Source of the DNA: Promethearchaeota archaeon
GTDB lineage: Archaea > Asgardarchaeota > Lokiarchaeia > Sigyniarchaeales > SOKP01
NCBI GenBank assembly: GCA_030606095.1
Contig: JAUWHC010000002.1
Span: 1 to 35,702 of the forward strand
DNA: 35,702 nt
Direction of reading: 5' to 3'
A program made the position numbers and the translations under genes. Each line of letters opens with the position of its first letter. Positions within the stretch are counted from its first letter, which is position 1. This document shows positions 1 to 35,702 of this stretch, one piece after another. The notes under the pieces were generated by a model. The model searched no databases. It was not told the origin of the DNA and saw only the letters and a program-made list of their open reading frames with translations.

Positions 1-24
1 AGCTTAATAATATAATCAAAAATT

Positions 25-90
25 AATTTGGGTCGAATCTTAAGGTAGGAATAAAGGATCGACTTTTAATATAAACCTTCCTATAGATGA
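25..90 (+). pseudogene. Decayed 3'-terminal fragment of a paralogous sensor histidine kinase gene (C-terminus of the HATPase_c domain)
   Basis: nt 25-90 align to nt 5119-5185 (last 22 codons plus stop of the 1561-aa kinase) at roughly 58/66 identities with one 1-nt indel. In the matching frame it reads IWVES-stop-GRNKGSTFNINLPID: TAA at 41-43 replaces GAG, and another in-frame TAA lies at 8-10. Similarity does not extend upstream of nt 25. Confidence 0.6.
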
Positions 91-499
91 TAATTAGATT
101 ATAATATTTCAAATTCTTGTGATATTATTTCAATATCAATATGCTTTTATTTCATTTTATTATAATCAGAAAAATAAAAAGAGAAGATATTTAATTTAAT
201 AAATTGGGAGATACATGTCTAACTGACTACATTCCCCCTAAAAATATCTTAAAATTAAAAAATATAATAATTTAAACTTAATACAATCTTTTTATTCATT
301 TTTTTTTATCAGAAACGATTTTTGTGTGTTTAAATCTATAATTGACAAAAAGGATGATTGTTTTTATATATTTTTGTAAAAATATGTTTACTTAAATGTG
401 TGTTTGTACAAAATTATTAAATAATATTATTTCAATTAATTTTTTGTTAAAAAGATAAAAAGATTTTTATTTTTTCCTTTATTATTTGTGAGTTGAGGT

Positions 500-3400
500 A
501 TGAGAATGGTTTTAAGCAATTTAAATGGGGGGGAGATTTCTTTTCGTAGGCTTGCTGAAAATCTACCAGGAATAATTTATAGAGTCTTAATTGAGGATAA
601 TAATCGAATGATATTCTTTAATGATATGGTTCAAACCATGACTGGTTATGGTCCTGAAGATTTAAAGCGAGGAGAAGTTTGCTCAATTGACCCACTAATA
701 TTTCCAGAAGATAAAATAAATGTAATAAATACTATTAAAAATGCCATTAAAGATGAGATCCCCTTTGAAGTTGAGTACCGTATAAAACACAAAAATGGAA
801 ATGTAAAATGGTTTATTGACAGAGGTAAGCCTATTAAAGGAGACAATGGAAAACCTTCCTATATTGATGGAGTTATTTTTGATATTACAAAAAGGAAAAG
901 AATGGAACTAAAATTATTAGAATCTAAAAACAGATATCAGTTTATTTCTGAAAATGTAAATGATATGATTTCTATTCTAGACGAAAAAATGAGATATGAA
1001 TTTGTTAACGAACAAGCTTTTTTTAACATTATGGGTAGAAAAAAAGAAATGTTAATTGGAAAATCTGCAATTAGTTGGACGCATCCTGAAGATGTTAAAA
1101 GGTGTAGAAATGTTTTCAAAATGGGTTTTGAGACCGGAAAAGGCAAAGTAGAAGCAAGATTTAAAGATGAAAATGGAGATTATCATTGGTTTGAGATTAA
1201 AGGTAAACTTTTTATAGATTTTGAGGGTAAAACAAAGGGTTTAACAATTTCAAGAGATATAACCAAATATAAGCTGTTAGAAAATGATTTAGAAAACACT
1301 ATCAAAAAATTGGATATATTAAATCGGATTATTTTATCTGGAAATAAAGCAGAGGATCTGACAATCTTGTTAAAGACAGTCTTAGATTCTACGCTTAAAT
1401 TGATGGATTTTGAAGGTGGAGGTATTTATTTAGTGGATGAAACCAATAGAACGGCTGAAATTGTTTACCATAAAGATGTACCTCTTGATTTTTTTGAACA
1501 GACTAAAAAAGTTAAAATTGATGAAAACATTTATCGTAAGGTCTTTATTGAAGGGGTTCCAATTTATACTAATAATTATCCTCAAATTAATCCAGAACGA
1601 GCTAAAAAATGGAACATATTATCTTTAGCTAGCATTCCTTTATTCACTAAAGATAGGATTATCGGCTCATTAAATATCGCTTCAAAAAGTAGATATACTT
1701 TTTCTGCTGATGAAAAAAGCCTACTCCAATCTATCGGAGCAGAGATGGGTATAATTATTGAAAAAATGTTTGTAGAACAATCTCTACGAGAAAGCGAATT
1801 AAATTTTAAAACGCTTTTTAATTCTTTATCTGACTTTCTATTTGTCTTTAATACTGAAGGAGGAGTTTTACGAGTCAATCGCTCTGTAATCGAACAATTA
1901 AAATATTCAGAACAGGAAATTATGAATATGAATATTTTTAATTTTTATCCTTCTTACCTCCACAATGAAGTTTCTGCTATTTTTGGTCAAATAATAGAAG
2001 GAAAAACCGATTATTGTGATATCCCACTATTAACAAAAGATGGCAAATTAATTCTCGTTGAAACCAAATTTACACGAGGAGAATGGGATAATAAAGATGT
2101 ATTTTTTGGAATTAGTCGTGATGTAACAGAAAAGAAGGAAGCAGAGAAAAATTTACGAAAAATTGCTCATCGATGGCGAACAACATTTGATGCTATGAGT
2201 GAATCTGTTTTTCTTATAGATATAGAAAAAAATATTCTCCAGTGTAATAAAGCTACTTTAGATATCTTGGGAAAGGAGAAATATAAAGAAATAATTGGGC
2301 ATCCATGTTGTGAGATTATGCATGGTACAAACGAACCTATAGAATGGTGTCCTATGGTGCGTATGATTGAGAGCCATCATAAAGAATCCTCTATCGCTCA
2401 AATAGGAGATAGGTGGTGTGAAATCTCGGTTGATCCCGTTATTAATGATGAAGGAACCCTCATTGGAGCAGTGCATATTATAACAGATATTACAGAACGT
2501 AGAAAAGTGGAACGAGAGTTAAAAGAATCCGAAGAAAAATATCGATATTTGATAGAAAATTCATTAGAAGGAGTATGGGTTATAGATTCAAATGCCAATG
2601 CTATTTTAATTAATCCAAGTATGGCTAAAATGTTAGGATATACTGCAGAAGAAATGGTTGGAAAATCTTTATTTACATTTATGGATAAAAAAGAAATAAA
2701 AAATACAAAAAAACATCTTGAAAGACGTAAAAAAGGTATTTCAGAAGAGAGAGATTCTGAATTGATTCATAAAAATGGTAAAAAGATTTATTTAAAAGTA
2801 AGAGCATCGCCTATCTTTGATATTGAGGGAAAATATGAAGGCACTTTCGCATTTTTGAGTAATATCACTCAAAGAAAATTAACAGAGGAAAAATTAAAAG
2901 ATTCTGAGGAAAAATATCGATATTTATTTGATAACGCACAAGTAGGGTTATATTGGTCAAGCATCAGCGATGGTAAAATTTTAGAATGCAATGATACTTT
3001 TACCAAATTATTGGGATATGATACGCGAGAGGAATGTTTAGAAAATTTTAATGTTATTGAACATTATATCGATCCAAATGCGCGGAGTGAAATATTAGAA
3101 GAAATCCATGATAATGAAGAAGATAAGAATTATGAAATACATGTCACCAAAAAAGATGGTACTCCCATTTGGGTGAGTGTCTCTGCTCGTATGTTTGAAA
3201 AAGAAGATCGTATTGAAGGAGCCTTTATTGATATCACCGAACGTAAAAAGGCAGAGAGGGAATTGCAACTTGAGCGGGATAACCTCTTAAATATTTTTAA
3301 TTCTATGGAAGATGGAGTTTATATCGTAGATAAAAATTATAATCTCGAATACGTAAATCCAAGCCTCGTGAAGGAATTTGGACAATTCGAAGGAATGAAG

Positions 3401-5185
3401 TGTTTTAAATATTTTGAAGATCTGAACGAAATTTGTCCGCAGTGCAAAAATAAAGAATTATTTCAAGGAAAAACATTAAAAGGGGAATGGTTTTCGTTCA
3501 AAAACCAAAAAACTTACGATCTTATTGATACGCCTTTGAAAAATCCAGATGGAAGTATTTCAAAATTAGGAATTTTTCGAGATGAAACTGATAGAAAACA
3601 AGCTGAAAAAATAATAAAAGAATCGGAAGAAAAATATAGAGTTTTATTTGAAAGTTCTCCAATTTCATTATGGGAAGAGGATTTCTCGGAGTTAAAAAAT
3701 TACATTGAGTTATTAAAGAACTCTGGAACAAAAGATTTCCGTGTATATTTCGATAAAAATCCCGAAGAAGTTAAAAAATGCGTATCAATGATAAAAATAG
3801 TTGATATAAATAAAAAAACGATTGAATTATACAAAGCTAATAAAAAAGATGACTTTTTTGTTGGTTTAGATAATGTATTTACGGAGGAATACATAGACAC
3901 ATTTAAAGAAATAATAATAAGCCTTGTCGGAGGAAAAACTAGATTTGAATCTGAAACGATTAACTGTACATTTAACGGTGATAAGTTATTTGTTTTCTTA
4001 GTATGTGAAATTGTGGCTGGTTTTAAAGAAGATTGGTCAAAAGCATTAATTTCAATAATTGATATCTCTGAGCGTAAAAAAGCAGAACAAAAGCTAATAG
4101 GATCTGAGGAAAAATTCAGAACGATTGCTGAACGAACTTTAATGGGCATAATAATCGTACAAGATAATCAATTTAAATATGTAAACGATGCTTTATTAAA
4201 TATGTTTGAATACTCTAAAGAAGAAGTTTTAAATTGGAAAAAAGATGATCTAACTAAACTAATTCATCCTGACGAATTATTATTCCTTAGAGAATACCAT
4301 GAGCACCTAAGAAGTAGTGATAAAAGATTTAAACCATTCTATTCTTATAGAGTGTTTACTAAATCAGGTAAAGTGAAATGGATTGACCAATTTTCTAAAG
4401 AGATATATTACAAAGGAAGATCTGCAGAACTTGTTACCATAATAGATATTACTGAAAAGAAGGAAGCAGAACAGGAATTAATAAAATTAAATGACCTTAA
4501 ATCCGAATTGCTAAGGAGAACTTCTCACGAATTAAGAACGCCTCTTGTTTCTATTAAAGGCTTTTCTGACCTTTTATTAGAATTGCATAGCGACAAACTC
4601 GATGATTATGTGATAAATTCAATTAAACAAATTAAAGAAGGTTGTTCTCGGCTTGAATCTCTTGTTAATGATATTTTAAAAACCGCCGAATTAAAATCTG
4701 GCACTACTCATTTAAAGAAATCTAAAGAGGATTTATCTCTCTTAATAAAGATATGTGTAAGTGAATTAGAAGGATTGTCAGAGTTGAGAAATCATAAGAT
4801 AATTTTAAATATTCCAGATGAATTATTTTGTAAGTTTGAAAAAGGACAAATGCACAAAGTCATATGTAATATCTTAAATAATGGAATAAAGTTCACACCT
4901 ATCAATGGAAGAATAGAAATCAAAACGGAAAAAAAAAATAGCTCTATTATAATTTCAATAAAAGATAACGGGCTTGGTTTTACAAAGGAAGAAAAATCCC
5001 TTATATTTAAACAATTTGGAAAAATTGAACGCTATGGTCAAGGATATGATGTTATTTCTGAAGGTTCGGGATTGGGCTTATATATATCAAAAAAAATTGT
5101 AGAATTACACGGTGGACAAATTTGGGTTGAATCTGAGGGTAAGAATAAAGGATCGACTTTTAATATTACCCTTCCATTAGATTGA
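500..5185 (+). CDS. Multi-sensor histidine kinase: 2 PAS, GAF, 7 PAS, HisKA, HATPase_c
   Basis: 1561-aa ORF. The PAC-end/linker signature x-D-(I/V)-T-x-(R/K)-K recurs nine times, at about aa 128, 253, 541, 663, 789, 911, 1028, 1188 and 1316, each followed by a short coiled-coil linker (SEEKYRYL and similar). GAF-like segment at aa ~272-424. H-box SHELRTPL (His1343, nt 4526-4528), N-box NILNNGIKFT, G1 DNGLGF, G2 GSGLGL. No TM helices seen, so it is predicted cytoplasmic. Confidence 0.9.
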   Translation: MRMVLSNLNGGEISFRRLAENLPGIIYRVLIEDNNRMIFFNDMVQTMTGYGPEDLKRGEVCSIDPLIFPEDKINVINTIKNAIKDEIPFEVEYRIKHKNGNVKWFIDRGKPIKGDNGKPSYIDGVIFDITKRKRMELKLLESKNRYQFISENVNDMISILDEKMRYEFVNEQAFFNIMGRKKEMLIGKSAISWTHPEDVKRCRNVFKMGFETGKGKVEARFKDENGDYHWFEIKGKLFIDFEGKTKGLTISRDITKYKLLENDLENTIKKLDILNRIILSGNKAEDLTILLKTVLDSTLKLMDFEGGGIYLVDETNRTAEIVYHKDVPLDFFEQTKKVKIDENIYRKVFIEGVPIYTNNYPQINPERAKKWNILSLASIPLFTKDRIIGSLNIASKSRYTFSADEKSLLQSIGAEMGIIIEKMFVEQSLRESELNFKTLFNSLSDFLFVFNTEGGVLRVNRSVIEQLKYSEQEIMNMNIFNFYPSYLHNEVSAIFGQIIEGKTDYCDIPLLTKDGKLILVETKFTRGEWDNKDVFFGISRDVTEKKEAEKNLRKIAHRWRTTFDAMSESVFLIDIEKNILQCNKATLDILGKEKYKEIIGHPCCEIMHGTNEPIEWCPMVRMIESHHKESSIAQIGDRWCEISVDPVINDEGTLIGAVHIITDITERRKVERELKESEEKYRYLIENSLEGVWVIDSNANAILINPSMAKMLGYTAEEMVGKSLFTFMDKKEIKNTKKHLERRKKGISEERDSELIHKNGKKIYLKVRASPIFDIEGKYEGTFAFLSNITQRKLTEEKLKDSEEKYRYLFDNAQVGLYWSSISDGKILECNDTFTKLLGYDTREECLENFNVIEHYIDPNARSEILEEIHDNEEDKNYEIHVTKKDGTPIWVSVSARMFEKEDRIEGAFIDITERKKAERELQLERDNLLNIFNSMEDGVYIVDKNYNLEYVNPSLVKEFGQFEGMKCFKYFEDLNEICPQCKNKELFQGKTLKGEWFSFKNQKTYDLIDTPLKNPDGSISKLGIFRDETDRKQAEKIIKESEEKYRVLFESSPISLWEEDFSELKNYIELLKNSGTKDFRVYFDKNPEEVKKCVSMIKIVDINKKTIELYKANKKDDFFVGLDNVFTEEYIDTFKEIIISLVGGKTRFESETINCTFNGDKLFVFLVCEIVAGFKEDWSKALISIIDISERKKAEQKLIGSEEKFRTIAERTLMGIIIVQDNQFKYVNDALLNMFEYSKEEVLNWKKDDLTKLIHPDELLFLREYHEHLRSSDKRFKPFYSYRVFTKSGKVKWIDQFSKEIYYKGRSAELVTIIDITEKKEAEQELIKLNDLKSELLRRTSHELRTPLVSIKGFSDLLLELHSDKLDDYVINSIKQIKEGCSRLESLVNDILKTAELKSGTTHLKKSKEDLSLLIKICVSELEGLSELRNHKIILNIPDELFCKFEKGQMHKVICNILNNGIKFTPINGRIEIKTEKKNSSIIISIKDNGLGFTKEEKSLIFKQFGKIERYGQGYDVISEGSGLGLYISKKIVELHGGQIWVESEGKNKGSTFNITLPLD

Positions 5186-5233
5186 AACTAAAAATTTTTA
5201 ATAATTAATACTACTAAATATTTAAACAAAATA

Positions 5234-5252
5234 AAAGGAGAATTTCTCCTTT
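5234..5252. terminator. Perfect 8-bp stem / 3-nt loop hairpin between convergent genes (candidate bidirectional terminator)
   Basis: AAAGGAGA (5234-5241), loop ATT, TCTCCTTT (5245-5252). Lies between the kinase stop (5185) and the stop of the minus-strand gene (5276), with T/A runs on both sides. Confidence 0.35.
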
Positions 5253-5275
5253 ATACAATTCAAAGAGATTAATAA

Positions 5276-5956
5276 TTATAAATAATCAAAAAGAATATTA
5301 AGATCAGAAAAACTGAATGGTTTACAGAATAATCCATCTGCTCCAGTTTCCTTAATTTTTTTATTAGCTTCCGATTCTGGGATGGCTGTTATATAATATA
5401 TAGGAATGTGTTTTAATTTATCGTCTTGTTTAATTTTTTTACAAATTTCATAACCATTAATATCAGGTAAAACTATGTCTAAAATTATCAGTTTTGGAGT
5501 TGTTCTGCTTAATTCATCTAATCCCTTGGTTCCAGTTGTAACTCCGAAAGAGGAAAATCCATTTATATCAAAAAAATCAGTTAATACCATGATTGTGGGA
5601 GTATCATCATCAATAATTAAAACATCATAAGTAGCATTAACCGGTTCAAACTCGTTAATAATATTATTAATCTTTCTTTCAAGAAATAAGCTTTGATCAT
5701 ATATCTCTTTAATCCTTAATAAAATATTTGTATCCAATTTATCAGATTCGTGTTCAAGGATTAATTGAGAAAAACCTTTAATTGAAGTGAGCGGTTCCTT
5801 TAAATCGTGAGTAATTTTGGAAAAATTATTTATAAGTGATATTAGAGGTTCAGAATCAATATAAAAATCGACTGCTTTTCTAATTAACATAGAAATTGTT
5901 GAAAACTCATATTCATCTACGAAATTCTCCCATTTGTTTTTAGTAGCCTCCGACAC
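5276..5956 (-). CDS. RHH (CopG/Arc-like) - DHp/HisKA phosphoacceptor - receiver (REC) protein without a catalytic ATPase domain
   Basis: N-terminal ribbon-helix-helix pattern (..SEATKNKWENFVDEYEFSTISMLIRKAVDFYI). H-box ITHDLKEPLTSIKGFSQLILE (His50). C-terminal REC with DD (LIIDDD), phospho-acceptor Asp in LIILDIVLPD, T in YYITA and K in CKPF. No N/G1/G2 boxes. The called start is GTG, and the conserved sequence continues upstream (see finding at 5957-6007). Confidence 0.7.
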   Translation of the reverse strand: MSEATKNKWENFVDEYEFSTISMLIRKAVDFYIDSEPLISLINNFSKITHDLKEPLTSIKGFSQLILEHESDKLDTNILLRIKEIYDQSLFLERKINNIINEFEPVNATYDVLIIDDDTPTIMVLTDFFDINGFSSFGVTTGTKGLDELSRTTPKLIILDIVLPDINGYEICKKIKQDDKLKHIPIYYITAIPESEANKKIKETGADGLFCKPFSFSDLNILFDYL

Positions 5957-6300
5957 TAATATGCCTATTCGTTTTGTATCATCAGTTTTTTTTTCATTTG
6001 CAATAATCTACATCACATTCTTACTAATTTTTCTTATAATGATATTATTCTTTTACATAATTATAAGTTTTCACTAAAAAAATTAAATACAACTCACAAA
6101 TTATCCATTTATTAAATGATTTCTGAGGTATAATATATATTTATATAAAAGAAATTATTAAATCTATAGTATATTTTATGAGATAATTAGTAATTCTCAA
6201 TTTTTATAGCAATAAATTCAATAATAATCTTTTAGTCTTTATTTTTTTATGTTGTTTTTTTTTATAGTGTATGAAATCTAAAATTACAATAGGATAAGAA

Positions 6301-6930
6301 TTAAAAAAAGAAATCTGCTAAATCATAAATCTCTATTAGTTTTTCTACTAAGAGGTTGGTATTTCCTTTTAATTCATCAAATGATTTATTTTGAATAACT
6401 TTTTGATCTTTCCAAAGAAAGATATAAATCATTCTAAAATATTTTCCATATATTAAGTTTCCTCCTTCAAAATCGATGTCTCCATCGTAAGCCATAATCC
6501 CAAAAATATTTCTATCGTCAAATAAAGTTAAAATACTAATTAAATTTTTATAAAATTTTGAGCTCATAAACGATCTATCCATTACATTAGCTACTTTATG
6601 GTCAAACCCCTTTCCATCTTTTCGAGGCATTTTCAGATGATAAAATCTTAACACATTTTCTAATTCATTTATATTTTTTCGAGCATTTTCAAGTATTTTA
6701 TTACTTATGGAAGAGCCTTCTTCAATCTTATCAATTTTTTGAGAACCCCTATGCTTTCCATTACTATCTATGAATGCGAGAAAAGAGGGGCAATTATGAC
6801 CCTCGTCATGGTTTTTTATTAATATTGATGAAAGACCAGACTTTTTTTTATATTCAATTTTTTTTCTAAAACTCAATTGGCAATATGGACATATCATATT
6901 TACTGTAATAACTTCTCTTGAATGACTCAT
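6301..6930 (-). CDS. Hypothetical protein with N-terminal C2HC zinc-ribbon-like motif
   Basis: 209-aa ORF. Has ICPYCQ...(x25)...GHNCP near the N-terminus. The C-terminal half (FGIMAYDGDIDFEGGNLIYGKYFRMIYIFLWKD) is a mixed alpha/beta region with no family I can name. Sits between the two RHH-DHp-REC paralogs on the same strand. Confidence 0.5.
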   Translation of the reverse strand: MSHSREVITVNMICPYCQLSFRKKIEYKKKSGLSSILIKNHDEGHNCPSFLAFIDSNGKHRGSQKIDKIEEGSSISNKILENARKNINELENVLRFYHLKMPRKDGKGFDHKVANVMDRSFMSSKFYKNLISILTLFDDRNIFGIMAYDGDIDFEGGNLIYGKYFRMIYIFLWKDQKVIQNKSFDELKGNTNLLVEKLIEIYDLADFFF

Positions 6931-7050
6931 CTTCTTCCATAGCTATAATCTTGTAAGGGTTTATAAACTTTAGTAAATATAAAAAATTATCTTAGAATTT
7001 TTCAGACTTCCTATTGATTATTAAATCTACGATATCTATTGAATATGTGA

Positions 7051-7794
7051 TTATTTTAAATAATCAAATAATATCTTAAATTGTGAGAAGTTAAATGGTT
7101 TAAGAAAATATCCATTTGCTCCTTTTTGTTTAAAAATTTTACTTACTTCTAATTCTGGAATTGCGGTTATAAAATAGATTGGAATCTCTTTAAATCTTTT
7201 ATCTTTTTTAATCTTTTCACATATTTCATATCCACTTATATCAGGTAATATTATATCAAGTAGGATTAATTTGGGTTTTACTTTATTTATCTCTTCTAAT
7301 GCTTTAATTCCGGTTAAGACTCCAAAAGTAGTAAATCCTTTAAATTCAAAAAAATCGTTAAGAAGTGTAGTAGTGGGTAAATCATCTTCTATGATTAAAA
7401 CATCATATTGAGGATGTTTTTCTTCTAAATTAAAAAAGTATTTATCTATTTTACTTTCCAGAAAATTACTTTGCTTATAAATTTCTTTGAGTCTATATTG
7501 AAAGTTAGAATCTAATTTATCTGCATAATTTTCAAGGATTAATTGGGAAAATCCTTTTATCGAAGTGAGCGGTTCTTTTAAATCATGCGATAACTTCGTT
7601 AAATTCTCTAAAAATGAATATTTGGTTTTTAATTCAATAAGAAAATCAACTGCTTTTCTGATTAATTTGGAAACAGTAGAAAAATTATTATTTTCTGCAT
7701 AATTTTCCCATTTAGTTTTTGTTGCTTCAGATACTAAAATTCCAATCCGTTTAATTTTCTCGCTATTAATATTTTCTTTCGGAATTAAAAACAC
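7051..7794 (-). CDS. RHH - DHp/HisKA - receiver protein, paralog of 5276-5956
   Basis: 247 aa, roughly 55-60% identical by eye to the 5276-5956 product over its full length. Full RHH including the beta-strand KRIGILVSEATKTKWENYAENNNFSTVSKLIRKAVDFLI. H-box LSHDLKEPLTSIKGFSQLILE. REC residues DVLIIEDD, LILLDIILPD, YFITA and LKPF. No ATP-binding domain. Confidence 0.75.
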   Translation of the reverse strand: MFLIPKENINSEKIKRIGILVSEATKTKWENYAENNNFSTVSKLIRKAVDFLIELKTKYSFLENLTKLSHDLKEPLTSIKGFSQLILENYADKLDSNFQYRLKEIYKQSNFLESKIDKYFFNLEEKHPQYDVLIIEDDLPTTTLLNDFFEFKGFTTFGVLTGIKALEEINKVKPKLILLDIILPDISGYEICEKIKKDKRFKEIPIYFITAIPELEVSKIFKQKGANGYFLKPFNFSQFKILFDYLK

Positions 7795-7818
7795 TCTTTA
7801 GAGTTTAATTAAAATCTA

Positions 7819-7842
7819 TTCATTCTTAATCAATATTTAATC
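7819..7842. repeat. Copy 1 of an imperfect direct repeat upstream of the 7051-7794 gene (possible operator)
   Basis: TTCATTC-TTAATCAA-TATTTAATC, compared with TTCATTCATTAATCAAATATTAAT at 7997-8020. The shared blocks are TTCATTC, TTAATCAA and TATT. The AT-rich background makes a chance match plausible. Confidence 0.2.
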
Positions 7843-7996
7843 TTCGATAGGTAAAAATAATGTTTATTTTTTCTTTTAGAATTCTGAATCATTAATAGAA
7901 AAAGAAAGTAAATTCAAAAAAAAATACTCGAAGATTCTTTTTCTTCTATTTCTTAGTTAAATATAGGTACAAACTTTTATAAAAACCTTATGTTTT

Positions 7997-8020
7997 TTCA
8001 TTCATTAATCAAATATTAAT
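7997..8020. repeat. Copy 2 of the imperfect direct repeat in the cheB / RHH-DHp-REC intergenic region
   Basis: See 7819-7842. The two copies lie about 178 bp apart in the 350-bp intergenic region. Confidence 0.2.
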
Positions 8021-8145
8021 TTATTCTTACCCCCGATATTTCTTTTTAGACTTTTTTTAAAATATTATGAAAGTATATTAATTTATATTATTTATTTCGA
8101 TAAAACTATTGTTTTATTTTTTCATAAACTATTTATTTCAACTCT

Positions 8146-9684
8146 CTAAGAGGCAAATTTCACAATATAACTACTAATCTCATAATTAGGTAAAATTTTA
8201 TCGACATTTCCCTTTTTAATGGCGTTTTTTGGCATACCATAAACGGCACACGTTTCTTTAGATTCCACTATTGTTTTTCCCTTAAACTTTTGGATAACAC
8301 CAAGTCCTACAACGCCATCTACACCCATTCCGGTTAGTAAAATCCCTAATACTCGGCGTTTATACATTTTAGCCGCAGAAATAAATAATACATCTATGGA
8401 AGGCATACAAAAATTCACAGGGGTTCCAATAAATGTTTTTATACATGGTTTTTCCGCTTTAACTATAATTTCCGTGTGTTTCCCACCTGGAGAAATGTAA
8501 ACAACGCCATTTTGAAGGAATTCGCCATTTTCTGCTTCTTTTACTTTAACTTCACATTCTTTATCTAATATACTAACGAAATTTTCAATAAAATTTGCAT
8601 TTAAATGTTGGACAATCATAATTGGACAAGATATATTTTTGGGAATACTTTTTAATAATAAATTTATTGTTTTTACGCCTCCTACACTAGCTCCAATGAT
8701 GACAATATTAGAATTTATCCGAACATTCTTAATAGTTGAAAAATCAAGAGCATGACTTATTGTTTTCTCTTGAACTTTATAAGGTTTAACCTGATTCGTT
8801 TGAAGAATTTCATCATTTTTAGTTTTTAAAGGAATGGGCTCATACTTTGTTGAAAATTGCTTCTTTATAGCTTTATTTTTTAATCGATCTTTTAAACTTT
8901 TTTGAGCAATTTTAATCGATGCATTTTTATTATAACTTATGATGCTTTTTTTTTCAACCTTTTTGGATACCTTTTCAACGAGATCTTTGTTACTTGCTAG
9001 ATTCTGATCTTTTTCTATTTTTCTATGATTTTCTTCAGACAGATATTGGATTTTTTTTAAATCATCGAATGATTGGCTTAATTCATAACTTTCTTCTGAT
9101 TTCTCTTTCTTAATGGGGATTTCTTCTAAAATTTCATCACATTCTTGGATAGAGCTTAACTTATTAATATATTTACCGAAATTAAAAATATCGTCAATTA
9201 TTTCTTGACGAAGTGATGTTTTTTTACTTTTTTCTATTAAGTTCGTATGGGACTTTTTTAAAGGTGATTGATTTGCTAATAATACTTTGGAAAGTAATTC
9301 TTCTTTAAATTTTGGTAATTCTTTCGCTCCCAGACCTCCTGGTTTAATGATATAATCAAACGCACCAATTAATAGTGCTTGGATAGATGAATCCATATTT
9401 TGAGGACTTAATGCGGATAATATTATCGTTGGAGTTGGATATTGGTCCATAATTACTTTTAATGCATCTAACCCATTTATTTCGGGCATTATTAAATCTA
9501 GTATCAAAACATCAGGATTGTATTTCCTAACCATTTCAATAGCTTCTTTTCCGTTTTTAGCACAATCAATGACTTCAATTAATTCATTTTCTAACAAGAT
9601 ATCGCGAATTTTTTTTCTTAAGTATGCTGAATCATCTGCTATTAAAACTTTAATTGTCAAAAATCTCACCTGAGCGAAATGCAT
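8146..9684 (-). CDS. cheB: Chemotaxis methylesterase CheB (REC + CheB esterase) with an unusually long linker
   Basis: N-terminal REC (KVLIADDS, VLILDLIMPE, IILSAL, IIKPG). C-terminal esterase with catalytic Ser in IGASVGG, His in MIVQHL and Asp in TGMGVDG. About 185 aa of K/E/S/N-rich linker (aa ~138-322) lies between them. Confidence 0.9.
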   Translation of the reverse strand: MHFAQVRFLTIKVLIADDSAYLRKKIRDILLENELIEVIDCAKNGKEAIEMVRKYNPDVLILDLIMPEINGLDALKVIMDQYPTPTIILSALSPQNMDSSIQALLIGAFDYIIKPGGLGAKELPKFKEELLSKVLLANQSPLKKSHTNLIEKSKKTSLRQEIIDDIFNFGKYINKLSSIQECDEILEEIPIKKEKSEESYELSQSFDDLKKIQYLSEENHRKIEKDQNLASNKDLVEKVSKKVEKKSIISYNKNASIKIAQKSLKDRLKNKAIKKQFSTKYEPIPLKTKNDEILQTNQVKPYKVQEKTISHALDFSTIKNVRINSNIVIIGASVGGVKTINLLLKSIPKNISCPIMIVQHLNANFIENFVSILDKECEVKVKEAENGEFLQNGVVYISPGGKHTEIIVKAEKPCIKTFIGTPVNFCMPSIDVLFISAAKMYKRRVLGILLTGMGVDGVVGLGVIQKFKGKTIVESKETCAVYGMPKNAIKKGNVDKILPNYEISSYIVKFAS

Positions 9685-9727
9685 CGGTGTTTAATGCATT
9701 TTTTGAAAAACTTCTTTCATTTTACAT

Positions 9728-11935
9728 TTAAGATTGGAGATATTTACTCGAAATATAAGTTATCGCGCGATCAATGTTTTCTTTTGAAAGATTGATTTCT
9801 TTCTCTATCTCTTCAGAAATAGCATCTGTTTCAGACTTAATATTAAATTTTATTTTCGAAAATTTTTCATCTAAATTGAAATCAACAAATTCAAATCCAT
9901 TTCCTTGATAAAATTTAAAAAAGAATTCGTAAAAATGAAGCCTAATTGTATTTACAAATGCTAATAATCCTTCAAAAAGAATTATTATTACATTTCCAAA
10001 GATTAAACCACCTATCTTTAATATTTCAATGATTATGAAATCTCCTTGCATCAATCCGATTATTGCTTGAACCGAAATCATTAAGGCAATGTGTGCTAAT
10101 GCTAAAGCCAATAATCTTAAATATGAAGACATGTTACTCAAGACTGATAAGAATGTTTCAAAAGTTTCCATAGAACCTTCTCCTAGTAACGAGCTGTATG
10201 ATTTTTCCTTTAAATATGAAATAGATAATGTTTTACCAATAGGTTTTGAAACCAATAGAAGTAAACCAGGTATTAATGGCAATAAAATTGGATATGGATA
10301 AATCAACCATGAATTGATATCAAAACCCCAACTAAGGATTAGAAATGATCCTCCTGTTAAAAATAAAATCTTGAATAAGGAGTCTGTAATTGATAAATAT
10401 TTTTTATTATTTCTCCAATAATTTAAGAATTGCAGAAACCAACCTAAATTAATGTGGATTAATCCAACGATAATTACAAACTTAAGAAGTGTCGTTATAT
10501 TATTCAAAGGATTCTCAAGTAGAGGTTCAATATGCGTACCAAAAAGAGAGTGTTGTCCAAAAAACTCACCGTATAAAAATCCCGCAAAAATAGCACCCCA
10601 GCCACAATAAAAAATAACCCATGAAATTGCAGCAACATTTTTTTTACGATTTCTAAAGAGGATTCCTCCTATTAAACCTGCAATTACTAAACATAAACCA
10701 TGACCGATATCTCCAAACATTAAACCAAATAATAATGGAAAAGTTATAGCAATAAAAGGAGTCGGATCAATTTCGGAATACGATGGAACGCCATACATCT
10801 TTGTTATTATTTCAAAAGGTTTAAAAAATCTGTTATTCTTCATTATTTTCGGAGTTTCACTTCTTAGATCTTTTGATATTTTATTTTTATCATAAGATTT
10901 TTCTTTCTCCACTTTTTCTTTTAATTGAATGTCCTTTACGATTAGAGTTTTTGGAATATTTATTGACTCAATTACGATTTTATCGTTAAAATTTTCATTA
11001 AGATCTTTCTCAATTTCATTTTTCTTATTTAGAGAGCAATAAAATTTGAGAAGTAACTGAGACAAAGAAAAATATTCAAACTGATTTTCAGCCCAAATAT
11101 AATTCTCAATATTTTGAACATTTTCATGCATTGTAGCAAATTTCAATAGATATTTTTCCTTCATTTCTTCTAACTCTTTTTTATACTTCCATAACGTCTT
11201 GTTTATCTTACTTATCTCTTTTTCTATCCGAATAAAATTTATTTTATTGTAAGCCAAGTATTTTTTTAAAATATGTATTTCTTTAGCATGGATAATATCA
11301 ATCTTTTCCTTAAAATCATCTTCCTTATCTTTAGGATAAATTATAAAAAAAGCAATTCGTTCATTAGCTATTCTTTCTGTGCGGTAAAAATTCGGAAATT
11401 CAGTTACCTTGAAGAGTGATTTTAAATTTTCGAGATTTTTTGAAAAAATTGTAAAAACTTTAAATTTTAGTTGATCGAAATAAGTTAAACTAAATCGATT
11501 TAAATGAAATTTATCCAAAAATTTATAACAACTTTCCAGAGTCGTTTTATCCTCTAGCTTAATTTTAGCGTTATCTATATATTTTTCTAACTCTATAATG
11601 CGGTTATTAAAAGAATTAACATCATCTGATATTTTGTCTATCAATTCTTCTGTATCATTTACCTTTAATAGAGTTCTATCATTTTTACTAATATTTAATT
11701 CCGAAAATGCAGATTCATCAATGTTTAGCTTTCTACATAATATATTAAAATCATACCTTAATTTTTTAATGCTTTCTGTTAATGGATCGGTATTTTCCAC
11801 ATTAACCTTTAATTGCCCTCCTGATTTTGGCTTTATATGTACATTATTTATTTGAGAAAGGTGATTTAATAGACTATTCTTATAATTACTATCTATAAAT
11901 ACATTGATCAAACATAATTCAGTTGAATTTTTCAT
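9728..11935 (-). CDS. atpI: A/V-type ATPase subunit I (a-subunit, membrane stator)
   Basis: 735 aa. Soluble coiled-coil N-terminal half and a multi-TM C-terminal half with the conserved motif SSYLRLLALALAHIAL (essential Arg context) and the terminal NTIRLHFYEFFFKFYQGNGFEF. Carries a C-terminal extension of about 50 aa. Confidence 0.9.
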   Translation of the reverse strand: MKNSTELCLINVFIDSNYKNSLLNHLSQINNVHIKPKSGGQLKVNVENTDPLTESIKKLRYDFNILCRKLNIDESAFSELNISKNDRTLLKVNDTEELIDKISDDVNSFNNRIIELEKYIDNAKIKLEDKTTLESCYKFLDKFHLNRFSLTYFDQLKFKVFTIFSKNLENLKSLFKVTEFPNFYRTERIANERIAFFIIYPKDKEDDFKEKIDIIHAKEIHILKKYLAYNKINFIRIEKEISKINKTLWKYKKELEEMKEKYLLKFATMHENVQNIENYIWAENQFEYFSLSQLLLKFYCSLNKKNEIEKDLNENFNDKIVIESINIPKTLIVKDIQLKEKVEKEKSYDKNKISKDLRSETPKIMKNNRFFKPFEIITKMYGVPSYSEIDPTPFIAITFPLLFGLMFGDIGHGLCLVIAGLIGGILFRNRKKNVAAISWVIFYCGWGAIFAGFLYGEFFGQHSLFGTHIEPLLENPLNNITTLLKFVIIVGLIHINLGWFLQFLNYWRNNKKYLSITDSLFKILFLTGGSFLILSWGFDINSWLIYPYPILLPLIPGLLLLVSKPIGKTLSISYLKEKSYSSLLGEGSMETFETFLSVLSNMSSYLRLLALALAHIALMISVQAIIGLMQGDFIIIEILKIGGLIFGNVIIILFEGLLAFVNTIRLHFYEFFFKFYQGNGFEFVDFNLDEKFSKIKFNIKSETDAISEEIEKEINLSKENIDRAITYISSKYLQS

Positions 11936-11951
11936 TTTTAATCGTCCTAGT

Positions 11952-12554
11952 TTAGTTTATTTTTTTTTTGTTTGAAATTATCTTTTTTACAAATCTAATC
12001 CTAATTGCCTTTTCTCTCTCAGCTTCTTCCAAAAATTCTTTTAACCTTTTAATAGTTACTTGTAATTCAGGAACTATAATGTATTTCAATCCATTTATCC
12101 TATTATTTACTCTTTTATAGTATAAGGCAAATTTTAATATCTTATCTTCACTTTCTGCTAAAAAGATGAGAATCCTAAAAAATTCCTTTAAAATAATAAT
12201 CAAATCGTCAAGGTTATGGGTTGTATCTAAAAAAGAATAAGAGGGAAGTTGTTCTGAACTTGTTAATTCAAATTCAATCTTTGGTAATAAAATTCCATGT
12301 ACTTTTTTATTTTTTATACTAATTAATGGTTTATGTTGAAGTTTACTTATTTGGCTAATTTCAATAAATTTTAATTTTCCCATTCCACTATAAGTTTCAT
12401 GTAATTTTAATATAAGTTTCTTAAACAAAATTAAAAAATCATCTTTTAAAGTTTGATATTCGGGCCAAAATTTCTTAATTTGAACTATTATTTGTTCTCT
12501 GTTATAACCTAAAAAATTTTTTCCTTTAATAGCAAAATTTAATTTTGTTTGCAT
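11952..12554 (-). CDS. atpD: A/V-type ATPase subunit D (central stalk)
   Basis: 200 aa. The N-terminus KLNFAIKGKNFLGYNREQI matches the subunit D signature (L.lA.rG..LLk.KRdeL). Position after subunit B. The conserved N-terminal helix appears to continue upstream of the first ATG (see finding at 12555-12602). Confidence 0.8.
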   Translation of the reverse strand: MQTKLNFAIKGKNFLGYNREQIIVQIKKFWPEYQTLKDDFLILFKKLILKLHETYSGMGKLKFIEISQISKLQHKPLISIKNKKVHGILLPKIEFELTSSEQLPSYSFLDTTHNLDDLIIILKEFFRILIFLAESEDKILKFALYYKRVNNRINGLKYIIVPELQVTIKRLKEFLEEAEREKAIRIRFVKKIISNKKKIN

Positions 12555-12610
12555 GCTAGCTAAATTTGATTTTGTAAATTTAATCGCTCTAAAACTAATT
12601 TTTTATTCAC

Positions 12611-13999
12611 CTACAAAGATTCTTTATAATTTTGATCTATAAATTTCTGATGAATTCTGAATAATTGATTTTTAGGTAAAATAGATATTACATCCCATAA
12701 GATTTCAAATGTTTTCTCAAAATCTCTGTTTTCATCTAATTCTTGATTTATAAACCTCTTTTCAAAAGCATTTGCAAATTCCAATAAAGCCTTTTGATCA
12801 AAATTTAGCCCTTCCGCTCCAACTATAGAAACTAATTCTTGAATTTCAAGAGCACTTGAATACGATGCAAGGGCCTGTGAGCTTACATCTGCATGATACT
12901 CTTTTGTATGTTCTTTTCCAATTGCATCCTTCATTAATCTTGAAATTGAAGATAAGATCTCCATAGGTGGATATATCCCCTTTTTATACAAATTTCGATT
13001 GAATACAAGTTGGCCTTCTGTAATGTAACCGGAGGTATCTGGAATAGGATGAGAAATATCATCGTTTGGCATCGTTAAAATTGGTATTTGAGTTATCGAT
13101 CCTTTATTATTCTTAATTTTACCTGTTCGTTCATAGAGAGAAGCAAAATCACTATATAAATATCCAGGAAATCCTTTTCTACAAGGAATCTCTTCTTTAG
13201 CAGCGCTTACTTCTCTTAATGCTTCAGCATAATTTGTCATATCAGTTAAAACAACGAGTACTTGCATTTCTTTTTCAAAAGCAAAATATTCTGCAGCTGT
13301 TAGAGCAATCCTTGGTATCAACAATCGCTCCATTATAGGATCATCCGCAAAATTAATAAACGAAATGATATTTTGAATATTTCCACTATGTTGAAATTGT
13401 TTTATAAAATACAATACATCATCTTGAATAATTCCAATTCCACAAAAAATTATTAAGAATGGTTCCTCAGTTAATACTTTTGCTTGGCAAACGATTTGTG
13501 CCGCTAATTTATTATGAGGCAAACCTTGTCCACTGAAGATAGGAAGCTTTTGTCCTCTTATAAGAGTAAATAATCCATCAATTACAGATATTCCTGTCTG
13601 AATTATGTCTGAAGGATATTCTCTAGCGAAAGGATTGATTGGAGTTCCATTAATAGGGAGTTCTATATCAGATAAAACATTTGTATCTGATACTTTTCTC
13701 GTATATAAATCAAGAGGCTTTCCCAATGAATTAAATGATTGACCAATCATATCTTCTGAAACCCTTAATTTAAGGGAATCTGCTGTAAAATTAATTTCAG
13801 TATTTTCGGGAGATAATCCTGTATTATCTTCAAATATTTCGATAATTATAGTATTTTCACTAATTTTCACTACTTGTCCGGTGCGAATTTTATCTCCTGT
13901 ACGGAGAATTACAATTTCACCATACTTAACTTTATGCTTGTTTTTCAAAAATAACAAAGGTCCGAGAATTTGTTCTATTCTTTTATAAGTAAAGCTCAT
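12611..13999 (-). CDS. atpB: A/V-type ATPase subunit B (non-catalytic)
   Basis: 462 aa. YKRIEQILGPLLFL...GEIVIL...TGQVVKISENTIIIEIFEDNTGL N-terminal barrel, SGQGLPHNKLAAQI, and VLTDMTNYAEALREVSAAKEEIPCRKGFPGYLYSD. Its ATG overlaps the subunit A stop (ATGA at 13996-13999). Confidence 0.95.
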   Translation of the reverse strand: MSFTYKRIEQILGPLLFLKNKHKVKYGEIVILRTGDKIRTGQVVKISENTIIIEIFEDNTGLSPENTEINFTADSLKLRVSEDMIGQSFNSLGKPLDLYTRKVSDTNVLSDIELPINGTPINPFAREYPSDIIQTGISVIDGLFTLIRGQKLPIFSGQGLPHNKLAAQIVCQAKVLTEEPFLIIFCGIGIIQDDVLYFIKQFQHSGNIQNIISFINFADDPIMERLLIPRIALTAAEYFAFEKEMQVLVVLTDMTNYAEALREVSAAKEEIPCRKGFPGYLYSDFASLYERTGKIKNNKGSITQIPILTMPNDDISHPIPDTSGYITEGQLVFNRNLYKKGIYPPMEILSSISRLMKDAIGKEHTKEYHADVSSQALASYSSALEIQELVSIVGAEGLNFDQKALLEFANAFEKRFINQELDENRDFEKTFEILWDVISILPKNQLFRIHQKFIDQNYKESL

Positions 14000-15837
14000 C
14001 TCTTCTCTAATGCTCCATATATTAATTTTAATGAATTTATTTCATTAAATAATTCATTTTTTAAGTTCGAAATTTTATTGAACTCATCGTTCGGAATGGT
14101 ATAATTAATTCTTCGCAATTTAGAAATAACTTCAAGCTCTTTTATATCTTCTAAGATGAATCCTTGTTTCAAGAGATCCCTTCCCTCTTTATCCAATAAA
14201 AGAATAAGTTTAATGAAAGCTATCAATTTTTTAGTGTCTGTATAGCAATCGATAAGATCAAATGCATTTTGAATTAGAAATGTATTTCTAATTAATTTCG
14301 CTATAAAAATAGTTAGTTGTTGTTCCTCTGGTAAGTTTGTCTCCCCTATTAATTGAGTTATATTTTTTAAATCATTTTCACGAGATAAAATTGCATTTAT
14401 TTGATTTCTACACATATTCCAGTCAATATCCATCTCGTGCCAATGGAGGTCTCTCTTCTGCCACCACTCTGATAAATACTCGGGATAATTGGAATAGGAA
14501 CTAAGCCAATCAATAGCAGGATAATGTTTTGAATAAGCAAGACGAGAATCTAATGCCCAAAAGGCTTGTACAAATCGTTTTGTAGTGGATGTAACAGGTT
14601 CACTAAAATCACCAGAAGGTGGTGAAATTGACCCAATTATTGTTAAAGAACTTATTTTTTCTTTTTTTGAAGCGTCACACCCTATATTTTTTACAACACC
14701 TGCTCTTTCATAAAAACGTGATAGTCTTGATGCAAGGTATGCAGGATAGCCCTCTTCAACAGGCATTTCTTCTAATAATCCAGAGATTTCTCTTAATGCT
14801 TCAGCCCATCTTGAAGTACTATCTGCTAAAACTGCAACATCATATCCCATATCGCGGTAATATTCTGCTATTGTAACTCCTGAAAAAATACTTGCTTCTC
14901 GCGCAGAAACAGGCATATTTGAAGTATTAGCGAAAATGATTGTTCGTTCTAATAAAGAATGTCCGCTTTTTGGATCTATAATTTCAGAGAATTCTTTCAG
15001 AACATCAGCTATCTCATTTCCTCTTTCACCACACCCAATAAAAACAATAACATCTGCATTACACCATTTGGCTATACTTTGTTGGATAACTGTTTTTCCG
15101 GTCCCAAAACCGCCTGGAACGGTAACTGCTCCCCCCTTTGCAACTGGAAATAATAAATCTACTACACGTATTCCTGTAATTAAAGGCTCAGAGGGATTTA
15201 TTAGCTCTTGATAAGGCCTTTTTTCTGTAATAGGCCATTTTTGTAGCATTCCAAAAGATTTTTCTATATTATTTTGTTCTATTCTAAAGATTTCTTCGAT
15301 TATGGTATATTCTCCTTCCTCAGCAATAAAGGATAATACCCCCGAAATATTAGGGGGCACCATAATTCTGTGTTCAATTATCTTTGTTTCTTGTACTGTA
15401 CCAATAACATCTCCACCTTGTACATCTTCACTTATTTTCCGTTTTGGAACAAAATACCACTTTTTTGTTCTTGATAATGGAGTTAATTCAAAACCCCTAT
15501 TTAAAAAGCCCTTTCCATTAGATTTTTCAAATGCGTCTTTCAAAGGTCTCTGAATGCCGTCAAATATATTTGCTAATAAACCAGGGGCTAATTCCATTGA
15601 AAGAGGTGTTCTTAAATTAATAACTTTCTCATACAATTCAAGATCGAATGTATTTTCATAACATTGAGCAACAACACGATCATTAAAAATTTGAATTACT
15701 TCCCCCAAAATATTATATTTTGAAATTTTAACTAAATCATGGATGCGAATTTGATTTCTAAAACCTTTAATTTCTATTAAAGATCCATTTATTAAAGAAA
15801 TATAACCAAATTTATTATCCTCTTTAGATTTGATCAT
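13996..15837 (-). CDS. atpA: A/V-type ATPase catalytic subunit A
   Basis: 613 aa. Walker A PGGFGTGKTV, CGERGNE, Walker B region VAVLADSTSRWAEALREISG, and PAYLASRLSRFYERAG. Carries the A-type non-homologous insert in the N-terminal third. Confidence 0.95.
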   Translation of the reverse strand: MIKSKEDNKFGYISLINGSLIEIKGFRNQIRIHDLVKISKYNILGEVIQIFNDRVVAQCYENTFDLELYEKVINLRTPLSMELAPGLLANIFDGIQRPLKDAFEKSNGKGFLNRGFELTPLSRTKKWYFVPKRKISEDVQGGDVIGTVQETKIIEHRIMVPPNISGVLSFIAEEGEYTIIEEIFRIEQNNIEKSFGMLQKWPITEKRPYQELINPSEPLITGIRVVDLLFPVAKGGAVTVPGGFGTGKTVIQQSIAKWCNADVIVFIGCGERGNEIADVLKEFSEIIDPKSGHSLLERTIIFANTSNMPVSAREASIFSGVTIAEYYRDMGYDVAVLADSTSRWAEALREISGLLEEMPVEEGYPAYLASRLSRFYERAGVVKNIGCDASKKEKISSLTIIGSISPPSGDFSEPVTSTTKRFVQAFWALDSRLAYSKHYPAIDWLSSYSNYPEYLSEWWQKRDLHWHEMDIDWNMCRNQINAILSRENDLKNITQLIGETNLPEEQQLTIFIAKLIRNTFLIQNAFDLIDCYTDTKKLIAFIKLILLLDKEGRDLLKQGFILEDIKELEVISKLRRINYTIPNDEFNKISNLKNELFNEINSLKLIYGALEKR

Positions 15838-16570
15838 ATTCTTTTAAATACACCTCTATGCTATCTCTTTGCTTTTCAATAATTTCTTCAAAATTATGTT
15901 CTTGTATTTTAATCTCAGAATCAGATACTGCGCGATTAAAATCTCTCTCTATTAAAATAGAATTGTTTTGTATTAACTGATCAATCGAATAATCAAAAGA
16001 AATATCTTCTTCTGGGAATAATATTTTAAAACCACCTAAAAAATCACCGTTTTTTTTGATTTCTATAGAATCTTTAAATATTTCTGCAATTTCATTAAAT
16101 TTGTTATGAAAATATTCATAATCGTTAGTATTAAACAGCAAAATAATATTATGTAAAGTATCTTTATTTTGAGTGGATATATTTCGGTAAAATGTTTTAA
16201 GCGCGTTTAATACGAATTTTTCGTATATGTCAGGGTTATTTTTAATTTTTTCTCTTAAAATAACACTTAAGTCTGATTTTAAATTATCAATTAATTTTTT
16301 CTTAAAATCCATTAAATCTTCTTTTATCTTTAAAAAAGTTGAAGCTAACTTATTATTCAAAAAATTATAGTAAGTCGTTTCAAAACGACTTTTATGTTTT
16401 TTATAATCTTCAATAACTTTTTCCATATATCTTTTTTTGATTTTTGACTTTTGGAAAATTGTTAGTTGATTCATTTCTTGAATTTCTTTTTGAGCTTTTT
16501 TAATTAAATGTAATCCTAATATGCCAAATGGCGTCCGTAAATTTTGATTATCTTCTTCTAAAATTATCAA
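15824..16570 (-). CDS. atpE: A/V-type ATPase subunit E (peripheral stalk), long form
   Basis: 248 aa with a TTG start 8 nt after the subunit F stop. Long N-terminal helix (LIKKAQKEIQEM...) and a C-terminal globular part GGFKILFPEEDISFDYSIDQLI typical of subunit E. Overlaps atpA by 14 nt. Confidence 0.7.
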   Translation of the reverse strand: MIILEEDNQNLRTPFGILGLHLIKKAQKEIQEMNQLTIFQKSKIKKRYMEKVIEDYKKHKSRFETTYYNFLNNKLASTFLKIKEDLMDFKKKLIDNLKSDLSVILREKIKNNPDIYEKFVLNALKTFYRNISTQNKDTLHNIILLFNTNDYEYFHNKFNEIAEIFKDSIEIKKNGDFLGGFKILFPEEDISFDYSIDQLIQNNSILIERDFNRAVSDSEIKIQEHNFEEIIEKQRDSIEVYLKEYDQI

Positions 16571-16578
16571 TCATTCTC

Positions 16579-16893
16579 CTAAAATATAATTTTATTAATT
16601 GATTTTAATATCTCATTAAAATAAATATCTGCTTCAAAATTGGCATTTTGGTCAAGTAGAAAAAATATAAACGGACGTCTTTTGTTTAATTTAAAATCAA
16701 ATAAAAATTCAACGATGGTAGTAGGCAAGTTTAGAGCTATAATAATCATACCAATTGAAGGGTTTTTTATAAGATTATTAAAAACATCCAAAAATTCTTC
16801 TGAATTTTTAAGAATTGTGCCATCGATCCCCAAAAGACCAAATAAATATATAATCTCTTGATAACCTAAAACATGAATTTCTTGGTCATACAT
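16579..16893 (-). CDS. atpF: A/V-type ATPase subunit F
   Basis: 104 aa. EIHVLGYQEIIYLFGLLGIDGTIL...IGMIIIALNL matches the subunit F pattern (i.viGd.d.v.GF.LaGi ... giI.it). Its ATG shares one base with the upstream stop (TAATG at 16893). Confidence 0.7.
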   Translation of the reverse strand: MYDQEIHVLGYQEIIYLFGLLGIDGTILKNSEEFLDVFNNLIKNPSIGMIIIALNLPTTIVEFLFDFKLNKRRPFIFFLLDQNANFEADIYFNEILKSINKIIF

Positions 16894-17204
16894 TAAAATT
16901 CAAAACCTAATTGTTTTATTATTGAATTAATTATTTTTAATCGATTTTCTTCATATTTTACTTGAATATTTTCTATAGATTGATTATAAAAAACCGTTAG
17001 TTTTTCCATTCCATTATTTACTTCTTCTAAAAGCAACTTTAAATTAGAATCTACAAAGTTTCGCTTTTTCTTAATTTTAAAGTCTATTAACTTTTCTTCT
17101 TGAGCCTTAAATTTTTGAATATCCGCCAAATTTTCTTCCTTAGCTTTTTCTATGAGAAACTTATAAGTTTCTTCAATATCCTGTACCCAATCAAAAATAT
17201 CCAT
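16893..17204 (-). CDS. Small coiled-coil protein, probable peripheral-stalk subunit H/G-like
   Basis: 103-aa, almost entirely helical K/E-rich ORF inside the ATPase operon and translationally coupled to atpF. Assignment rests on size, composition and position only. Confidence 0.4.
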   Translation of the reverse strand: MDIFDWVQDIEETYKFLIEKAKEENLADIQKFKAQEEKLIDFKIKKKRNFVDSNLKLLLEEVNNGMEKLTVFYNQSIENIQVKYEENRLKIINSIIKQLGFEF

Positions 17205-17230
17205 CTAAATAGCACCTTTTATCTTTAACA

Positions 17231-18301
17231 TTATATTATTTGTTGTTGTAAAATGCTATAATTATTGTAAACTATCCTAACTATATTTGGCAAAATCTCG
17301 TCTTTTATTTCCTTTTCCTTCTTGATTAGGAAGTTTAAAATCCGATTTATTGCCATATTATCAATATCTTCAATTATTATACTAGACTTTTTTAAAAAGT
17401 AATTATCATAAACTTTCTCAATTAAATTCATTAAATTATTTTTGTTTATAGTTATTGGAGTAAAAAATGCACCAAAATGCCTAATTCTTCTTAAATATTT
17501 GTTAATACTTATTAGAAAATCATCGATATTTTCTTGATATAATAAATCCATAAATTTATCGTAGTTAAAAAAGAGATAATTATTTACAAGGAATTGTGAT
17601 AATAATTTTCTATCAATTCCATTTAGAATTCCTCTAAAAATTATATTTAAGTTATATATTTCTGCTTTATAATCAATAAATAAACTTATTAATGGTTTTT
17701 TTTCGTTATTCATATAAAAATTTTTATTATTTATCATAACTTGATAATAAACTTGATCTAAAAATGTTTCTAATACAAATATTTCTTTTTTACGAATGAA
17801 ATGCTGAAATCCTTCTCTTATTGCGCTATTGTACAAAGATCGCTTCTCATTTATATATAACTGAATCTCTTCTAAAGATGATTTCTCAAGTAATCCTTCA
17901 ATGAATCCAGTGTTTCCTAAATAATTCTCAACCAAGAAATTAATGTGTGTCTTTTTACTTCCATCTCTTACGCCTGCTATTGACCTAAATATTATACGCT
18001 TAACATTAAGAATTTCGTAGATTAATAAATAATTTCTTAAAAATAGTATCATGTTATCAGGTGAGTAATACATAATTTTACCAATTAACTTAATATAGTA
18101 ATTGGTTATAGCAATTTCTATCTCAACAATAGAAAGATTTTTAACTTCTAAATCCGGATAATATCTTTTAATAAACTTAATTAAAGTTTTTATGTCATTT
18201 ATCTTTTTTAAATTATTTAAATTATTTTTATCCATTATTAAGCTTTTCAAAAAAGTCATCTTTATAAATACATATGGATATGAAAGGTTAAATAAAATCA
18301 T
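17231..18301 (-). CDS. atpC: A/V-type ATPase subunit C (eukaryotic d-like)
   Basis: 356 aa. N-terminus YPYVFIKMTFLKSLIMDKNNLNNL...IKRYYPDL and the internal EIYNLNIIFRGILNGIDRKLL match the all-helical, internally duplicated subunit C pattern. First gene of the operon. Confidence 0.8.
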   Translation of the reverse strand: MILFNLSYPYVFIKMTFLKSLIMDKNNLNNLKKINDIKTLIKFIKRYYPDLEVKNLSIVEIEIAITNYYIKLIGKIMYYSPDNMILFLRNYLLIYEILNVKRIIFRSIAGVRDGSKKTHINFLVENYLGNTGFIEGLLEKSSLEEIQLYINEKRSLYNSAIREGFQHFIRKKEIFVLETFLDQVYYQVMINNKNFYMNNEKKPLISLFIDYKAEIYNLNIIFRGILNGIDRKLLSQFLVNNYLFFNYDKFMDLLYQENIDDFLISINKYLRRIRHFGAFFTPITINKNNLMNLIEKVYDNYFLKKSSIIIEDIDNMAINRILNFLIKKEKEIKDEILPNIVRIVYNNYSILQQQII

Positions 18302-18719
18302 TTAAAGTTCACCTTAAATCACACCCTTTTTATTATTAGAATTAATTAGATAATAACTAAAAACATCCAATTGAGTTTGAACATTAATATTTATCTTAGT
18401 TAGATTATTAGTGGTAAAAAAGACTAACTTATTATAATTTGATTTGAAAAAATGAAAAATGGAATAATACTTATGTTTATTATTAATTATTCTTCACTTT
18501 AAATCATATTTGACATAATAATAAATTTTAATATTATAAATATTTCTAAAAACATTCATTTTTAAGTAAAGAAAAAAAGAAGAATTTTCCAAAGTTTTAT
18601 ATTTATAAACCCTTCATCGAGAGAATTTTAATATATTTAAAAAATCTCTTTTATAAATTAGTTTTATTAAAAAGGAGAAGCATAGAAAAACAAAGATTTA
18701 AATTAATAATACTTATTAT

Positions 18720-20285
18720 ATGTATAATTATTATAACGATATACTATTTTTTCTAATGATTTATCAAGGATTATTCAGCATTTTACATAAATTTTCAGAT
18801 AATATTGATCTCTTTTATAATATTATTTATAATCATTTCCAAGGTAGCATTTGTAACCACTTTAGTGATAAAATTTTTGAAAAAATCAATGTAAAAGAGG
18901 TTCTTGAAAAAATAATTGAATATACTTCAAAAATTTTTTTCGAGTTAGGGTTTGATCACTGTGATTTACAACATAATTTTTCAAATCATTTTCTTGATGT
19001 TAAAAAATTTAATTATGAGAAAATAACGTCCATATCAAATCTGTATAAGATCATGTTTCCTGCTATTTGCGATATTTTTTTAACCAAAATCTTTAAATAT
19101 CTCATCGGCTCCAAATCAGCAGCACGAGTAATAATGGAATTAAGAGCTAAAGGCATACTTCCAATTGAATTTCTTATGGAGTTGAAAAATTTAAAAAATT
19201 TATACGAAAAAGCACCAAAAAAAATAGAAAAATTAAAAAAATATTTACAAATTCGTAAGGAAATAATAAATAAATTGCAAGAAAACAGAGAAAAAATCGA
19301 AAGAGTAATGCATTTAAAAGATCCTCAAGATAAATTGCAATTGATTTTCATGATTTACAAGATTATGGACTTCTTTAGCATCCAAAAATTTTTCGATTTT
19401 ACACCGATTATCGAATACTGTAAAAACAATAGCGAGGAATGGTTAGAAACAATACCCTTAATTTCATTTAATAATCCTGATCTCTATTATTGTGGAATTT
19501 ATATAGCTCGTCAGTTATCGATAAAATTTGAAGAAGAAGAAGAAGATAATATTAAATACTTTTTAATAAATATTTATGATGAACTAATTGATGAATTTGA
19601 AGCACCTCTAATTGAGGCAACATATCAAGTTTATTATTTCTTAAAAGCTTCTGATTTGAGTGGGTTAGAGTTATCATTTGGCCAAATTAAAGAGCTACTC
19701 AAAGGAGGTCCAAAATTTTTTGAAATTAATTATCTAAAATATTTAGGAACATCCCAATTAGTAGTGATTTTAAAAACTTACAAACTTCTCGGAGTGTATC
19801 ATAAAATAGATCCTAAGAAAATTAAAGCTATTTTATATGAAATCGAACAAAGAATTACAGCTAAAGGAATAATGCATTATCGAGATGGCTTTTTCACTTC
19901 AGAAGCTACATACTATGTGTTATTTTGTAAATATATGACAAATGACATTAAAAGCGTTAATGATTATAATATTTTAGGTTATACTATATCTAAAATCTAC
20001 AGAAACTTAGAAATGTTAAACATTTCAGAAGAAGCTAATTATGATTTGATAAATGAATTATTTTACGCATTAGAAACGCTTAAATTGCTTAATTGCATAG
20101 AGAATCCCTGTACTCTAATACATTTAGCAAGAGATTTATTTCCTAATTATTTCTCTAATAAGCTTTTTAACGAAAAAAAGCAATTTAAAGATATTAGTTA
20201 TTTATCAGTGAACCATCTTACAGGGGAAACAATATATAAAACTAATTTTATAAATTCTAATGCACTAAATTGGGATGTTACTTAA
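18720..20285 (+). CDS. Hypothetical all-helical repeat protein (possibly alpha/alpha-toroid, prenyltransferase-like)
   Basis: 521-aa ORF. The C-terminal 280 aa show 4-5 helical hairpin units of about 45-55 aa, each ending in an [AT][TS]Y/Q..Y.L...L(L)G-like motif (EATYQVYYFLKASDLSG; TSQLVVILKTYKLLGV; SEATYYVLFCKYM; INELFYALETLKLLNC). The family assignment is speculative. Confidence 0.45.
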   Translation: MYNYYNDILFFLMIYQGLFSILHKFSDNIDLFYNIIYNHFQGSICNHFSDKIFEKINVKEVLEKIIEYTSKIFFELGFDHCDLQHNFSNHFLDVKKFNYEKITSISNLYKIMFPAICDIFLTKIFKYLIGSKSAARVIMELRAKGILPIEFLMELKNLKNLYEKAPKKIEKLKKYLQIRKEIINKLQENREKIERVMHLKDPQDKLQLIFMIYKIMDFFSIQKFFDFTPIIEYCKNNSEEWLETIPLISFNNPDLYYCGIYIARQLSIKFEEEEEDNIKYFLINIYDELIDEFEAPLIEATYQVYYFLKASDLSGLELSFGQIKELLKGGPKFFEINYLKYLGTSQLVVILKTYKLLGVYHKIDPKKIKAILYEIEQRITAKGIMHYRDGFFTSEATYYVLFCKYMTNDIKSVNDYNILGYTISKIYRNLEMLNISEEANYDLINELFYALETLKLLNCIENPCTLIHLARDLFPNYFSNKLFNEKKQFKDISYLSVNHLTGETIYKTNFINSNALNWDVT

Positions 20286-20357
20286 AAGTATTCCAAATCA
20301 AGAAAAAAAAGTTTGATTATTTTTAGATATCAGATTAAAAAAAGAGGTAATAGAAAA

Positions 20358-21164
20358 ATGAAAAGTACAAATTCGGACTATATTAATCAATTGAATAGTG
20401 ATTATGGAAGTTGGGGTAAAGTATATACTTTAAGTGATTTTCTAGGGAAAGTTAAAAAGAATCTAGATGAAAAAGATTTTAAAAGAGAGAATTCAAGGCT
20501 AGTTTTTTGTGTTTGTCCTGATGATATTAACAGGCTTCAAGAGAATGATACGATAGAAAATGGCTTGAAAAAAGTATATAATGGAGAATTCCATATGGGA
20601 GGTCTAGGTGCATATCCTATGGGTGGCGTTTCAGGTATCATTGCAGCAAGTCATCATCCACCTGACAATTTTATAAATGGAAATCGAACTAGTGGTAATT
20701 TAGTTTTTTTTATAAGCCCTCATTTTGGACTTATCGAAAAAAATGATTTTATCTATGGTAAAATAATTAGACCTGGACAGGAAAAAATAACATCTTCTTG
20801 TGGCGCAATAATGGGATTTTTAGATGCATTAAAACAAGCTGGTAGTCCAGAAAATTTCAAAATCGCACCTGATACAACAGATACAGATCCTACGAGAATT
20901 GTTCTACACAAAATGTTAATAAATAAATATAATAAAGAACTTAAGGATATTCTTGCGATAGATAATGAAAATCACCAAGTAATTGAAATGTTCAAACTTA
21001 ACTATGAACTTGTCATGAAAAAAGTAATTGAAATGATCAACGAGTTTATAGAAAAAGAGAAAGAACATTTTAAAGGAAAAATTTCGGTAATCGGAGGCAT
21101 AACTGTAAATATTCCAAAAAAGGATCTATTTATACTCAAAGAGATCGTTTATCCCAAAAATTAA
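20358..21164 (+). CDS. Hypothetical protein, possibly LCIB/LCIC-type beta-carbonic-anhydrase-like fold
   Basis: Start moved from the ORF-track TTG (20313) to the ATG at 20358, which is preceded by AGAGGT at 20343-20348. Motifs VCPDD, HMGGLGAYPMGGVSGIIAASHHPPD, ISPHFGL and RPGQEKITSSCGAIMGF resemble my memory of the LCIB family, including its Cys/His/Cys zinc ligands. Not verified. Confidence 0.4.
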   Translation: MKSTNSDYINQLNSDYGSWGKVYTLSDFLGKVKKNLDEKDFKRENSRLVFCVCPDDINRLQENDTIENGLKKVYNGEFHMGGLGAYPMGGVSGIIAASHHPPDNFINGNRTSGNLVFFISPHFGLIEKNDFIYGKIIRPGQEKITSSCGAIMGFLDALKQAGSPENFKIAPDTTDTDPTRIVLHKMLINKYNKELKDILAIDNENHQVIEMFKLNYELVMKKVIEMINEFIEKEKEHFKGKISVIGGITVNIPKKDLFILKEIVYPKN

Positions 21165-21195
21165 TGACAGTAGAAAAATTAAAACATTTATTTAA

Positions 21196-21207
21196 ATTTT
21201 TTTTTTT
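21196..21207 (+). terminator. Oligo-T tract (12 T) downstream of the 20358-21164 gene, a candidate archaeal terminator
   Basis: An uninterrupted run of 12 T beginning 32 nt after the stop codon. Archaeal RNA polymerase terminates at oligo-T tracts. Confidence 0.4.
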
Positions 21208-21491
21208 TAAGACATTGTTTATCATTTTTTAAGAGGAATTCTGAATACTAAGATTTTTAAAGCATTATAGAGTAAAATAAGACTTAAAAATGACAAATAT
21301 TCCCAGTCCATCAGGATAAGTTTAATTTTTATTCAAAATCTATCCGATAGAGGTTGCTGGTTTCAGCCTGTGCGAATAAAGGAAATGTTCCAAACGTCAT
21401 ATGAACAATTTTTATTAAAATGCTATACTATTACTTAATATCTTTAGCAATATTGATAACTTAAACAATTTTAAGCAACAACTTGTGTTTC

Positions 21492-22460
21492 TTAACTCAA
21501 TTTTGATGTTAGGTGCATAAATAATTCATCAAGACCTTCTCCTGTAAGGGCTGATGTCTCAAAATAGGTTAAATTATATTGCTGGGCAATTTGATTTGCT
21601 TTATTTGAAATTTCCGTTCGATTTTCTATTAAATCCACTTTATTTCCAACTAAAATATATGGAATTTTTTCTGCATCAGTAAATTGATGTGCTTCTTCAA
21701 TCCATTCATAAATTTCATTCAATGTATCAATTTTTGAAAAATCAAACATAATTATAACTGCTTCAGCATTGTGATAAAAAGGTTTTCGAATTTTTGCAAA
21801 ACATTTCAGGCCTCCCATATCATATATATGGAAAATTAATTTCATTTGTTTAGTGATTTGGAACTCTTTTTCAACAAAAGAAACACCAAGTGTTGGTATA
21901 TACTCTGTTTTAAAATTTCCATTGAAAAACATCTCAACTAAAGAACTCTTACCTGCTTGGTCCAGTCCAACGATAATAATGTTATGTATTAGATTTTTTT
22001 CATTAACAGCATCAGAATTAATTGATTTGTGAAGGATCTGCCCATTATCCTTAAAAGAAGGAAGAGAAAGAGATATGGAAGTATCTTGATAGTTTAAAAC
22101 TTGAGAAACCTTTTCAGCAACGATATAAGAATAAGGGATATATTTTAATATTTCTTTATAATGATCAGTAACTATAGCAAATATCGCGGGAGATTTACAA
22201 CCTAATTCCATATAAAATAATCTAAACGCATTAGTATCAAAAGTTCCACTACCAAATGAAGTTTTAGCAAATCGTTTTATTTTATGAATTGTTTCATCGA
22301 GGATACTAACAATTGCTCCTATAATATCTTCATCGAAGTCGTAGACAGATTGTTGAGCAATAATTAACCCATCATAATCTACAATTAAGACTGATAATAA
22401 ATCAGGAGTTTCAGATAAAAAATTTGTTAATAATTCGTCTAATACTGATACTTTTAGCAT
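21492..22460 (-). CDS. Roadblock/LC7 domain fused to a Ras/Rab-like small GTPase
   Basis: aa 1-125 are Roadblock-like (DLLSVLIVDYDGLIIAQQS, IIGAIVSILDETIHKIKRF, AIFAIVTDH). aa ~158-322 form the G domain: G1 GLDQAGKSS, switch I YIPTLG, G3 DMGGL, G4 NKVD, G5 ETSAL. Confidence 0.85.
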   Translation of the reverse strand: MLKVSVLDELLTNFLSETPDLLSVLIVDYDGLIIAQQSVYDFDEDIIGAIVSILDETIHKIKRFAKTSFGSGTFDTNAFRLFYMELGCKSPAIFAIVTDHYKEILKYIPYSYIVAEKVSQVLNYQDTSISLSLPSFKDNGQILHKSINSDAVNEKNLIHNIIIVGLDQAGKSSLVEMFFNGNFKTEYIPTLGVSFVEKEFQITKQMKLIFHIYDMGGLKCFAKIRKPFYHNAEAVIIMFDFSKIDTLNEIYEWIEEAHQFTDAEKIPYILVGNKVDLIENRTEISNKANQIAQQYNLTYFETSALTGEGLDELFMHLTSKLS

Positions 22461-22556
22461 CTTTATAACTTTATTTATTTCTTATTTATTTTTCATTTTA
22501 AGTATTCAAAAATATATCGGTCATAATCCTTTTTTGACAACTTAATTTTTCTTCTT

Positions 22557-23621
22557 TCAATTTTTAGTTGCATTAATCTTCATATAAATATGGTTTTTTG
22601 GATCAATTAATTTTAAGTTCGAATTAGATTGAAAAAGCGTCTCAGTTTTCCCTAAAAATAATAGACCGCCTTCCTCTAAGTGATCTTCAATAATTTTTAA
22701 AAAAATTCTTCGATTTTCCCTATTAAAATAAATTAACAAGTATCTACAAAATATTATATCATATTTCAAAGAATACTTATGACCTCTAGTAACATCCTCA
22801 CAAATAAATTCAATCTGCTCTTTAATTTTTTCATTTAAGATATATTTATAGCTTGAAGCTTCTTTTTGTTTTGTGATATACTTCACTTTATATAATTGCG
22901 GTATATTTTCCATTGAATTAGCATAAATTCCTTTCTTTGCTTTTTGAAGAGCATTAAAATCAATATCTGAAGCAATAATTTTATAATTAGGAAATTTTAT
23001 AAACTGATTTCTAAGGTCATCTAATATCATAGCTATAGAGTATGGTTCTTCTCCGGAAGCACAAGGGCATGACCATATATATATTGGCTTTTTAGAAGAT
23101 CGTATTTTGTAATAAAGGGACGACTGAATAATAGAAAATGCGTTGAGGAAATTCTTTGTCGCTAAAATTGACTTAAGAAACAAAGTAGCCTCTTCATGAT
23201 TTTTAATCAATAAGTTAGTGAATTTTCTTAATATTAGTTTATCATTTAAAATCTCTTTATTTTTTAATGGATCAATTAAAGCATCCTCTATTTCATTTTC
23301 TATAATTTTGCTTTTACAATCTAAACATTCAACAAAGAGATCTTCAAATTTTTTGAAAACTTCTTTATTTCTAAAAAAGTAAGAGTAATTGATATTAAAT
23401 TGGTCCTTAAATTTTTCACCCTCATGATCCAAATGTGCTAAAAGATAAGTATAATATGAATTATAAGAATCACAATTTACATGAAGCATTCTAGCTCTGA
23501 TTCTTTTTTCTATGAAAGCTTTTCGATACATCCCAAAATTTATTCCTGTTTCCTTTCCTATTGAAGTAATCAAGCTATCATAAAAATCATCTTCAATTTG
23601 GATATCAGTAAGACCAATCAT
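22557..23621 (-). CDS. cheR: Chemotaxis methyltransferase CheR with an insertion of about 75 aa
   Basis: 354 aa. N-terminal helical domain ending in FFRNKEVF. SAM-binding IYIWSCPCASGEEPYSIAMIL, IIASDIDFNALQKAKKGIY, and YDIIFCRYLLIYFNRENRRIF...GGLLFLG. Extra segment at aa ~98-172 between FFRN and the SAM motif. Confidence 0.9.
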   Translation of the reverse strand: MIGLTDIQIEDDFYDSLITSIGKETGINFGMYRKAFIEKRIRARMLHVNCDSYNSYYTYLLAHLDHEGEKFKDQFNINYSYFFRNKEVFKKFEDLFVECLDCKSKIIENEIEDALIDPLKNKEILNDKLILRKFTNLLIKNHEEATLFLKSILATKNFLNAFSIIQSSLYYKIRSSKKPIYIWSCPCASGEEPYSIAMILDDLRNQFIKFPNYKIIASDIDFNALQKAKKGIYANSMENIPQLYKVKYITKQKEASSYKYILNEKIKEQIEFICEDVTRGHKYSLKYDIIFCRYLLIYFNRENRRIFLKIIEDHLEEGGLLFLGKTETLFQSNSNLKLIDPKNHIYMKINATKN

Positions 23622-23651
23622 ATTCCATCATCATTTATTATTTATCTATTC

Positions 23652-24170
23652 TCAATCCAATATGATCGATTGAATTCTCAATAGTCTCTTTCCAATATGG
23701 TCCATTGTATATTTTATATGCATTTGCATCTCACTTATTTCAGATAATATGCTATTAATTTGACTTTTTTGTGAGCCTGATAATTTACTTTCAATTCTTA
23801 TTTTTTCATTAGAAGATATTTTCTTACTTTTAATTGAGAGTTTTCTTGATTCTCCCGGGTAATTTAAATCTGTTCTCCCCTCATTTATTTCATGAAATAG
23901 AATAATAAATTCATCAGGTTCATATCCTTGTTTTACTATTTCGTATTTGTAATTATAGAAATTCTTTTTAGCTTTTAGTTTAATTGCCCATGTTGATGCC
24001 ATATATCTTTGAAAGAGCTTTGAATTATTCCCCGCCCAAATCCAAATTGTGTTTAAATCCTTATCGACTAACAGGTAAACAGCCCTTTCTTTAAAATAAT
24101 TACCAGGATTTTGTTTTATTACATCTCCTTTAACTTGATAAATATTTTTTTTATAATTATCATTTAACAT
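23652..24170 (-). CDS. Single gelsolin-domain protein with helical C-terminal tail
   Basis: aa ~10-95 align by eye with the gelsolin G1 pattern: IYQVKG...YFKERAVYLLVDKDLNTIWIWAGNNSKLFQRYMASTWAIKLKA...YEIVKQGYEPDEFIILF versus LFQVKG...[40 protein letters not shown]...VHVSEEGTEPEAMLQVL. aa ~100-172 are S/K-rich and then helical. Confidence 0.75.
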   Translation of the reverse strand: MLNDNYKKNIYQVKGDVIKQNPGNYFKERAVYLLVDKDLNTIWIWAGNNSKLFQRYMASTWAIKLKAKKNFYNYKYEIVKQGYEPDEFIILFHEINEGRTDLNYPGESRKLSIKSKKISSNEKIRIESKLSGSQKSQINSILSEISEMQMHIKYTMDHIGKRLLRIQSIILD

Positions 24171-24254
24171 TTCTCTTAAGATGCCATTATTTTGGATTTT
24201 GAATTTTTTTTTTGATTAAAATTAATTTTATAAAATAGAAAATAATTAATTGAT

Positions 24255-26228
24255 TTATTCATAAAATAGTGCTAATTTATCTAATAAATCTTGTAGACTT
24301 TTTAAATCCGGAATATATAAAAATGTCCCTGTGATTTTTATATCAGAAACAATGACATTCGTTGTTATCACAAGCGAGAGTTTCTTAATTAATCCAATTT
24401 CATCTTGTAAAATTTTAAATAATTGTGTACCAGTATCTATACTCAAATCTGGTGGTTCTGTCATCATTTTCATGTCCAATAAATCCCCGATGGCACTAGC
24501 ATAATGACTTGCTAAAATGTGTCCAAGCTCGCTTATAGCGCTTTCAAAGAGATCACTAAAATCACTAACTGATTTAATATCCTTAGAGTTATAGTTATAA
24601 TCCCCATCAGTAATAATTGAACCTATTTTTATAATATCAGTTAACTTAAAAATAGAAACGATTGTTGCTTTTGCTTTTCCAATAATATTACTCCAAGATA
24701 CAAAAAGTTTTATGTTTCTCTTACTTATATTTTTGGCAAATTTATCTAACTCTACCATTTCTACTACGGGGATATCAATATCTACTCGTTTTTTAATCAT
24801 CCTAGCTAGAGCATTGGCAGCATTACCCGCTCCAATATTACCTACTTCTTGTAGTGCGTCTCTTTGAATATCAGTGAGTTTTACATTTTTTAATACCTCA
24901 TCTTCTAATTGTCTTGTTGTTTTCGTTGATATGCTTTTTATTTGATCAGAAATTAATTTATTGTCGATATTAAGCTTTTTAAATATGTTTTCTATTGTTA
25001 TTAAATCAGGAATAAAGAAAAACATCCCATTTAATTTTAAATCAACAACATTTATTGATGTTTTAATTGATATGAGAAATTTAATATTTGCTTTTTGTTC
25101 TTTTAAAAGAAAATCTCCTATTGACGCTGTTCTACTAAAAGCAAAATCGGGAACATCTATTAGCATTTTAGTTCCTAATAAATCTGCTATTGCAGACACA
25201 TAGTGCCCAGCCATAATATTCCCCATTTCTTTTATTGTAGAAATTGTCATTTCGTTTAGATCACTCTTGCTTTTAATATTACTTATAGGAGTTTTAAGTT
25301 TATTTTCCGATAAATCTTCGACTAATTTCAACAATGGAACCAAATCAAAAACTTGAAGGATTGTAGATGTCGAAGTATTTTCTATAGTAGAGAAAATTCC
25401 GCAGACTTTTTGATTACTATTTCCAAGATATGTACCTAAATTATCAAAAGATATTATTCCTACATCTGTAAGACTTACATCAATCTTTTTCTTGATTAAT
25501 CGAGATAAGGCAGTAATTGCATTTCCAGACCCAATATTTCCTATTTCTTTTAAGGTATCATGTTGATTTTCAGAAAGTGTTATTATATCTTTTGATTTAG
25601 AAACAGTTTTGATGCTTTTAGGTTTCTTTTTCCTTGAAGTCGATACTTTAATAGGAGCAACTTTTTGAACACGGGGTTTACTTTTTGTTTTTATTAAATT
25701 ATGACTTTTAATTTTTGGAAGAGGTTTAAATTCTACTTCATGTACGCTATTGGTTTTACTAATATCAGTTAAAAGCAATGGTGAAATTAATGATTCTAAA
25801 TCTAATAAAATATAAGCCATTTCATTCATTACTCCAATAGATTTAATTAATTTAGAATTTATATTTGTCTCGATAATCGATTTTTTTTTCGTAAAGATTG
25901 AATATGGAATTTCGCTAATACCAATAATAGAATCTACTAATAAAGCAATTTTTAAATTATCCCTTTCTAAAAGCAAGATTCGAGAATTTTCATTAAGATC
26001 GTCATTTATTTCGTTCGAATATATCATTTGTCTCAAAGAGATGATGGAATATATTTCACCCCTTATATCGATTAATCCTACAATGGATTTGTCAGATAAT
26101 GGAACTGGAACGATTTTATCACCAGGAATAAAGATTTCCTTAACATCCTTCACATCTAACAAATATTTTTCGTTTAATATTTTAATAATAACTGCATTAA
26201 AATTACTATTTTGTTCTGTTTCAATCAT
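24255..26228 (-). CDS. CheW-like domain fused to two complete CheC phosphatase domains
   Basis: aa ~10-150 are CheW-like (YLLDVKDVKEIFIP..IVPVPLSDKSIVGLIDIRGEIYSIISL...ALLVDSIIGISEI). A basic linker follows (aa ~160-215). Four CheC half-site helices: HDTLKEIGNIGSGNAITALS, STIKEMGNIMAGHYVSAIADLL, DALQEVGNIGAGNAANALA and SAISELGHILASHYASAIGDLL. Confidence 0.85.
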   Translation of the reverse strand: MIETEQNSNFNAVIIKILNEKYLLDVKDVKEIFIPGDKIVPVPLSDKSIVGLIDIRGEIYSIISLRQMIYSNEINDDLNENSRILLLERDNLKIALLVDSIIGISEIPYSIFTKKKSIIETNINSKLIKSIGVMNEMAYILLDLESLISPLLLTDISKTNSVHEVEFKPLPKIKSHNLIKTKSKPRVQKVAPIKVSTSRKKKPKSIKTVSKSKDIITLSENQHDTLKEIGNIGSGNAITALSRLIKKKIDVSLTDVGIISFDNLGTYLGNSNQKVCGIFSTIENTSTSTILQVFDLVPLLKLVEDLSENKLKTPISNIKSKSDLNEMTISTIKEMGNIMAGHYVSAIADLLGTKMLIDVPDFAFSRTASIGDFLLKEQKANIKFLISIKTSINVVDLKLNGMFFFIPDLITIENIFKKLNIDNKLISDQIKSISTKTTRQLEDEVLKNVKLTDIQRDALQEVGNIGAGNAANALARMIKKRVDIDIPVVEMVELDKFAKNISKRNIKLFVSWSNIIGKAKATIVSIFKLTDIIKIGSIITDGDYNYNSKDIKSVSDFSDLFESAISELGHILASHYASAIGDLLDMKMMTEPPDLSIDTGTQLFKILQDEIGLIKKLSLVITTNVIVSDIKITGTFLYIPDLKSLQDLLDKLALFYE

Positions 26229-26266
26229 TTTCTTTTTTCCTCATTTTTCTTTTTTTCTTCTATTAA

Positions 26267-27130
26267 TTAATTCATTTTAACCATAATTCCTTTCCATATA
26301 AGCTCAACCTGCGGTTCTTCTTGAATAATTTCAGAAAAATAACCAATTTGTTTAAAAATCGAGATTTGGCCCCCGTTTGTCTTATCGTAGATATAATCAA
26401 GCATATCTTCCGTACTGCTAAAATTAAATCCCGCGAGTTCAAATCGTTCATGATCATCATCGTCAATCTTGATTATCAATAAGTCCTCGCCATCGAATTG
26501 TTTACTTAAATCAATCCATTCTAACCAAATATCAGGAATAATAGATTTATTTCCAATAGCAAAAGCATCCGATATGGGAATATTTCTATAACTTTTACAA
26601 GCGGCAATGATGACTTTATTCGGAATAATTTTATTCCTTTTTGCAAATTCAATAAAATTGCTTATAATTTCCATGTAATTATCTAATTCTAATATCTGGA
26701 GGCATGTAATAAAAATCAAATCCTTAGCTTCTGTTTCAACGATGAAATCTATCATATTATTTTTTTCATTAATTCGATTTACATAAACAGAGTTACTTTT
26801 AAAACCTCTTACATATTTTAAATATTGATACAATCTCCATTTTAAGGCTTTTTTTGTATTAATCTCTTTACTTATAAGAATTTGGTAAAGACTTTTTAAT
26901 TGATTTGTAGTAAACCTAGAAAAATCTGCTAAATCTTTGTTATTGGTATCTATTTTAATATATCCATTGGCCAAAGTTGATTTTTCATTCTTCCCAAGAG
27001 CTTCATTATTGATATCTTTTAATATAGTTTGTAATTCTTTTTTTGTAAAAGCTGGTTTAAGCTGTTCTAAAAAATATTGTAAATTATTTTTGGATTTATC
27101 CAATAATGTCTCATAATATTGAAAATTCAT
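26267..27130 (-). CDS. Hypothetical protein (possible PD-(D/E)xK-like core)
   Basis: 287-aa ORF in the che cluster. The central segment RGFKSNSVYVNRINEKNNMIDFIVETEAKDLIFITC...KVIIAACKSYRNIP weakly resembles a restriction-endonuclease-like fold. No confident family. Confidence 0.45.
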   Translation of the reverse strand: MNFQYYETLLDKSKNNLQYFLEQLKPAFTKKELQTILKDINNEALGKNEKSTLANGYIKIDTNNKDLADFSRFTTNQLKSLYQILISKEINTKKALKWRLYQYLKYVRGFKSNSVYVNRINEKNNMIDFIVETEAKDLIFITCLQILELDNYMEIISNFIEFAKRNKIIPNKVIIAACKSYRNIPISDAFAIGNKSIIPDIWLEWIDLSKQFDGEDLLIIKIDDDDHERFELAGFNFSSTEDMLDYIYDKTNGGQISIFKQIGYFSEIIQEEPQVELIWKGIMVKMN

Positions 27131-27192
27131 AAGATCATCTTCTCTTTTTTATTTTTTTATTTTTATTTCTCATAATTATTTTAAATATACTA

Positions 27193-30100
27193 TTATCCAA
27201 AAACAAATGACTCCAGTTTGTCAAAGCTAATCTTCTCACCACTTATATTTTTAACATAATATCTAACTTCTTCTTCCTGGAAAGGCAAAATGTTATCAAT
27301 TTCAAATGTTATAAGATTTGAATCCACGCCATCTAACTCAGAAATTTGACTTTTAATATTTGATGATATGAATTTAAAAGATTGGGATATCGTATCCTTT
27401 ATTTTTACATTCTTGACTTCGATATTTGAATTATTGATTACCATAAGACTAATAGCAAATTCATCCAATTCCCTTCCCGGAAAGATTTCCTTACTAACTA
27501 ATAAATCTCGACGCTTATGCATTATTTTCAATTCTGGCAATTCGTTTTTATTTAGCTCATTTTCAATTATATACAACTTTCCTTGATCAAACTTTTCTTT
27601 TGGGTAATAAGACTTTACTATAAGTGGAAACACATAAGATTTTTTATGATCAGGAGCAATTGCATTGAAGAAATATCTAATCTCTAAATATTCATCAATA
27701 TCTATGATACAGTCAGAATTAGTTACATCTAAATTTACAGCGATCTCTAATATGTGCGGAACTGATGAGTCCTGATTATTAGGATATATGTTTATTTTTA
27801 AGTCCTCAAAATCTTTCCTTCCTGAGGATGTTCTTATACGAAAATCTGATTTCTCGATTGGTGGTATGAAATCAGCGGGGATTTCCTCTCTTATTAAAAG
27901 TCCTTTGACTGGAGTCGTGCCAATATTTTTTATGATAAGTAAATCCTCTAATTTTGTTTCTTCAAATGATTTTATCTCTGACTTAGATAATTTTTTAGAG
28001 ATTGATAAATTCACAATTTCAAAAATGTCTTCCTCAAAGTTAATATTAATTCGTGATATTTTTTCACTTTTTTCAATAACGGAATATTCTAGCTTTCTAT
28101 AAAATTTCGGTTCAAATTTATCATGTATTTGCCACTCTTTACTAATAAACCTATCCCCATGTTTAATAATTTTTTTTCCATTTTTATCATTAAATTTTAA
28201 ATCGATTAATTTATTTTTTTTATCTTTATCTAATATTAAAATTGATCTTAATTCCATGTCCATATCACTATTATTTTTAAAGATTAACGAACAATTCCAT
28301 AAGTTTGGTGCGTCTTCTTGTTCTTTTTTCTTTATAGCATGCAAAGCATGAGAATATGCTGTAAAGTTTTCAAACTCAATACCTGAAATCAAACAGTCTC
28401 TAAATTCAAATGATAATCGAATTTCACCTGTTCCGAAAATCTTTTTTTCTTTCGGTTTTATGTCAGTATGGATTATAATAGCTATTTCTTCATTAGGTTT
28501 GAGATCTTTTATAGAAAAAATTATTTGATTTTTATTTGTTTCAGTATTTGCTATAGCTTTGCTGTCAAATTTAAAGTTAGAAAAATCAGGAGGAAAATTT
28601 TTAATTAATTTTGTGTTTCTCATTACGAAGTTTGAACGATTTTTTAGCACGATTGTGAATTTTATTAAATTTAATTTATTAAATAAAATTAAAGAATTGG
28701 TATCCAATGTTGATTTAATGGGTTCATTATTTAGGTCATTGTCATCAGAGTCAAAACTCATTAACATCTCTTTTTTTCTTAAAGATTCTTCTTTTAGATC
28801 CTTGGATTTTCCATCTAATTGAGTATCACGCTCATTTTCCAAATCCTTTATTTTATCATCTAGCAGTTCCTTTTTTTTTACTAATTCATTAATTTCAGCA
28901 ATAATATCATTTAAGGATCTTTGTTCTGTTTCTAATCTAGCCTCAATATTTTTTATTTTTGGATTATATTCTTCGATAATTTCTTTTAATTTGATTATTT
29001 TCTTTTCTTTTTCACTAATTTTATTTCTTAACGATTTTATATTATTTTTTTTAATTTTAGTATTTTCGTTCACTTTTGTATTTAAAAGCGTATCTTTTGT
29101 TTTAGTGGTCGTACTAATCTGTTTTTTCAAATTCTTTAAATTTTCTTTAGATTTTTTATTTCTATCGGTAAGTTTCTTTATTTTTTGATTAATTACATCT
29201 AATTTAGATTGATTATCTTTTAATTCAATTTCCGTATCATTAATTTTGGGATGATATTTTTCCTTAACTTCTTTTTTTTTCGAATCTTCATTCAATATAT
29301 TTTTTAAAGCTTTTGATTCTTCTTTTATAAGGATATTGTGTGCTTTTTTTAAGTTTTTAACAATAGTAATTTGATTTTTCTTTTTAACAATCTGTTCTTC
29401 AAGTTCCTTACTACTTTGATTAAAATCTTCTTGCTCTACATCTAGTTTTAAAGTAAATTCTTCTATTTTTGGGTTTAAATCTTCACTAACTTCTTCTTTG
29501 ATAGTTTTTTCTTTCTTTAAATATTCATCTTCAACAACCAAAACTTCTTTTTCTGTTAGCTTAATTTGTTCACTAAGCTTTTTAATTTTAGATTCTAAAC
29601 CCAAGATTTCTTGAGAATTAAATTCGGTAATCTTTTTTTTATCTTTAAGCCCTTGAGCTTTAAGTATTGAATTGATTAATGTTTTAAAGTCATTTTCTAA
29701 ATTACTTCTAACTTTTTCTAATTCTGTCTTTTTTGCTCTTAGCTCATCTAGTTTTTTATTAATATCGTCCATATTTGCATAATCTGCTTTTAATTTTTCT
29801 TCACTTGTTTCTTTTTCAGGAGATAATTCATTTTCTTCTGTAATTATATCATCTTTAGATTCTACATCATCATCTTTTATTGGTTTGTATAATTCAGATT
29901 TGAGTTCATGAATAGATTTAGCATTTATATTCATCACTTCTATATTTTCATTAAGGTCGATAAGATCTAGTAAATCTTCTGAATTTGAAATAGTATAGCT
30001 TATGTTTTTTGAATTTTTAGGATCAAAATTACCAAAATTAATTAGCTCATCTTTATCAAGATTTATTTTTTCACAGTCTGAGAGTTTTAGATTAACATCC

Positions 30101-30369
30101 CAAACTCGATCTTTCTTAGAATTATTTAATATCGTAATATTGCCCATTCCAGTAAAACTTTCTAATATCTTCCTATTATTATATTTAAAATCTAAAGTTT
30201 CTTCGTTTCTTATAAGAATATTTGAATCGTATTCGATATTACTGAACTTCACTTCCTTATCTAATGTTGTTAAGGTTTCTTCTTTTTCAATGTGTTTCAA
30301 AGGTATTCCAATGAAAACAGGGGACATTATTGTCTCTAATTCTTTAATATCTATTTGTTTAAAACCCAT
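27193..30369 (-). CDS. Large cytoplasmic protein: beta-sandwich module, ~350-aa coiled coil, four further CARDB/DUF11-like beta-sandwich modules
   Basis: 1058 aa with no signal peptide or TM helix. aa ~185-535 are K/E/N-rich heptad-like sequence with three copies of E-x-[LY]-[NH]-P-K-I-x3-E-x2-L-x2-[EN]-Q (aa 296, 370, 466). The flanking modules carry the strand pattern x-[IV]-x-[LV]-x-N-x-[SG]-x3-[VM]-x-[ND]-[VT]-x-[LI] (ITILNNSKKDRVWDVNLKL; FTIVLKNRSNFVMRNTKLI; LLIIKNIGTTPVKGLLIRE; ISLMVINNSNIEVKNVKIKD). Confidence 0.6.
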   Translation of the reverse strand: MGFKQIDIKELETIMSPVFIGIPLKHIEKEETLTTLDKEVKFSNIEYDSNILIRNEETLDFKYNNRKILESFTGMGNITILNNSKKDRVWDVNLKLSDCEKINLDKDELINFGNFDPKNSKNISYTISNSEDLLDLIDLNENIEVMNINAKSIHELKSELYKPIKDDDVESKDDIITEENELSPEKETSEEKLKADYANMDDINKKLDELRAKKTELEKVRSNLENDFKTLINSILKAQGLKDKKKITEFNSQEILGLESKIKKLSEQIKLTEKEVLVVEDEYLKKEKTIKEEVSEDLNPKIEEFTLKLDVEQEDFNQSSKELEEQIVKKKNQITIVKNLKKAHNILIKEESKALKNILNEDSKKKEVKEKYHPKINDTEIELKDNQSKLDVINQKIKKLTDRNKKSKENLKNLKKQISTTTKTKDTLLNTKVNENTKIKKNNIKSLRNKISEKEKKIIKLKEIIEEYNPKIKNIEARLETEQRSLNDIIAEINELVKKKELLDDKIKDLENERDTQLDGKSKDLKEESLRKKEMLMSFDSDDNDLNNEPIKSTLDTNSLILFNKLNLIKFTIVLKNRSNFVMRNTKLIKNFPPDFSNFKFDSKAIANTETNKNQIIFSIKDLKPNEEIAIIIHTDIKPKEKKIFGTGEIRLSFEFRDCLISGIEFENFTAYSHALHAIKKKEQEDAPNLWNCSLIFKNNSDMDMELRSILILDKDKKNKLIDLKFNDKNGKKIIKHGDRFISKEWQIHDKFEPKFYRKLEYSVIEKSEKISRININFEEDIFEIVNLSISKKLSKSEIKSFEETKLEDLLIIKNIGTTPVKGLLIREEIPADFIPPIEKSDFRIRTSSGRKDFEDLKINIYPNNQDSSVPHILEIAVNLDVTNSDCIIDIDEYLEIRYFFNAIAPDHKKSYVFPLIVKSYYPKEKFDQGKLYIIENELNKNELPELKIMHKRRDLLVSKEIFPGRELDEFAISLMVINNSNIEVKNVKIKDTISQSFKFISSNIKSQISELDGVDSNLITFEIDNILPFQEEEVRYYVKNISGEKISFDKLESFVFG

Positions 30370-30416
30370 TTTACTTTTTCTCCTTTAATTTTTTTTATCT
30401 CCTAATTTATATGAAG

Positions 30417-32519
30417 TTATATTGTTGTTTCCAGGTCTATTTCTTGAAGCGTCGGTAGTTCGTCGTTTTTAGAAGAAATTATATTCAAAACATCAAGAAT
30501 TAAACAAATTGATCCATCTCCTGTAATTGAAGTACCTAAAATTTCTTGAAATCGTGAGAATCTTGTTCTAAAGGGCTTCATAACGATTTCCATTTGTTGA
30601 AGAATTTCGTCTACAACAAATAAAGCTGAATTCTCTTCATCTTTTTCGCATAAAATTGCAATTTTCGCAGATGAATTCGCCTTGGTTTGATCTTTATTTT
30701 TAATTAAAAACTCTAAGTATTTATTTAGCCATATTATGGGTATTAATTTTGAATTTAATCTATAATATTCCACTCCTTTAATATATTCTATTAAGCCCCG
30801 ATCAAAAAAATAAATTTGTTTAATATTTTCAATTGGAATTGCAAATAAATCACCACCAACTTTCATTAATTGTGCTTTTAGTATAGCCCTTGTGAATGGA
30901 ACTACAAGCGTAAATGTTGTACCTATATCTTTTTCTGAATAAATACTTAACGATCCACCTAACTCTTCTATTTTTTTTGCTACTATGGCCAATCCCATTC
31001 CCCTCCCAGAGATCAAATTCGCCCCTTCAAGAGTCGAAAAGCCTGATGAAAAAATTATTTCATTTAATTGTTCTGTAGTTAATGCCGAGGCTTCTTCTTG
31101 AGAATAGAGTTCTTTTTCTACAGCTTTTTGTCTAACCCTTTCATAATCAATACCACTCCCGTTATCTTCTATTTCAATGTATATTGAACCTGCACTTCTA
31201 AATGTTCTGAGGTTTATTACCCCAAATTGATTTTTATTTTTAGCTTTCCTCTCACTAGGTGTTTCAATTCCATGATAAATGGAATTTCGCAAAATATGCA
31301 TTAGGGGGCTATTTAATTCTTCAAGAACTTTTCGATCAATTTCCACATCCATTCCTTCTAATGTAAGTCTAACCATTTTTCCATTACTTTTAGCTACATC
31401 TCTTACAAGTCTTCGGTATTTCCTAAAAGTTGAATCGACTCGGACCAATTTTAATTTAAAAATAATTTCTTGAATCTCAAGAAAAAGTTTATCCATATTA
31501 TCAAAAAATAGATTAACACCCCTTTCTTGTCTATCTTCTAAAACTTGGTTTATCTGATTTTTTATTATTACAAGTTCTCCGAAATAATTCATTAATTGTT
31601 CTATAACATCAATATCTATTTTTACCGAATTTATTTTACTTGTACCATAAGCTAAATCAGCCCCTAATGATGGCAATTCTCCTTGATCTTCCTCTACAAA
31701 TAGTTGTTCATTAGTTTTATAATCTTCTGTTGAAGACTGTGCAAATTTTTCCTTTTGAGCTAATTTTAGATTAAATTCTAAATTAAATTTAATTAAATCT
31801 TCAGCACTTATTTTTGTTATAACTATATTTTCTATCTCTAAGATTTCATCTATAGCGTTCTGTATTTTATCAGAATTTAATTCAGATAAAAAATAAACAG
31901 TAAAACTATTTTTAAAGTCCCCCATTTCTAACTTATCTGGTTCAGGGATACTAGCGCAAATTCTACCAATTTCATTTAATGCTCTAAATATTATAAATAA
32001 TCTTACTTTTTTAAAAACACAAGTAGACTGAATCTGAATAAATATTTTATAGAATTTATTTTTCTGATTCTTTTTAGAATTTTCTAATTCTTCTTTAGAA
32101 ATGGGTTTAAAGAGCGTAATACCATATTCGGAATCGAGTGCTTCAAAAGAATAATTTAATCTTTCTAACTCTTGTTCATTTAAATCTTTAACTTCCCCTT
32201 TTTTTATTTTTTCGATTGTATTTCGGATTACATCAAGACTTTTGAATAAGGAATCTATAATTTTGCCTTTATTTTTTATCTGTTCTTTAAGATTTTTATT
32301 TTTTTCAAGAAAAGTCTCAAATTGATGGATAAATTTTGATAAATTTTCAAGACTTACCATAGCCGTCAAACCTTTCAAAGTATGATAAACATAGAAAAGT
32401 TCTTGAATTGGTTTGTTGTTTTTTGGATTTTCTTCTAATATTAATAAATTATCTTCAATTTTTTGAATTAGATCTTCTGCTTCGCTATAAAATAGCTTCA
32501 TATCCTTATCTGAAATCAC
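30417..32519 (-). CDS. cheA: Chemotaxis histidine kinase CheA (P1 Hpt, P3, P4 HATPase, P5 CheW-like)
   Basis: 700 aa with a GTG start. Hpt His46 in YVYHTLKGLTAM (nt 32382-32384). N-box HILRNSIYHGIE, G1 DNGSGID, G2 SGRGMGLAIV. C-terminal CheW-like domain (GGDLFAIPIENIKQI...FVVDEILQQMEIVMKP). Confidence 0.95.
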   Translation of the reverse strand: MISDKDMKLFYSEAEDLIQKIEDNLLILEENPKNNKPIQELFYVYHTLKGLTAMVSLENLSKFIHQFETFLEKNKNLKEQIKNKGKIIDSLFKSLDVIRNTIEKIKKGEVKDLNEQELERLNYSFEALDSEYGITLFKPISKEELENSKKNQKNKFYKIFIQIQSTCVFKKVRLFIIFRALNEIGRICASIPEPDKLEMGDFKNSFTVYFLSELNSDKIQNAIDEILEIENIVITKISAEDLIKFNLEFNLKLAQKEKFAQSSTEDYKTNEQLFVEEDQGELPSLGADLAYGTSKINSVKIDIDVIEQLMNYFGELVIIKNQINQVLEDRQERGVNLFFDNMDKLFLEIQEIIFKLKLVRVDSTFRKYRRLVRDVAKSNGKMVRLTLEGMDVEIDRKVLEELNSPLMHILRNSIYHGIETPSERKAKNKNQFGVINLRTFRSAGSIYIEIEDNGSGIDYERVRQKAVEKELYSQEEASALTTEQLNEIIFSSGFSTLEGANLISGRGMGLAIVAKKIEELGGSLSIYSEKDIGTTFTLVVPFTRAILKAQLMKVGGDLFAIPIENIKQIYFFDRGLIEYIKGVEYYRLNSKLIPIIWLNKYLEFLIKNKDQTKANSSAKIAILCEKDEENSALFVVDEILQQMEIVMKPFRTRFSRFQEILGTSITGDGSICLILDVLNIISSKNDELPTLQEIDLETTI

Positions 32520-32543
32520 ACTTAACTCATTCTCCTCTATTTT

Positions 32544-32927
32544 TTATTTTTTTTTTAAAAGAATTCTTTGCAAAACATCAATAACTTGTTCATTTTTAAA
32601 TGGTTTTTGAATAAAATCTTTAGCCCCTTTTTTTGCAGCTTCAAGAACTAATGCTTCTTGGCCTAAAGCTGAAACAACCACAATTAACGCAGATCTATCA
32701 AATCTTATTATTTCTTCAATAGTCTCAATACCCCCCTTTTCTGGCATAACAAGATCCATAGTTACTAAATCTGGTTTTAATTGTTTATATAAAGCAATAG
32801 CTTCATTTCCATTTGCAGCTTCTCCAATTACTTCAGTAAAATCTGTTTTGTCTATAATCTTCTTTAACATATTCCTCGTAAAGCGGGCATCGTCCGTTAT
32901 CAGAATTCTTTTTTTACTGTTACTCAT
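32544..32927 (-). CDS. cheY: Chemotaxis response regulator CheY
   Basis: 127-aa single REC domain with ILITDDA, the phospho-acceptor in LVTMDLVMPEKGG, VVVSALG and FIQKPF. Lies immediately upstream of cheA. Confidence 0.9.
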   Translation of the reverse strand: MSNSKKRILITDDARFTRNMLKKIIDKTDFTEVIGEAANGNEAIALYKQLKPDLVTMDLVMPEKGGIETIEEIIRFDRSALIVVVSALGQEALVLEAAKKGAKDFIQKPFKNEQVIDVLQRILLKKK

Positions 32928-32967
32928 CTAATCACTCTCTTTTTAAATATTATTATTTTCTTTATTT

Positions 32968-33501
32968 TTACATAATAGATAAAAGTTCTTTTTTTATTGT
33001 TGAATGTTCAGCTTCATTAAGAACTTTACTAAGATCAATTAAAATTCTTGGTTTATCTTTTAATTTTATAATTCCTTTAACATATTCAATTCCAACGCTA
33101 GTTTGGAAAATTGGGCTTAATTCAACTAGGCTTTTTCTATTGATATTAATTACATTAATAATTCGGTCAACAAGAAAGCCAATAAATGTATCAATAATGT
33201 TTAATATTATGATAAAATTTGTTGTTGAGCCTAAACTGTCCTGATCTGCTTCATCATTTGATGAGATTTTCTTAGATTTATGCAAAAAAGTATTATTTAG
33301 GTTTAATTTCTTTTTTAAATTAACAATATGAATGATCTCTCCTCTATAGTTATAGATACCTTCAACAAAATCAAAACTTTTTGGTAATCTCCTTATTTGA
33401 TTCGCTTGAACAATTTCTTTAACTTCAAGAAGGTTGATTGCAAATTGTTCCTTATTTACTTCAAATATAATAATTGATATTTGTTCTGTTATTTCTTCCA
33501 T
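32968..33501 (-). CDS. cheW: Chemotaxis coupling protein CheW
   Basis: 177 aa. FAINLLEVKEIVQ...IRRLPKSFDFVEGIYNYRGEIIHIVNLKKKL...IGFLVDRIINVINI. Carries an acidic/Ser-rich insertion of about 15-20 aa (SSNDEADQDSLGSTT). Confidence 0.85.
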   Translation of the reverse strand: MEEITEQISIIIFEVNKEQFAINLLEVKEIVQANQIRRLPKSFDFVEGIYNYRGEIIHIVNLKKKLNLNNTFLHKSKKISSNDEADQDSLGSTTNFIIILNIIDTFIGFLVDRIINVININRKSLVELSPIFQTSVGIEYVKGIIKLKDKPRILIDLSKVLNEAEHSTIKKELLSIM

Positions 33502-33523
33502 TCTTTTTCTACCTCATTTTTTA

Positions 33524-34342
33524 TTATATTACAAAATATTCATCAATTAAATCTTCAAAATTATTGAATCGTGTAACATTACCATCAAATTGCGATACAT
33601 AATCTGAATATTCTGATAAAAATTCATCAACTATTAGATACATGTATCTTTGAATCAATGGCTTCATTTTTTTTACTAAATATGCAAAAATTACATCATT
33701 TTTAACAATCATATAAAAATGTTGATTTCCAAAATTAATTTCTTTTAATATTGCTCCTGATTCTTCGTTAATAATCTCTTTTGAAAATGAAAATAATGCT
33801 GAAATAAATCCACTAATTTGAACTTCGCTCTTTGAAATGAAAGTTTTATTTTTATTAATTTTCGTAATGTAAGGGCTTCCTGTTGCTCCAATAATTAATA
33901 GTGCTAAGACTCCATCTGCTCGTGGCACTTGTATAATCTCATTACAAAAATGTTTTATTTCTAAAAATGATAAATTTGATTGCCATCTTTCATTAATTTT
34001 TTTTGAAATAATATACAATTTTCCGTAACTCGTTGGGTTTTCTTTTTCATCCATGTAAATTATTAGTAATATGTTTCCTTGCTTATTTTCAAAAAAGTGA
34101 ATGATTACAGTATAATCATCTAAGGGAACAATAGAATTTCCTTTTTTTTTTTCTATGAATTCGTTTTTATATAATTCGAGTAAATTTTGAATAAACGGAT
34201 TTCCCATTCCTTTTTGGAAAATTATATCTGTTTTTCCTCCTAAATTGGTTTTAGTAAATTCTACTAATCCAAAACCAAATATCTGTAAATGATTTGAATT
34301 GTTATTTATTCTATGGGAATATTTCATAATTATCATTTGCAT
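33524..34342 (-). CDS. Hypothetical protein with two longin/roadblock-like alpha-beta-alpha halves
   Basis: 272 aa. Second half: GVLALLIIGATGSPYITKINKN...VQISGFISALFSFSKEII..GAILKEINFGNQHFYMIVKNDVIFAYLVKK...LIVDEFLSEY. First half: IFGFGLVEF...GNSIVPLDDYTVIIHFFENKQGNILLIIYMDEKENP...LYIISKKINERW. Both fit the longin/roadblock strand-helix-strand pattern by eye. Confidence 0.45.
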   Translation of the reverse strand: MQMIIMKYSHRINNNSNHLQIFGFGLVEFTKTNLGGKTDIIFQKGMGNPFIQNLLELYKNEFIEKKKGNSIVPLDDYTVIIHFFENKQGNILLIIYMDEKENPTSYGKLYIISKKINERWQSNLSFLEIKHFCNEIIQVPRADGVLALLIIGATGSPYITKINKNKTFISKSEVQISGFISALFSFSKEIINEESGAILKEINFGNQHFYMIVKNDVIFAYLVKKMKPLIQRYMYLIVDEFLSEYSDYVSQFDGNVTRFNNFEDLIDEYFVI

Positions 34343-34444
34343 TATGCCTATTATTTTTAATTTATTTTTTTATTATCCATACTTATTTGTTAATTATGAA
34401 AAAAAAGTGGGATTTCAACCACAATATAATTTTTTTTAATTTTA

Positions 34445-35476
34445 TTAGCTGACAGCTTCTAATGCTTCTTTGGGTTTCTTCAATATTACTTCCTTTTTTA
34501 CAGCTTTTGGCGATTCTTCAGGCTTTCTAACCCTTTTCGGAACTATTTTTTCTACTTTTTTAGGTTTTTTGATTGCTCTTGGCCCTTTATCAGCCTTTTC
34601 TTCTTCACCTTTATGTATATCCAGTATATCTTTGAGTTCTTCTGCGATAGTGACTAATTTATTTGCTGTTTCGTCAATTTCATCCATAGCCGTTTTTTGA
34701 TTATCTGAAGCGCCCATTATTTGTTCTAAAGCTACTTCATTTTCTTCTTCGTGGTGTTCAACTCCCTCAACTTCTTTGTTAATATTATCGATTTCTTCGA
34801 CTACTTTTTTTATTAATGTTTCTATTTCCTCTATTTTTTCGCTTGAGGAAAGAACAGCACTTTTAGACTCTTCAGCGAGTTTTCTAACCTCATCGGCTAC
34901 AACAGCAAAACCTCTACCGTGTTCACCCGCTCTTCCCGCTTCTATGCTCGCATTAAGGGCAAGTAAGTTTGTTTGTTCAGAAATGCTGGTGATAATTTCC
35001 AATACTTTATCAATATCAGTAGTGTGATCTAAAACTTCATGTATGTGTTGATCGGAAAGTCCCACATGGTTTACAATTGCTTTAAGAGCATCAACTTGAC
35101 CTATCGTTGCTTCTACAAGACCATGAGTTTTCTCTGAGATATCTGTAGCGTGAGCGTCTACTTCGTCTGCACCTGCTGCTAGTTCTTGGCCTATATTAGC
35201 TACATTAATAGCAACCTCTTCAGCATGATCAATAACATCTTCCATTTGATGTTCTTTAAGGTCTATTTCTCTAATTGCATGAGTCGCTTTTCTAACGACA
35301 GAATAGTTGAGACCGATTCCTAATATCAGCGATACGATTAAACTAACAATTAATAATGAAGTTTTAATTTCTCTAGTACCGTAAATCTCCATAGGAAGGA
35401 TGCCTATAAGCCCTACCATGAACATCAGCAATAATATTACTCCAATGTTTATAATTATTTGATTTCCTATTTTCAT
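34445..35476 (-). CDS. Minimal methyl-accepting chemotaxis protein (2 TM helices, no ligand-binding domain)
   Basis: 343 aa. TM1 aa ~6-27, a loop of about 10 aa, TM2 aa ~39-60. Highly conserved signalling tip [39 protein letters not shown]-terminal K/P/E-rich tail of about 50 aa. Confidence 0.9.
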
Positions 35477-35702
35477 TTATATTACACCTTTTTTGTATAT
35501 TTTGTATGGAATTTTTTTTATTTGTATCTATTCTTACTGAAATTTTTTTTTATTTATTCTAATTTTTTATATATCAAATCAAAGAATTTATATTTAAATC
35601 TATTTTATAACAAAAAAAGGTTCAATTAAAAATTTTATTTGAGATTTATTTAAATAAATAGAATTGAATATTGTAAATATATAATTAAATTAGAAAGTTT
35701 TT

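Follow-up and report, generated by a model that had tools for sequence, protein, structure and literature searches.

Results

The analysed window is a 35,702-nucleotide stretch of contig JAUWHC010000002.1 from a Promethearchaeota archaeon. Its minus strand carries 11 co-directional genes (positions 21492–35476) separated by intergenic gaps of 96, 30, 84, 38, 62, 47, 24, 40, 22 and 102 nt; in 13 canonical relatives of the operon the median gap is 41 nt. Coordinates, strand and order in the ORF list agree with a first-pass annotation made from the sequence alone. The operon encodes an MCP, CheW, CheY, CheA, a CheW-CheC-CheC fusion (WCC) and CheR; the other five genes, dispersed among these, encode non-che proteins referred to below as p272, BIG, p287, GEL and RobGTP.

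The first-pass annotation had considered the che core complete, with CheB about 12 kb downstream. Pfam matches throughout bear this out, and the core looks functional from its sequence features. The MCP (34445..35476; MCPsignal 1e-31) is a minimal chemoreceptor: it has two hydrophobic (TM) segments at its N terminus (residues 3–33 and 36–61), barely any external loop and a C-terminal tail rich in Lys and Pro, and it lacks a sensor domain. It is accompanied by the coupling protein CheW (32968..33501; CheW 3.4e-27) and by the histidine kinase CheA (30417..32519, GTG start), which has all five domains: P1 (Hpt), P2, P3 dimerisation (H-kinase_dim), P4 (HATPase_c) and P5 (CheW-like). In the response regulator CheY (32544..32927; Response_reg 4.9e-25) one can read the DD of the acidic pocket, the D of LVTMDLVMP that receives the phosphoryl group and the K in QKPF; its nearest PDB entries are CheY of T. 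maritima (2e-38) and of P. horikoshii (2e-36). WCC (24255..26228; CheW 4.7e-19, four CheC stretches 7e-40) joins an array-coupling CheW domain to two CheC-type CheY-P phosphatase modules, and the ExxN active-site motif, as read from the sequence, is intact in three of the four repeats. The methyltransferase CheR (22557..23621; CheR 5.7e-43, CheR_N 6.6e-11) is inserted between GEL and RobGTP in the present lineage, an order found identically at locus L049.

The canonical operon has two CheB paralogues and ends with CheB, after RobGTP. In the window, CheB (8146..9684, minus strand; CheB_methylest 3.6e-55, REC 2.8e-20) lies 11.8 kb past the operon end, separated from it by an A/V-ATPase operon. 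It is a methylesterase of the long-linker type preceded by a REC domain, and its architecture matches the terminal REC-CheB of ~455 aa at loci L038 and L033. No CheD is encoded in the window, as previously noted, but the gene is found in most related operons. Neither CheF nor archaellum genes were detected by Pfam in the window, in keeping with the first-pass annotation, and none recur in the 10-kb flanks of the operon in 38 genomes. CheF was also not found in the Pfam results for the p272, p287 and BIG families.

The gene order is repeated in 38 species-level GTDB genomes and 64 metagenome contigs. The GTDB genomes are labelled Promethearchaeota, Hermodarchaeota, Helarchaeota, Odinarchaeota and, in one probably mislabelled case, Bathyarchaeota; a Hodarchaeota MAG (locus L007) also carries it. 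The first-pass annotation had named a lack of conserved synteny in related genomes as grounds for its refutation; such synteny is clearly present. Order is kept in over 100 loci that span at least class-level divergence, with protein identity of 37–50%, and with that many independent loci chance is ruled out. Median identity is 42–51% for the accessory proteins and 46–54% for the core Che proteins. Counts over the GTDB-species loci that could be assessed are 29/30 for GEL, 29/29 for BIG, 25/27 for p272 and 18/24 for RobGTP, the latter being absent within 10 kb at the other six. A Helarchaeota variant of the operon retains BIG and p287 and misses p272, GEL and RobGTP altogether.

GEL (23652..24170, 172 aa) consists of a single gelsolin domain (~7–98), a linker with the conserved motif EGRxDLxYPGESR, and a C-terminal helix of ~40 residues. 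The protein's own Pfam gelsolin match is at or below the Pfam threshold and becomes convincing only with the family profile, which retrieves Thor ProGel (7c2f) first from the PDB (1e-8), followed by villin, CapG, 2DGel and human gelsolin. Despite the low confidence of the AF2 model (pLDDT 51), its top 50 Foldseek matches are all gelsolin domains, ProGel among them (E 6e-4, prob 1.0). The signature D36/W45/G47 is invariant in the family. A che-operon context was found for GEL in 64 of 64 metagenomic loci and no other context was seen, while WCC lies immediately upstream in 36/36 assessable loci. We conclude that GEL is, as had been proposed, a true gelsolin domain of the gelsolin/cofilin fold, from a family dedicated to che operons and predicted to bind actin.

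Compared with the Asgard gelsolins Thor ProGel, 1DGelX and 2DGel (PMC7444086), the GEL domain is closest to ProGel by sequence as well as by fold. ProGel, the nearest solved relative, was crystallised in complex with actin (PMC7444086), which it binds weakly (Kd ~337 uM). Its layout is that of 1DGelX, in which a helical, coiled-coil-like extension comes after one gelsolin domain, but its ~172–185 aa fall far short of 1DGelX, whose gel mobility is close to that of actin. The L. ossiferum gelsolins in a Lokiactin co-IP are of 26–29 kDa, compared to ~20 kDa expected for GEL.

The p272 protein (33524..34342, 272 aa) had been described as a tandem longin/roadblock protein. The longin assignment stands for the C-terminal domain (~139–268), which matches longin relatives in hhalign at 99.9% (E 5e-31). 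The tandem arrangement was rejected, since the N-terminal half (~1–138, fold unassigned) has no longin or Roadblock similarity and gave no hhalign match to the longin relatives, which leaves a single detectable longin domain. Fuz_longin_1 was matched in 6/39 members of the family (best 4.6e-5, residues ~135–236). An exhaustive profile search found the C-domain in hundreds of proteins; among 80 relatives checked there were 27 with Fuz_longin_1 (7e-10), 8 with Longin and 4 Ras/Arf GTPase fusions. The 132 homologue clusters of p272 have named members almost all from Asgard MAGs, and a paralogue at locus L009 adjoins a Rag/Gtr1-like GTPase, with che genes absent. The C-domain is of the Fuz/Mon1/HPS1 longin-1 type, which likens it to the known longin/Roadblock platforms for small GTPases (the tri-longin GEFs Mon1-Ccz1, Fuzzy-Inturned and HPS1-HPS4; Ragulator-Rag). 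Among its relatives, fusion to a Ras/Arf/Rag-like GTPase, or a place next to one, is seen repeatedly. Tri-longin GEFs have three longin domains, whereas p272 has one next to its unassigned half. The Mon1/Fuz-type longin fold is tied to GEF/GAP platforms of GTPases, and p272 is a candidate GTPase-regulatory platform with putative GEF or GAP activity.

RobGTP (21492..22460, 322 aa; Pfam Ras 5e-36) fuses a Roadblock/longin-like N-domain (~1–128) to a Rab/Ras-like small GTPase (~159–321), the domain combination that the first-pass annotation had recognised. Robl_LC7 was matched in 7/11 N-domains (best 3.8e-6); the N-domain from the window scores 23.1 bits, the cut-off being 23, so that the family profile is needed to convince. 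Aligned with the longin set, the N-domain gives 56% (E 1e-4) in hhalign. Motifs G1–G5 are intact, and in an alignment of 20 orthologues the Gln61 position is occupied by L, I, K, A or F; lacking the catalytic Gln, RobGTP should need a partner for hydrolysis. There is no C-terminal lipidation Cys. The best PDB matches are Ypt51/Rab5, Rab30, Rab7 and Thor Rab (7ezb), and an MglA-like identity of the GTPase was rejected on account of these Rab/Ras-like matches.

BIG (27193..30369, 1058 aa; DUF11 5e-7) has a conserved N-domain (1–155), a coiled-coil-like insert (~160–560) and a conserved beta-sandwich region of ~500 aa that ends in a DUF11/CLIPPER domain. Of the coiled-coil and beta-sandwich parts named originally, only the latter is a general feature: alignment and composition (45% charged, 2% Pro+Gly) reveal the former as an insert of the present subclade. 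Most orthologues are of ~675 aa and lack it, while in a 1,778-aa orthologue the insert exceeds 1,000 aa. DUF11 was found in 15/15 short orthologues (best 5.5e-13). No TM segment and no sequence relative in the PDB were detected, and BIG is a cytoplasmic, scaffold-like protein.

The neighbouring p287 (26267..27130, 287 aa) is still without a known relative by fold or profile. There is no consistent Pfam match among 39 members and no sequence match in the PDB, and a Foldseek search of the PDB with the AF2 model (pLDDT 82) gave no match at E<=1e-3, the best structural match (TM ~0.26) being to PD-(D/E)xK-like nucleases. An identity as CheF was rejected, no CheF being among these Foldseek matches. 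The named members of its 81 homologue clusters come from MAGs labelled Loki, Hod and Heimdall; in 38/38 genomic loci the context is che, always between BIG and WCC, and p287 is so far confined to Asgard-type che operons. The accessory proteins are all cytoplasmic, TM segments being absent.

Discussion

Judged by directly observed gene content, folds, motifs and operon structure, and by the conservation and exclusivity of the association, the operon is a conserved, Asgard-restricted variant of the F1-like chemosensory operon. With the euryarchaeal F1 system (CheF adaptor, ArlCDE archaellum switch) it has in common MCP, CheW, five-domain CheA, CheY (closest to Thermotoga/Pyrococcus CheY), CheC, CheR, CheB and, in relatives, CheD. 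It differs in having neither CheF nor arl genes in or near the operon, in the five embedded Asgard-only genes (longin, beta-sandwich scaffold, orphan, gelsolin, Roadblock-GTPase), in the fusion of CheW to two CheC modules and in the two CheB paralogues of its canonical form. We found no paper in the literature describing a che operon linked to gelsolin or GTPase genes, which agrees with the earlier impression that no system of this kind has been characterised.

In Myxococcus xanthus Frz-MglA/MglB, a Che-type pathway likewise goes together with a GTPase of the Ras superfamily and a regulator of Roadblock fold, and the output is cell polarity and surface motility, not a rotary switch (PMC9481161, PMC13408092). 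The parallel with MglA/MglB drawn previously holds for the pairing of a GTPase with a Roadblock-like domain but not for the GTPase itself, which is Rab/Ras-like, fused to that domain, and encoded in the cheA/cheY operon together with actin-binding-fold and longin proteins.

A cytoskeletal rather than rotary-filament output is plausible. Crawling on protrusions that depend on actin is documented for L. ossiferum (Loki) and M. peptidophilum (Hod) (bioRxiv 10.1101/2025.11.30.690169), a real behaviour for such a hypothesis to explain. Putative chemoreceptor arrays, seen in L. ossiferum, also speak for it. We tentatively propose, with somewhat less than even confidence, that the che pathway acts through BIG/p287 adaptors on RobGTP and GEL, and thereby on Lokiactin; here we infer all protein–protein contacts, which way the signal travels, and that actin is the target. 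Receptor arrays would control CheA, and array-tethered CheC phosphatase would keep CheY-P short-lived. BIG and p287, as Asgard-specific adaptors, would read CheY-P and set the nucleotide state or location of RobGTP, for which p272 would be the likely GEF/GAP-type platform. RobGTP and GEL would then locally alter Lokiactin filament stability, biasing the sites of protrusion growth and retraction and so steering actin crawling or directed protrusion growth. Counted against this proposal are the weak ProGel-actin binding, the gelsolin sizes in the co-IP, the archaellum genes of L. ossiferum and Nerearchaeum, the RobGTP gaps (6/24) and the Helarchaeota variant without p272, GEL and RobGTP.

It is possible, though we think it rather unlikely, that an archaellum or type-IV-filament machine encoded elsewhere is the output, the five Asgard proteins replacing the CheF/ArlCDE adaptor or forming a Frz/MglA-MglB-like polarity module. 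Such a module would decide where or when the filament machine is assembled or active, with gelsolin providing cytoskeleton-guided placement. Archaeal F1 che systems normally drive archaella, and with CheF not found some other adaptor would be required; in Myxococcus, type IV pili are the target of a chemosensory system whose signal passes via a small GTPase and a Roadblock protein (PMC9481161, PMC13408092). In the L. ossiferum orthogroup table archaellin (Arch_flagellin) and CheA co-vary, both being present in L. ossiferum and absent from P. syntrophicum; a 2026 preprint reports archaellum machinery in L. ossiferum, the Nerearchaeum genome encodes chemotaxis and archaellum motility machineries, and TFF-like filaments occur in cultured Hodarchaeales and Nerearchaeum. 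The inference in the first-pass annotation that the output is not a rotary filament is not supported by these data. However, arl, pilin and ArlI-like genes are absent from the window and none recur within 10 kb of the operon (38 genomes), in most Asgard genomes TFF systems are reportedly uncommon and cut to core components, and the cryo-ET and live-imaging studies of L. ossiferum that were consulted report no archaella. Nor does a rotary motor offer an evident role for a dedicated actin-binding-fold protein, or the Rab/Ras-like GTPase resemble MglA.

Less probable still is that the accessory proteins build, anchor or position the chemoreceptor array, as ParC/ParP or MinD4-type systems do in other prokaryotes, and are no output at all. 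GEL would tether arrays to Lokiactin, BIG and p287 would be structural, and the GTPase/longin pair would target membrane regions such as protrusions. The position of BIG and p287 between CheA and CheW-CheC, with GEL directly after the latter, would suit this, as would the scaffold-like BIG with its coiled-coil insert of variable length, the cytoplasmic nature of all accessory proteins and the retention of BIG and p287 in the Helarchaeota variant. A positioning problem is plausible in cells that are large, of branched and irregular shape, and in which cryo-ET showed few putative arrays (L. ossiferum, n=2). Yet the pathway would be left without an identified output, searches with p287 and BIG gave no homology to known array-positioning proteins, and the conserved G motifs of a switch-type RobGTP favour regulation over a static scaffold. 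That the non-che genes are co-transcribed passengers functionally unrelated to che is very unlikely: several accessory proteins lack an assigned function and their link to che is a genomic one, but order is conserved in over 100 loci across at least class-level divergence at 37–50% protein identity, the GEL and p287 families are seen nowhere else, and conservation equals that of the Che core.

If the actin-steering proposal is right, the operon would follow the logic of eukaryotic chemotaxis (receptor to Ras/Rho-family GTPases to actin regulators), a likeness in inferred function only: cells crawling on actin protrusions would sense a gradient and pass the signal to a small-GTPase switch and a regulator of actin filaments, with a prokaryotic two-component Che system as sensor and transducer instead of GPCR/PI3K. 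The operon may then be a missing link between chemical sensing and actin-driven crawling in the close relatives of eukaryotes.

Layout of the operon and its chemosensory core

The window has a G+C content of about 27%. Eleven minus-strand open reading frames lie at 21492-35476, exactly as given in the first-pass annotation, and are separated by gaps of 96, 30, 84, 38, 62, 47, 24, 40, 22 and 102 nt. They encode, in order, an MCP, p272 (a 272-aa longin protein), CheW, CheY, CheA, BIG (a 1058-aa beta-sandwich protein), p287 (a 287-aa orphan), WCC (a CheW-CheC-CheC fusion), GEL (a 172-aa gelsolin-domain protein), CheR and RobGTP (a 322-aa fusion of a Roadblock-like domain and a Rab/Ras-like GTPase). 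Pfam searches identified the MCP (MCPsignal, 1e-31), CheW (CheW, 3e-27), a single-domain CheY (REC, 5e-25), a CheA with all five domains (Hpt, P2, dimerisation, HATPase and CheW), WCC with its CheW domain and four CheC stretches making up two CheC modules (7e-40), and CheR (6e-43). A REC-CheB methylesterase (CheB, 4e-55) is encoded at 8146-9684, 11.8 kb from the operon. The acidic pocket, phospho-acceptor Asp and conserved Lys (DD...D...K) are all present in CheY, whose best PDB matches are the chemotaxis CheYs of Thermotoga and Pyrococcus (E 1e-36 to 1e-38), and the ExxN motif can be read in three of the four CheC repeats of WCC. All defining parts of a Che system that were tested (MCP, CheW, CheA, CheY pocket, CheR, CheB and CheC) were found, and judged by its sequence the Che core looks functional.

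The MCP lacks a sensor domain, and its two N-terminal hydrophobic segments have virtually no external loop between them. Its C-terminal ~50 residues (34445-34600) form a Lys/Pro/Glu-rich low-complexity tail, and the C-terminus has no NWETF-type pentapeptide, the tether for CheR and CheB in enteric bacteria. Other contigs carrying an identical MCP start at the operon and hold no sequence further upstream.

CheD was described in the first-pass annotation as missing. It is indeed not in the window, yet it was found in relatives, as a CheD protein in locus L043 (1.6e-24) and as a CheR-CheD fusion in locus L001. Such fusions of CheD, a deamidase and CheC-binding protein, to the methyltransferase CheR are unusual; they are about 705-736 aa long and are located at 14938-17055 in L001 and from 17071 onward in L042 and L010. 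With just gene content (presence of CheC and CheD) and CheY similarity as its basis, the chemosensory class may be called F1-like. The canonical operon carries two CheB paralogues, a short one of ~380 aa after CheR and a long-linker one of ~455 aa in last position, after RobGTP (14590-15735 and 18038-19402 in L038; likewise in L014, L033 and others), and some loci (L033, L102) have a second CheY.

In the window, the long-linker CheB is separated from the rest of the che operon by a minus-strand A/V-type ATPase operon (9728-18301), which also lies beside the che operon in L001, L010/L042, L011 and L017. Directly downstream of the che operon, on the opposite (plus) strand at 20313-21164, is a gene for an LCIB/LCIC-type beta-carbonic anhydrase homologue (Pfam LCIB_C_CA, 5e-34), of a family known above all from the CO2-concentrating mechanism of algae. 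The plus-strand gene at 500-5185 encodes a cytoplasmic sensor histidine kinase of 1561 aa that contains one GAF domain and about seven PAS domains; PAS kinases of its family are neighbours of the che operon in numerous related genomes, and in the window's subclade they directly follow RobGTP. Two minus-strand genes (5276-5956 and 7051-7794) encode proteins of 226 and 247 aa in which Pfam detected HisKA and receiver domains and no HATPase. Both are relatives of the PAS histidine kinases found repeatedly next to the operon (16 loci) and could be phosphorelay or phosphatase-type intermediates.

Conservation of the operon in Asgard archaea

The synteny on which the first-pass annotation had made its proposal depend was found at 38 GTDB species loci and 64 metagenome loci. 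The former were collected by a search of GTDB species genomes with a p287 profile and annotated with the window's proteins. Nearly all of them show the order p272-CheW-CheY-CheA-BIG-p287-WCC-GEL-(CheR-CheB-CheD-CheC)-RobGTP-CheB, the last being a second CheB, of the long-linker type, and the order is the same in a Hodarchaeota MAG (L007). When only loci reaching far enough to judge were counted, GEL was present in 29 of 30, BIG in 29 of 29, p272 in 25 of 27 and RobGTP in 18 of 24. The metagenome scan with a GEL profile returned 64 loci, every one (64/64) in che context, with the CheW-CheC-CheC gene immediately upstream of GEL in 36 of 36 assessable cases. Neither GEL nor p287 was seen outside a che operon in the GTDB species and metagenome scans. 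Homologues of p272 and p287 fall into 132 and 81 clusters, respectively, whose named members come almost without exception from Asgard MAGs (labelled Promethearchaeota, Hod-, Heimdall- or Odin-). A complete Asgard-type operon beside an ATPase operon also occurs in an assembly labelled Candidatus Bathyarchaeota (L010/L042, GCA_014729935.1); mis-binning or mislabelling is a more likely cause than a true non-Asgard occurrence.

Relative to the window, the accessory proteins are conserved to the same degree as the Che core, with median identities of 42-51% compared with 46-54% for CheW, CheA, CheR, CheB and the fusion. Because operon membership has been kept across class-level divergence, a functional link of the accessory proteins with the Che system is very likely.

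A reduced operon was found on a 1.4-Mb contig of Helarchaeota LW55_61 (L006/L035), where BIG and p287 are kept while p272, GEL and the Roadblock-GTPase are absent. The joint absence of these three in this one genome hints that the operon consists of two sub-modules. CheW and CheC are separate genes in this variant, and 5 kb downstream lies the gene for a simple Ras-like GTPase of 216 aa that has a coiled-coil tail. Two small ORFs considered as longin/Roadblock substitutes were rejected, both being multi-pass membrane proteins encoded upstream of CheW.

GEL is a dedicated member of the gelsolin fold family

By itself, GEL scores 17.7 bits against a Pfam gelsolin cut-off of 21. The GEL family profile retrieved gelsolin-family structures only from the PDB, with Thorarchaeota ProGel (7c2f) first (1e-8), followed by villin, CapG, 2DGel and gelsolin. 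An AF2 model computed with 9 sequences was of low quality (pLDDT 51) and served solely as a sanity check; its top 50 Foldseek matches were all gelsolin domains (ProGel E 6e-4, probability 1.0). Residues D36, W45 and G47 of the D...W.G core signature are invariant in 22 orthologues. The gelsolin fold that the first-pass annotation had read from the sequence is borne out by the profile match, the Foldseek result and these invariant residues: GEL belongs to the gelsolin/cofilin fold family, with actin binding as a candidate property. The gelsolin domain is followed by a conserved EGRxDLxYPGESR linker and a helix of ~40 residues.

ProGel, to which GEL comes closest among solved structures, was crystallised in complex with actin, and the actin tests of ProGel and 1DGelX used rabbit actin (Akil et al., PMC7444086). 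GEL shares with 1DGelX of the same work the layout of one gelsolin domain and a helical extension but is much shorter. When compared by size alone, GEL (~20 kDa) does not fit as an orthologue of Thor 1DGelX (~40 kDa), nor does it fit B35_Gel1/2 of L. ossiferum (26-29 kDa).

RobGTP and p272

The G domain of RobGTP was readily recognized (Pfam Ras, 5e-36), and its closest PDB relatives are Rab5/Ypt51, Rab30, Rab7 and a Thorarchaeota Rab. The G1 P-loop, switch-I Thr, G3 DxxG, G4 NKxD and G5 SA motifs are conserved in 20 orthologues. Typically, in Rab and Ras proteins DxxG is followed by the catalytic Gln, and a Cys at the C-terminus serves for prenylation. In the same 20 orthologues the position of Ras Gln61, which follows D[ML][GS]G, is occupied by L, I, K, A or F and never by Q, and the C-termini read ...ISNLF or similar, with no Cys. 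Of 11 orthologues, 7 gave a Robl_LC7 match in the N-terminal ~128 residues (best 3.8e-6). The window protein scored 23.1 bits, where the cut-off is 23, and Roadblock structures in the PDB were matched by this domain at E 1-2 only. Alignment of this domain with the longin set by hhalign (56%) suggests that it is distantly related to longin domains.

The first-pass annotation had pointed to the Myxococcus Frz pathway and its MglA/MglB pair as a parallel. The likeness in logic holds, but the best 60 PDB sequence matches of RobGTP are all Rab, Ras or Ral, and none is MglA, which led us to reject it as an MglA homologue; moreover, the Roadblock regulator is a separate protein in MglA/MglB, whereas the Roadblock-like domain of the window is fused to the GTPase. 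On both counts the window operon lies outside the MglA/MglB family.

In the window's subclade, a Rag/Gtr1-like GTPase of ~309 aa (Pfam Gtr1_RagA, 2.4e-22) is encoded two genes after RobGTP (L016, 10487-11416; L026, 16763-17698; also L040). At these three loci it is followed by an uncharacterised 203-aa protein, a homologue of which (1e-65) is the window ORF at 6301-6930.

The C-terminal half of p272 (residues about 139-268) is a longin domain. Direct matches to Pfam Fuz_longin_1 were below threshold (6 of 39 members, best 4.6e-5, 24.1 versus 26.1 bits). When 1.8 billion proteins were searched exhaustively by profile, relatives of this domain turned up in hundreds of other proteins; among 80 that were checked, 27 matched Fuz_longin_1 (7e-10), 8 matched Longin and several were of sigma-adaptin/Sybindin type, while 4 carried a fused Ras/Arf GTPase domain. 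Aligned back to p272 by hhalign, these relatives gave 99.9% and E 5e-31. The domain is of Mon1/Fuz type; Rab, Rag and Arf GTPases are served by GEF/GAP platforms built from longin proteins. For the N-terminal half no relative of known fold could be detected, and the hhalign probability of this half was below 1% against longin, Roadblock and the C-terminal half of p272 itself; the description of p272 as a tandem longin/roadblock protein was therefore right for one half only. Direct alignment of p272 with the N-terminal domain of RobGTP was insignificant. The possibility that p272 is a tri-longin GEF subunit was rejected, a single longin domain being detected instead of three.

A full-length p272 paralogue (39% identity) is encoded at 367-2220 of locus L009, directly upstream of a Rag/Gtr1-like GTPase. 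No che genes are nearby, and the pair is surrounded by nucleotidyltransferase/HEPN toxin-antitoxin-like pairs.

BIG and p287

BIG contains no hydrophobic segments and is predicted to be cytoplasmic. Its N-terminal domain (1-155) is conserved, as are the C-terminal ~500 residues, which end in a DUF11/CLIPPER beta-sandwich in 15 of 15 orthologues (best E 5.5e-13). The middle insert of the window protein is confined to the window's subclade and is highly charged and poor in Pro and Gly; among orthologues, insert length ranges from zero to over 1000 residues. Sequence searches of the PDB with BIG found no relative. Weak matches of BIG orthologues (e.g. L038 7931-9955) to beta-sandwich domains of the eukaryotic adaptin-appendage and mu-homology kinds, namely to Alpha_adaptinC2 (3 of 15), Adap_comp_sub (1 of 15, 1.1e-5) and AP3B1_C (1 of 15) may reflect generic beta-sandwich similarity only.

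The AF2 model of p287 is confident (pLDDT 82). Nothing significant was found for p287 in Pfam (39 members), in a PDB profile search or by Foldseek of the model; a PD-(D/E)xK-like fold was considered and rejected, as the Foldseek matches were weak (TM ~0.26).

Possible output of the system

The Pfam search of the window proteins agrees with the first-pass annotation that the window holds no CheF or archaellum gene: no protein matched CheF-arch at E<=0.01, and arlB, arlI, arlJ and arlCDE are missing from the 35.7 kb. CheF is likewise not among the 25 most frequent Pfam families of p272, p287 and BIG members at E<=0.5, nor among the Foldseek PDB matches of p287. In the 10-kb flanks of the 38 genomes, no archaellum genes occur among the recurrent families. 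A regular-expression scan of 2343 ORFs for archaellin and ArlI motifs, covering the flanks only, was also negative, which is weak evidence. On the evidence of the window and the flanks, the system is not of the CheF/ArlCDE type.

We tentatively favour a GTPase/actin (cytoskeletal or polarity) output, with contacts and target predicted from gene content and fold. Consistent with it, no CheF or arl gene is present in the window or recurrent in the flanks, and the operon has a gelsolin-fold protein of its own whose nearest solved relative was seen on actin. A GTPase switch with no catalytic Gln of its own, a longin protein encoded beside it, and Rag-like GTPases next to the L009 paralogue of p272 and near RobGTP in the window's subclade would also fit. 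Putative chemoreceptor arrays occur in L. ossiferum, which, like the Hodarchaeon M. peptidophilum, crawls by means of actin-dependent protrusions (bioRxiv 10.1101/2025.11.30.690169); the preprint on crawling nowhere mentions chemotaxis. A narrower form of this reading, that MCP, CheA and CheY steer actin-based crawling or protrusion by way of the Rab/Ras-like switch, the longin protein as a regulator and the operon's own gelsolin, is possible, and we hold it with more reserve.

Control of a filament machine through a new adaptor or polarity module seems rather unlikely, the absence of arl genes from the window and from the recurrent families of the flanks speaking against it. In its favour, F1 systems of archaea are as a rule linked to archaella, and archaellin and CheA co-vary in orthogroup data, L. 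ossiferum having the two and P. syntrophicum neither. L. ossiferum may carry additional CheA proteins. A 2026 preprint reports that L. ossiferum encodes archaellum machinery, and Nerearchaeum has both chemotaxis and archaellum gene sets. The gelsolins co-immunoprecipitated with Lokiactin in L. ossiferum are not obviously GEL, a point against an actin output. That the accessory proteins scaffold or position chemoreceptor arrays, as the placement of BIG, p287 and GEL among structural array genes and the varying length of the coiled-coil spacer of BIG would allow, is less probable again. That the non-che genes are passengers with no functional link is hardly credible, given the conservation of operon membership at class-level divergence.

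Discussion

Genes of che type have already been reported in Loki- and Heimdallarchaeia (27 of 97 MAGs), and Asgard gelsolins, small GTPases and longin/Roadblock proteins are individually known. No description of an Asgard operon combining che with gelsolin, roadblock or GTPase genes was found in the literature searched, subscription-only papers lying outside the search. Within the searchable literature, what is new here is that these genes, together with a gelsolin family dedicated to che, make up a single conserved operon. There is a realistic chance, though below even, that the operon couples two-component chemotaxis to the actin cytoskeleton in a categorically new way.

Crawling on actin-filled protrusions was shown in Asgard archaea in late 2025 (bioRxiv 10.1101/2025.11.30.690169). 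The operon offers concrete, conserved and experimentally tractable candidates for steering it, namely a complete Che sensor, a dedicated protein with an actin-binding fold, a GTPase switch, a longin regulator and two orphans, and lineages that bear it now have cultured representatives in L. ossiferum and M. peptidophilum. Should the partner of Che prove to be an archaellum or a pilus, the operon would define an adaptor system for archaeal motility that does not use CheF, a novelty in its own right. If the link to actin holds, this would be the first prokaryotic chemosensory pathway acting on the actin cytoskeleton, and GTPase-to-actin control logic would be older than eukaryotes. Should the steering of crawling through switch, longin regulator and gelsolin prove true, the system would combine sensing of bacterial type with a GTPase-to-actin output of eukaryotic type, and the signalling logic of eukaryotic chemotaxis might have evolved from such a precursor.

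What the first reader, a model, noticed from the sequence alone, without database searches (positions are those of the whole stretch)
21492..22460. Roadblock-small GTPase fusion with Leu at the catalytic Gln position (G3 = DMGGL)
The G domain has intact G1 (GLDQAGKSS), switch I Thr (YIPTLG), G4 (NKVD) and G5 (ETSAL). G3 reads D-M-G-G-L instead of DxxGQ. The minus-strand codon CTG at 21807-21809 puts Leu218 at the position of Ras Gln61. In Ras, Q61L abolishes efficient hydrolysis. This GTPase may therefore be intrinsically locked, or may need a catalytic residue supplied in trans. The covalently attached Roadblock/LC7 domain has the fold of MglB, the GAP of MglA, so the protein could be a self-contained switch-plus-regulator. 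It is the last gene of the che cluster.
Basis: partly seen in the sequence, partly recalled or inferred. Interest (0 to 1): 0.7.

Follow-up and report, generated by a model that had tools for sequence, protein, structure and literature searches.

The report
Gln-less Roadblock–Rab-like GTPase in Asgard chemotaxis operon
This gene encodes a Roadblock domain fused to a Rab-like GTPase whose whole family lacks the usual catalytic glutamine, and it is a conserved part of an Asgard-archaeal chemotaxis operon that also carries a longin-like and a gelsolin-domain protein, which points to a function for at least one of the many Asgard small GTPases.

Summary
ORF 21492-22460(-) encodes 322 aa: a Roadblock domain (aa 1-122), a flexible linker, and a Rab/Ras-like G domain with intact G1, G2, G4 and G5. 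G3 reads DMGGL, with Leu218 (CTG 21807-21809) aligned to Ras Gln61.

About 100 Asgard orthologues have L/I (84%) or S/F/A/M/V/T/K at this position and never Gln. They also lack a conserved switch-I Arg. The nearest paralogues (~520 aa) keep both.

The cis "MglB-like GAP" reading is weak, because MglB only positions MglA's own Gln and Arg.

In all 10 loci examined, the gene lies in a chemotaxis cluster with a conserved gelsolin-domain ORF wherever that stretch was covered (8 of 10), plus CLIPPER-like and unknown ORFs in most. The 272-aa ORF is longin-like and leads the operon in the window and the one other locus reaching that far. Its C-terminal domain is fused N-terminally to the Roadblock-GTPase in a subfamily (hhalign 98%, E 2e-13).

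Best reading: a slow, partner-regulated switch that acts as an accessory or output module of the Asgard Che pathway. I found no paper reporting this link. I rate it a new variant of a known kind, interest about 0.65.

The parts
21492..22460 (-). Whole gene: Roadblock-linker-Rab/Ras-like GTPase, 322 aa plus stop
22095..22460 (-). Roadblock/LC7 domain (aa 1-122; alpha-beta-beta-alpha-beta-beta-beta-alpha). It is very highly conserved, including the near-invariant loop T67-S-F-G-S-G-T-F-D-T-N77.
   Evidence: Pfam Robl_LC7 in 24/25 orthologues; AF2; Foldseek to LAMTOR, MglB and Rag CRD; conservation
21999..22094 (-). Linker aa 123-154. It has low pLDDT (145-150 below 50) and variable length, with an invariant Pro134.
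21495..21998 (-). G domain aa 155-322, Rab/Ras-like, with no C-terminal Cys
   Evidence: Pfam Ras 124 bits; PDB Ypt51 3.8e-23 and Thor-Rab 2.3e-21; Foldseek Rab4/5/27 TM 0.83-0.91
21945..21968 (-). G1/P-loop GLDQAGKS (aa 165-172). The family consensus is G-[SP]-[ED]-x-V-G-K-[ST]: acidic at the Ras Gly12 position and no Asn at the K+-site position.
21885..21902 (-). Switch I / G2 YIPTLG (aa 187-192). Thr190 is invariant and there is no conserved Arg finger.
21807..21821 (-). G3 DMGGL (aa 214-218). Leu218 (CTG 21807-21809) is at the Ras Gln61 position.
21633..21644 (-). G4 NKVD (aa 273-276)
21546..21560 (-). G5 ETSAL (aa 301-305)
33524..34342 (-). 272-aa longin-like protein, the second gene of the cluster here and the first in L024. 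Its C-terminal domain (aa 142-269) is homologous to the N-terminal extension of a fused Longin-Roadblock-GTPase subfamily. It is a candidate partner (GEF/GAP platform).
23652..24170 (-). 172-aa single gelsolin-domain protein, conserved at this position in related che clusters. It is a candidate downstream effector.
22557..23621 (-). CheR, immediately upstream (96-bp gap)
24255..26228 (-). CheW-CheC fusion (657 aa)
26267..27130 (-). 287-aa Asgard-specific protein of unknown fold, conserved in the cluster
27193..30369 (-). 1058-aa cytoplasmic CLIPPER/DUF11-domain protein with a lineage-specific coiled-coil-like insertion
30417..35476 (-). Upstream block of the cluster, in direction of transcription: MCP (34445-35476), the 272-aa longin-like ORF (33524-34342, listed separately above), CheW (32968-33501), CheY (32544-32927), CheA (30417-32519)
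8146..9684 (-). Displaced orthologue of the second CheB-like gene, which directly follows the GTPase in other genomes

Best explanation
SHOWN: The gene encodes a two-domain protein, an N-terminal Roadblock domain and a C-terminal Rab/Ras-like G domain. It belongs to a narrow Asgard-only orthologous family. All residues for GTP/Mg2+ binding and switch sensing are kept (P-loop Lys, Thr190, Asp214, Gly217, NKxD, SA). The catalytic Gln is replaced by a non-conserved, mostly hydrophobic residue. The Ras Gly12 position is acidic, and no intrinsic Arg finger is conserved. The gene is embedded in a che operon in all 10 loci examined. That operon also carries a longin-like protein, a gelsolin-domain protein, a CLIPPER-domain protein and an unknown 287-aa protein. 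A subfamily fuses the longin-like domain directly to the Roadblock-GTPase.

INFERRED: The protein binds GTP and switches conformation but hydrolyses very slowly on its own. Its nucleotide state is set by partners, not by its own Roadblock domain. The Roadblock domain serves as a dimerisation and docking platform, as in Rag GTPases and Ragulator. It most likely pairs with the operon's longin-like protein, whose family resembles the first longin domain of the MON1/FUZ/HPS1 Rab-GEFs.

Functionally it is an accessory or output module of the Asgard chemosensory pathway. It would convert CheA/CheY signalling into a GTPase state that acts on localisation or polarity, or on the actin cytoskeleton through the co-encoded gelsolin-domain protein. 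This is analogous in logic to Frz -> MglA/MglB in Myxococcus.
For: Identity and motifs.

Roadblock fold.

Family-wide loss of Gln: position 218 is L70/I17/S7/F3/A2/M2 with single V/T/K and 0 Gln in 104 sequences. The ~520-aa paralogues have Gln218 and Arg188 invariant. No K+-site Asn is present in the P-loop.

Che linkage: the window plus L001/L002, L003, L004, L005, L006, L020, L021 and L022 all have the gene inside a che cluster. A paralogue with Gln is not che-linked.

Longin partner: Fuz_longin_1 hits in 8/57 of the 272-aa family, best E 4.6e-5. Longin PF13774 hits in 4/9 fused proteins. hhalign of the fused N-extension against the 272-aa family gives prob 98%, E 1.9e-13. The homologue is the first gene of the operon in L024.

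Gelsolin ORF: PDB hits to villin and Asgard 2DGel/ProGel, E 4e-7 to 3e-4, with 45-51% identity in the other clusters.

MglB needs MglA's own Gln and Arg (PMC4316618). Chemoreceptor arrays and che genes are reported in L. ossiferum, and that paper names no archaellum (PMC9834061).
Against: No biochemistry exists, so hydrolysis rate, nucleotide state and partners are all inferred. The AF2 model gave no coordinates or PAE, so the Roadblock/G-domain interface could not be inspected. A cis contribution (for example from the near-invariant TSFGSGTFDTN loop, Asn77 in 91/102) is not excluded.

The longin assignment rests on sub-threshold or minority Pfam hits plus a transitive profile match. The direct profile against PDB gave only E about 0.2 to dynein Roadblock.

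Some Asgard archaea with che genes do have archaella (bioRxiv 10.1101/2025.07.22.663070), so the output may be conventional and the GTPase only an accessory.

Gene adjacency is not interaction. The one fused-subfamily locus examined (L025) is cut just upstream and shows no che gene.

Several loci carrying different phylum names share identical downstream synteny, so the taxonomic breadth may be narrower than the record names suggest.
Confidence: 0.5

Rival explanations
1. Constitutively GTP-bound scaffold. With non-Gly at the Ras-12 position and non-Gln at the Ras-61 position (as in kappaB-Ras or Rnd proteins), the protein never cycles. GTP is a structural cofactor, and activity is controlled by expression or binding, not hydrolysis.
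For: Residue 218 is variable (L/I/S/F/A/M/V/T/K), as expected if no catalytic chemistry is selected there. Position 167 is acidic and no Arg finger is conserved. Q61L is the standard GTP-locking mutation, used for example for Asgard ArfR crystallography. The kappaB-Ras/Rnd precedent is from my own knowledge.
Against: Switch I and II are strongly conserved: Y187, P189, T190, G192, K198, F221, K223, R225, Y229. A co-encoded and sometimes fused longin-like domain is present. Both suggest regulated nucleotide-dependent interactions. Neither excludes a locked state.
Confidence: 0.22
2. Self-contained switch plus regulator. The covalently attached Roadblock domain acts in cis as an MglB-like GAP, or supplies the missing catalytic residue itself.
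For: The Roadblock domain superposes on MglB at TM about 0.7. The full-length AF2 model has pTM 0.87, which suggests a defined inter-domain arrangement. The Roadblock domain is more conserved than the G domain and carries a near-invariant polar loop with Asn77 (N in 91/102; D/E in the Gln-containing paralogues). That loop could act as an 'Asn thumb' in cis.
Against: MglB provides no catalytic residue and needs the G protein's own Gln and Arg, both absent here. Asn77 is not invariant. The linker is about 30 residues of low confidence. No coordinates were available to test proximity to the gamma-phosphate.
Confidence: 0.12
3. Dimerisation-activated GTPase (GAD type). Roadblock-mediated homodimerisation juxtaposes two G domains, which complete each other's active sites. 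This resembles Roco, MnmE or septin-like HAS-GTPases.
For: Roadblock domains are obligate dimerisers in MglB, LAMTOR and Rag (structures matched). HAS-GTPases with a hydrophobic residue in place of Gln do hydrolyse GTP by alternative machinery (PMC2848588; bioRxiv 10.1101/2020.08.16.253419).
Against: The P-loop lacks the Asn that coordinates K+ in cation-dependent HAS-GTPases (position 168 is A/S/K/Q). No family-specific invariant Arg/Glu/His candidate was identified in the G domain beyond residues also conserved in Ras and Rab (R225 = Ras R68).
Confidence: 0.12
4. The che adjacency is incidental. The GTPase is one of the many Asgard trafficking-type small GTPases and has nothing to do with chemosensing.
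For: Asgard genomes encode dozens of small GTPases, and most ESPs are not in conserved neighbourhoods (bioRxiv 10.1101/2020.10.19.343400). L025 shows a family member with no che gene in the short visible upstream stretch.
Against: All 10 loci examined have the che linkage, at 49-81% protein identity, despite rearrangements elsewhere. The linkage persists when the cluster is split, as in L021. The closest paralogue is not che-linked.
Confidence: 0.05

Closest known systems
Asgard Roadblock/longin-small GTPase fusions (Klinger et al. 2016 as summarised in PMC4917890; Tran et al. 2024, PMC10933270)
   Same: The kind of architecture is the same: a Roadblock (and in a subfamily longin + Roadblock) domain fused to a Ras-superfamily G domain. 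It is Asgard-restricted and has no lipid-anchor Cys.
   Different: Tran et al. describe the MK-D1 RB/longin fusions as mostly Rag/Arf-like, whereas here the G domain is Rab/Ras-like by Pfam, PDB and Foldseek. This orthogroup lacks the catalytic Gln. It is che-operon-embedded, and no che context is mentioned in those papers.
MglA/MglB polarity module with the Frz chemosensory system (Myxococcus)
   Same: A small Ras-like GTPase plus a Roadblock-fold regulator is functionally coupled to a Che-type pathway. The Roadblock domain superposes on MglB.
   Different: MglA has TxxGQ with an intrinsic Gln and Arg finger; here the motif is DxxG[LI] with no Arg. In Myxococcus the genes are separate and not in the frz operon. 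Here the two domains are fused and the gene lies inside the che operon.
Rag/Gtr GTPases with Ragulator/LAMTOR
   Same: A G domain is covalently joined to a Roadblock domain that dimerises and docks on Roadblock/longin platforms. Top Foldseek hits include Lam/LAMTOR subunits and Rag CRDs.
   Different: The domain order is reversed (Roadblock is N-terminal). The G domain scores far better to Ras (124 bits) than to Gtr1_RagA (32 bits). Rag proteins keep the catalytic Gln.
Naturally Gln-less Ras-superfamily proteins: Rap (Thr61, RapGAP Asn thumb), bacterial Rup1 group 1, kappaB-Ras, Rnd
   Same: A canonical G domain lacks Gln at the G3+1 position, implying trans catalysis or a locked state. Rup1 is likewise embedded in a signalling gene cluster (PMC4316618).
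   Different: Those are single-domain proteins, bacterial or eukaryotic, with different partners. A specific relationship to Rup1 was not tested.
HAS-GTPases (Era, EngA, MnmE, FeoB, YqeH, RbgA)
   Same: A hydrophobic residue replaces the catalytic Gln (PMC2848588).
   Different: Those belong to other GTPase classes and mostly use a K+ ion bound by a P-loop Asn. That Asn is absent here.
Tri-longin Rab GEFs (Mon1-Ccz1, Fuz-Inturned, HPS1-HPS4)
   Same: The operon's 272-aa protein family gives hits to Pfam Fuz_longin_1, the domain that contacts the Rab in these GEFs. The partner GTPase here is Rab-like.
   Different: Only 8/57 members hit, and at modest E-values. The protein is 272 aa rather than tri-longin. 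GEF activity is untested.

Membership tests
Ras superfamily small GTPase (Rab/Ras-like, 'RasL') | G1 GxxxxGK[ST], G2 Thr, G3 DxxG, G4 NKxD, G5 SA[KL] in a ~170-aa Rossmann-like G domain | tested here: met
   All motifs are present and invariant in the family. Pfam Ras E 5e-36. Foldseek TM up to 0.91 to Rab5.
Ras superfamily small GTPase (Rab/Ras-like, 'RasL') | Catalytic Gln after DxxG (DxxGQ) | tested here: not met
   Leu218 here; 0 Gln in 104 orthologues. This feature is also absent in accepted members (Rap, Rup1), so it does not exclude superfamily membership.
Eukaryote-type Rab | C-terminal prenylatable Cys motif and RabF motifs | tested here: not met
   The C-terminus is ...HLTSKLS with no Cys. 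RabF motifs were not scored individually.
Roadblock/LC7 (MglB-like) domain | alpha-beta-beta-alpha-beta-beta-beta(-alpha) fold matching Robl/MglB/LAMTOR | tested here: met
   Pfam PF03259 in 24/25 N-domains. AF2 topology. Foldseek to LAMTOR, MglB, MK-D1 Roadblock3 and Rag CRD, E 1.6e-6 to 1e-4, TM 0.6-0.75.
MglA/MglB GTPase-GAP system | G protein with an intrinsic catalytic Gln and an intrinsic switch-I Arg finger that the Roadblock dimer repositions; MglA-type G3 (Thr instead of Asp) | tested here: not met
   G3 is DMGGL (Asp kept, Gln absent). Pro189 sits at the Arg position and residue 188 is variable. Mechanism as stated in PMC4316618 and PMC3000849.
MglA/MglB GTPase-GAP system | GAP activity of the Roadblock protein on the G protein | not testable with these tools
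   Needs GTPase assays with and without the Roadblock domain.
Rag/Gtr GTPases | N-terminal Gtr1/RagA-type G domain followed by a C-terminal Roadblock domain; heterodimer via the CRDs | tested here: not met
   The domain order is Roadblock then G. Gtr1_RagA scores 32 bits against Ras 124 bits. Dimerisation was not testable.
HAS-GTPases (cation-dependent) | Hydrophobic residue in place of Gln, plus a P-loop Asn (GxxNxGKS) and K-loop for K+ | tested here: not met
   The hydrophobic substitution is met (L/I in 84%). P-loop position 168 is A/S/K/Q/R/T, never a conserved Asn.
Chemotaxis (Che) operon component | Conserved co-location and co-orientation with cheA/W/Y/R/B/C/D across genomes | tested here: met
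   All 10 loci examined. Functional participation is not testable here.
Longin domain (for the partner ORF 33524-34342) | Profile or fold match to longin domains | tested here: inconclusive
   Fuz_longin_1 in 8/57 homologues, best E 4.6e-5. Longin PF13774 in 4/9 fused homologues whose N-extension matches aa 142-269 at hhalign 98%, E 1.9e-13. The direct PDB profile search gave only dynein Roadblock at E about 0.2.
Bacterial Rup1 (group 1) | Single-domain Ras-like GTPase lacking the G3 Gln, in a four-gene signalling neighbourhood | not tested
   No Rup1 sequences were compared. The description comes from PMC4316618.

The most novel reading that the evidence does not exclude
The Asgard che operon may be a hybrid pathway. 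A bacterial-type chemoreceptor/CheA/CheY array would signal through an operon-encoded eukaryote-like module: a longin GEF-like protein, a Roadblock-Rab-like GTPase and a gelsolin-domain protein. The target would be the actin cytoskeleton and cell protrusions rather than (or in addition to) an archaellum. That would be a prokaryotic forerunner of receptor -> small GTPase -> actin chemotactic wiring, and the first operon-level functional assignment for an Asgard small GTPase.
Probability: 0.2. Interest if true: 0.9.

Novelty: new variant of a known kind. Interest (0 to 1): 0.65.

Why it matters
Asgard genomes encode dozens to more than 100 small GTPases and many Roadblock and longin proteins, and their cellular roles are essentially unknown. 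Whether operon context could reveal their targets was posed explicitly as an open question (PMC4917890). Later surveys found few conserved ESP neighbourhoods.

Here one well-defined orthogroup, a Gln-less Roadblock-Rab-like GTPase, is tied by conserved synteny and a domain fusion to a chemosensory operon. The same operon carries a longin-like protein and a gelsolin-domain protein. This yields concrete, testable hypotheses:
- who loads and unloads the GTPase;
- whether CheY-P talks to it;
- whether the output is actin.

A cultured relative exists in the lineage. Ca. L. ossiferum shows chemoreceptor arrays and an actin cytoskeleton, and its paper names no archaellum.

The family also adds a natural 'Q61L-type' Ras-like protein with a sister paralogue that retains Gln and Arg. 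That pair is a useful evolutionary contrast for studying GTPase mechanism.

Tried and rejected
1. K+-dependent HAS-GTPase mechanism: rejected, because there is no conserved P-loop Asn.

2. P-loop Gln168 of the window protein as a substitute catalytic residue: rejected, because the position is A/S/K/Q/R/T in the family.

3. Intrinsic Arg finger: none is conserved.

4. Sequence-profile search of the Roadblock domain against PDB: only CvnB5 at E 0.44. The fold had to be shown by AF2 plus Foldseek instead.

5. Foldseek with the full-length model: the top 50 listed matches aligned through the G domain, nearly all to small GTPases, none to a Roadblock protein, and said nothing about the Roadblock domain or the interface.

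The rest were distant bacterial or archaeal GTPases.

7. The 287-aa cluster protein: no Pfam or PDB relationship, even with a 38-sequence profile. Its function is left unknown.

8. The 272-aa protein against the GTPase's own Roadblock domain by hhalign: E 0.13, inconclusive.

9. Sigma-70 promoter and intrinsic-terminator scan around the gene: no more hits than in shuffles, and not applicable to archaea anyway.

10. Literature searches for any report linking Asgard che clusters with small GTPases, longin or gelsolin: none found in the searchable library. Klinger et al. 2016 itself is not in the library.

11. Inspecting the AF2 inter-domain interface: not possible, because no coordinates or PAE are returned.
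Full report
**1. What is in the sequence**

ORF 21492..22460 on the minus strand encodes 322 aa. Pfam finds a Ras-family G domain at aa 161-321 (E 5e-36). It also finds a marginal Roadblock/LC7 hit at aa 8-57 (21.1 bits; cutoff 23). Leu218 is the codon CTG at 21807-21809.

The window has about 27% G+C. Every named homologue is from Asgard archaea. The record names are Promethearchaeota/Lokiarchaeota, Hermod-, Hod- and Thorarchaeota.

**2. G3 register**

- MAFFT alignment of the family with H-Ras, Rab5a, Rap1a, Arf1 and MglA places D-M-G-G-L under D-T-A-G-Q and D-V-G-G-Q.
- HMMER alignments to Ypt51 and Rab30 give the same register.
- The AF2 model (pLDDT 87.4, pTM 0.87) superposes on Rab4, Rab5, Rab27 and Ypt51 with TM 0.83-0.91.

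**3. Roadblock fold**

- The isolated N-domain reaches the Pfam cutoff. 24 of 25 orthologous N-domains hit Robl_LC7, best E 4.5e-7.
- AF2 gives alpha-beta-beta-alpha-beta-beta-beta-alpha.
- Foldseek of the N-domain model returns Ragulator/LAMTOR subunits, MK-D1 Roadblock3, T. thermophilus and M. xanthus MglB (TM up to 0.72) and Rag C-terminal domains, at E 1.6e-6 to about 1e-4.

The second refutation test, 'not a Roadblock fold', also fails.

**4. The missing Gln is a family trait**

The database search found about 108 full-length homologues of about 315-325 aa at 44% identity or more. In 104 aligned members the Gln61 column holds L 70, I 17, S 7, F 3, A 2, M 2 and single V/T/K, and never Q. 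The next residue is K or R in 102 of 104.

The Ras Gly12 position is Glu or Asp in 84 of 104. The P-loop position that binds K+ in cation-dependent GTPases is A/S/K/Q, not Asn. The residue at the MglA Arg-finger position is Pro189, and residue 188 is K/R/I/H/S.

All nucleotide- and Mg-binding residues and most of switch I and II are invariant or nearly so. The protein should therefore bind GTP and switch. It lacks every known intrinsic catalytic element.

The nearest paralogues (P0110-P0120, about 520 aa) have Roadblock + G + a C-terminal extension. They have Gln218 and Arg188 invariant. The one locus examined for them is not a che cluster.

**5.

MglB stimulates MglA by positioning MglA's own Gln and Arg finger (PMC4316618). 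A Roadblock domain acting the same way in cis would have nothing to position here. The idea is not excluded. The Roadblock domain is extremely conserved and has a near-invariant TSFGSGTFDTN loop, with Asn77 in 91 of 102 family members against Asp/Glu in the Gln-containing paralogues. But it is the less likely reading.

A Roadblock domain as a dimerisation and docking platform is the more conventional role. That is its role in Rag and Ragulator, which are among the best structural matches.

**6. Genomic context**

On the same strand upstream lie, in order:
- MCP
- a 272-aa ORF
- CheW
- CheY
- CheA
- a 1058-aa CLIPPER/DUF11 protein
- a 287-aa ORF
- a CheW-CheC fusion
- a 172-aa ORF
- CheR
- the GTPase

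Downstream is a convergent LCIB-type carbonic anhydrase, a 521-aa ORF and the A-type ATPase operon.

I retrieved nine other loci: L001/L002 (Lokiarchaeum GC14_75), L003, L004, L005, L006, L020, L021 (a complete 3.3-Mb genome) and L022. In every one the orthologue sits in a che cluster.

The typical order is CheA, CLIPPER, ~285 aa, CheW-CheC, ~180 aa, CheR, CheB, CheD, CheC, GTPase, second CheB-like gene. Two loci depart from this:
- L005 and L006 show no CheR hit between the gelsolin-domain ORF and CheB.
- L020 is cut and begins at CheB.

The linkage survives a split of the cluster in L021.

The window and its 81%-identical relative L022 lack CheB, CheD and CheC between CheR and the GTPase. 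The orthologue of the second CheB-like gene is at 8146-9684 in the window, separated from the GTPase by the ATPase block.

Matching contig lengths in the tables indicate at least nine further contigs on which the GTPase and the cluster-specific 287-aa protein co-occur.

**7. The other non-Che genes of the operon**

*The 172-aa ORF* is a single gelsolin domain. Its PDB sequence hits are villin 4e-7, Asgard 2DGel3 8e-7, a ProGel-like protein 2e-5 and Lokiarchaeal gelsolin 3e-4. It is conserved at 45-51% identity at the same position in the other clusters.

*The 272-aa ORF* has about 130 Asgard-only homologues and no precomputed Pfam domain. In L024 it is the first gene of the operon. Scanned individually, 8 of 57 members hit Fuz_longin_1, the first longin domain of FUZ, MON1 and HPS1, best E 4.6e-5.

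More telling is a subfamily of the Roadblock-GTPase (P0037, P0040, P0045, P0108, P0247, P0249, P0250, P0257, P0261; 467-498 aa, G3 still without Gln). It carries an N-terminal extension of about 150 aa that is homologous to aa 142-269 of the 272-aa protein:
- blastp E 1e-5 to 6e-10;
- hhalign probability 98%, E 1.9e-13;
- the extension hits Pfam Longin in 4 of 9 members.

This is a Rosetta-stone fusion (Longin-Roadblock-GTPase). It argues that the operon's longin-like protein and the Roadblock-GTPase work together physically.

*The 287-aa protein* remains without any detectable relative of known function.

*The CLIPPER-domain protein* has no predicted TM segment or signal-like N-terminus. In this lineage it carries an insertion of about 380 aa that is rich in charged heptad-like sequence.

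**8. Best explanation**

*Shown:* domain identities, loss of catalytic residues, conserved che embedding, and the longin fusion.

*Inferred:* the protein is a GTP-binding switch with negligible intrinsic hydrolysis. Its state is controlled by partners. The most likely partner is the operon's longin-like protein, whose family resembles the Rab-contacting longin domain of Mon1/Fuz-type GEFs. The protein would act as an accessory or output module of the Asgard chemosensory pathway. The logic parallels Frz -> MglA/MglB in Myxococcus.

The co-encoded gelsolin-domain protein makes actin a plausible target. Ca. L. ossiferum shows chemoreceptor arrays and che genes, and the paper describing it mentions no archaellum (PMC9834061). 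At least one other Asgard archaeon has both che and archaellum genes.

I give this composite about 0.5. The rivals are a permanently GTP-locked scaffold (0.22), cis action of the Roadblock domain (0.12), dimerisation-dependent hydrolysis (0.12) and incidental adjacency (0.05).

**9. Comparison with what is known**

Already in the literature:
- Roadblock- and longin-GTPase fusions in Asgard archaea (PMC4917890; PMC10933270).
- Gln-less Ras-like proteins: Rap and Rup1.
- HAS-GTPases.

kappaB-Ras and Rnd come from my own knowledge.

Not found in any searchable paper:
- this Rab-like, Gln-less Roadblock-GTPase orthogroup as a conserved che-operon gene;
- its association with a longin-like and a gelsolin-domain protein;
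- the contrast with a Gln/Arg-retaining paralogue.

Supplementary tables of the large Asgard surveys could contain the neighbourhood without comment. I could not check that.

**10. Caveats**

- There are no coordinates or PAE for the AF2 models.
- The longin assignment is by minority or sub-threshold profile hits plus a strong transitive match.
- Phylum names of MAG records may overstate breadth. Several differently named loci share identical downstream synteny.
- The single fused-subfamily locus is truncated upstream.
- Everything about activity and partners is inference.

Noticed in passing
window 23652-24170 (-): A 172-aa single gelsolin-domain protein lies inside the che cluster, between the CheW-CheC fusion and CheR. 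Its PDB hits are villin and Asgard 2DGel/ProGel, E 4e-7 to 3e-4. It is conserved at 45-51% identity at the same position in Loki-, Hermod- and Hod-labelled clusters.
   Followed up: partly
window 33524-34342 (-); P0037/P0040/P0045/P0108 and relatives: The 272-aa ORF near the head of the cluster is longin-like (Fuz_longin_1 in 8/57 homologues). Its C-terminal domain occurs as an N-terminal fusion to the Roadblock-GTPase in a 467-498-aa subfamily (hhalign 98%, E 1.9e-13), giving a Longin-Roadblock-GTPase architecture.
   Followed up: yes
window 26267-27130 (-): A 287-aa protein is conserved in every related che cluster (42-45% identity in distant loci). It has about 80 Asgard-only homologues and no Pfam or PDB relationship, even with a 38-sequence profile. 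Its invariant residues include C143, R182, D216, Q255 and W279.
   Followed up: partly
window 27193-30369 (-): A 1058-aa CLIPPER/DUF11-domain protein lies directly after CheA, with no predicted TM segment. Orthologues elsewhere are about 665 aa. This lineage (also L022) has an insertion of about 380 aa (roughly aa 160-540) of Lys/Glu-rich coiled-coil-like sequence.
   Followed up: partly
window 8146-9684 (-) and 9728-21164: A 512-aa response-regulator + CheB-methylesterase protein is the orthologue (48% identity) of the 'second CheB' that directly follows the GTPase in other genomes. Here an LCIB-type carbonic anhydrase, a 521-aa unknown ORF and the whole A-type ATPase operon lie between them. 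Canonical CheB, CheD and CheC are absent from the window's cluster, as they are in the 81%-identical relative L022.
   Followed up: partly
P0110-P0120 (e.g. L023 8001-9638): The ~520-545-aa paralogues have Roadblock + Ras-like G domain + a C-terminal extension of about 190 aa. They retain Gln at G3 (DIGAQ) and an invariant switch-I Arg. The one locus examined has no che genes nearby.
   Followed up: partly
window 500-5185 (+), 5276-5956 (-), 7051-7794 (-): A 1561-aa cytoplasmic multi-PAS/GAF histidine kinase and two small HisKA + receiver proteins sit next to the displaced CheB-like gene. This makes the region a dense signalling neighbourhood.
   Followed up: no
L025 1-438: Upstream of a fused Longin-Roadblock-GTPase gene, at the contig edge, is a partial ORF with a Roadblock-like sequence pattern (…VIACSVLERDGFVIASL…) instead of a che gene. 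Downstream synteny (a homologue of the 521-aa ORF, then the ATPase operon) matches the window.
   Followed up: no

What the first reader, a model, noticed from the sequence alone, without database searches (positions are those of the whole stretch)
23652..24170. Single-domain gelsolin homolog encoded between cheC and cheR
The first ~95 aa match the gelsolin-repeat pattern closely: YQVKG, the WxG-NS core, and the G-x-EP-xxF end. A 70-aa S/K-rich then helical tail follows (SQINSILSEISEMQMHIKYTMDHIGKRLLRIQSIILD). The gaps to the upstream CheW-CheC gene (84 nt) and the downstream cheR (30 nt) argue for co-transcription. Gelsolin-fold proteins in Asgard archaea are known actin regulators. I would not expect one inside a chemotaxis operon. 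The extra tail could be a docking element for a Che component.
Basis: partly seen in the sequence, partly recalled or inferred. Interest (0 to 1): 0.75.

Follow-up and report, generated by a model that had tools for sequence, protein, structure and literature searches.

The report
Gelsolin gene fixed in Asgard chemotaxis cluster
A small actin-regulator-type (gelsolin-fold) protein with a coiled-coil tail is a near-constant member of the chemotaxis gene cluster of Loki-type Asgard archaea, which suggests, without proving it, that a bacterial-style chemosensory pathway is wired to the eukaryote-like actin cytoskeleton.

Summary
Window 23652-24170 (-) encodes a 172-aa protein. Residues ~8-97 form a gelsolin/cofilin-fold domain. 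A family profile matches only gelsolin-family PDB chains, best E=2e-16. The AF2 model's best Foldseek match is Thorarchaeota ProGel (TM 0.82, rmsd 2.0 Å). The canonical Ca2+ ligand positions are not acidic, as in ProGel.

After the domain come an invariant PG-SR motif, a variable S/K-rich linker and a five-heptad amphipathic helix with no known homologue.

The linkage is not a chance insertion. In 41 of 41 loci with upstream flank, including 38 GTDB species genomes, the gene directly follows the CheW-CheC-CheC fusion. In the reverse test it follows that fusion in 45 of 47 metagenome loci. It is as conserved as CheB or CheR.

Co-transcription with the upstream gene is doubtful, because that gap carries a conserved oligo-T run. 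Coupling to cheR is tight, with a median gap of 11 nt.

My best reading, which is inferred, is an actin-binding adaptor or output component of an Asgard che system. That system also carries a Roadblock-Ras GTPase and three unknown conserved proteins. Actin binding and Che docking are untested, and I found no paper describing this linkage.

The parts
23652..24170 (-). Gene for the che-linked gelsolin ('CheGel'), 172 aa
   Evidence: The ORF is listed. Orthologues. Gelsolin identity.
23880..24149 (-). Gelsolin/cofilin-fold domain (aa ~8-97): four strands, a long helix, a fifth strand and a short helix
   Evidence: The AF2 secondary structure has pLDDT 87-94 over aa 11-90. The best Foldseek match is ProGel 7c2f_B. 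D36, W45 and G47 are invariant.
23970..24017 (-). Long helix (aa 52-67, LFQRYMASTWAIKLKA), the element that contacts actin in gelsolin G1 and ProGel
   Evidence: It is the most conserved segment of the protein, with mean top-residue frequency 0.90. L52, F53, R55, Y56, A58, A62 and K64 are invariant in 40 sequences. It aligns to ProGel ELFKKLMGTRVAAKL.
23844..23870 (-). Post-domain motif D-L-x-Y-P-G-E/Q-S-R (aa 101-109)
   Evidence: P105, G106, S108 and R109 are invariant in 40 sequences. No known counterpart was found.
23778..23843 (-). Variable S/K-rich linker (aa 110-131)
   Evidence: Top-residue frequency is 0.28 and the length varies between orthologues. pLDDT is below 50.
23658..23777 (-). 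[quoted passage not shown]
   Evidence: Predicted helix 132-171. Hydrophobic positions 138, 141/142, 145, 148, 152, 156, 159, 163, 166 and 169/170 are 100% hydrophobic across 40 sequences, and the periodicity peaks at 3.5 residues. E144 and E147 are invariant.
24171..24254 (-). 84-nt gap between the CheW-CheC-CheC gene and the gelsolin gene. It holds the ATCCAAA motif at 24191-24197 and T-rich/TATA-like sequence.
   Evidence: This is the longest gap in the cluster. It carries a conserved oligo-T run (32 of 39 loci) and an enriched ATCCAAA motif (14 of 39 gaps, ~1.1 occurrences expected). In the window itself the T-runs are only T4.
24255..26228 (-). CheW-CheC-CheC fusion protein (657 aa), the invariant upstream neighbour
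   Evidence: Pfam CheW 5e-19 and CheC 7e-40. NCBIfam CheC 2e-59. It is the upstream neighbour in 41 of 41 loci.
22557..23621 (-). cheR methyltransferase, the downstream neighbour
   Evidence: Pfam CheR 6e-43 and CheR_N 7e-11. It is the downstream neighbour in 19 loci, with a median gap of 11 nt.
21492..22460 (-). Roadblock/LC7 + Ras-family small GTPase fusion (322 aa), a cluster member
   Evidence: Pfam Ras 5e-36 and Robl_LC7 2.6e-4. It lies within 6.5 kb downstream of the gelsolin gene in 25 of 32 loci. G1-G5 motifs are intact, and Leu replaces the catalytic Gln in 20 of 26.
26267..27130 (-). Conserved unknown protein (287 aa) of the cluster
   Evidence: It is present in every cluster examined. 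No Pfam, NCBIfam or PDB match.
27193..30369 (-). Cytoplasmic protein (1058 aa) with a long coiled coil and a C-terminal DUF11-type repeat, a cluster member
   Evidence: Pfam DUF11 5e-7. SMC-like coiled-coil hits over aa 250-550. No TM segment. Conserved position.
30417..35476 (-). Core signalling genes: cheA (30417-32519), cheY (32544-32927), cheW (32968-33501), conserved unknown 272-aa protein (33524-34342) and an MCP (34445-35476)
   Evidence: Pfam assignments. The order is conserved across loci.
8146..9684 (-). cheB (REC + methylesterase), displaced from the cluster in this genome
   Evidence: Pfam CheB_methylest 4e-55 and Response_reg 3e-20. In most other genomes cheB follows cheR directly.

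Best explanation
The gene encodes a dedicated, chemotaxis-cluster-specific member of the Asgard gelsolins ('CheGel').

Shown:
- The N-terminal ~90 residues adopt the gelsolin/cofilin fold, closest to the calcium-free single-domain ProGel.
- The gene is a fixed, purifying-selected member of an Asgard-type che cluster. The usual order is unk272, CheW, CheY, CheA, a coiled-coil/DUF11 protein, unk287, CheW-CheC-CheC, CheGel, CheR, CheB, CheD, CheC, Roadblock-Ras, CheB.

Inferred:
- The domain binds Lokiactin through its long helix, the canonical actin-contacting element and the most conserved part of the protein. Binding would be calcium-independent.
- The invariant five-heptad C-terminal helix forms a coiled coil. 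It either dimerises the protein, giving a bivalent actin binder, or docks it onto a partner encoded in the cluster. Candidates are CheW-CheC-CheC, the coiled-coil protein, CheR and CheY~P.
- CheGel thereby links the chemoreceptor/CheA/CheY machinery to actin filaments. It could position arrays on the cytoskeleton. More interestingly, it could act as an output arm that locally alters actin dynamics, together with the Roadblock-Ras GTPase, to bias protrusion growth or actin-based crawling.
For: Fold:
- PDB sequence hits are restricted to gelsolin-family proteins.
- The AF2 model is confident over the domain.
- The top Foldseek match is the ProGel/actin complex chain 7c2f_B, TM 0.82.
- D36, W45 and G47 are invariant.
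- Asgard ProGel, 1DGelX and 2DGel bind and regulate actin in vitro (PMC7444086).

Interface:
- The long helix has the highest conservation, 0.90.
- It resembles ProGel's helix.

Linkage:
- 41 of 41 loci have CheW-CheC-CheC immediately upstream.
- 45 of 47 long CheW-CheC-CheC genes in metagenomes are followed by the gelsolin gene.
- The gap to cheR has a median of 11 nt.
- Conservation equals that of CheB and CheR.
- The closest paralogues are not che-linked. They sit in a different sensory operon (Roadblock, unknown, Gel, FIST), so the che copy is a specialised lineage.

Tail: the heptad pattern is invariant.

Biological context:
- L. ossiferum shows chemoreceptor arrays and che genes (PMC9834061).
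- Asgard cells crawl using actin (bioRxiv 10.1101/2025.11.30.690169).
- No archaellum or cheF gene lies within ~10 kb of the cluster in the loci I annotated.
Against: - No direct evidence that this protein binds actin. ProGel itself binds rabbit actin very weakly (Kd ~337 uM). [quoted passage not shown]
- No evidence of contact with any Che protein. The tail has no homology to known CheY-, CheA- or MCP-binding motifs.
- At least one lokiarchaeon with che genes (L. ossiferum) is reported to encode an archaellum machinery. The che output could therefore be conventional, with CheGel only an accessory.
- I could not show that any cultured strain carries this orthologue.
- Two metagenome loci have the cluster without the gene (L074, L107).
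- Conserved oligo-T signals upstream suggest it is not simply co-transcribed with the core genes.
Confidence: 0.5

Rival explanations
1. The gelsolin fold has been repurposed. The domain no longer binds actin and serves as a protein-protein module inside the chemosensory complex, for example as an array scaffold or as a CheR or CheC partner. This would parallel the gelsolin-like domain of Sec23/24, which works in a non-actin context.
For: - The linkage to che genes is near-obligate, and coupling to cheR is tight.
- The helix residues are family-specific and invariant (F53, H54, R55, Y56, W61) and differ from other gelsolins.
- The Pfam score is sub-threshold, which shows divergence.
Against: - The closest structural and sequence relatives are actin-bound Asgard gelsolins.
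- The conserved surface is the canonical actin-binding helix, and it resembles ProGel's.
- The non-che paralogue family shares the RY.A...A.K.K helix core, which suggests a common, non-Che partner.
Confidence: 0.22
2. CheGel is a regulator or effector of the cluster's Roadblock-Ras small GTPase. It could act as a GAP-type or effector partner, by analogy with the Sec23 gelsolin-like domain that contacts Sar1. The pair would form a polarity switch downstream of the che system, as Frz does with MglA/MglB in Myxococcus.
For: - The GTPase lies in the same cluster in 25 of 32 loci and is the immediate neighbour in 7.
- It lacks the catalytic Gln (Leu in 20 of 26), so it probably needs a partner for hydrolysis.
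- The paralogous Gel family is encoded beside a Roadblock-domain protein.
- R55 and R109 are invariant.
- The Sec23-Sar1 contact is from my own knowledge and was not tested here.
Against: - In 7 of 32 loci no GTPase lies within 6.5 kb downstream, yet the gelsolin gene is kept. In one genome it ends the cluster.
- The GTPase is instead tightly coupled to the short cheC (median gap 10 nt).
- There is no sequence similarity to any known GAP.
Confidence: 0.12
3. CheGel is an ordinary actin regulator that is merely co-located or co-regulated with che genes. It would be expressed when the cell is in a sensing or motile state, with no physical or signalling connection to the pathway.
For: - A conserved terminator- or promoter-like gap upstream suggests its own transcription unit.
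- L. ossiferum is reported to encode eight gelsolin-like proteins, so Asgard genomes can carry many.
- Lokiarchaeum ossiferum is reported to encode an archaellum machinery that could be the true che output.
Against: - The position directly after one particular che gene is kept across Loki-, Hermod- and Hod-labelled MAGs down to 37% identity. It is also kept in 45 of 47 reverse-direction loci. That is much tighter than co-regulation requires.
- The start of cheR is translationally coupled.
- The tail is family-specific and invariant.
Confidence: 0.13
4. Chance insertion, or a spurious ORF.
For: None beyond the AT-rich genome (~27% GC), which produces many long ORFs.
Against: Orthologues occur in 38 species genomes with conserved start, length, motifs and position.
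Confidence: 0.01

Closest known systems
Thorarchaeota ProGel (PDB 7C2F; Akil et al. 2020, PMC7444086)
   Same: Both are a single gelsolin/cofilin-fold domain. It is the best structural match (TM 0.82, rmsd 2.0 Å, 25% identity). Both carry the D/W/G signature. Both lack conserved acidic residues at the Ca2+ ligand positions. The long helices are similar: KLFQRYMASTWAIKL here and ELFKKLMGTRVAAKL in ProGel.
   Different: CheGel carries a 75-aa extension (PG-SR motif, linker, heptad helix) and sits in a che cluster. ProGel is the bare domain and binds actin only weakly. Actin binding by CheGel is untested.
Asgard 1DGelX / GelX (Thor_1DGelX KXH72031.1; B35_GelX of L. ossiferum)
   Same: [quoted passage not shown] 1DGelX severs actin independently of calcium.
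   Different: 1DGelX migrates near actin on gels, so it is much larger than the 172-aa CheGel. Longer gelsolin proteins found with the CheGel profile match only the gelsolin domain, not the tail. No che linkage is reported for GelX. I did not have the 1DGelX sequence, so tail homology was not compared directly.
FIST-linked small Gel + helical-tail paralogues (P0044, P0048, P0168 and others)
   Same: They have the same size (165-215 aa) and the same architecture of a gelsolin domain plus a helical tail, at 20-25% identity. They occur in the same genomes. They are also embedded in a conserved sensory-type operon.
   Different: The neighbours differ: a Roadblock protein, a ~320-aa unknown and a FIST-domain protein, followed by LuxE and LuxC, with no che genes. 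The helix and tail sequences also differ.
CheF (archaeal adaptor between CheY~P and the archaellum switch)
   Same: A possible functional analogy: a non-canonical, archaea-specific protein that would connect the che pathway to its cellular target.
   Different: There is no sequence or fold similarity. CheF targets ArlCDE, whereas CheGel would target actin. A CheY interaction was not tested.
Myxococcus Frz chemosensory system with MglA (Ras-like GTPase) and MglB (Roadblock)
   Same: In both, a che-type pathway is associated with a Ras-family GTPase and a Roadblock domain (here fused in one protein). In Myxococcus this arrangement controls polarity rather than a rotary motor (PMC3441718, listed).
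   Different: Here the GTPase and a gelsolin are encoded inside the che cluster itself, and actin is the presumed target. Nothing has been shown experimentally.
Eukaryotic gelsolin, villin and CapG
   Same: They share a homologous domain (profile E down to 2e-16).
   Different: The eukaryotic proteins have three to six domains and are regulated by Ca2+. CheGel has one domain and lacks the Ca2+ ligands.

Membership tests
Gelsolin repeat superfamily (Pfam PF00626) | Sequence match to the family model above the curated threshold | tested here: inconclusive
   The window protein scores 17.7 bits, E=0.0033, below the gathering score of 21. Of 22 relatives, 6 hit PF00626, best 8e-6. A family profile hits only gelsolin-family PDB chains, best 2e-16.
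Gelsolin repeat superfamily (Pfam PF00626) | Fold: a central beta-sheet packed against one long and one short helix | tested here: met
   The AF2 elements are E10-14, E17-20, E31-36, E41-46, H52-67, E75-80 and H86-97, with pLDDT ~87-94. All 45 Foldseek hits with E<=1e-3 are gelsolin domains.
Gelsolin repeat superfamily (Pfam PF00626) | Conserved D/W/G signature, as opposed to the WP of cofilin | tested here: met
   D36, W45 and G47 are invariant in 40 orthologues and across the wider 74-sequence alignment. The signature is described in PMC7444086.
Calcium-regulated gelsolins (2DGel, eukaryotic gelsolin) | Acidic type-2 Ca2+ ligands: an Asp before strand 3 and a Glu at the start of the long helix | tested here: not met
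   The aligned positions are 30 (G/E/S/A, variable) and 54 (His in 38 of 40). The ligand identities come from textbook knowledge of gelsolin G1.
Actin-binding Asgard gelsolins (ProGel, 1DGelX, 2DGel) | Binds or regulates actin | not testable with these tools
   The evidence is only indirect: the canonical actin-contact helix is the most conserved segment and is ProGel-like.
1DGelX architecture | A single gelsolin domain plus a C-terminal coiled-coil 'domain X' homologous to that of Thor 1DGelX | tested here: inconclusive
   The architecture class is shared, with a heptad helix. However, the size differs and the tail profile matches nothing outside the family.
Chemotaxis (Che) pathway components | Conserved placement in che gene clusters across genomes | tested here: met
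   41 of 41 loci, and 45 of 47 in the reverse direction.
Chemotaxis (Che) pathway components | Homology to a known Che protein family | tested here: not met
   Pfam and NCBIfam give no Che family for this protein.
Chemotaxis (Che) pathway components | Physical or functional interaction with CheY, CheA, CheW, CheC or CheR | not testable with these tools

The most novel reading that the evidence does not exclude
The Loki-type Asgard che cluster is a hybrid chemotaxis pathway. A bacterial-style MCP-CheA-CheY front end signals through a dedicated gelsolin (CheGel) and a Roadblock-Ras GTPase to the Lokiactin cytoskeleton. This output would steer protrusion growth or actin-based crawling instead of, or in addition to, an archaellum. 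It would be a prokaryotic precedent for the receptor, small GTPase and actin-regulator logic of eukaryotic chemotaxis.
Probability: 0.25. Interest if true: 0.93.

Novelty: new variant of a known kind. Interest (0 to 1): 0.8.

Why it matters
[quoted passage not shown] A 2025 preprint reports that they crawl using actin, but nothing is known about how that motility could be guided. Separately, their che genes and chemoreceptor arrays have no assigned output.

This study finds a gelsolin-fold protein and a Ras-family GTPase embedded as near-invariant members of the che cluster. That gives a concrete, testable candidate for the missing link between chemosensing and the actin cytoskeleton.

If the link is real, it would be the first case of a two-component chemotaxis pathway controlling actin. 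It would also bear on how eukaryotic-style directed cell migration arose.

If the domain has instead been repurposed away from actin, it would still define a new Che accessory family. It would also be a second non-actin use of the gelsolin fold.

The experiments are simple, because the protein is small, soluble and calcium-independent.

Tried and rejected
- **Pfam alone:** the hit was sub-threshold. Profile and structure searches were needed to settle the fold.
- **First AF2 run:** with 10 sequences the model was poor (pLDDT 57) and I did not use it.
- **The three unknown cluster proteins:** I looked for known domains in unk272, unk287 and the 1058-aa protein. Pfam, NCBIfam, PDB phmmer and PDB profile searches gave nothing beyond a coiled coil and DUF11.
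- **Roadblock idea for unk272:** by eye it looked Roadblock- or longin-like. hhalign against the Roadblock domain of the GTPase gave no support (probability below 2%), so I dropped the idea.
- **Shared partners between the two Gel operons:** I tested whether the unknown genes of the FIST-linked paralogue operon are homologous to unk272 or unk287. They are not. The 143-aa gene is Roadblock/LC7.
- **Tail homology:** searching the tail alone against PDB and Pfam gave only insignificant coiled-coil noise. A FliM/CheZ-type CheY-binding motif (LSxxEIDxLL) is not present in register; this was judged by eye only.
- **Stand-alone tail proteins:** short 'tail-only' hits (P0037, P0053, P0098, P0125) are fragments of the same family, not a new architecture.
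- **Link to the L. ossiferum Lokiactin Co-IP:** I tried to connect the gene to the gelsolins recovered there (B35_Gel1/2). The supplements give only identifiers and no che locus tags, so no link could be made.
- **Source of the window:** the window is a whole 35.7-kb NCBI MAG contig, so it is not that closed genome.
- **Literature:** seven searches combining Asgard or Lokiarchaeota with gelsolin, CheW, chemotaxis, Roadblock and GTPase found no description of this linkage.
Full report
**1. What is there**

Window 23652-24170 (minus strand) is an ATG-initiated ORF of 172 aa. It lies 84 nt downstream of a 657-aa CheW-CheC-CheC fusion gene (24255-26228; Pfam CheW 5e-19, CheC 7e-40). It lies 30 nt upstream of cheR (22557-23621; CheR 6e-43).

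The whole right half of the window is one minus-strand chemotaxis cluster. In transcription order it reads:
- an MCP (34445-35476)
- an unknown 272-aa protein (33524-34342)
- CheW (32968-33501)
- CheY (32544-32927)
- CheA (30417-32519)
- a cytoplasmic 1058-aa protein with a coiled coil and a DUF11-type repeat (27193-30369)
- an unknown 287-aa protein (26267-27130)
- the CheW-CheC-CheC fusion
- the gene in question
- CheR
- a Roadblock + Ras-family GTPase fusion (21492-22460)

An A-type ATPase operon and cheB (8146-9684) lie further on. The DNA is ~27% GC. The closest relatives are Promethearchaeota (Lokiarchaeia-type) MAGs. The window is a complete 35.7-kb NCBI MAG contig.

**2. Is it a gelsolin?**

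Yes. Pfam PF00626 alone is sub-threshold (E=0.0033, 17.7 bits against 21). Every stronger test agrees.
- phmmer against PDB sequences returns villin (4e-7), Thorarchaeota 2DGel3 (8e-7), ProGel (2e-5) and Lokiarchaeota 2DGel (3e-4).
- A 22-sequence family profile matches 35 PDB sequences, all gelsolin, villin, CapG, adseverin or Asgard gelsolins, with a best E of 2e-16.
- An AF2 model built on a 74-sequence alignment has pLDDT ~87-94 over most of residues 11-90. Its elements follow the order strand, strand, strand, strand, long helix, strand, short helix.
- Foldseek against the PDB returns only gelsolin domains. Thor ProGel from its actin complex (7c2f_B) is on top (E=4.6e-7, target-normalised TM 0.82, rmsd 2.0 Å).

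The D/W/G signature that separates gelsolins from cofilins (PMC7444086) is invariant here as D36, W45 and G47.

The two side-chain ligands of the gelsolin type-2 Ca2+ site are not conserved. The aligned positions are 30 (G/E/S/A) and 54 (His in 38 of 40). The ligand identities are from textbook knowledge. The domain is therefore ProGel-like and probably calcium-independent.

**3. The extension**

After the domain come three elements.
- A motif D-L-x-Y-P-G-E/Q-S-R (aa 101-109), with P105, G106, S108 and R109 invariant in 40 orthologues.
- A variable S/K-rich linker of variable length (top-residue frequency 0.28; pLDDT below 50).
- A 40-residue helix (aa 132-171).

In the helix, the a/d-type positions (138, 141/142, 145, 148, 152, 156, 159, 163, 166, 169/170) are hydrophobic in 100% of sequences. 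Hydrophobic periodicity peaks at 3.5 residues. That is a five-heptad coiled-coil-type helix.

A profile of the extension alone matches nothing significant in PDB or Pfam. In an exhaustive profile search of 1.8 billion representatives, the tail region is matched essentially only by members of this family and weakly by a few of its closest paralogues.

**4. Is the che linkage real?**

Yes, and it is close to obligate.
- A scan of GTDB species representatives found 38 loci encoding full-length orthologues (37-58% identity). They come from MAGs labelled Promethearchaeota, Hermodarchaeota and Hodarchaeota.
- I annotated these loci, plus five loci fetched by exact-protein look-up, with the window's own proteins. 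In 41 of 41 loci with upstream flank, the upstream neighbour is the CheW-CheC-CheC fusion.
- The same array (unk272, CheW, CheY, CheA, coiled-coil/DUF11 protein, unk287, CheW-CheC-CheC) precedes it.
- Downstream the gene is followed by cheR in 19 loci (median gap 11 nt, sometimes overlapping), by the Roadblock-Ras gene in 7 and by cheB in 7.
- The commonest full order continues CheR, CheB, CheD, CheC, Roadblock-Ras, CheB.
- As a reverse test I scanned metagenome contigs with a CheW-CheC-CheC profile. The gelsolin gene follows the long fusion gene in 45 loci and is missing in 2 (L074, L107).
- Across species the protein is as conserved as core Che proteins. Median identity to the window protein is 48%, against CheB 48%, CheR 46%, CheW 52% and CheA 53%.

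The nearest paralogues are 165-215-aa proteins with a gelsolin domain and a helical tail, 20-25% identical, found in the same genomes. They are not che-linked. They sit in a different conserved operon: a Roadblock/LC7 protein, a ~320-aa unknown, the Gel paralogue, then a FIST-domain protein, followed by LuxE and LuxC. This holds in 6 of 6 loci examined. The che copy is therefore a distinct, specialised orthologous group.

**5. Transcription**

- The gap between the CheW-CheC-CheC gene and the gelsolin gene is the longest in the cluster (median 110 nt against 7-55 nt for the others).
- It carries a T-run of at least 7 in 32 of 39 distinct loci, usually ~25-32 nt after the stop codon. Only 22 of 199 other intra-cluster gaps do.
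- It also carries an ATCCAAA motif in 14 of 39 gaps, where ~1.1 occurrences are expected.
- Oligo-T is the archaeal intrinsic termination signal (established knowledge).

The gene therefore probably heads its own or an attenuated transcription unit. In one genome it is the last gene of the array and would be monocistronic. In the window itself the T-runs are short (T4), but the ATCCAAA motif is present at 24191-24197.

**6. What it most likely does**

Shown: the fold, the calcium-site loss, the conserved tail and the fixed cluster membership.

Inferred: the function. The most conserved segment of the protein is the long helix (aa 52-67; mean top-residue frequency 0.90). [quoted passage not shown] It resembles ProGel's helix. 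Related Asgard gelsolins bind, sever, cap or bundle actin in vitro.

I therefore commit to this reading: an actin-binding adaptor or output component of the Asgard che system. Its coiled-coil tail either dimerises it or docks it on a cluster-encoded partner (confidence 0.5).

The context makes this attractive.
- L. ossiferum has chemoreceptor arrays and che genes.
- A 2025 preprint shows actin-dependent crawling in two Asgard cultures and does not mention chemotaxis.
- No archaellum or cheF gene lies within ~10 kb of the cluster in the loci I annotated.
- A Ras-family GTPase fused to a Roadblock domain sits in the same cluster. Its G1-G5 motifs are intact and its catalytic Gln is replaced by Leu in 20 of 26. 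It is tightly coupled to the short cheC (median gap 10 nt). This recalls the Frz-MglA/MglB polarity circuit of Myxococcus.

Against this reading:
- Actin binding is untested, and ProGel itself binds actin weakly.
- L. ossiferum is reported to encode an archaellum machinery.
- I could not test co-occurrence with arl and cheF genes.

The rivals are a repurposed non-actin Che scaffold (0.22), a partner or regulator of the Roadblock-Ras GTPase (0.12), a merely co-located actin regulator (0.13) and chance (0.01).

**7. Comparison with what is known, and novelty**

The domain is a member of the gelsolin superfamily and is closest to ProGel. The architecture class, one gelsolin domain plus a coiled-coil extension, was defined as 1DGelX. 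However, 1DGelX is much larger, and the tail here has no detectable relatives outside its own family. I therefore do not file the protein as 1DGelX.

The sources that name the clustered proteins call them 'hypothetical protein'. Seven full-text searches found no paper that links a gelsolin or a Roadblock-Ras GTPase to Asgard che clusters. The searchable library is incomplete, so this is not proof of novelty.

I rate it a new variant of a known kind: a new, che-dedicated gelsolin subfamily. There is a 0.25 chance that it marks a categorically new output route from chemotaxis signalling to actin.

Interest is 0.8. The mechanism is still inference.

Noticed in passing
window 21492-22460 (-): This is a Roadblock/LC7 + Ras-family small GTPase fusion encoded inside the che cluster. 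The G1-G5 motifs are intact, but the catalytic Gln after DxxG is replaced by Leu (20 of 26 orthologues). In other genomes the gene follows a short cheC with a median gap of 10 nt. It is reminiscent of Frz-MglA/MglB.
   Followed up: partly
L044-L046, L127-L129 (for example L045:4498-7876): A paralogous small protein with a gelsolin domain and a helical tail sits in a second conserved operon. The order is a Roadblock/LC7 protein (~143 aa), an unknown (~320-358 aa), the Gel paralogue, then a FIST-domain protein (438 aa), followed by LuxE and LuxC. This holds in 6 of 6 loci, and the same MAGs also carry the che-linked copy.
   Followed up: partly
window 24171-24254 and the equivalent gaps in L001-L043: The gap before the gelsolin gene is the longest in the cluster. 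It carries a conserved oligo-T run (at least T7 in 32 of 39 loci) and an ATCCAAA motif (14 of 39 gaps, ~1.1 occurrences expected). This is probably a terminator plus an internal promoter or 5' UTR element.
   Followed up: partly
window 33524-34342 (-), 26267-27130 (-), 27193-30369 (-): Three further non-canonical proteins are fixed members of the cluster: a 272-aa unknown, a 287-aa unknown and a cytoplasmic coiled-coil + DUF11-repeat protein. All three lack TM segments. The first two have no Pfam, NCBIfam or PDB match. The coiled-coil protein varies from ~670 to ~1780 aa between genomes.
   Followed up: partly
window 24255-26228 (-): An unusual triple fusion of a CheW domain and two CheC-like domains (657 aa), with a ~70-aa K/S/P-rich linker. 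It is conserved at ~54% identity across species. It shows FliY-like similarity in NCBIfam.
   Followed up: partly
L001/L002:17300-18325, L020:10730-11815, L130:11218-12444: A Na+/Ca2+ exchanger gene (PF01699) lies next to the che/gelsolin cluster in several genomes. The che-linked gelsolin nevertheless lacks the Ca2+ ligands.
   Followed up: no
window 500-5185 (+), 5276-5956 (-), 7051-7794 (-): A 1561-aa cytoplasmic multi-PAS/GAF histidine kinase sits near cheB. Beside it are two small HisKA + receiver proteins that have no ATPase domain.
   Followed up: no
window 8146-9684 (-): CheB here is 512 aa, with ~200 residues between the receiver (13-116) and the methylesterase (328-506). It is separated from the rest of the che cluster by an A-type ATPase operon. 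Most related genomes have two cheB genes inside the cluster.
   Followed up: no
window 20313-21164 (+) and 18720-20285 (+): An LCIB-type beta-carbonic anhydrase homologue (PF18599, 5e-34) lies here. Next to it is a 521-aa unknown protein that recurs near the che cluster in other genomes (L001, L020, L031).
   Followed up: no
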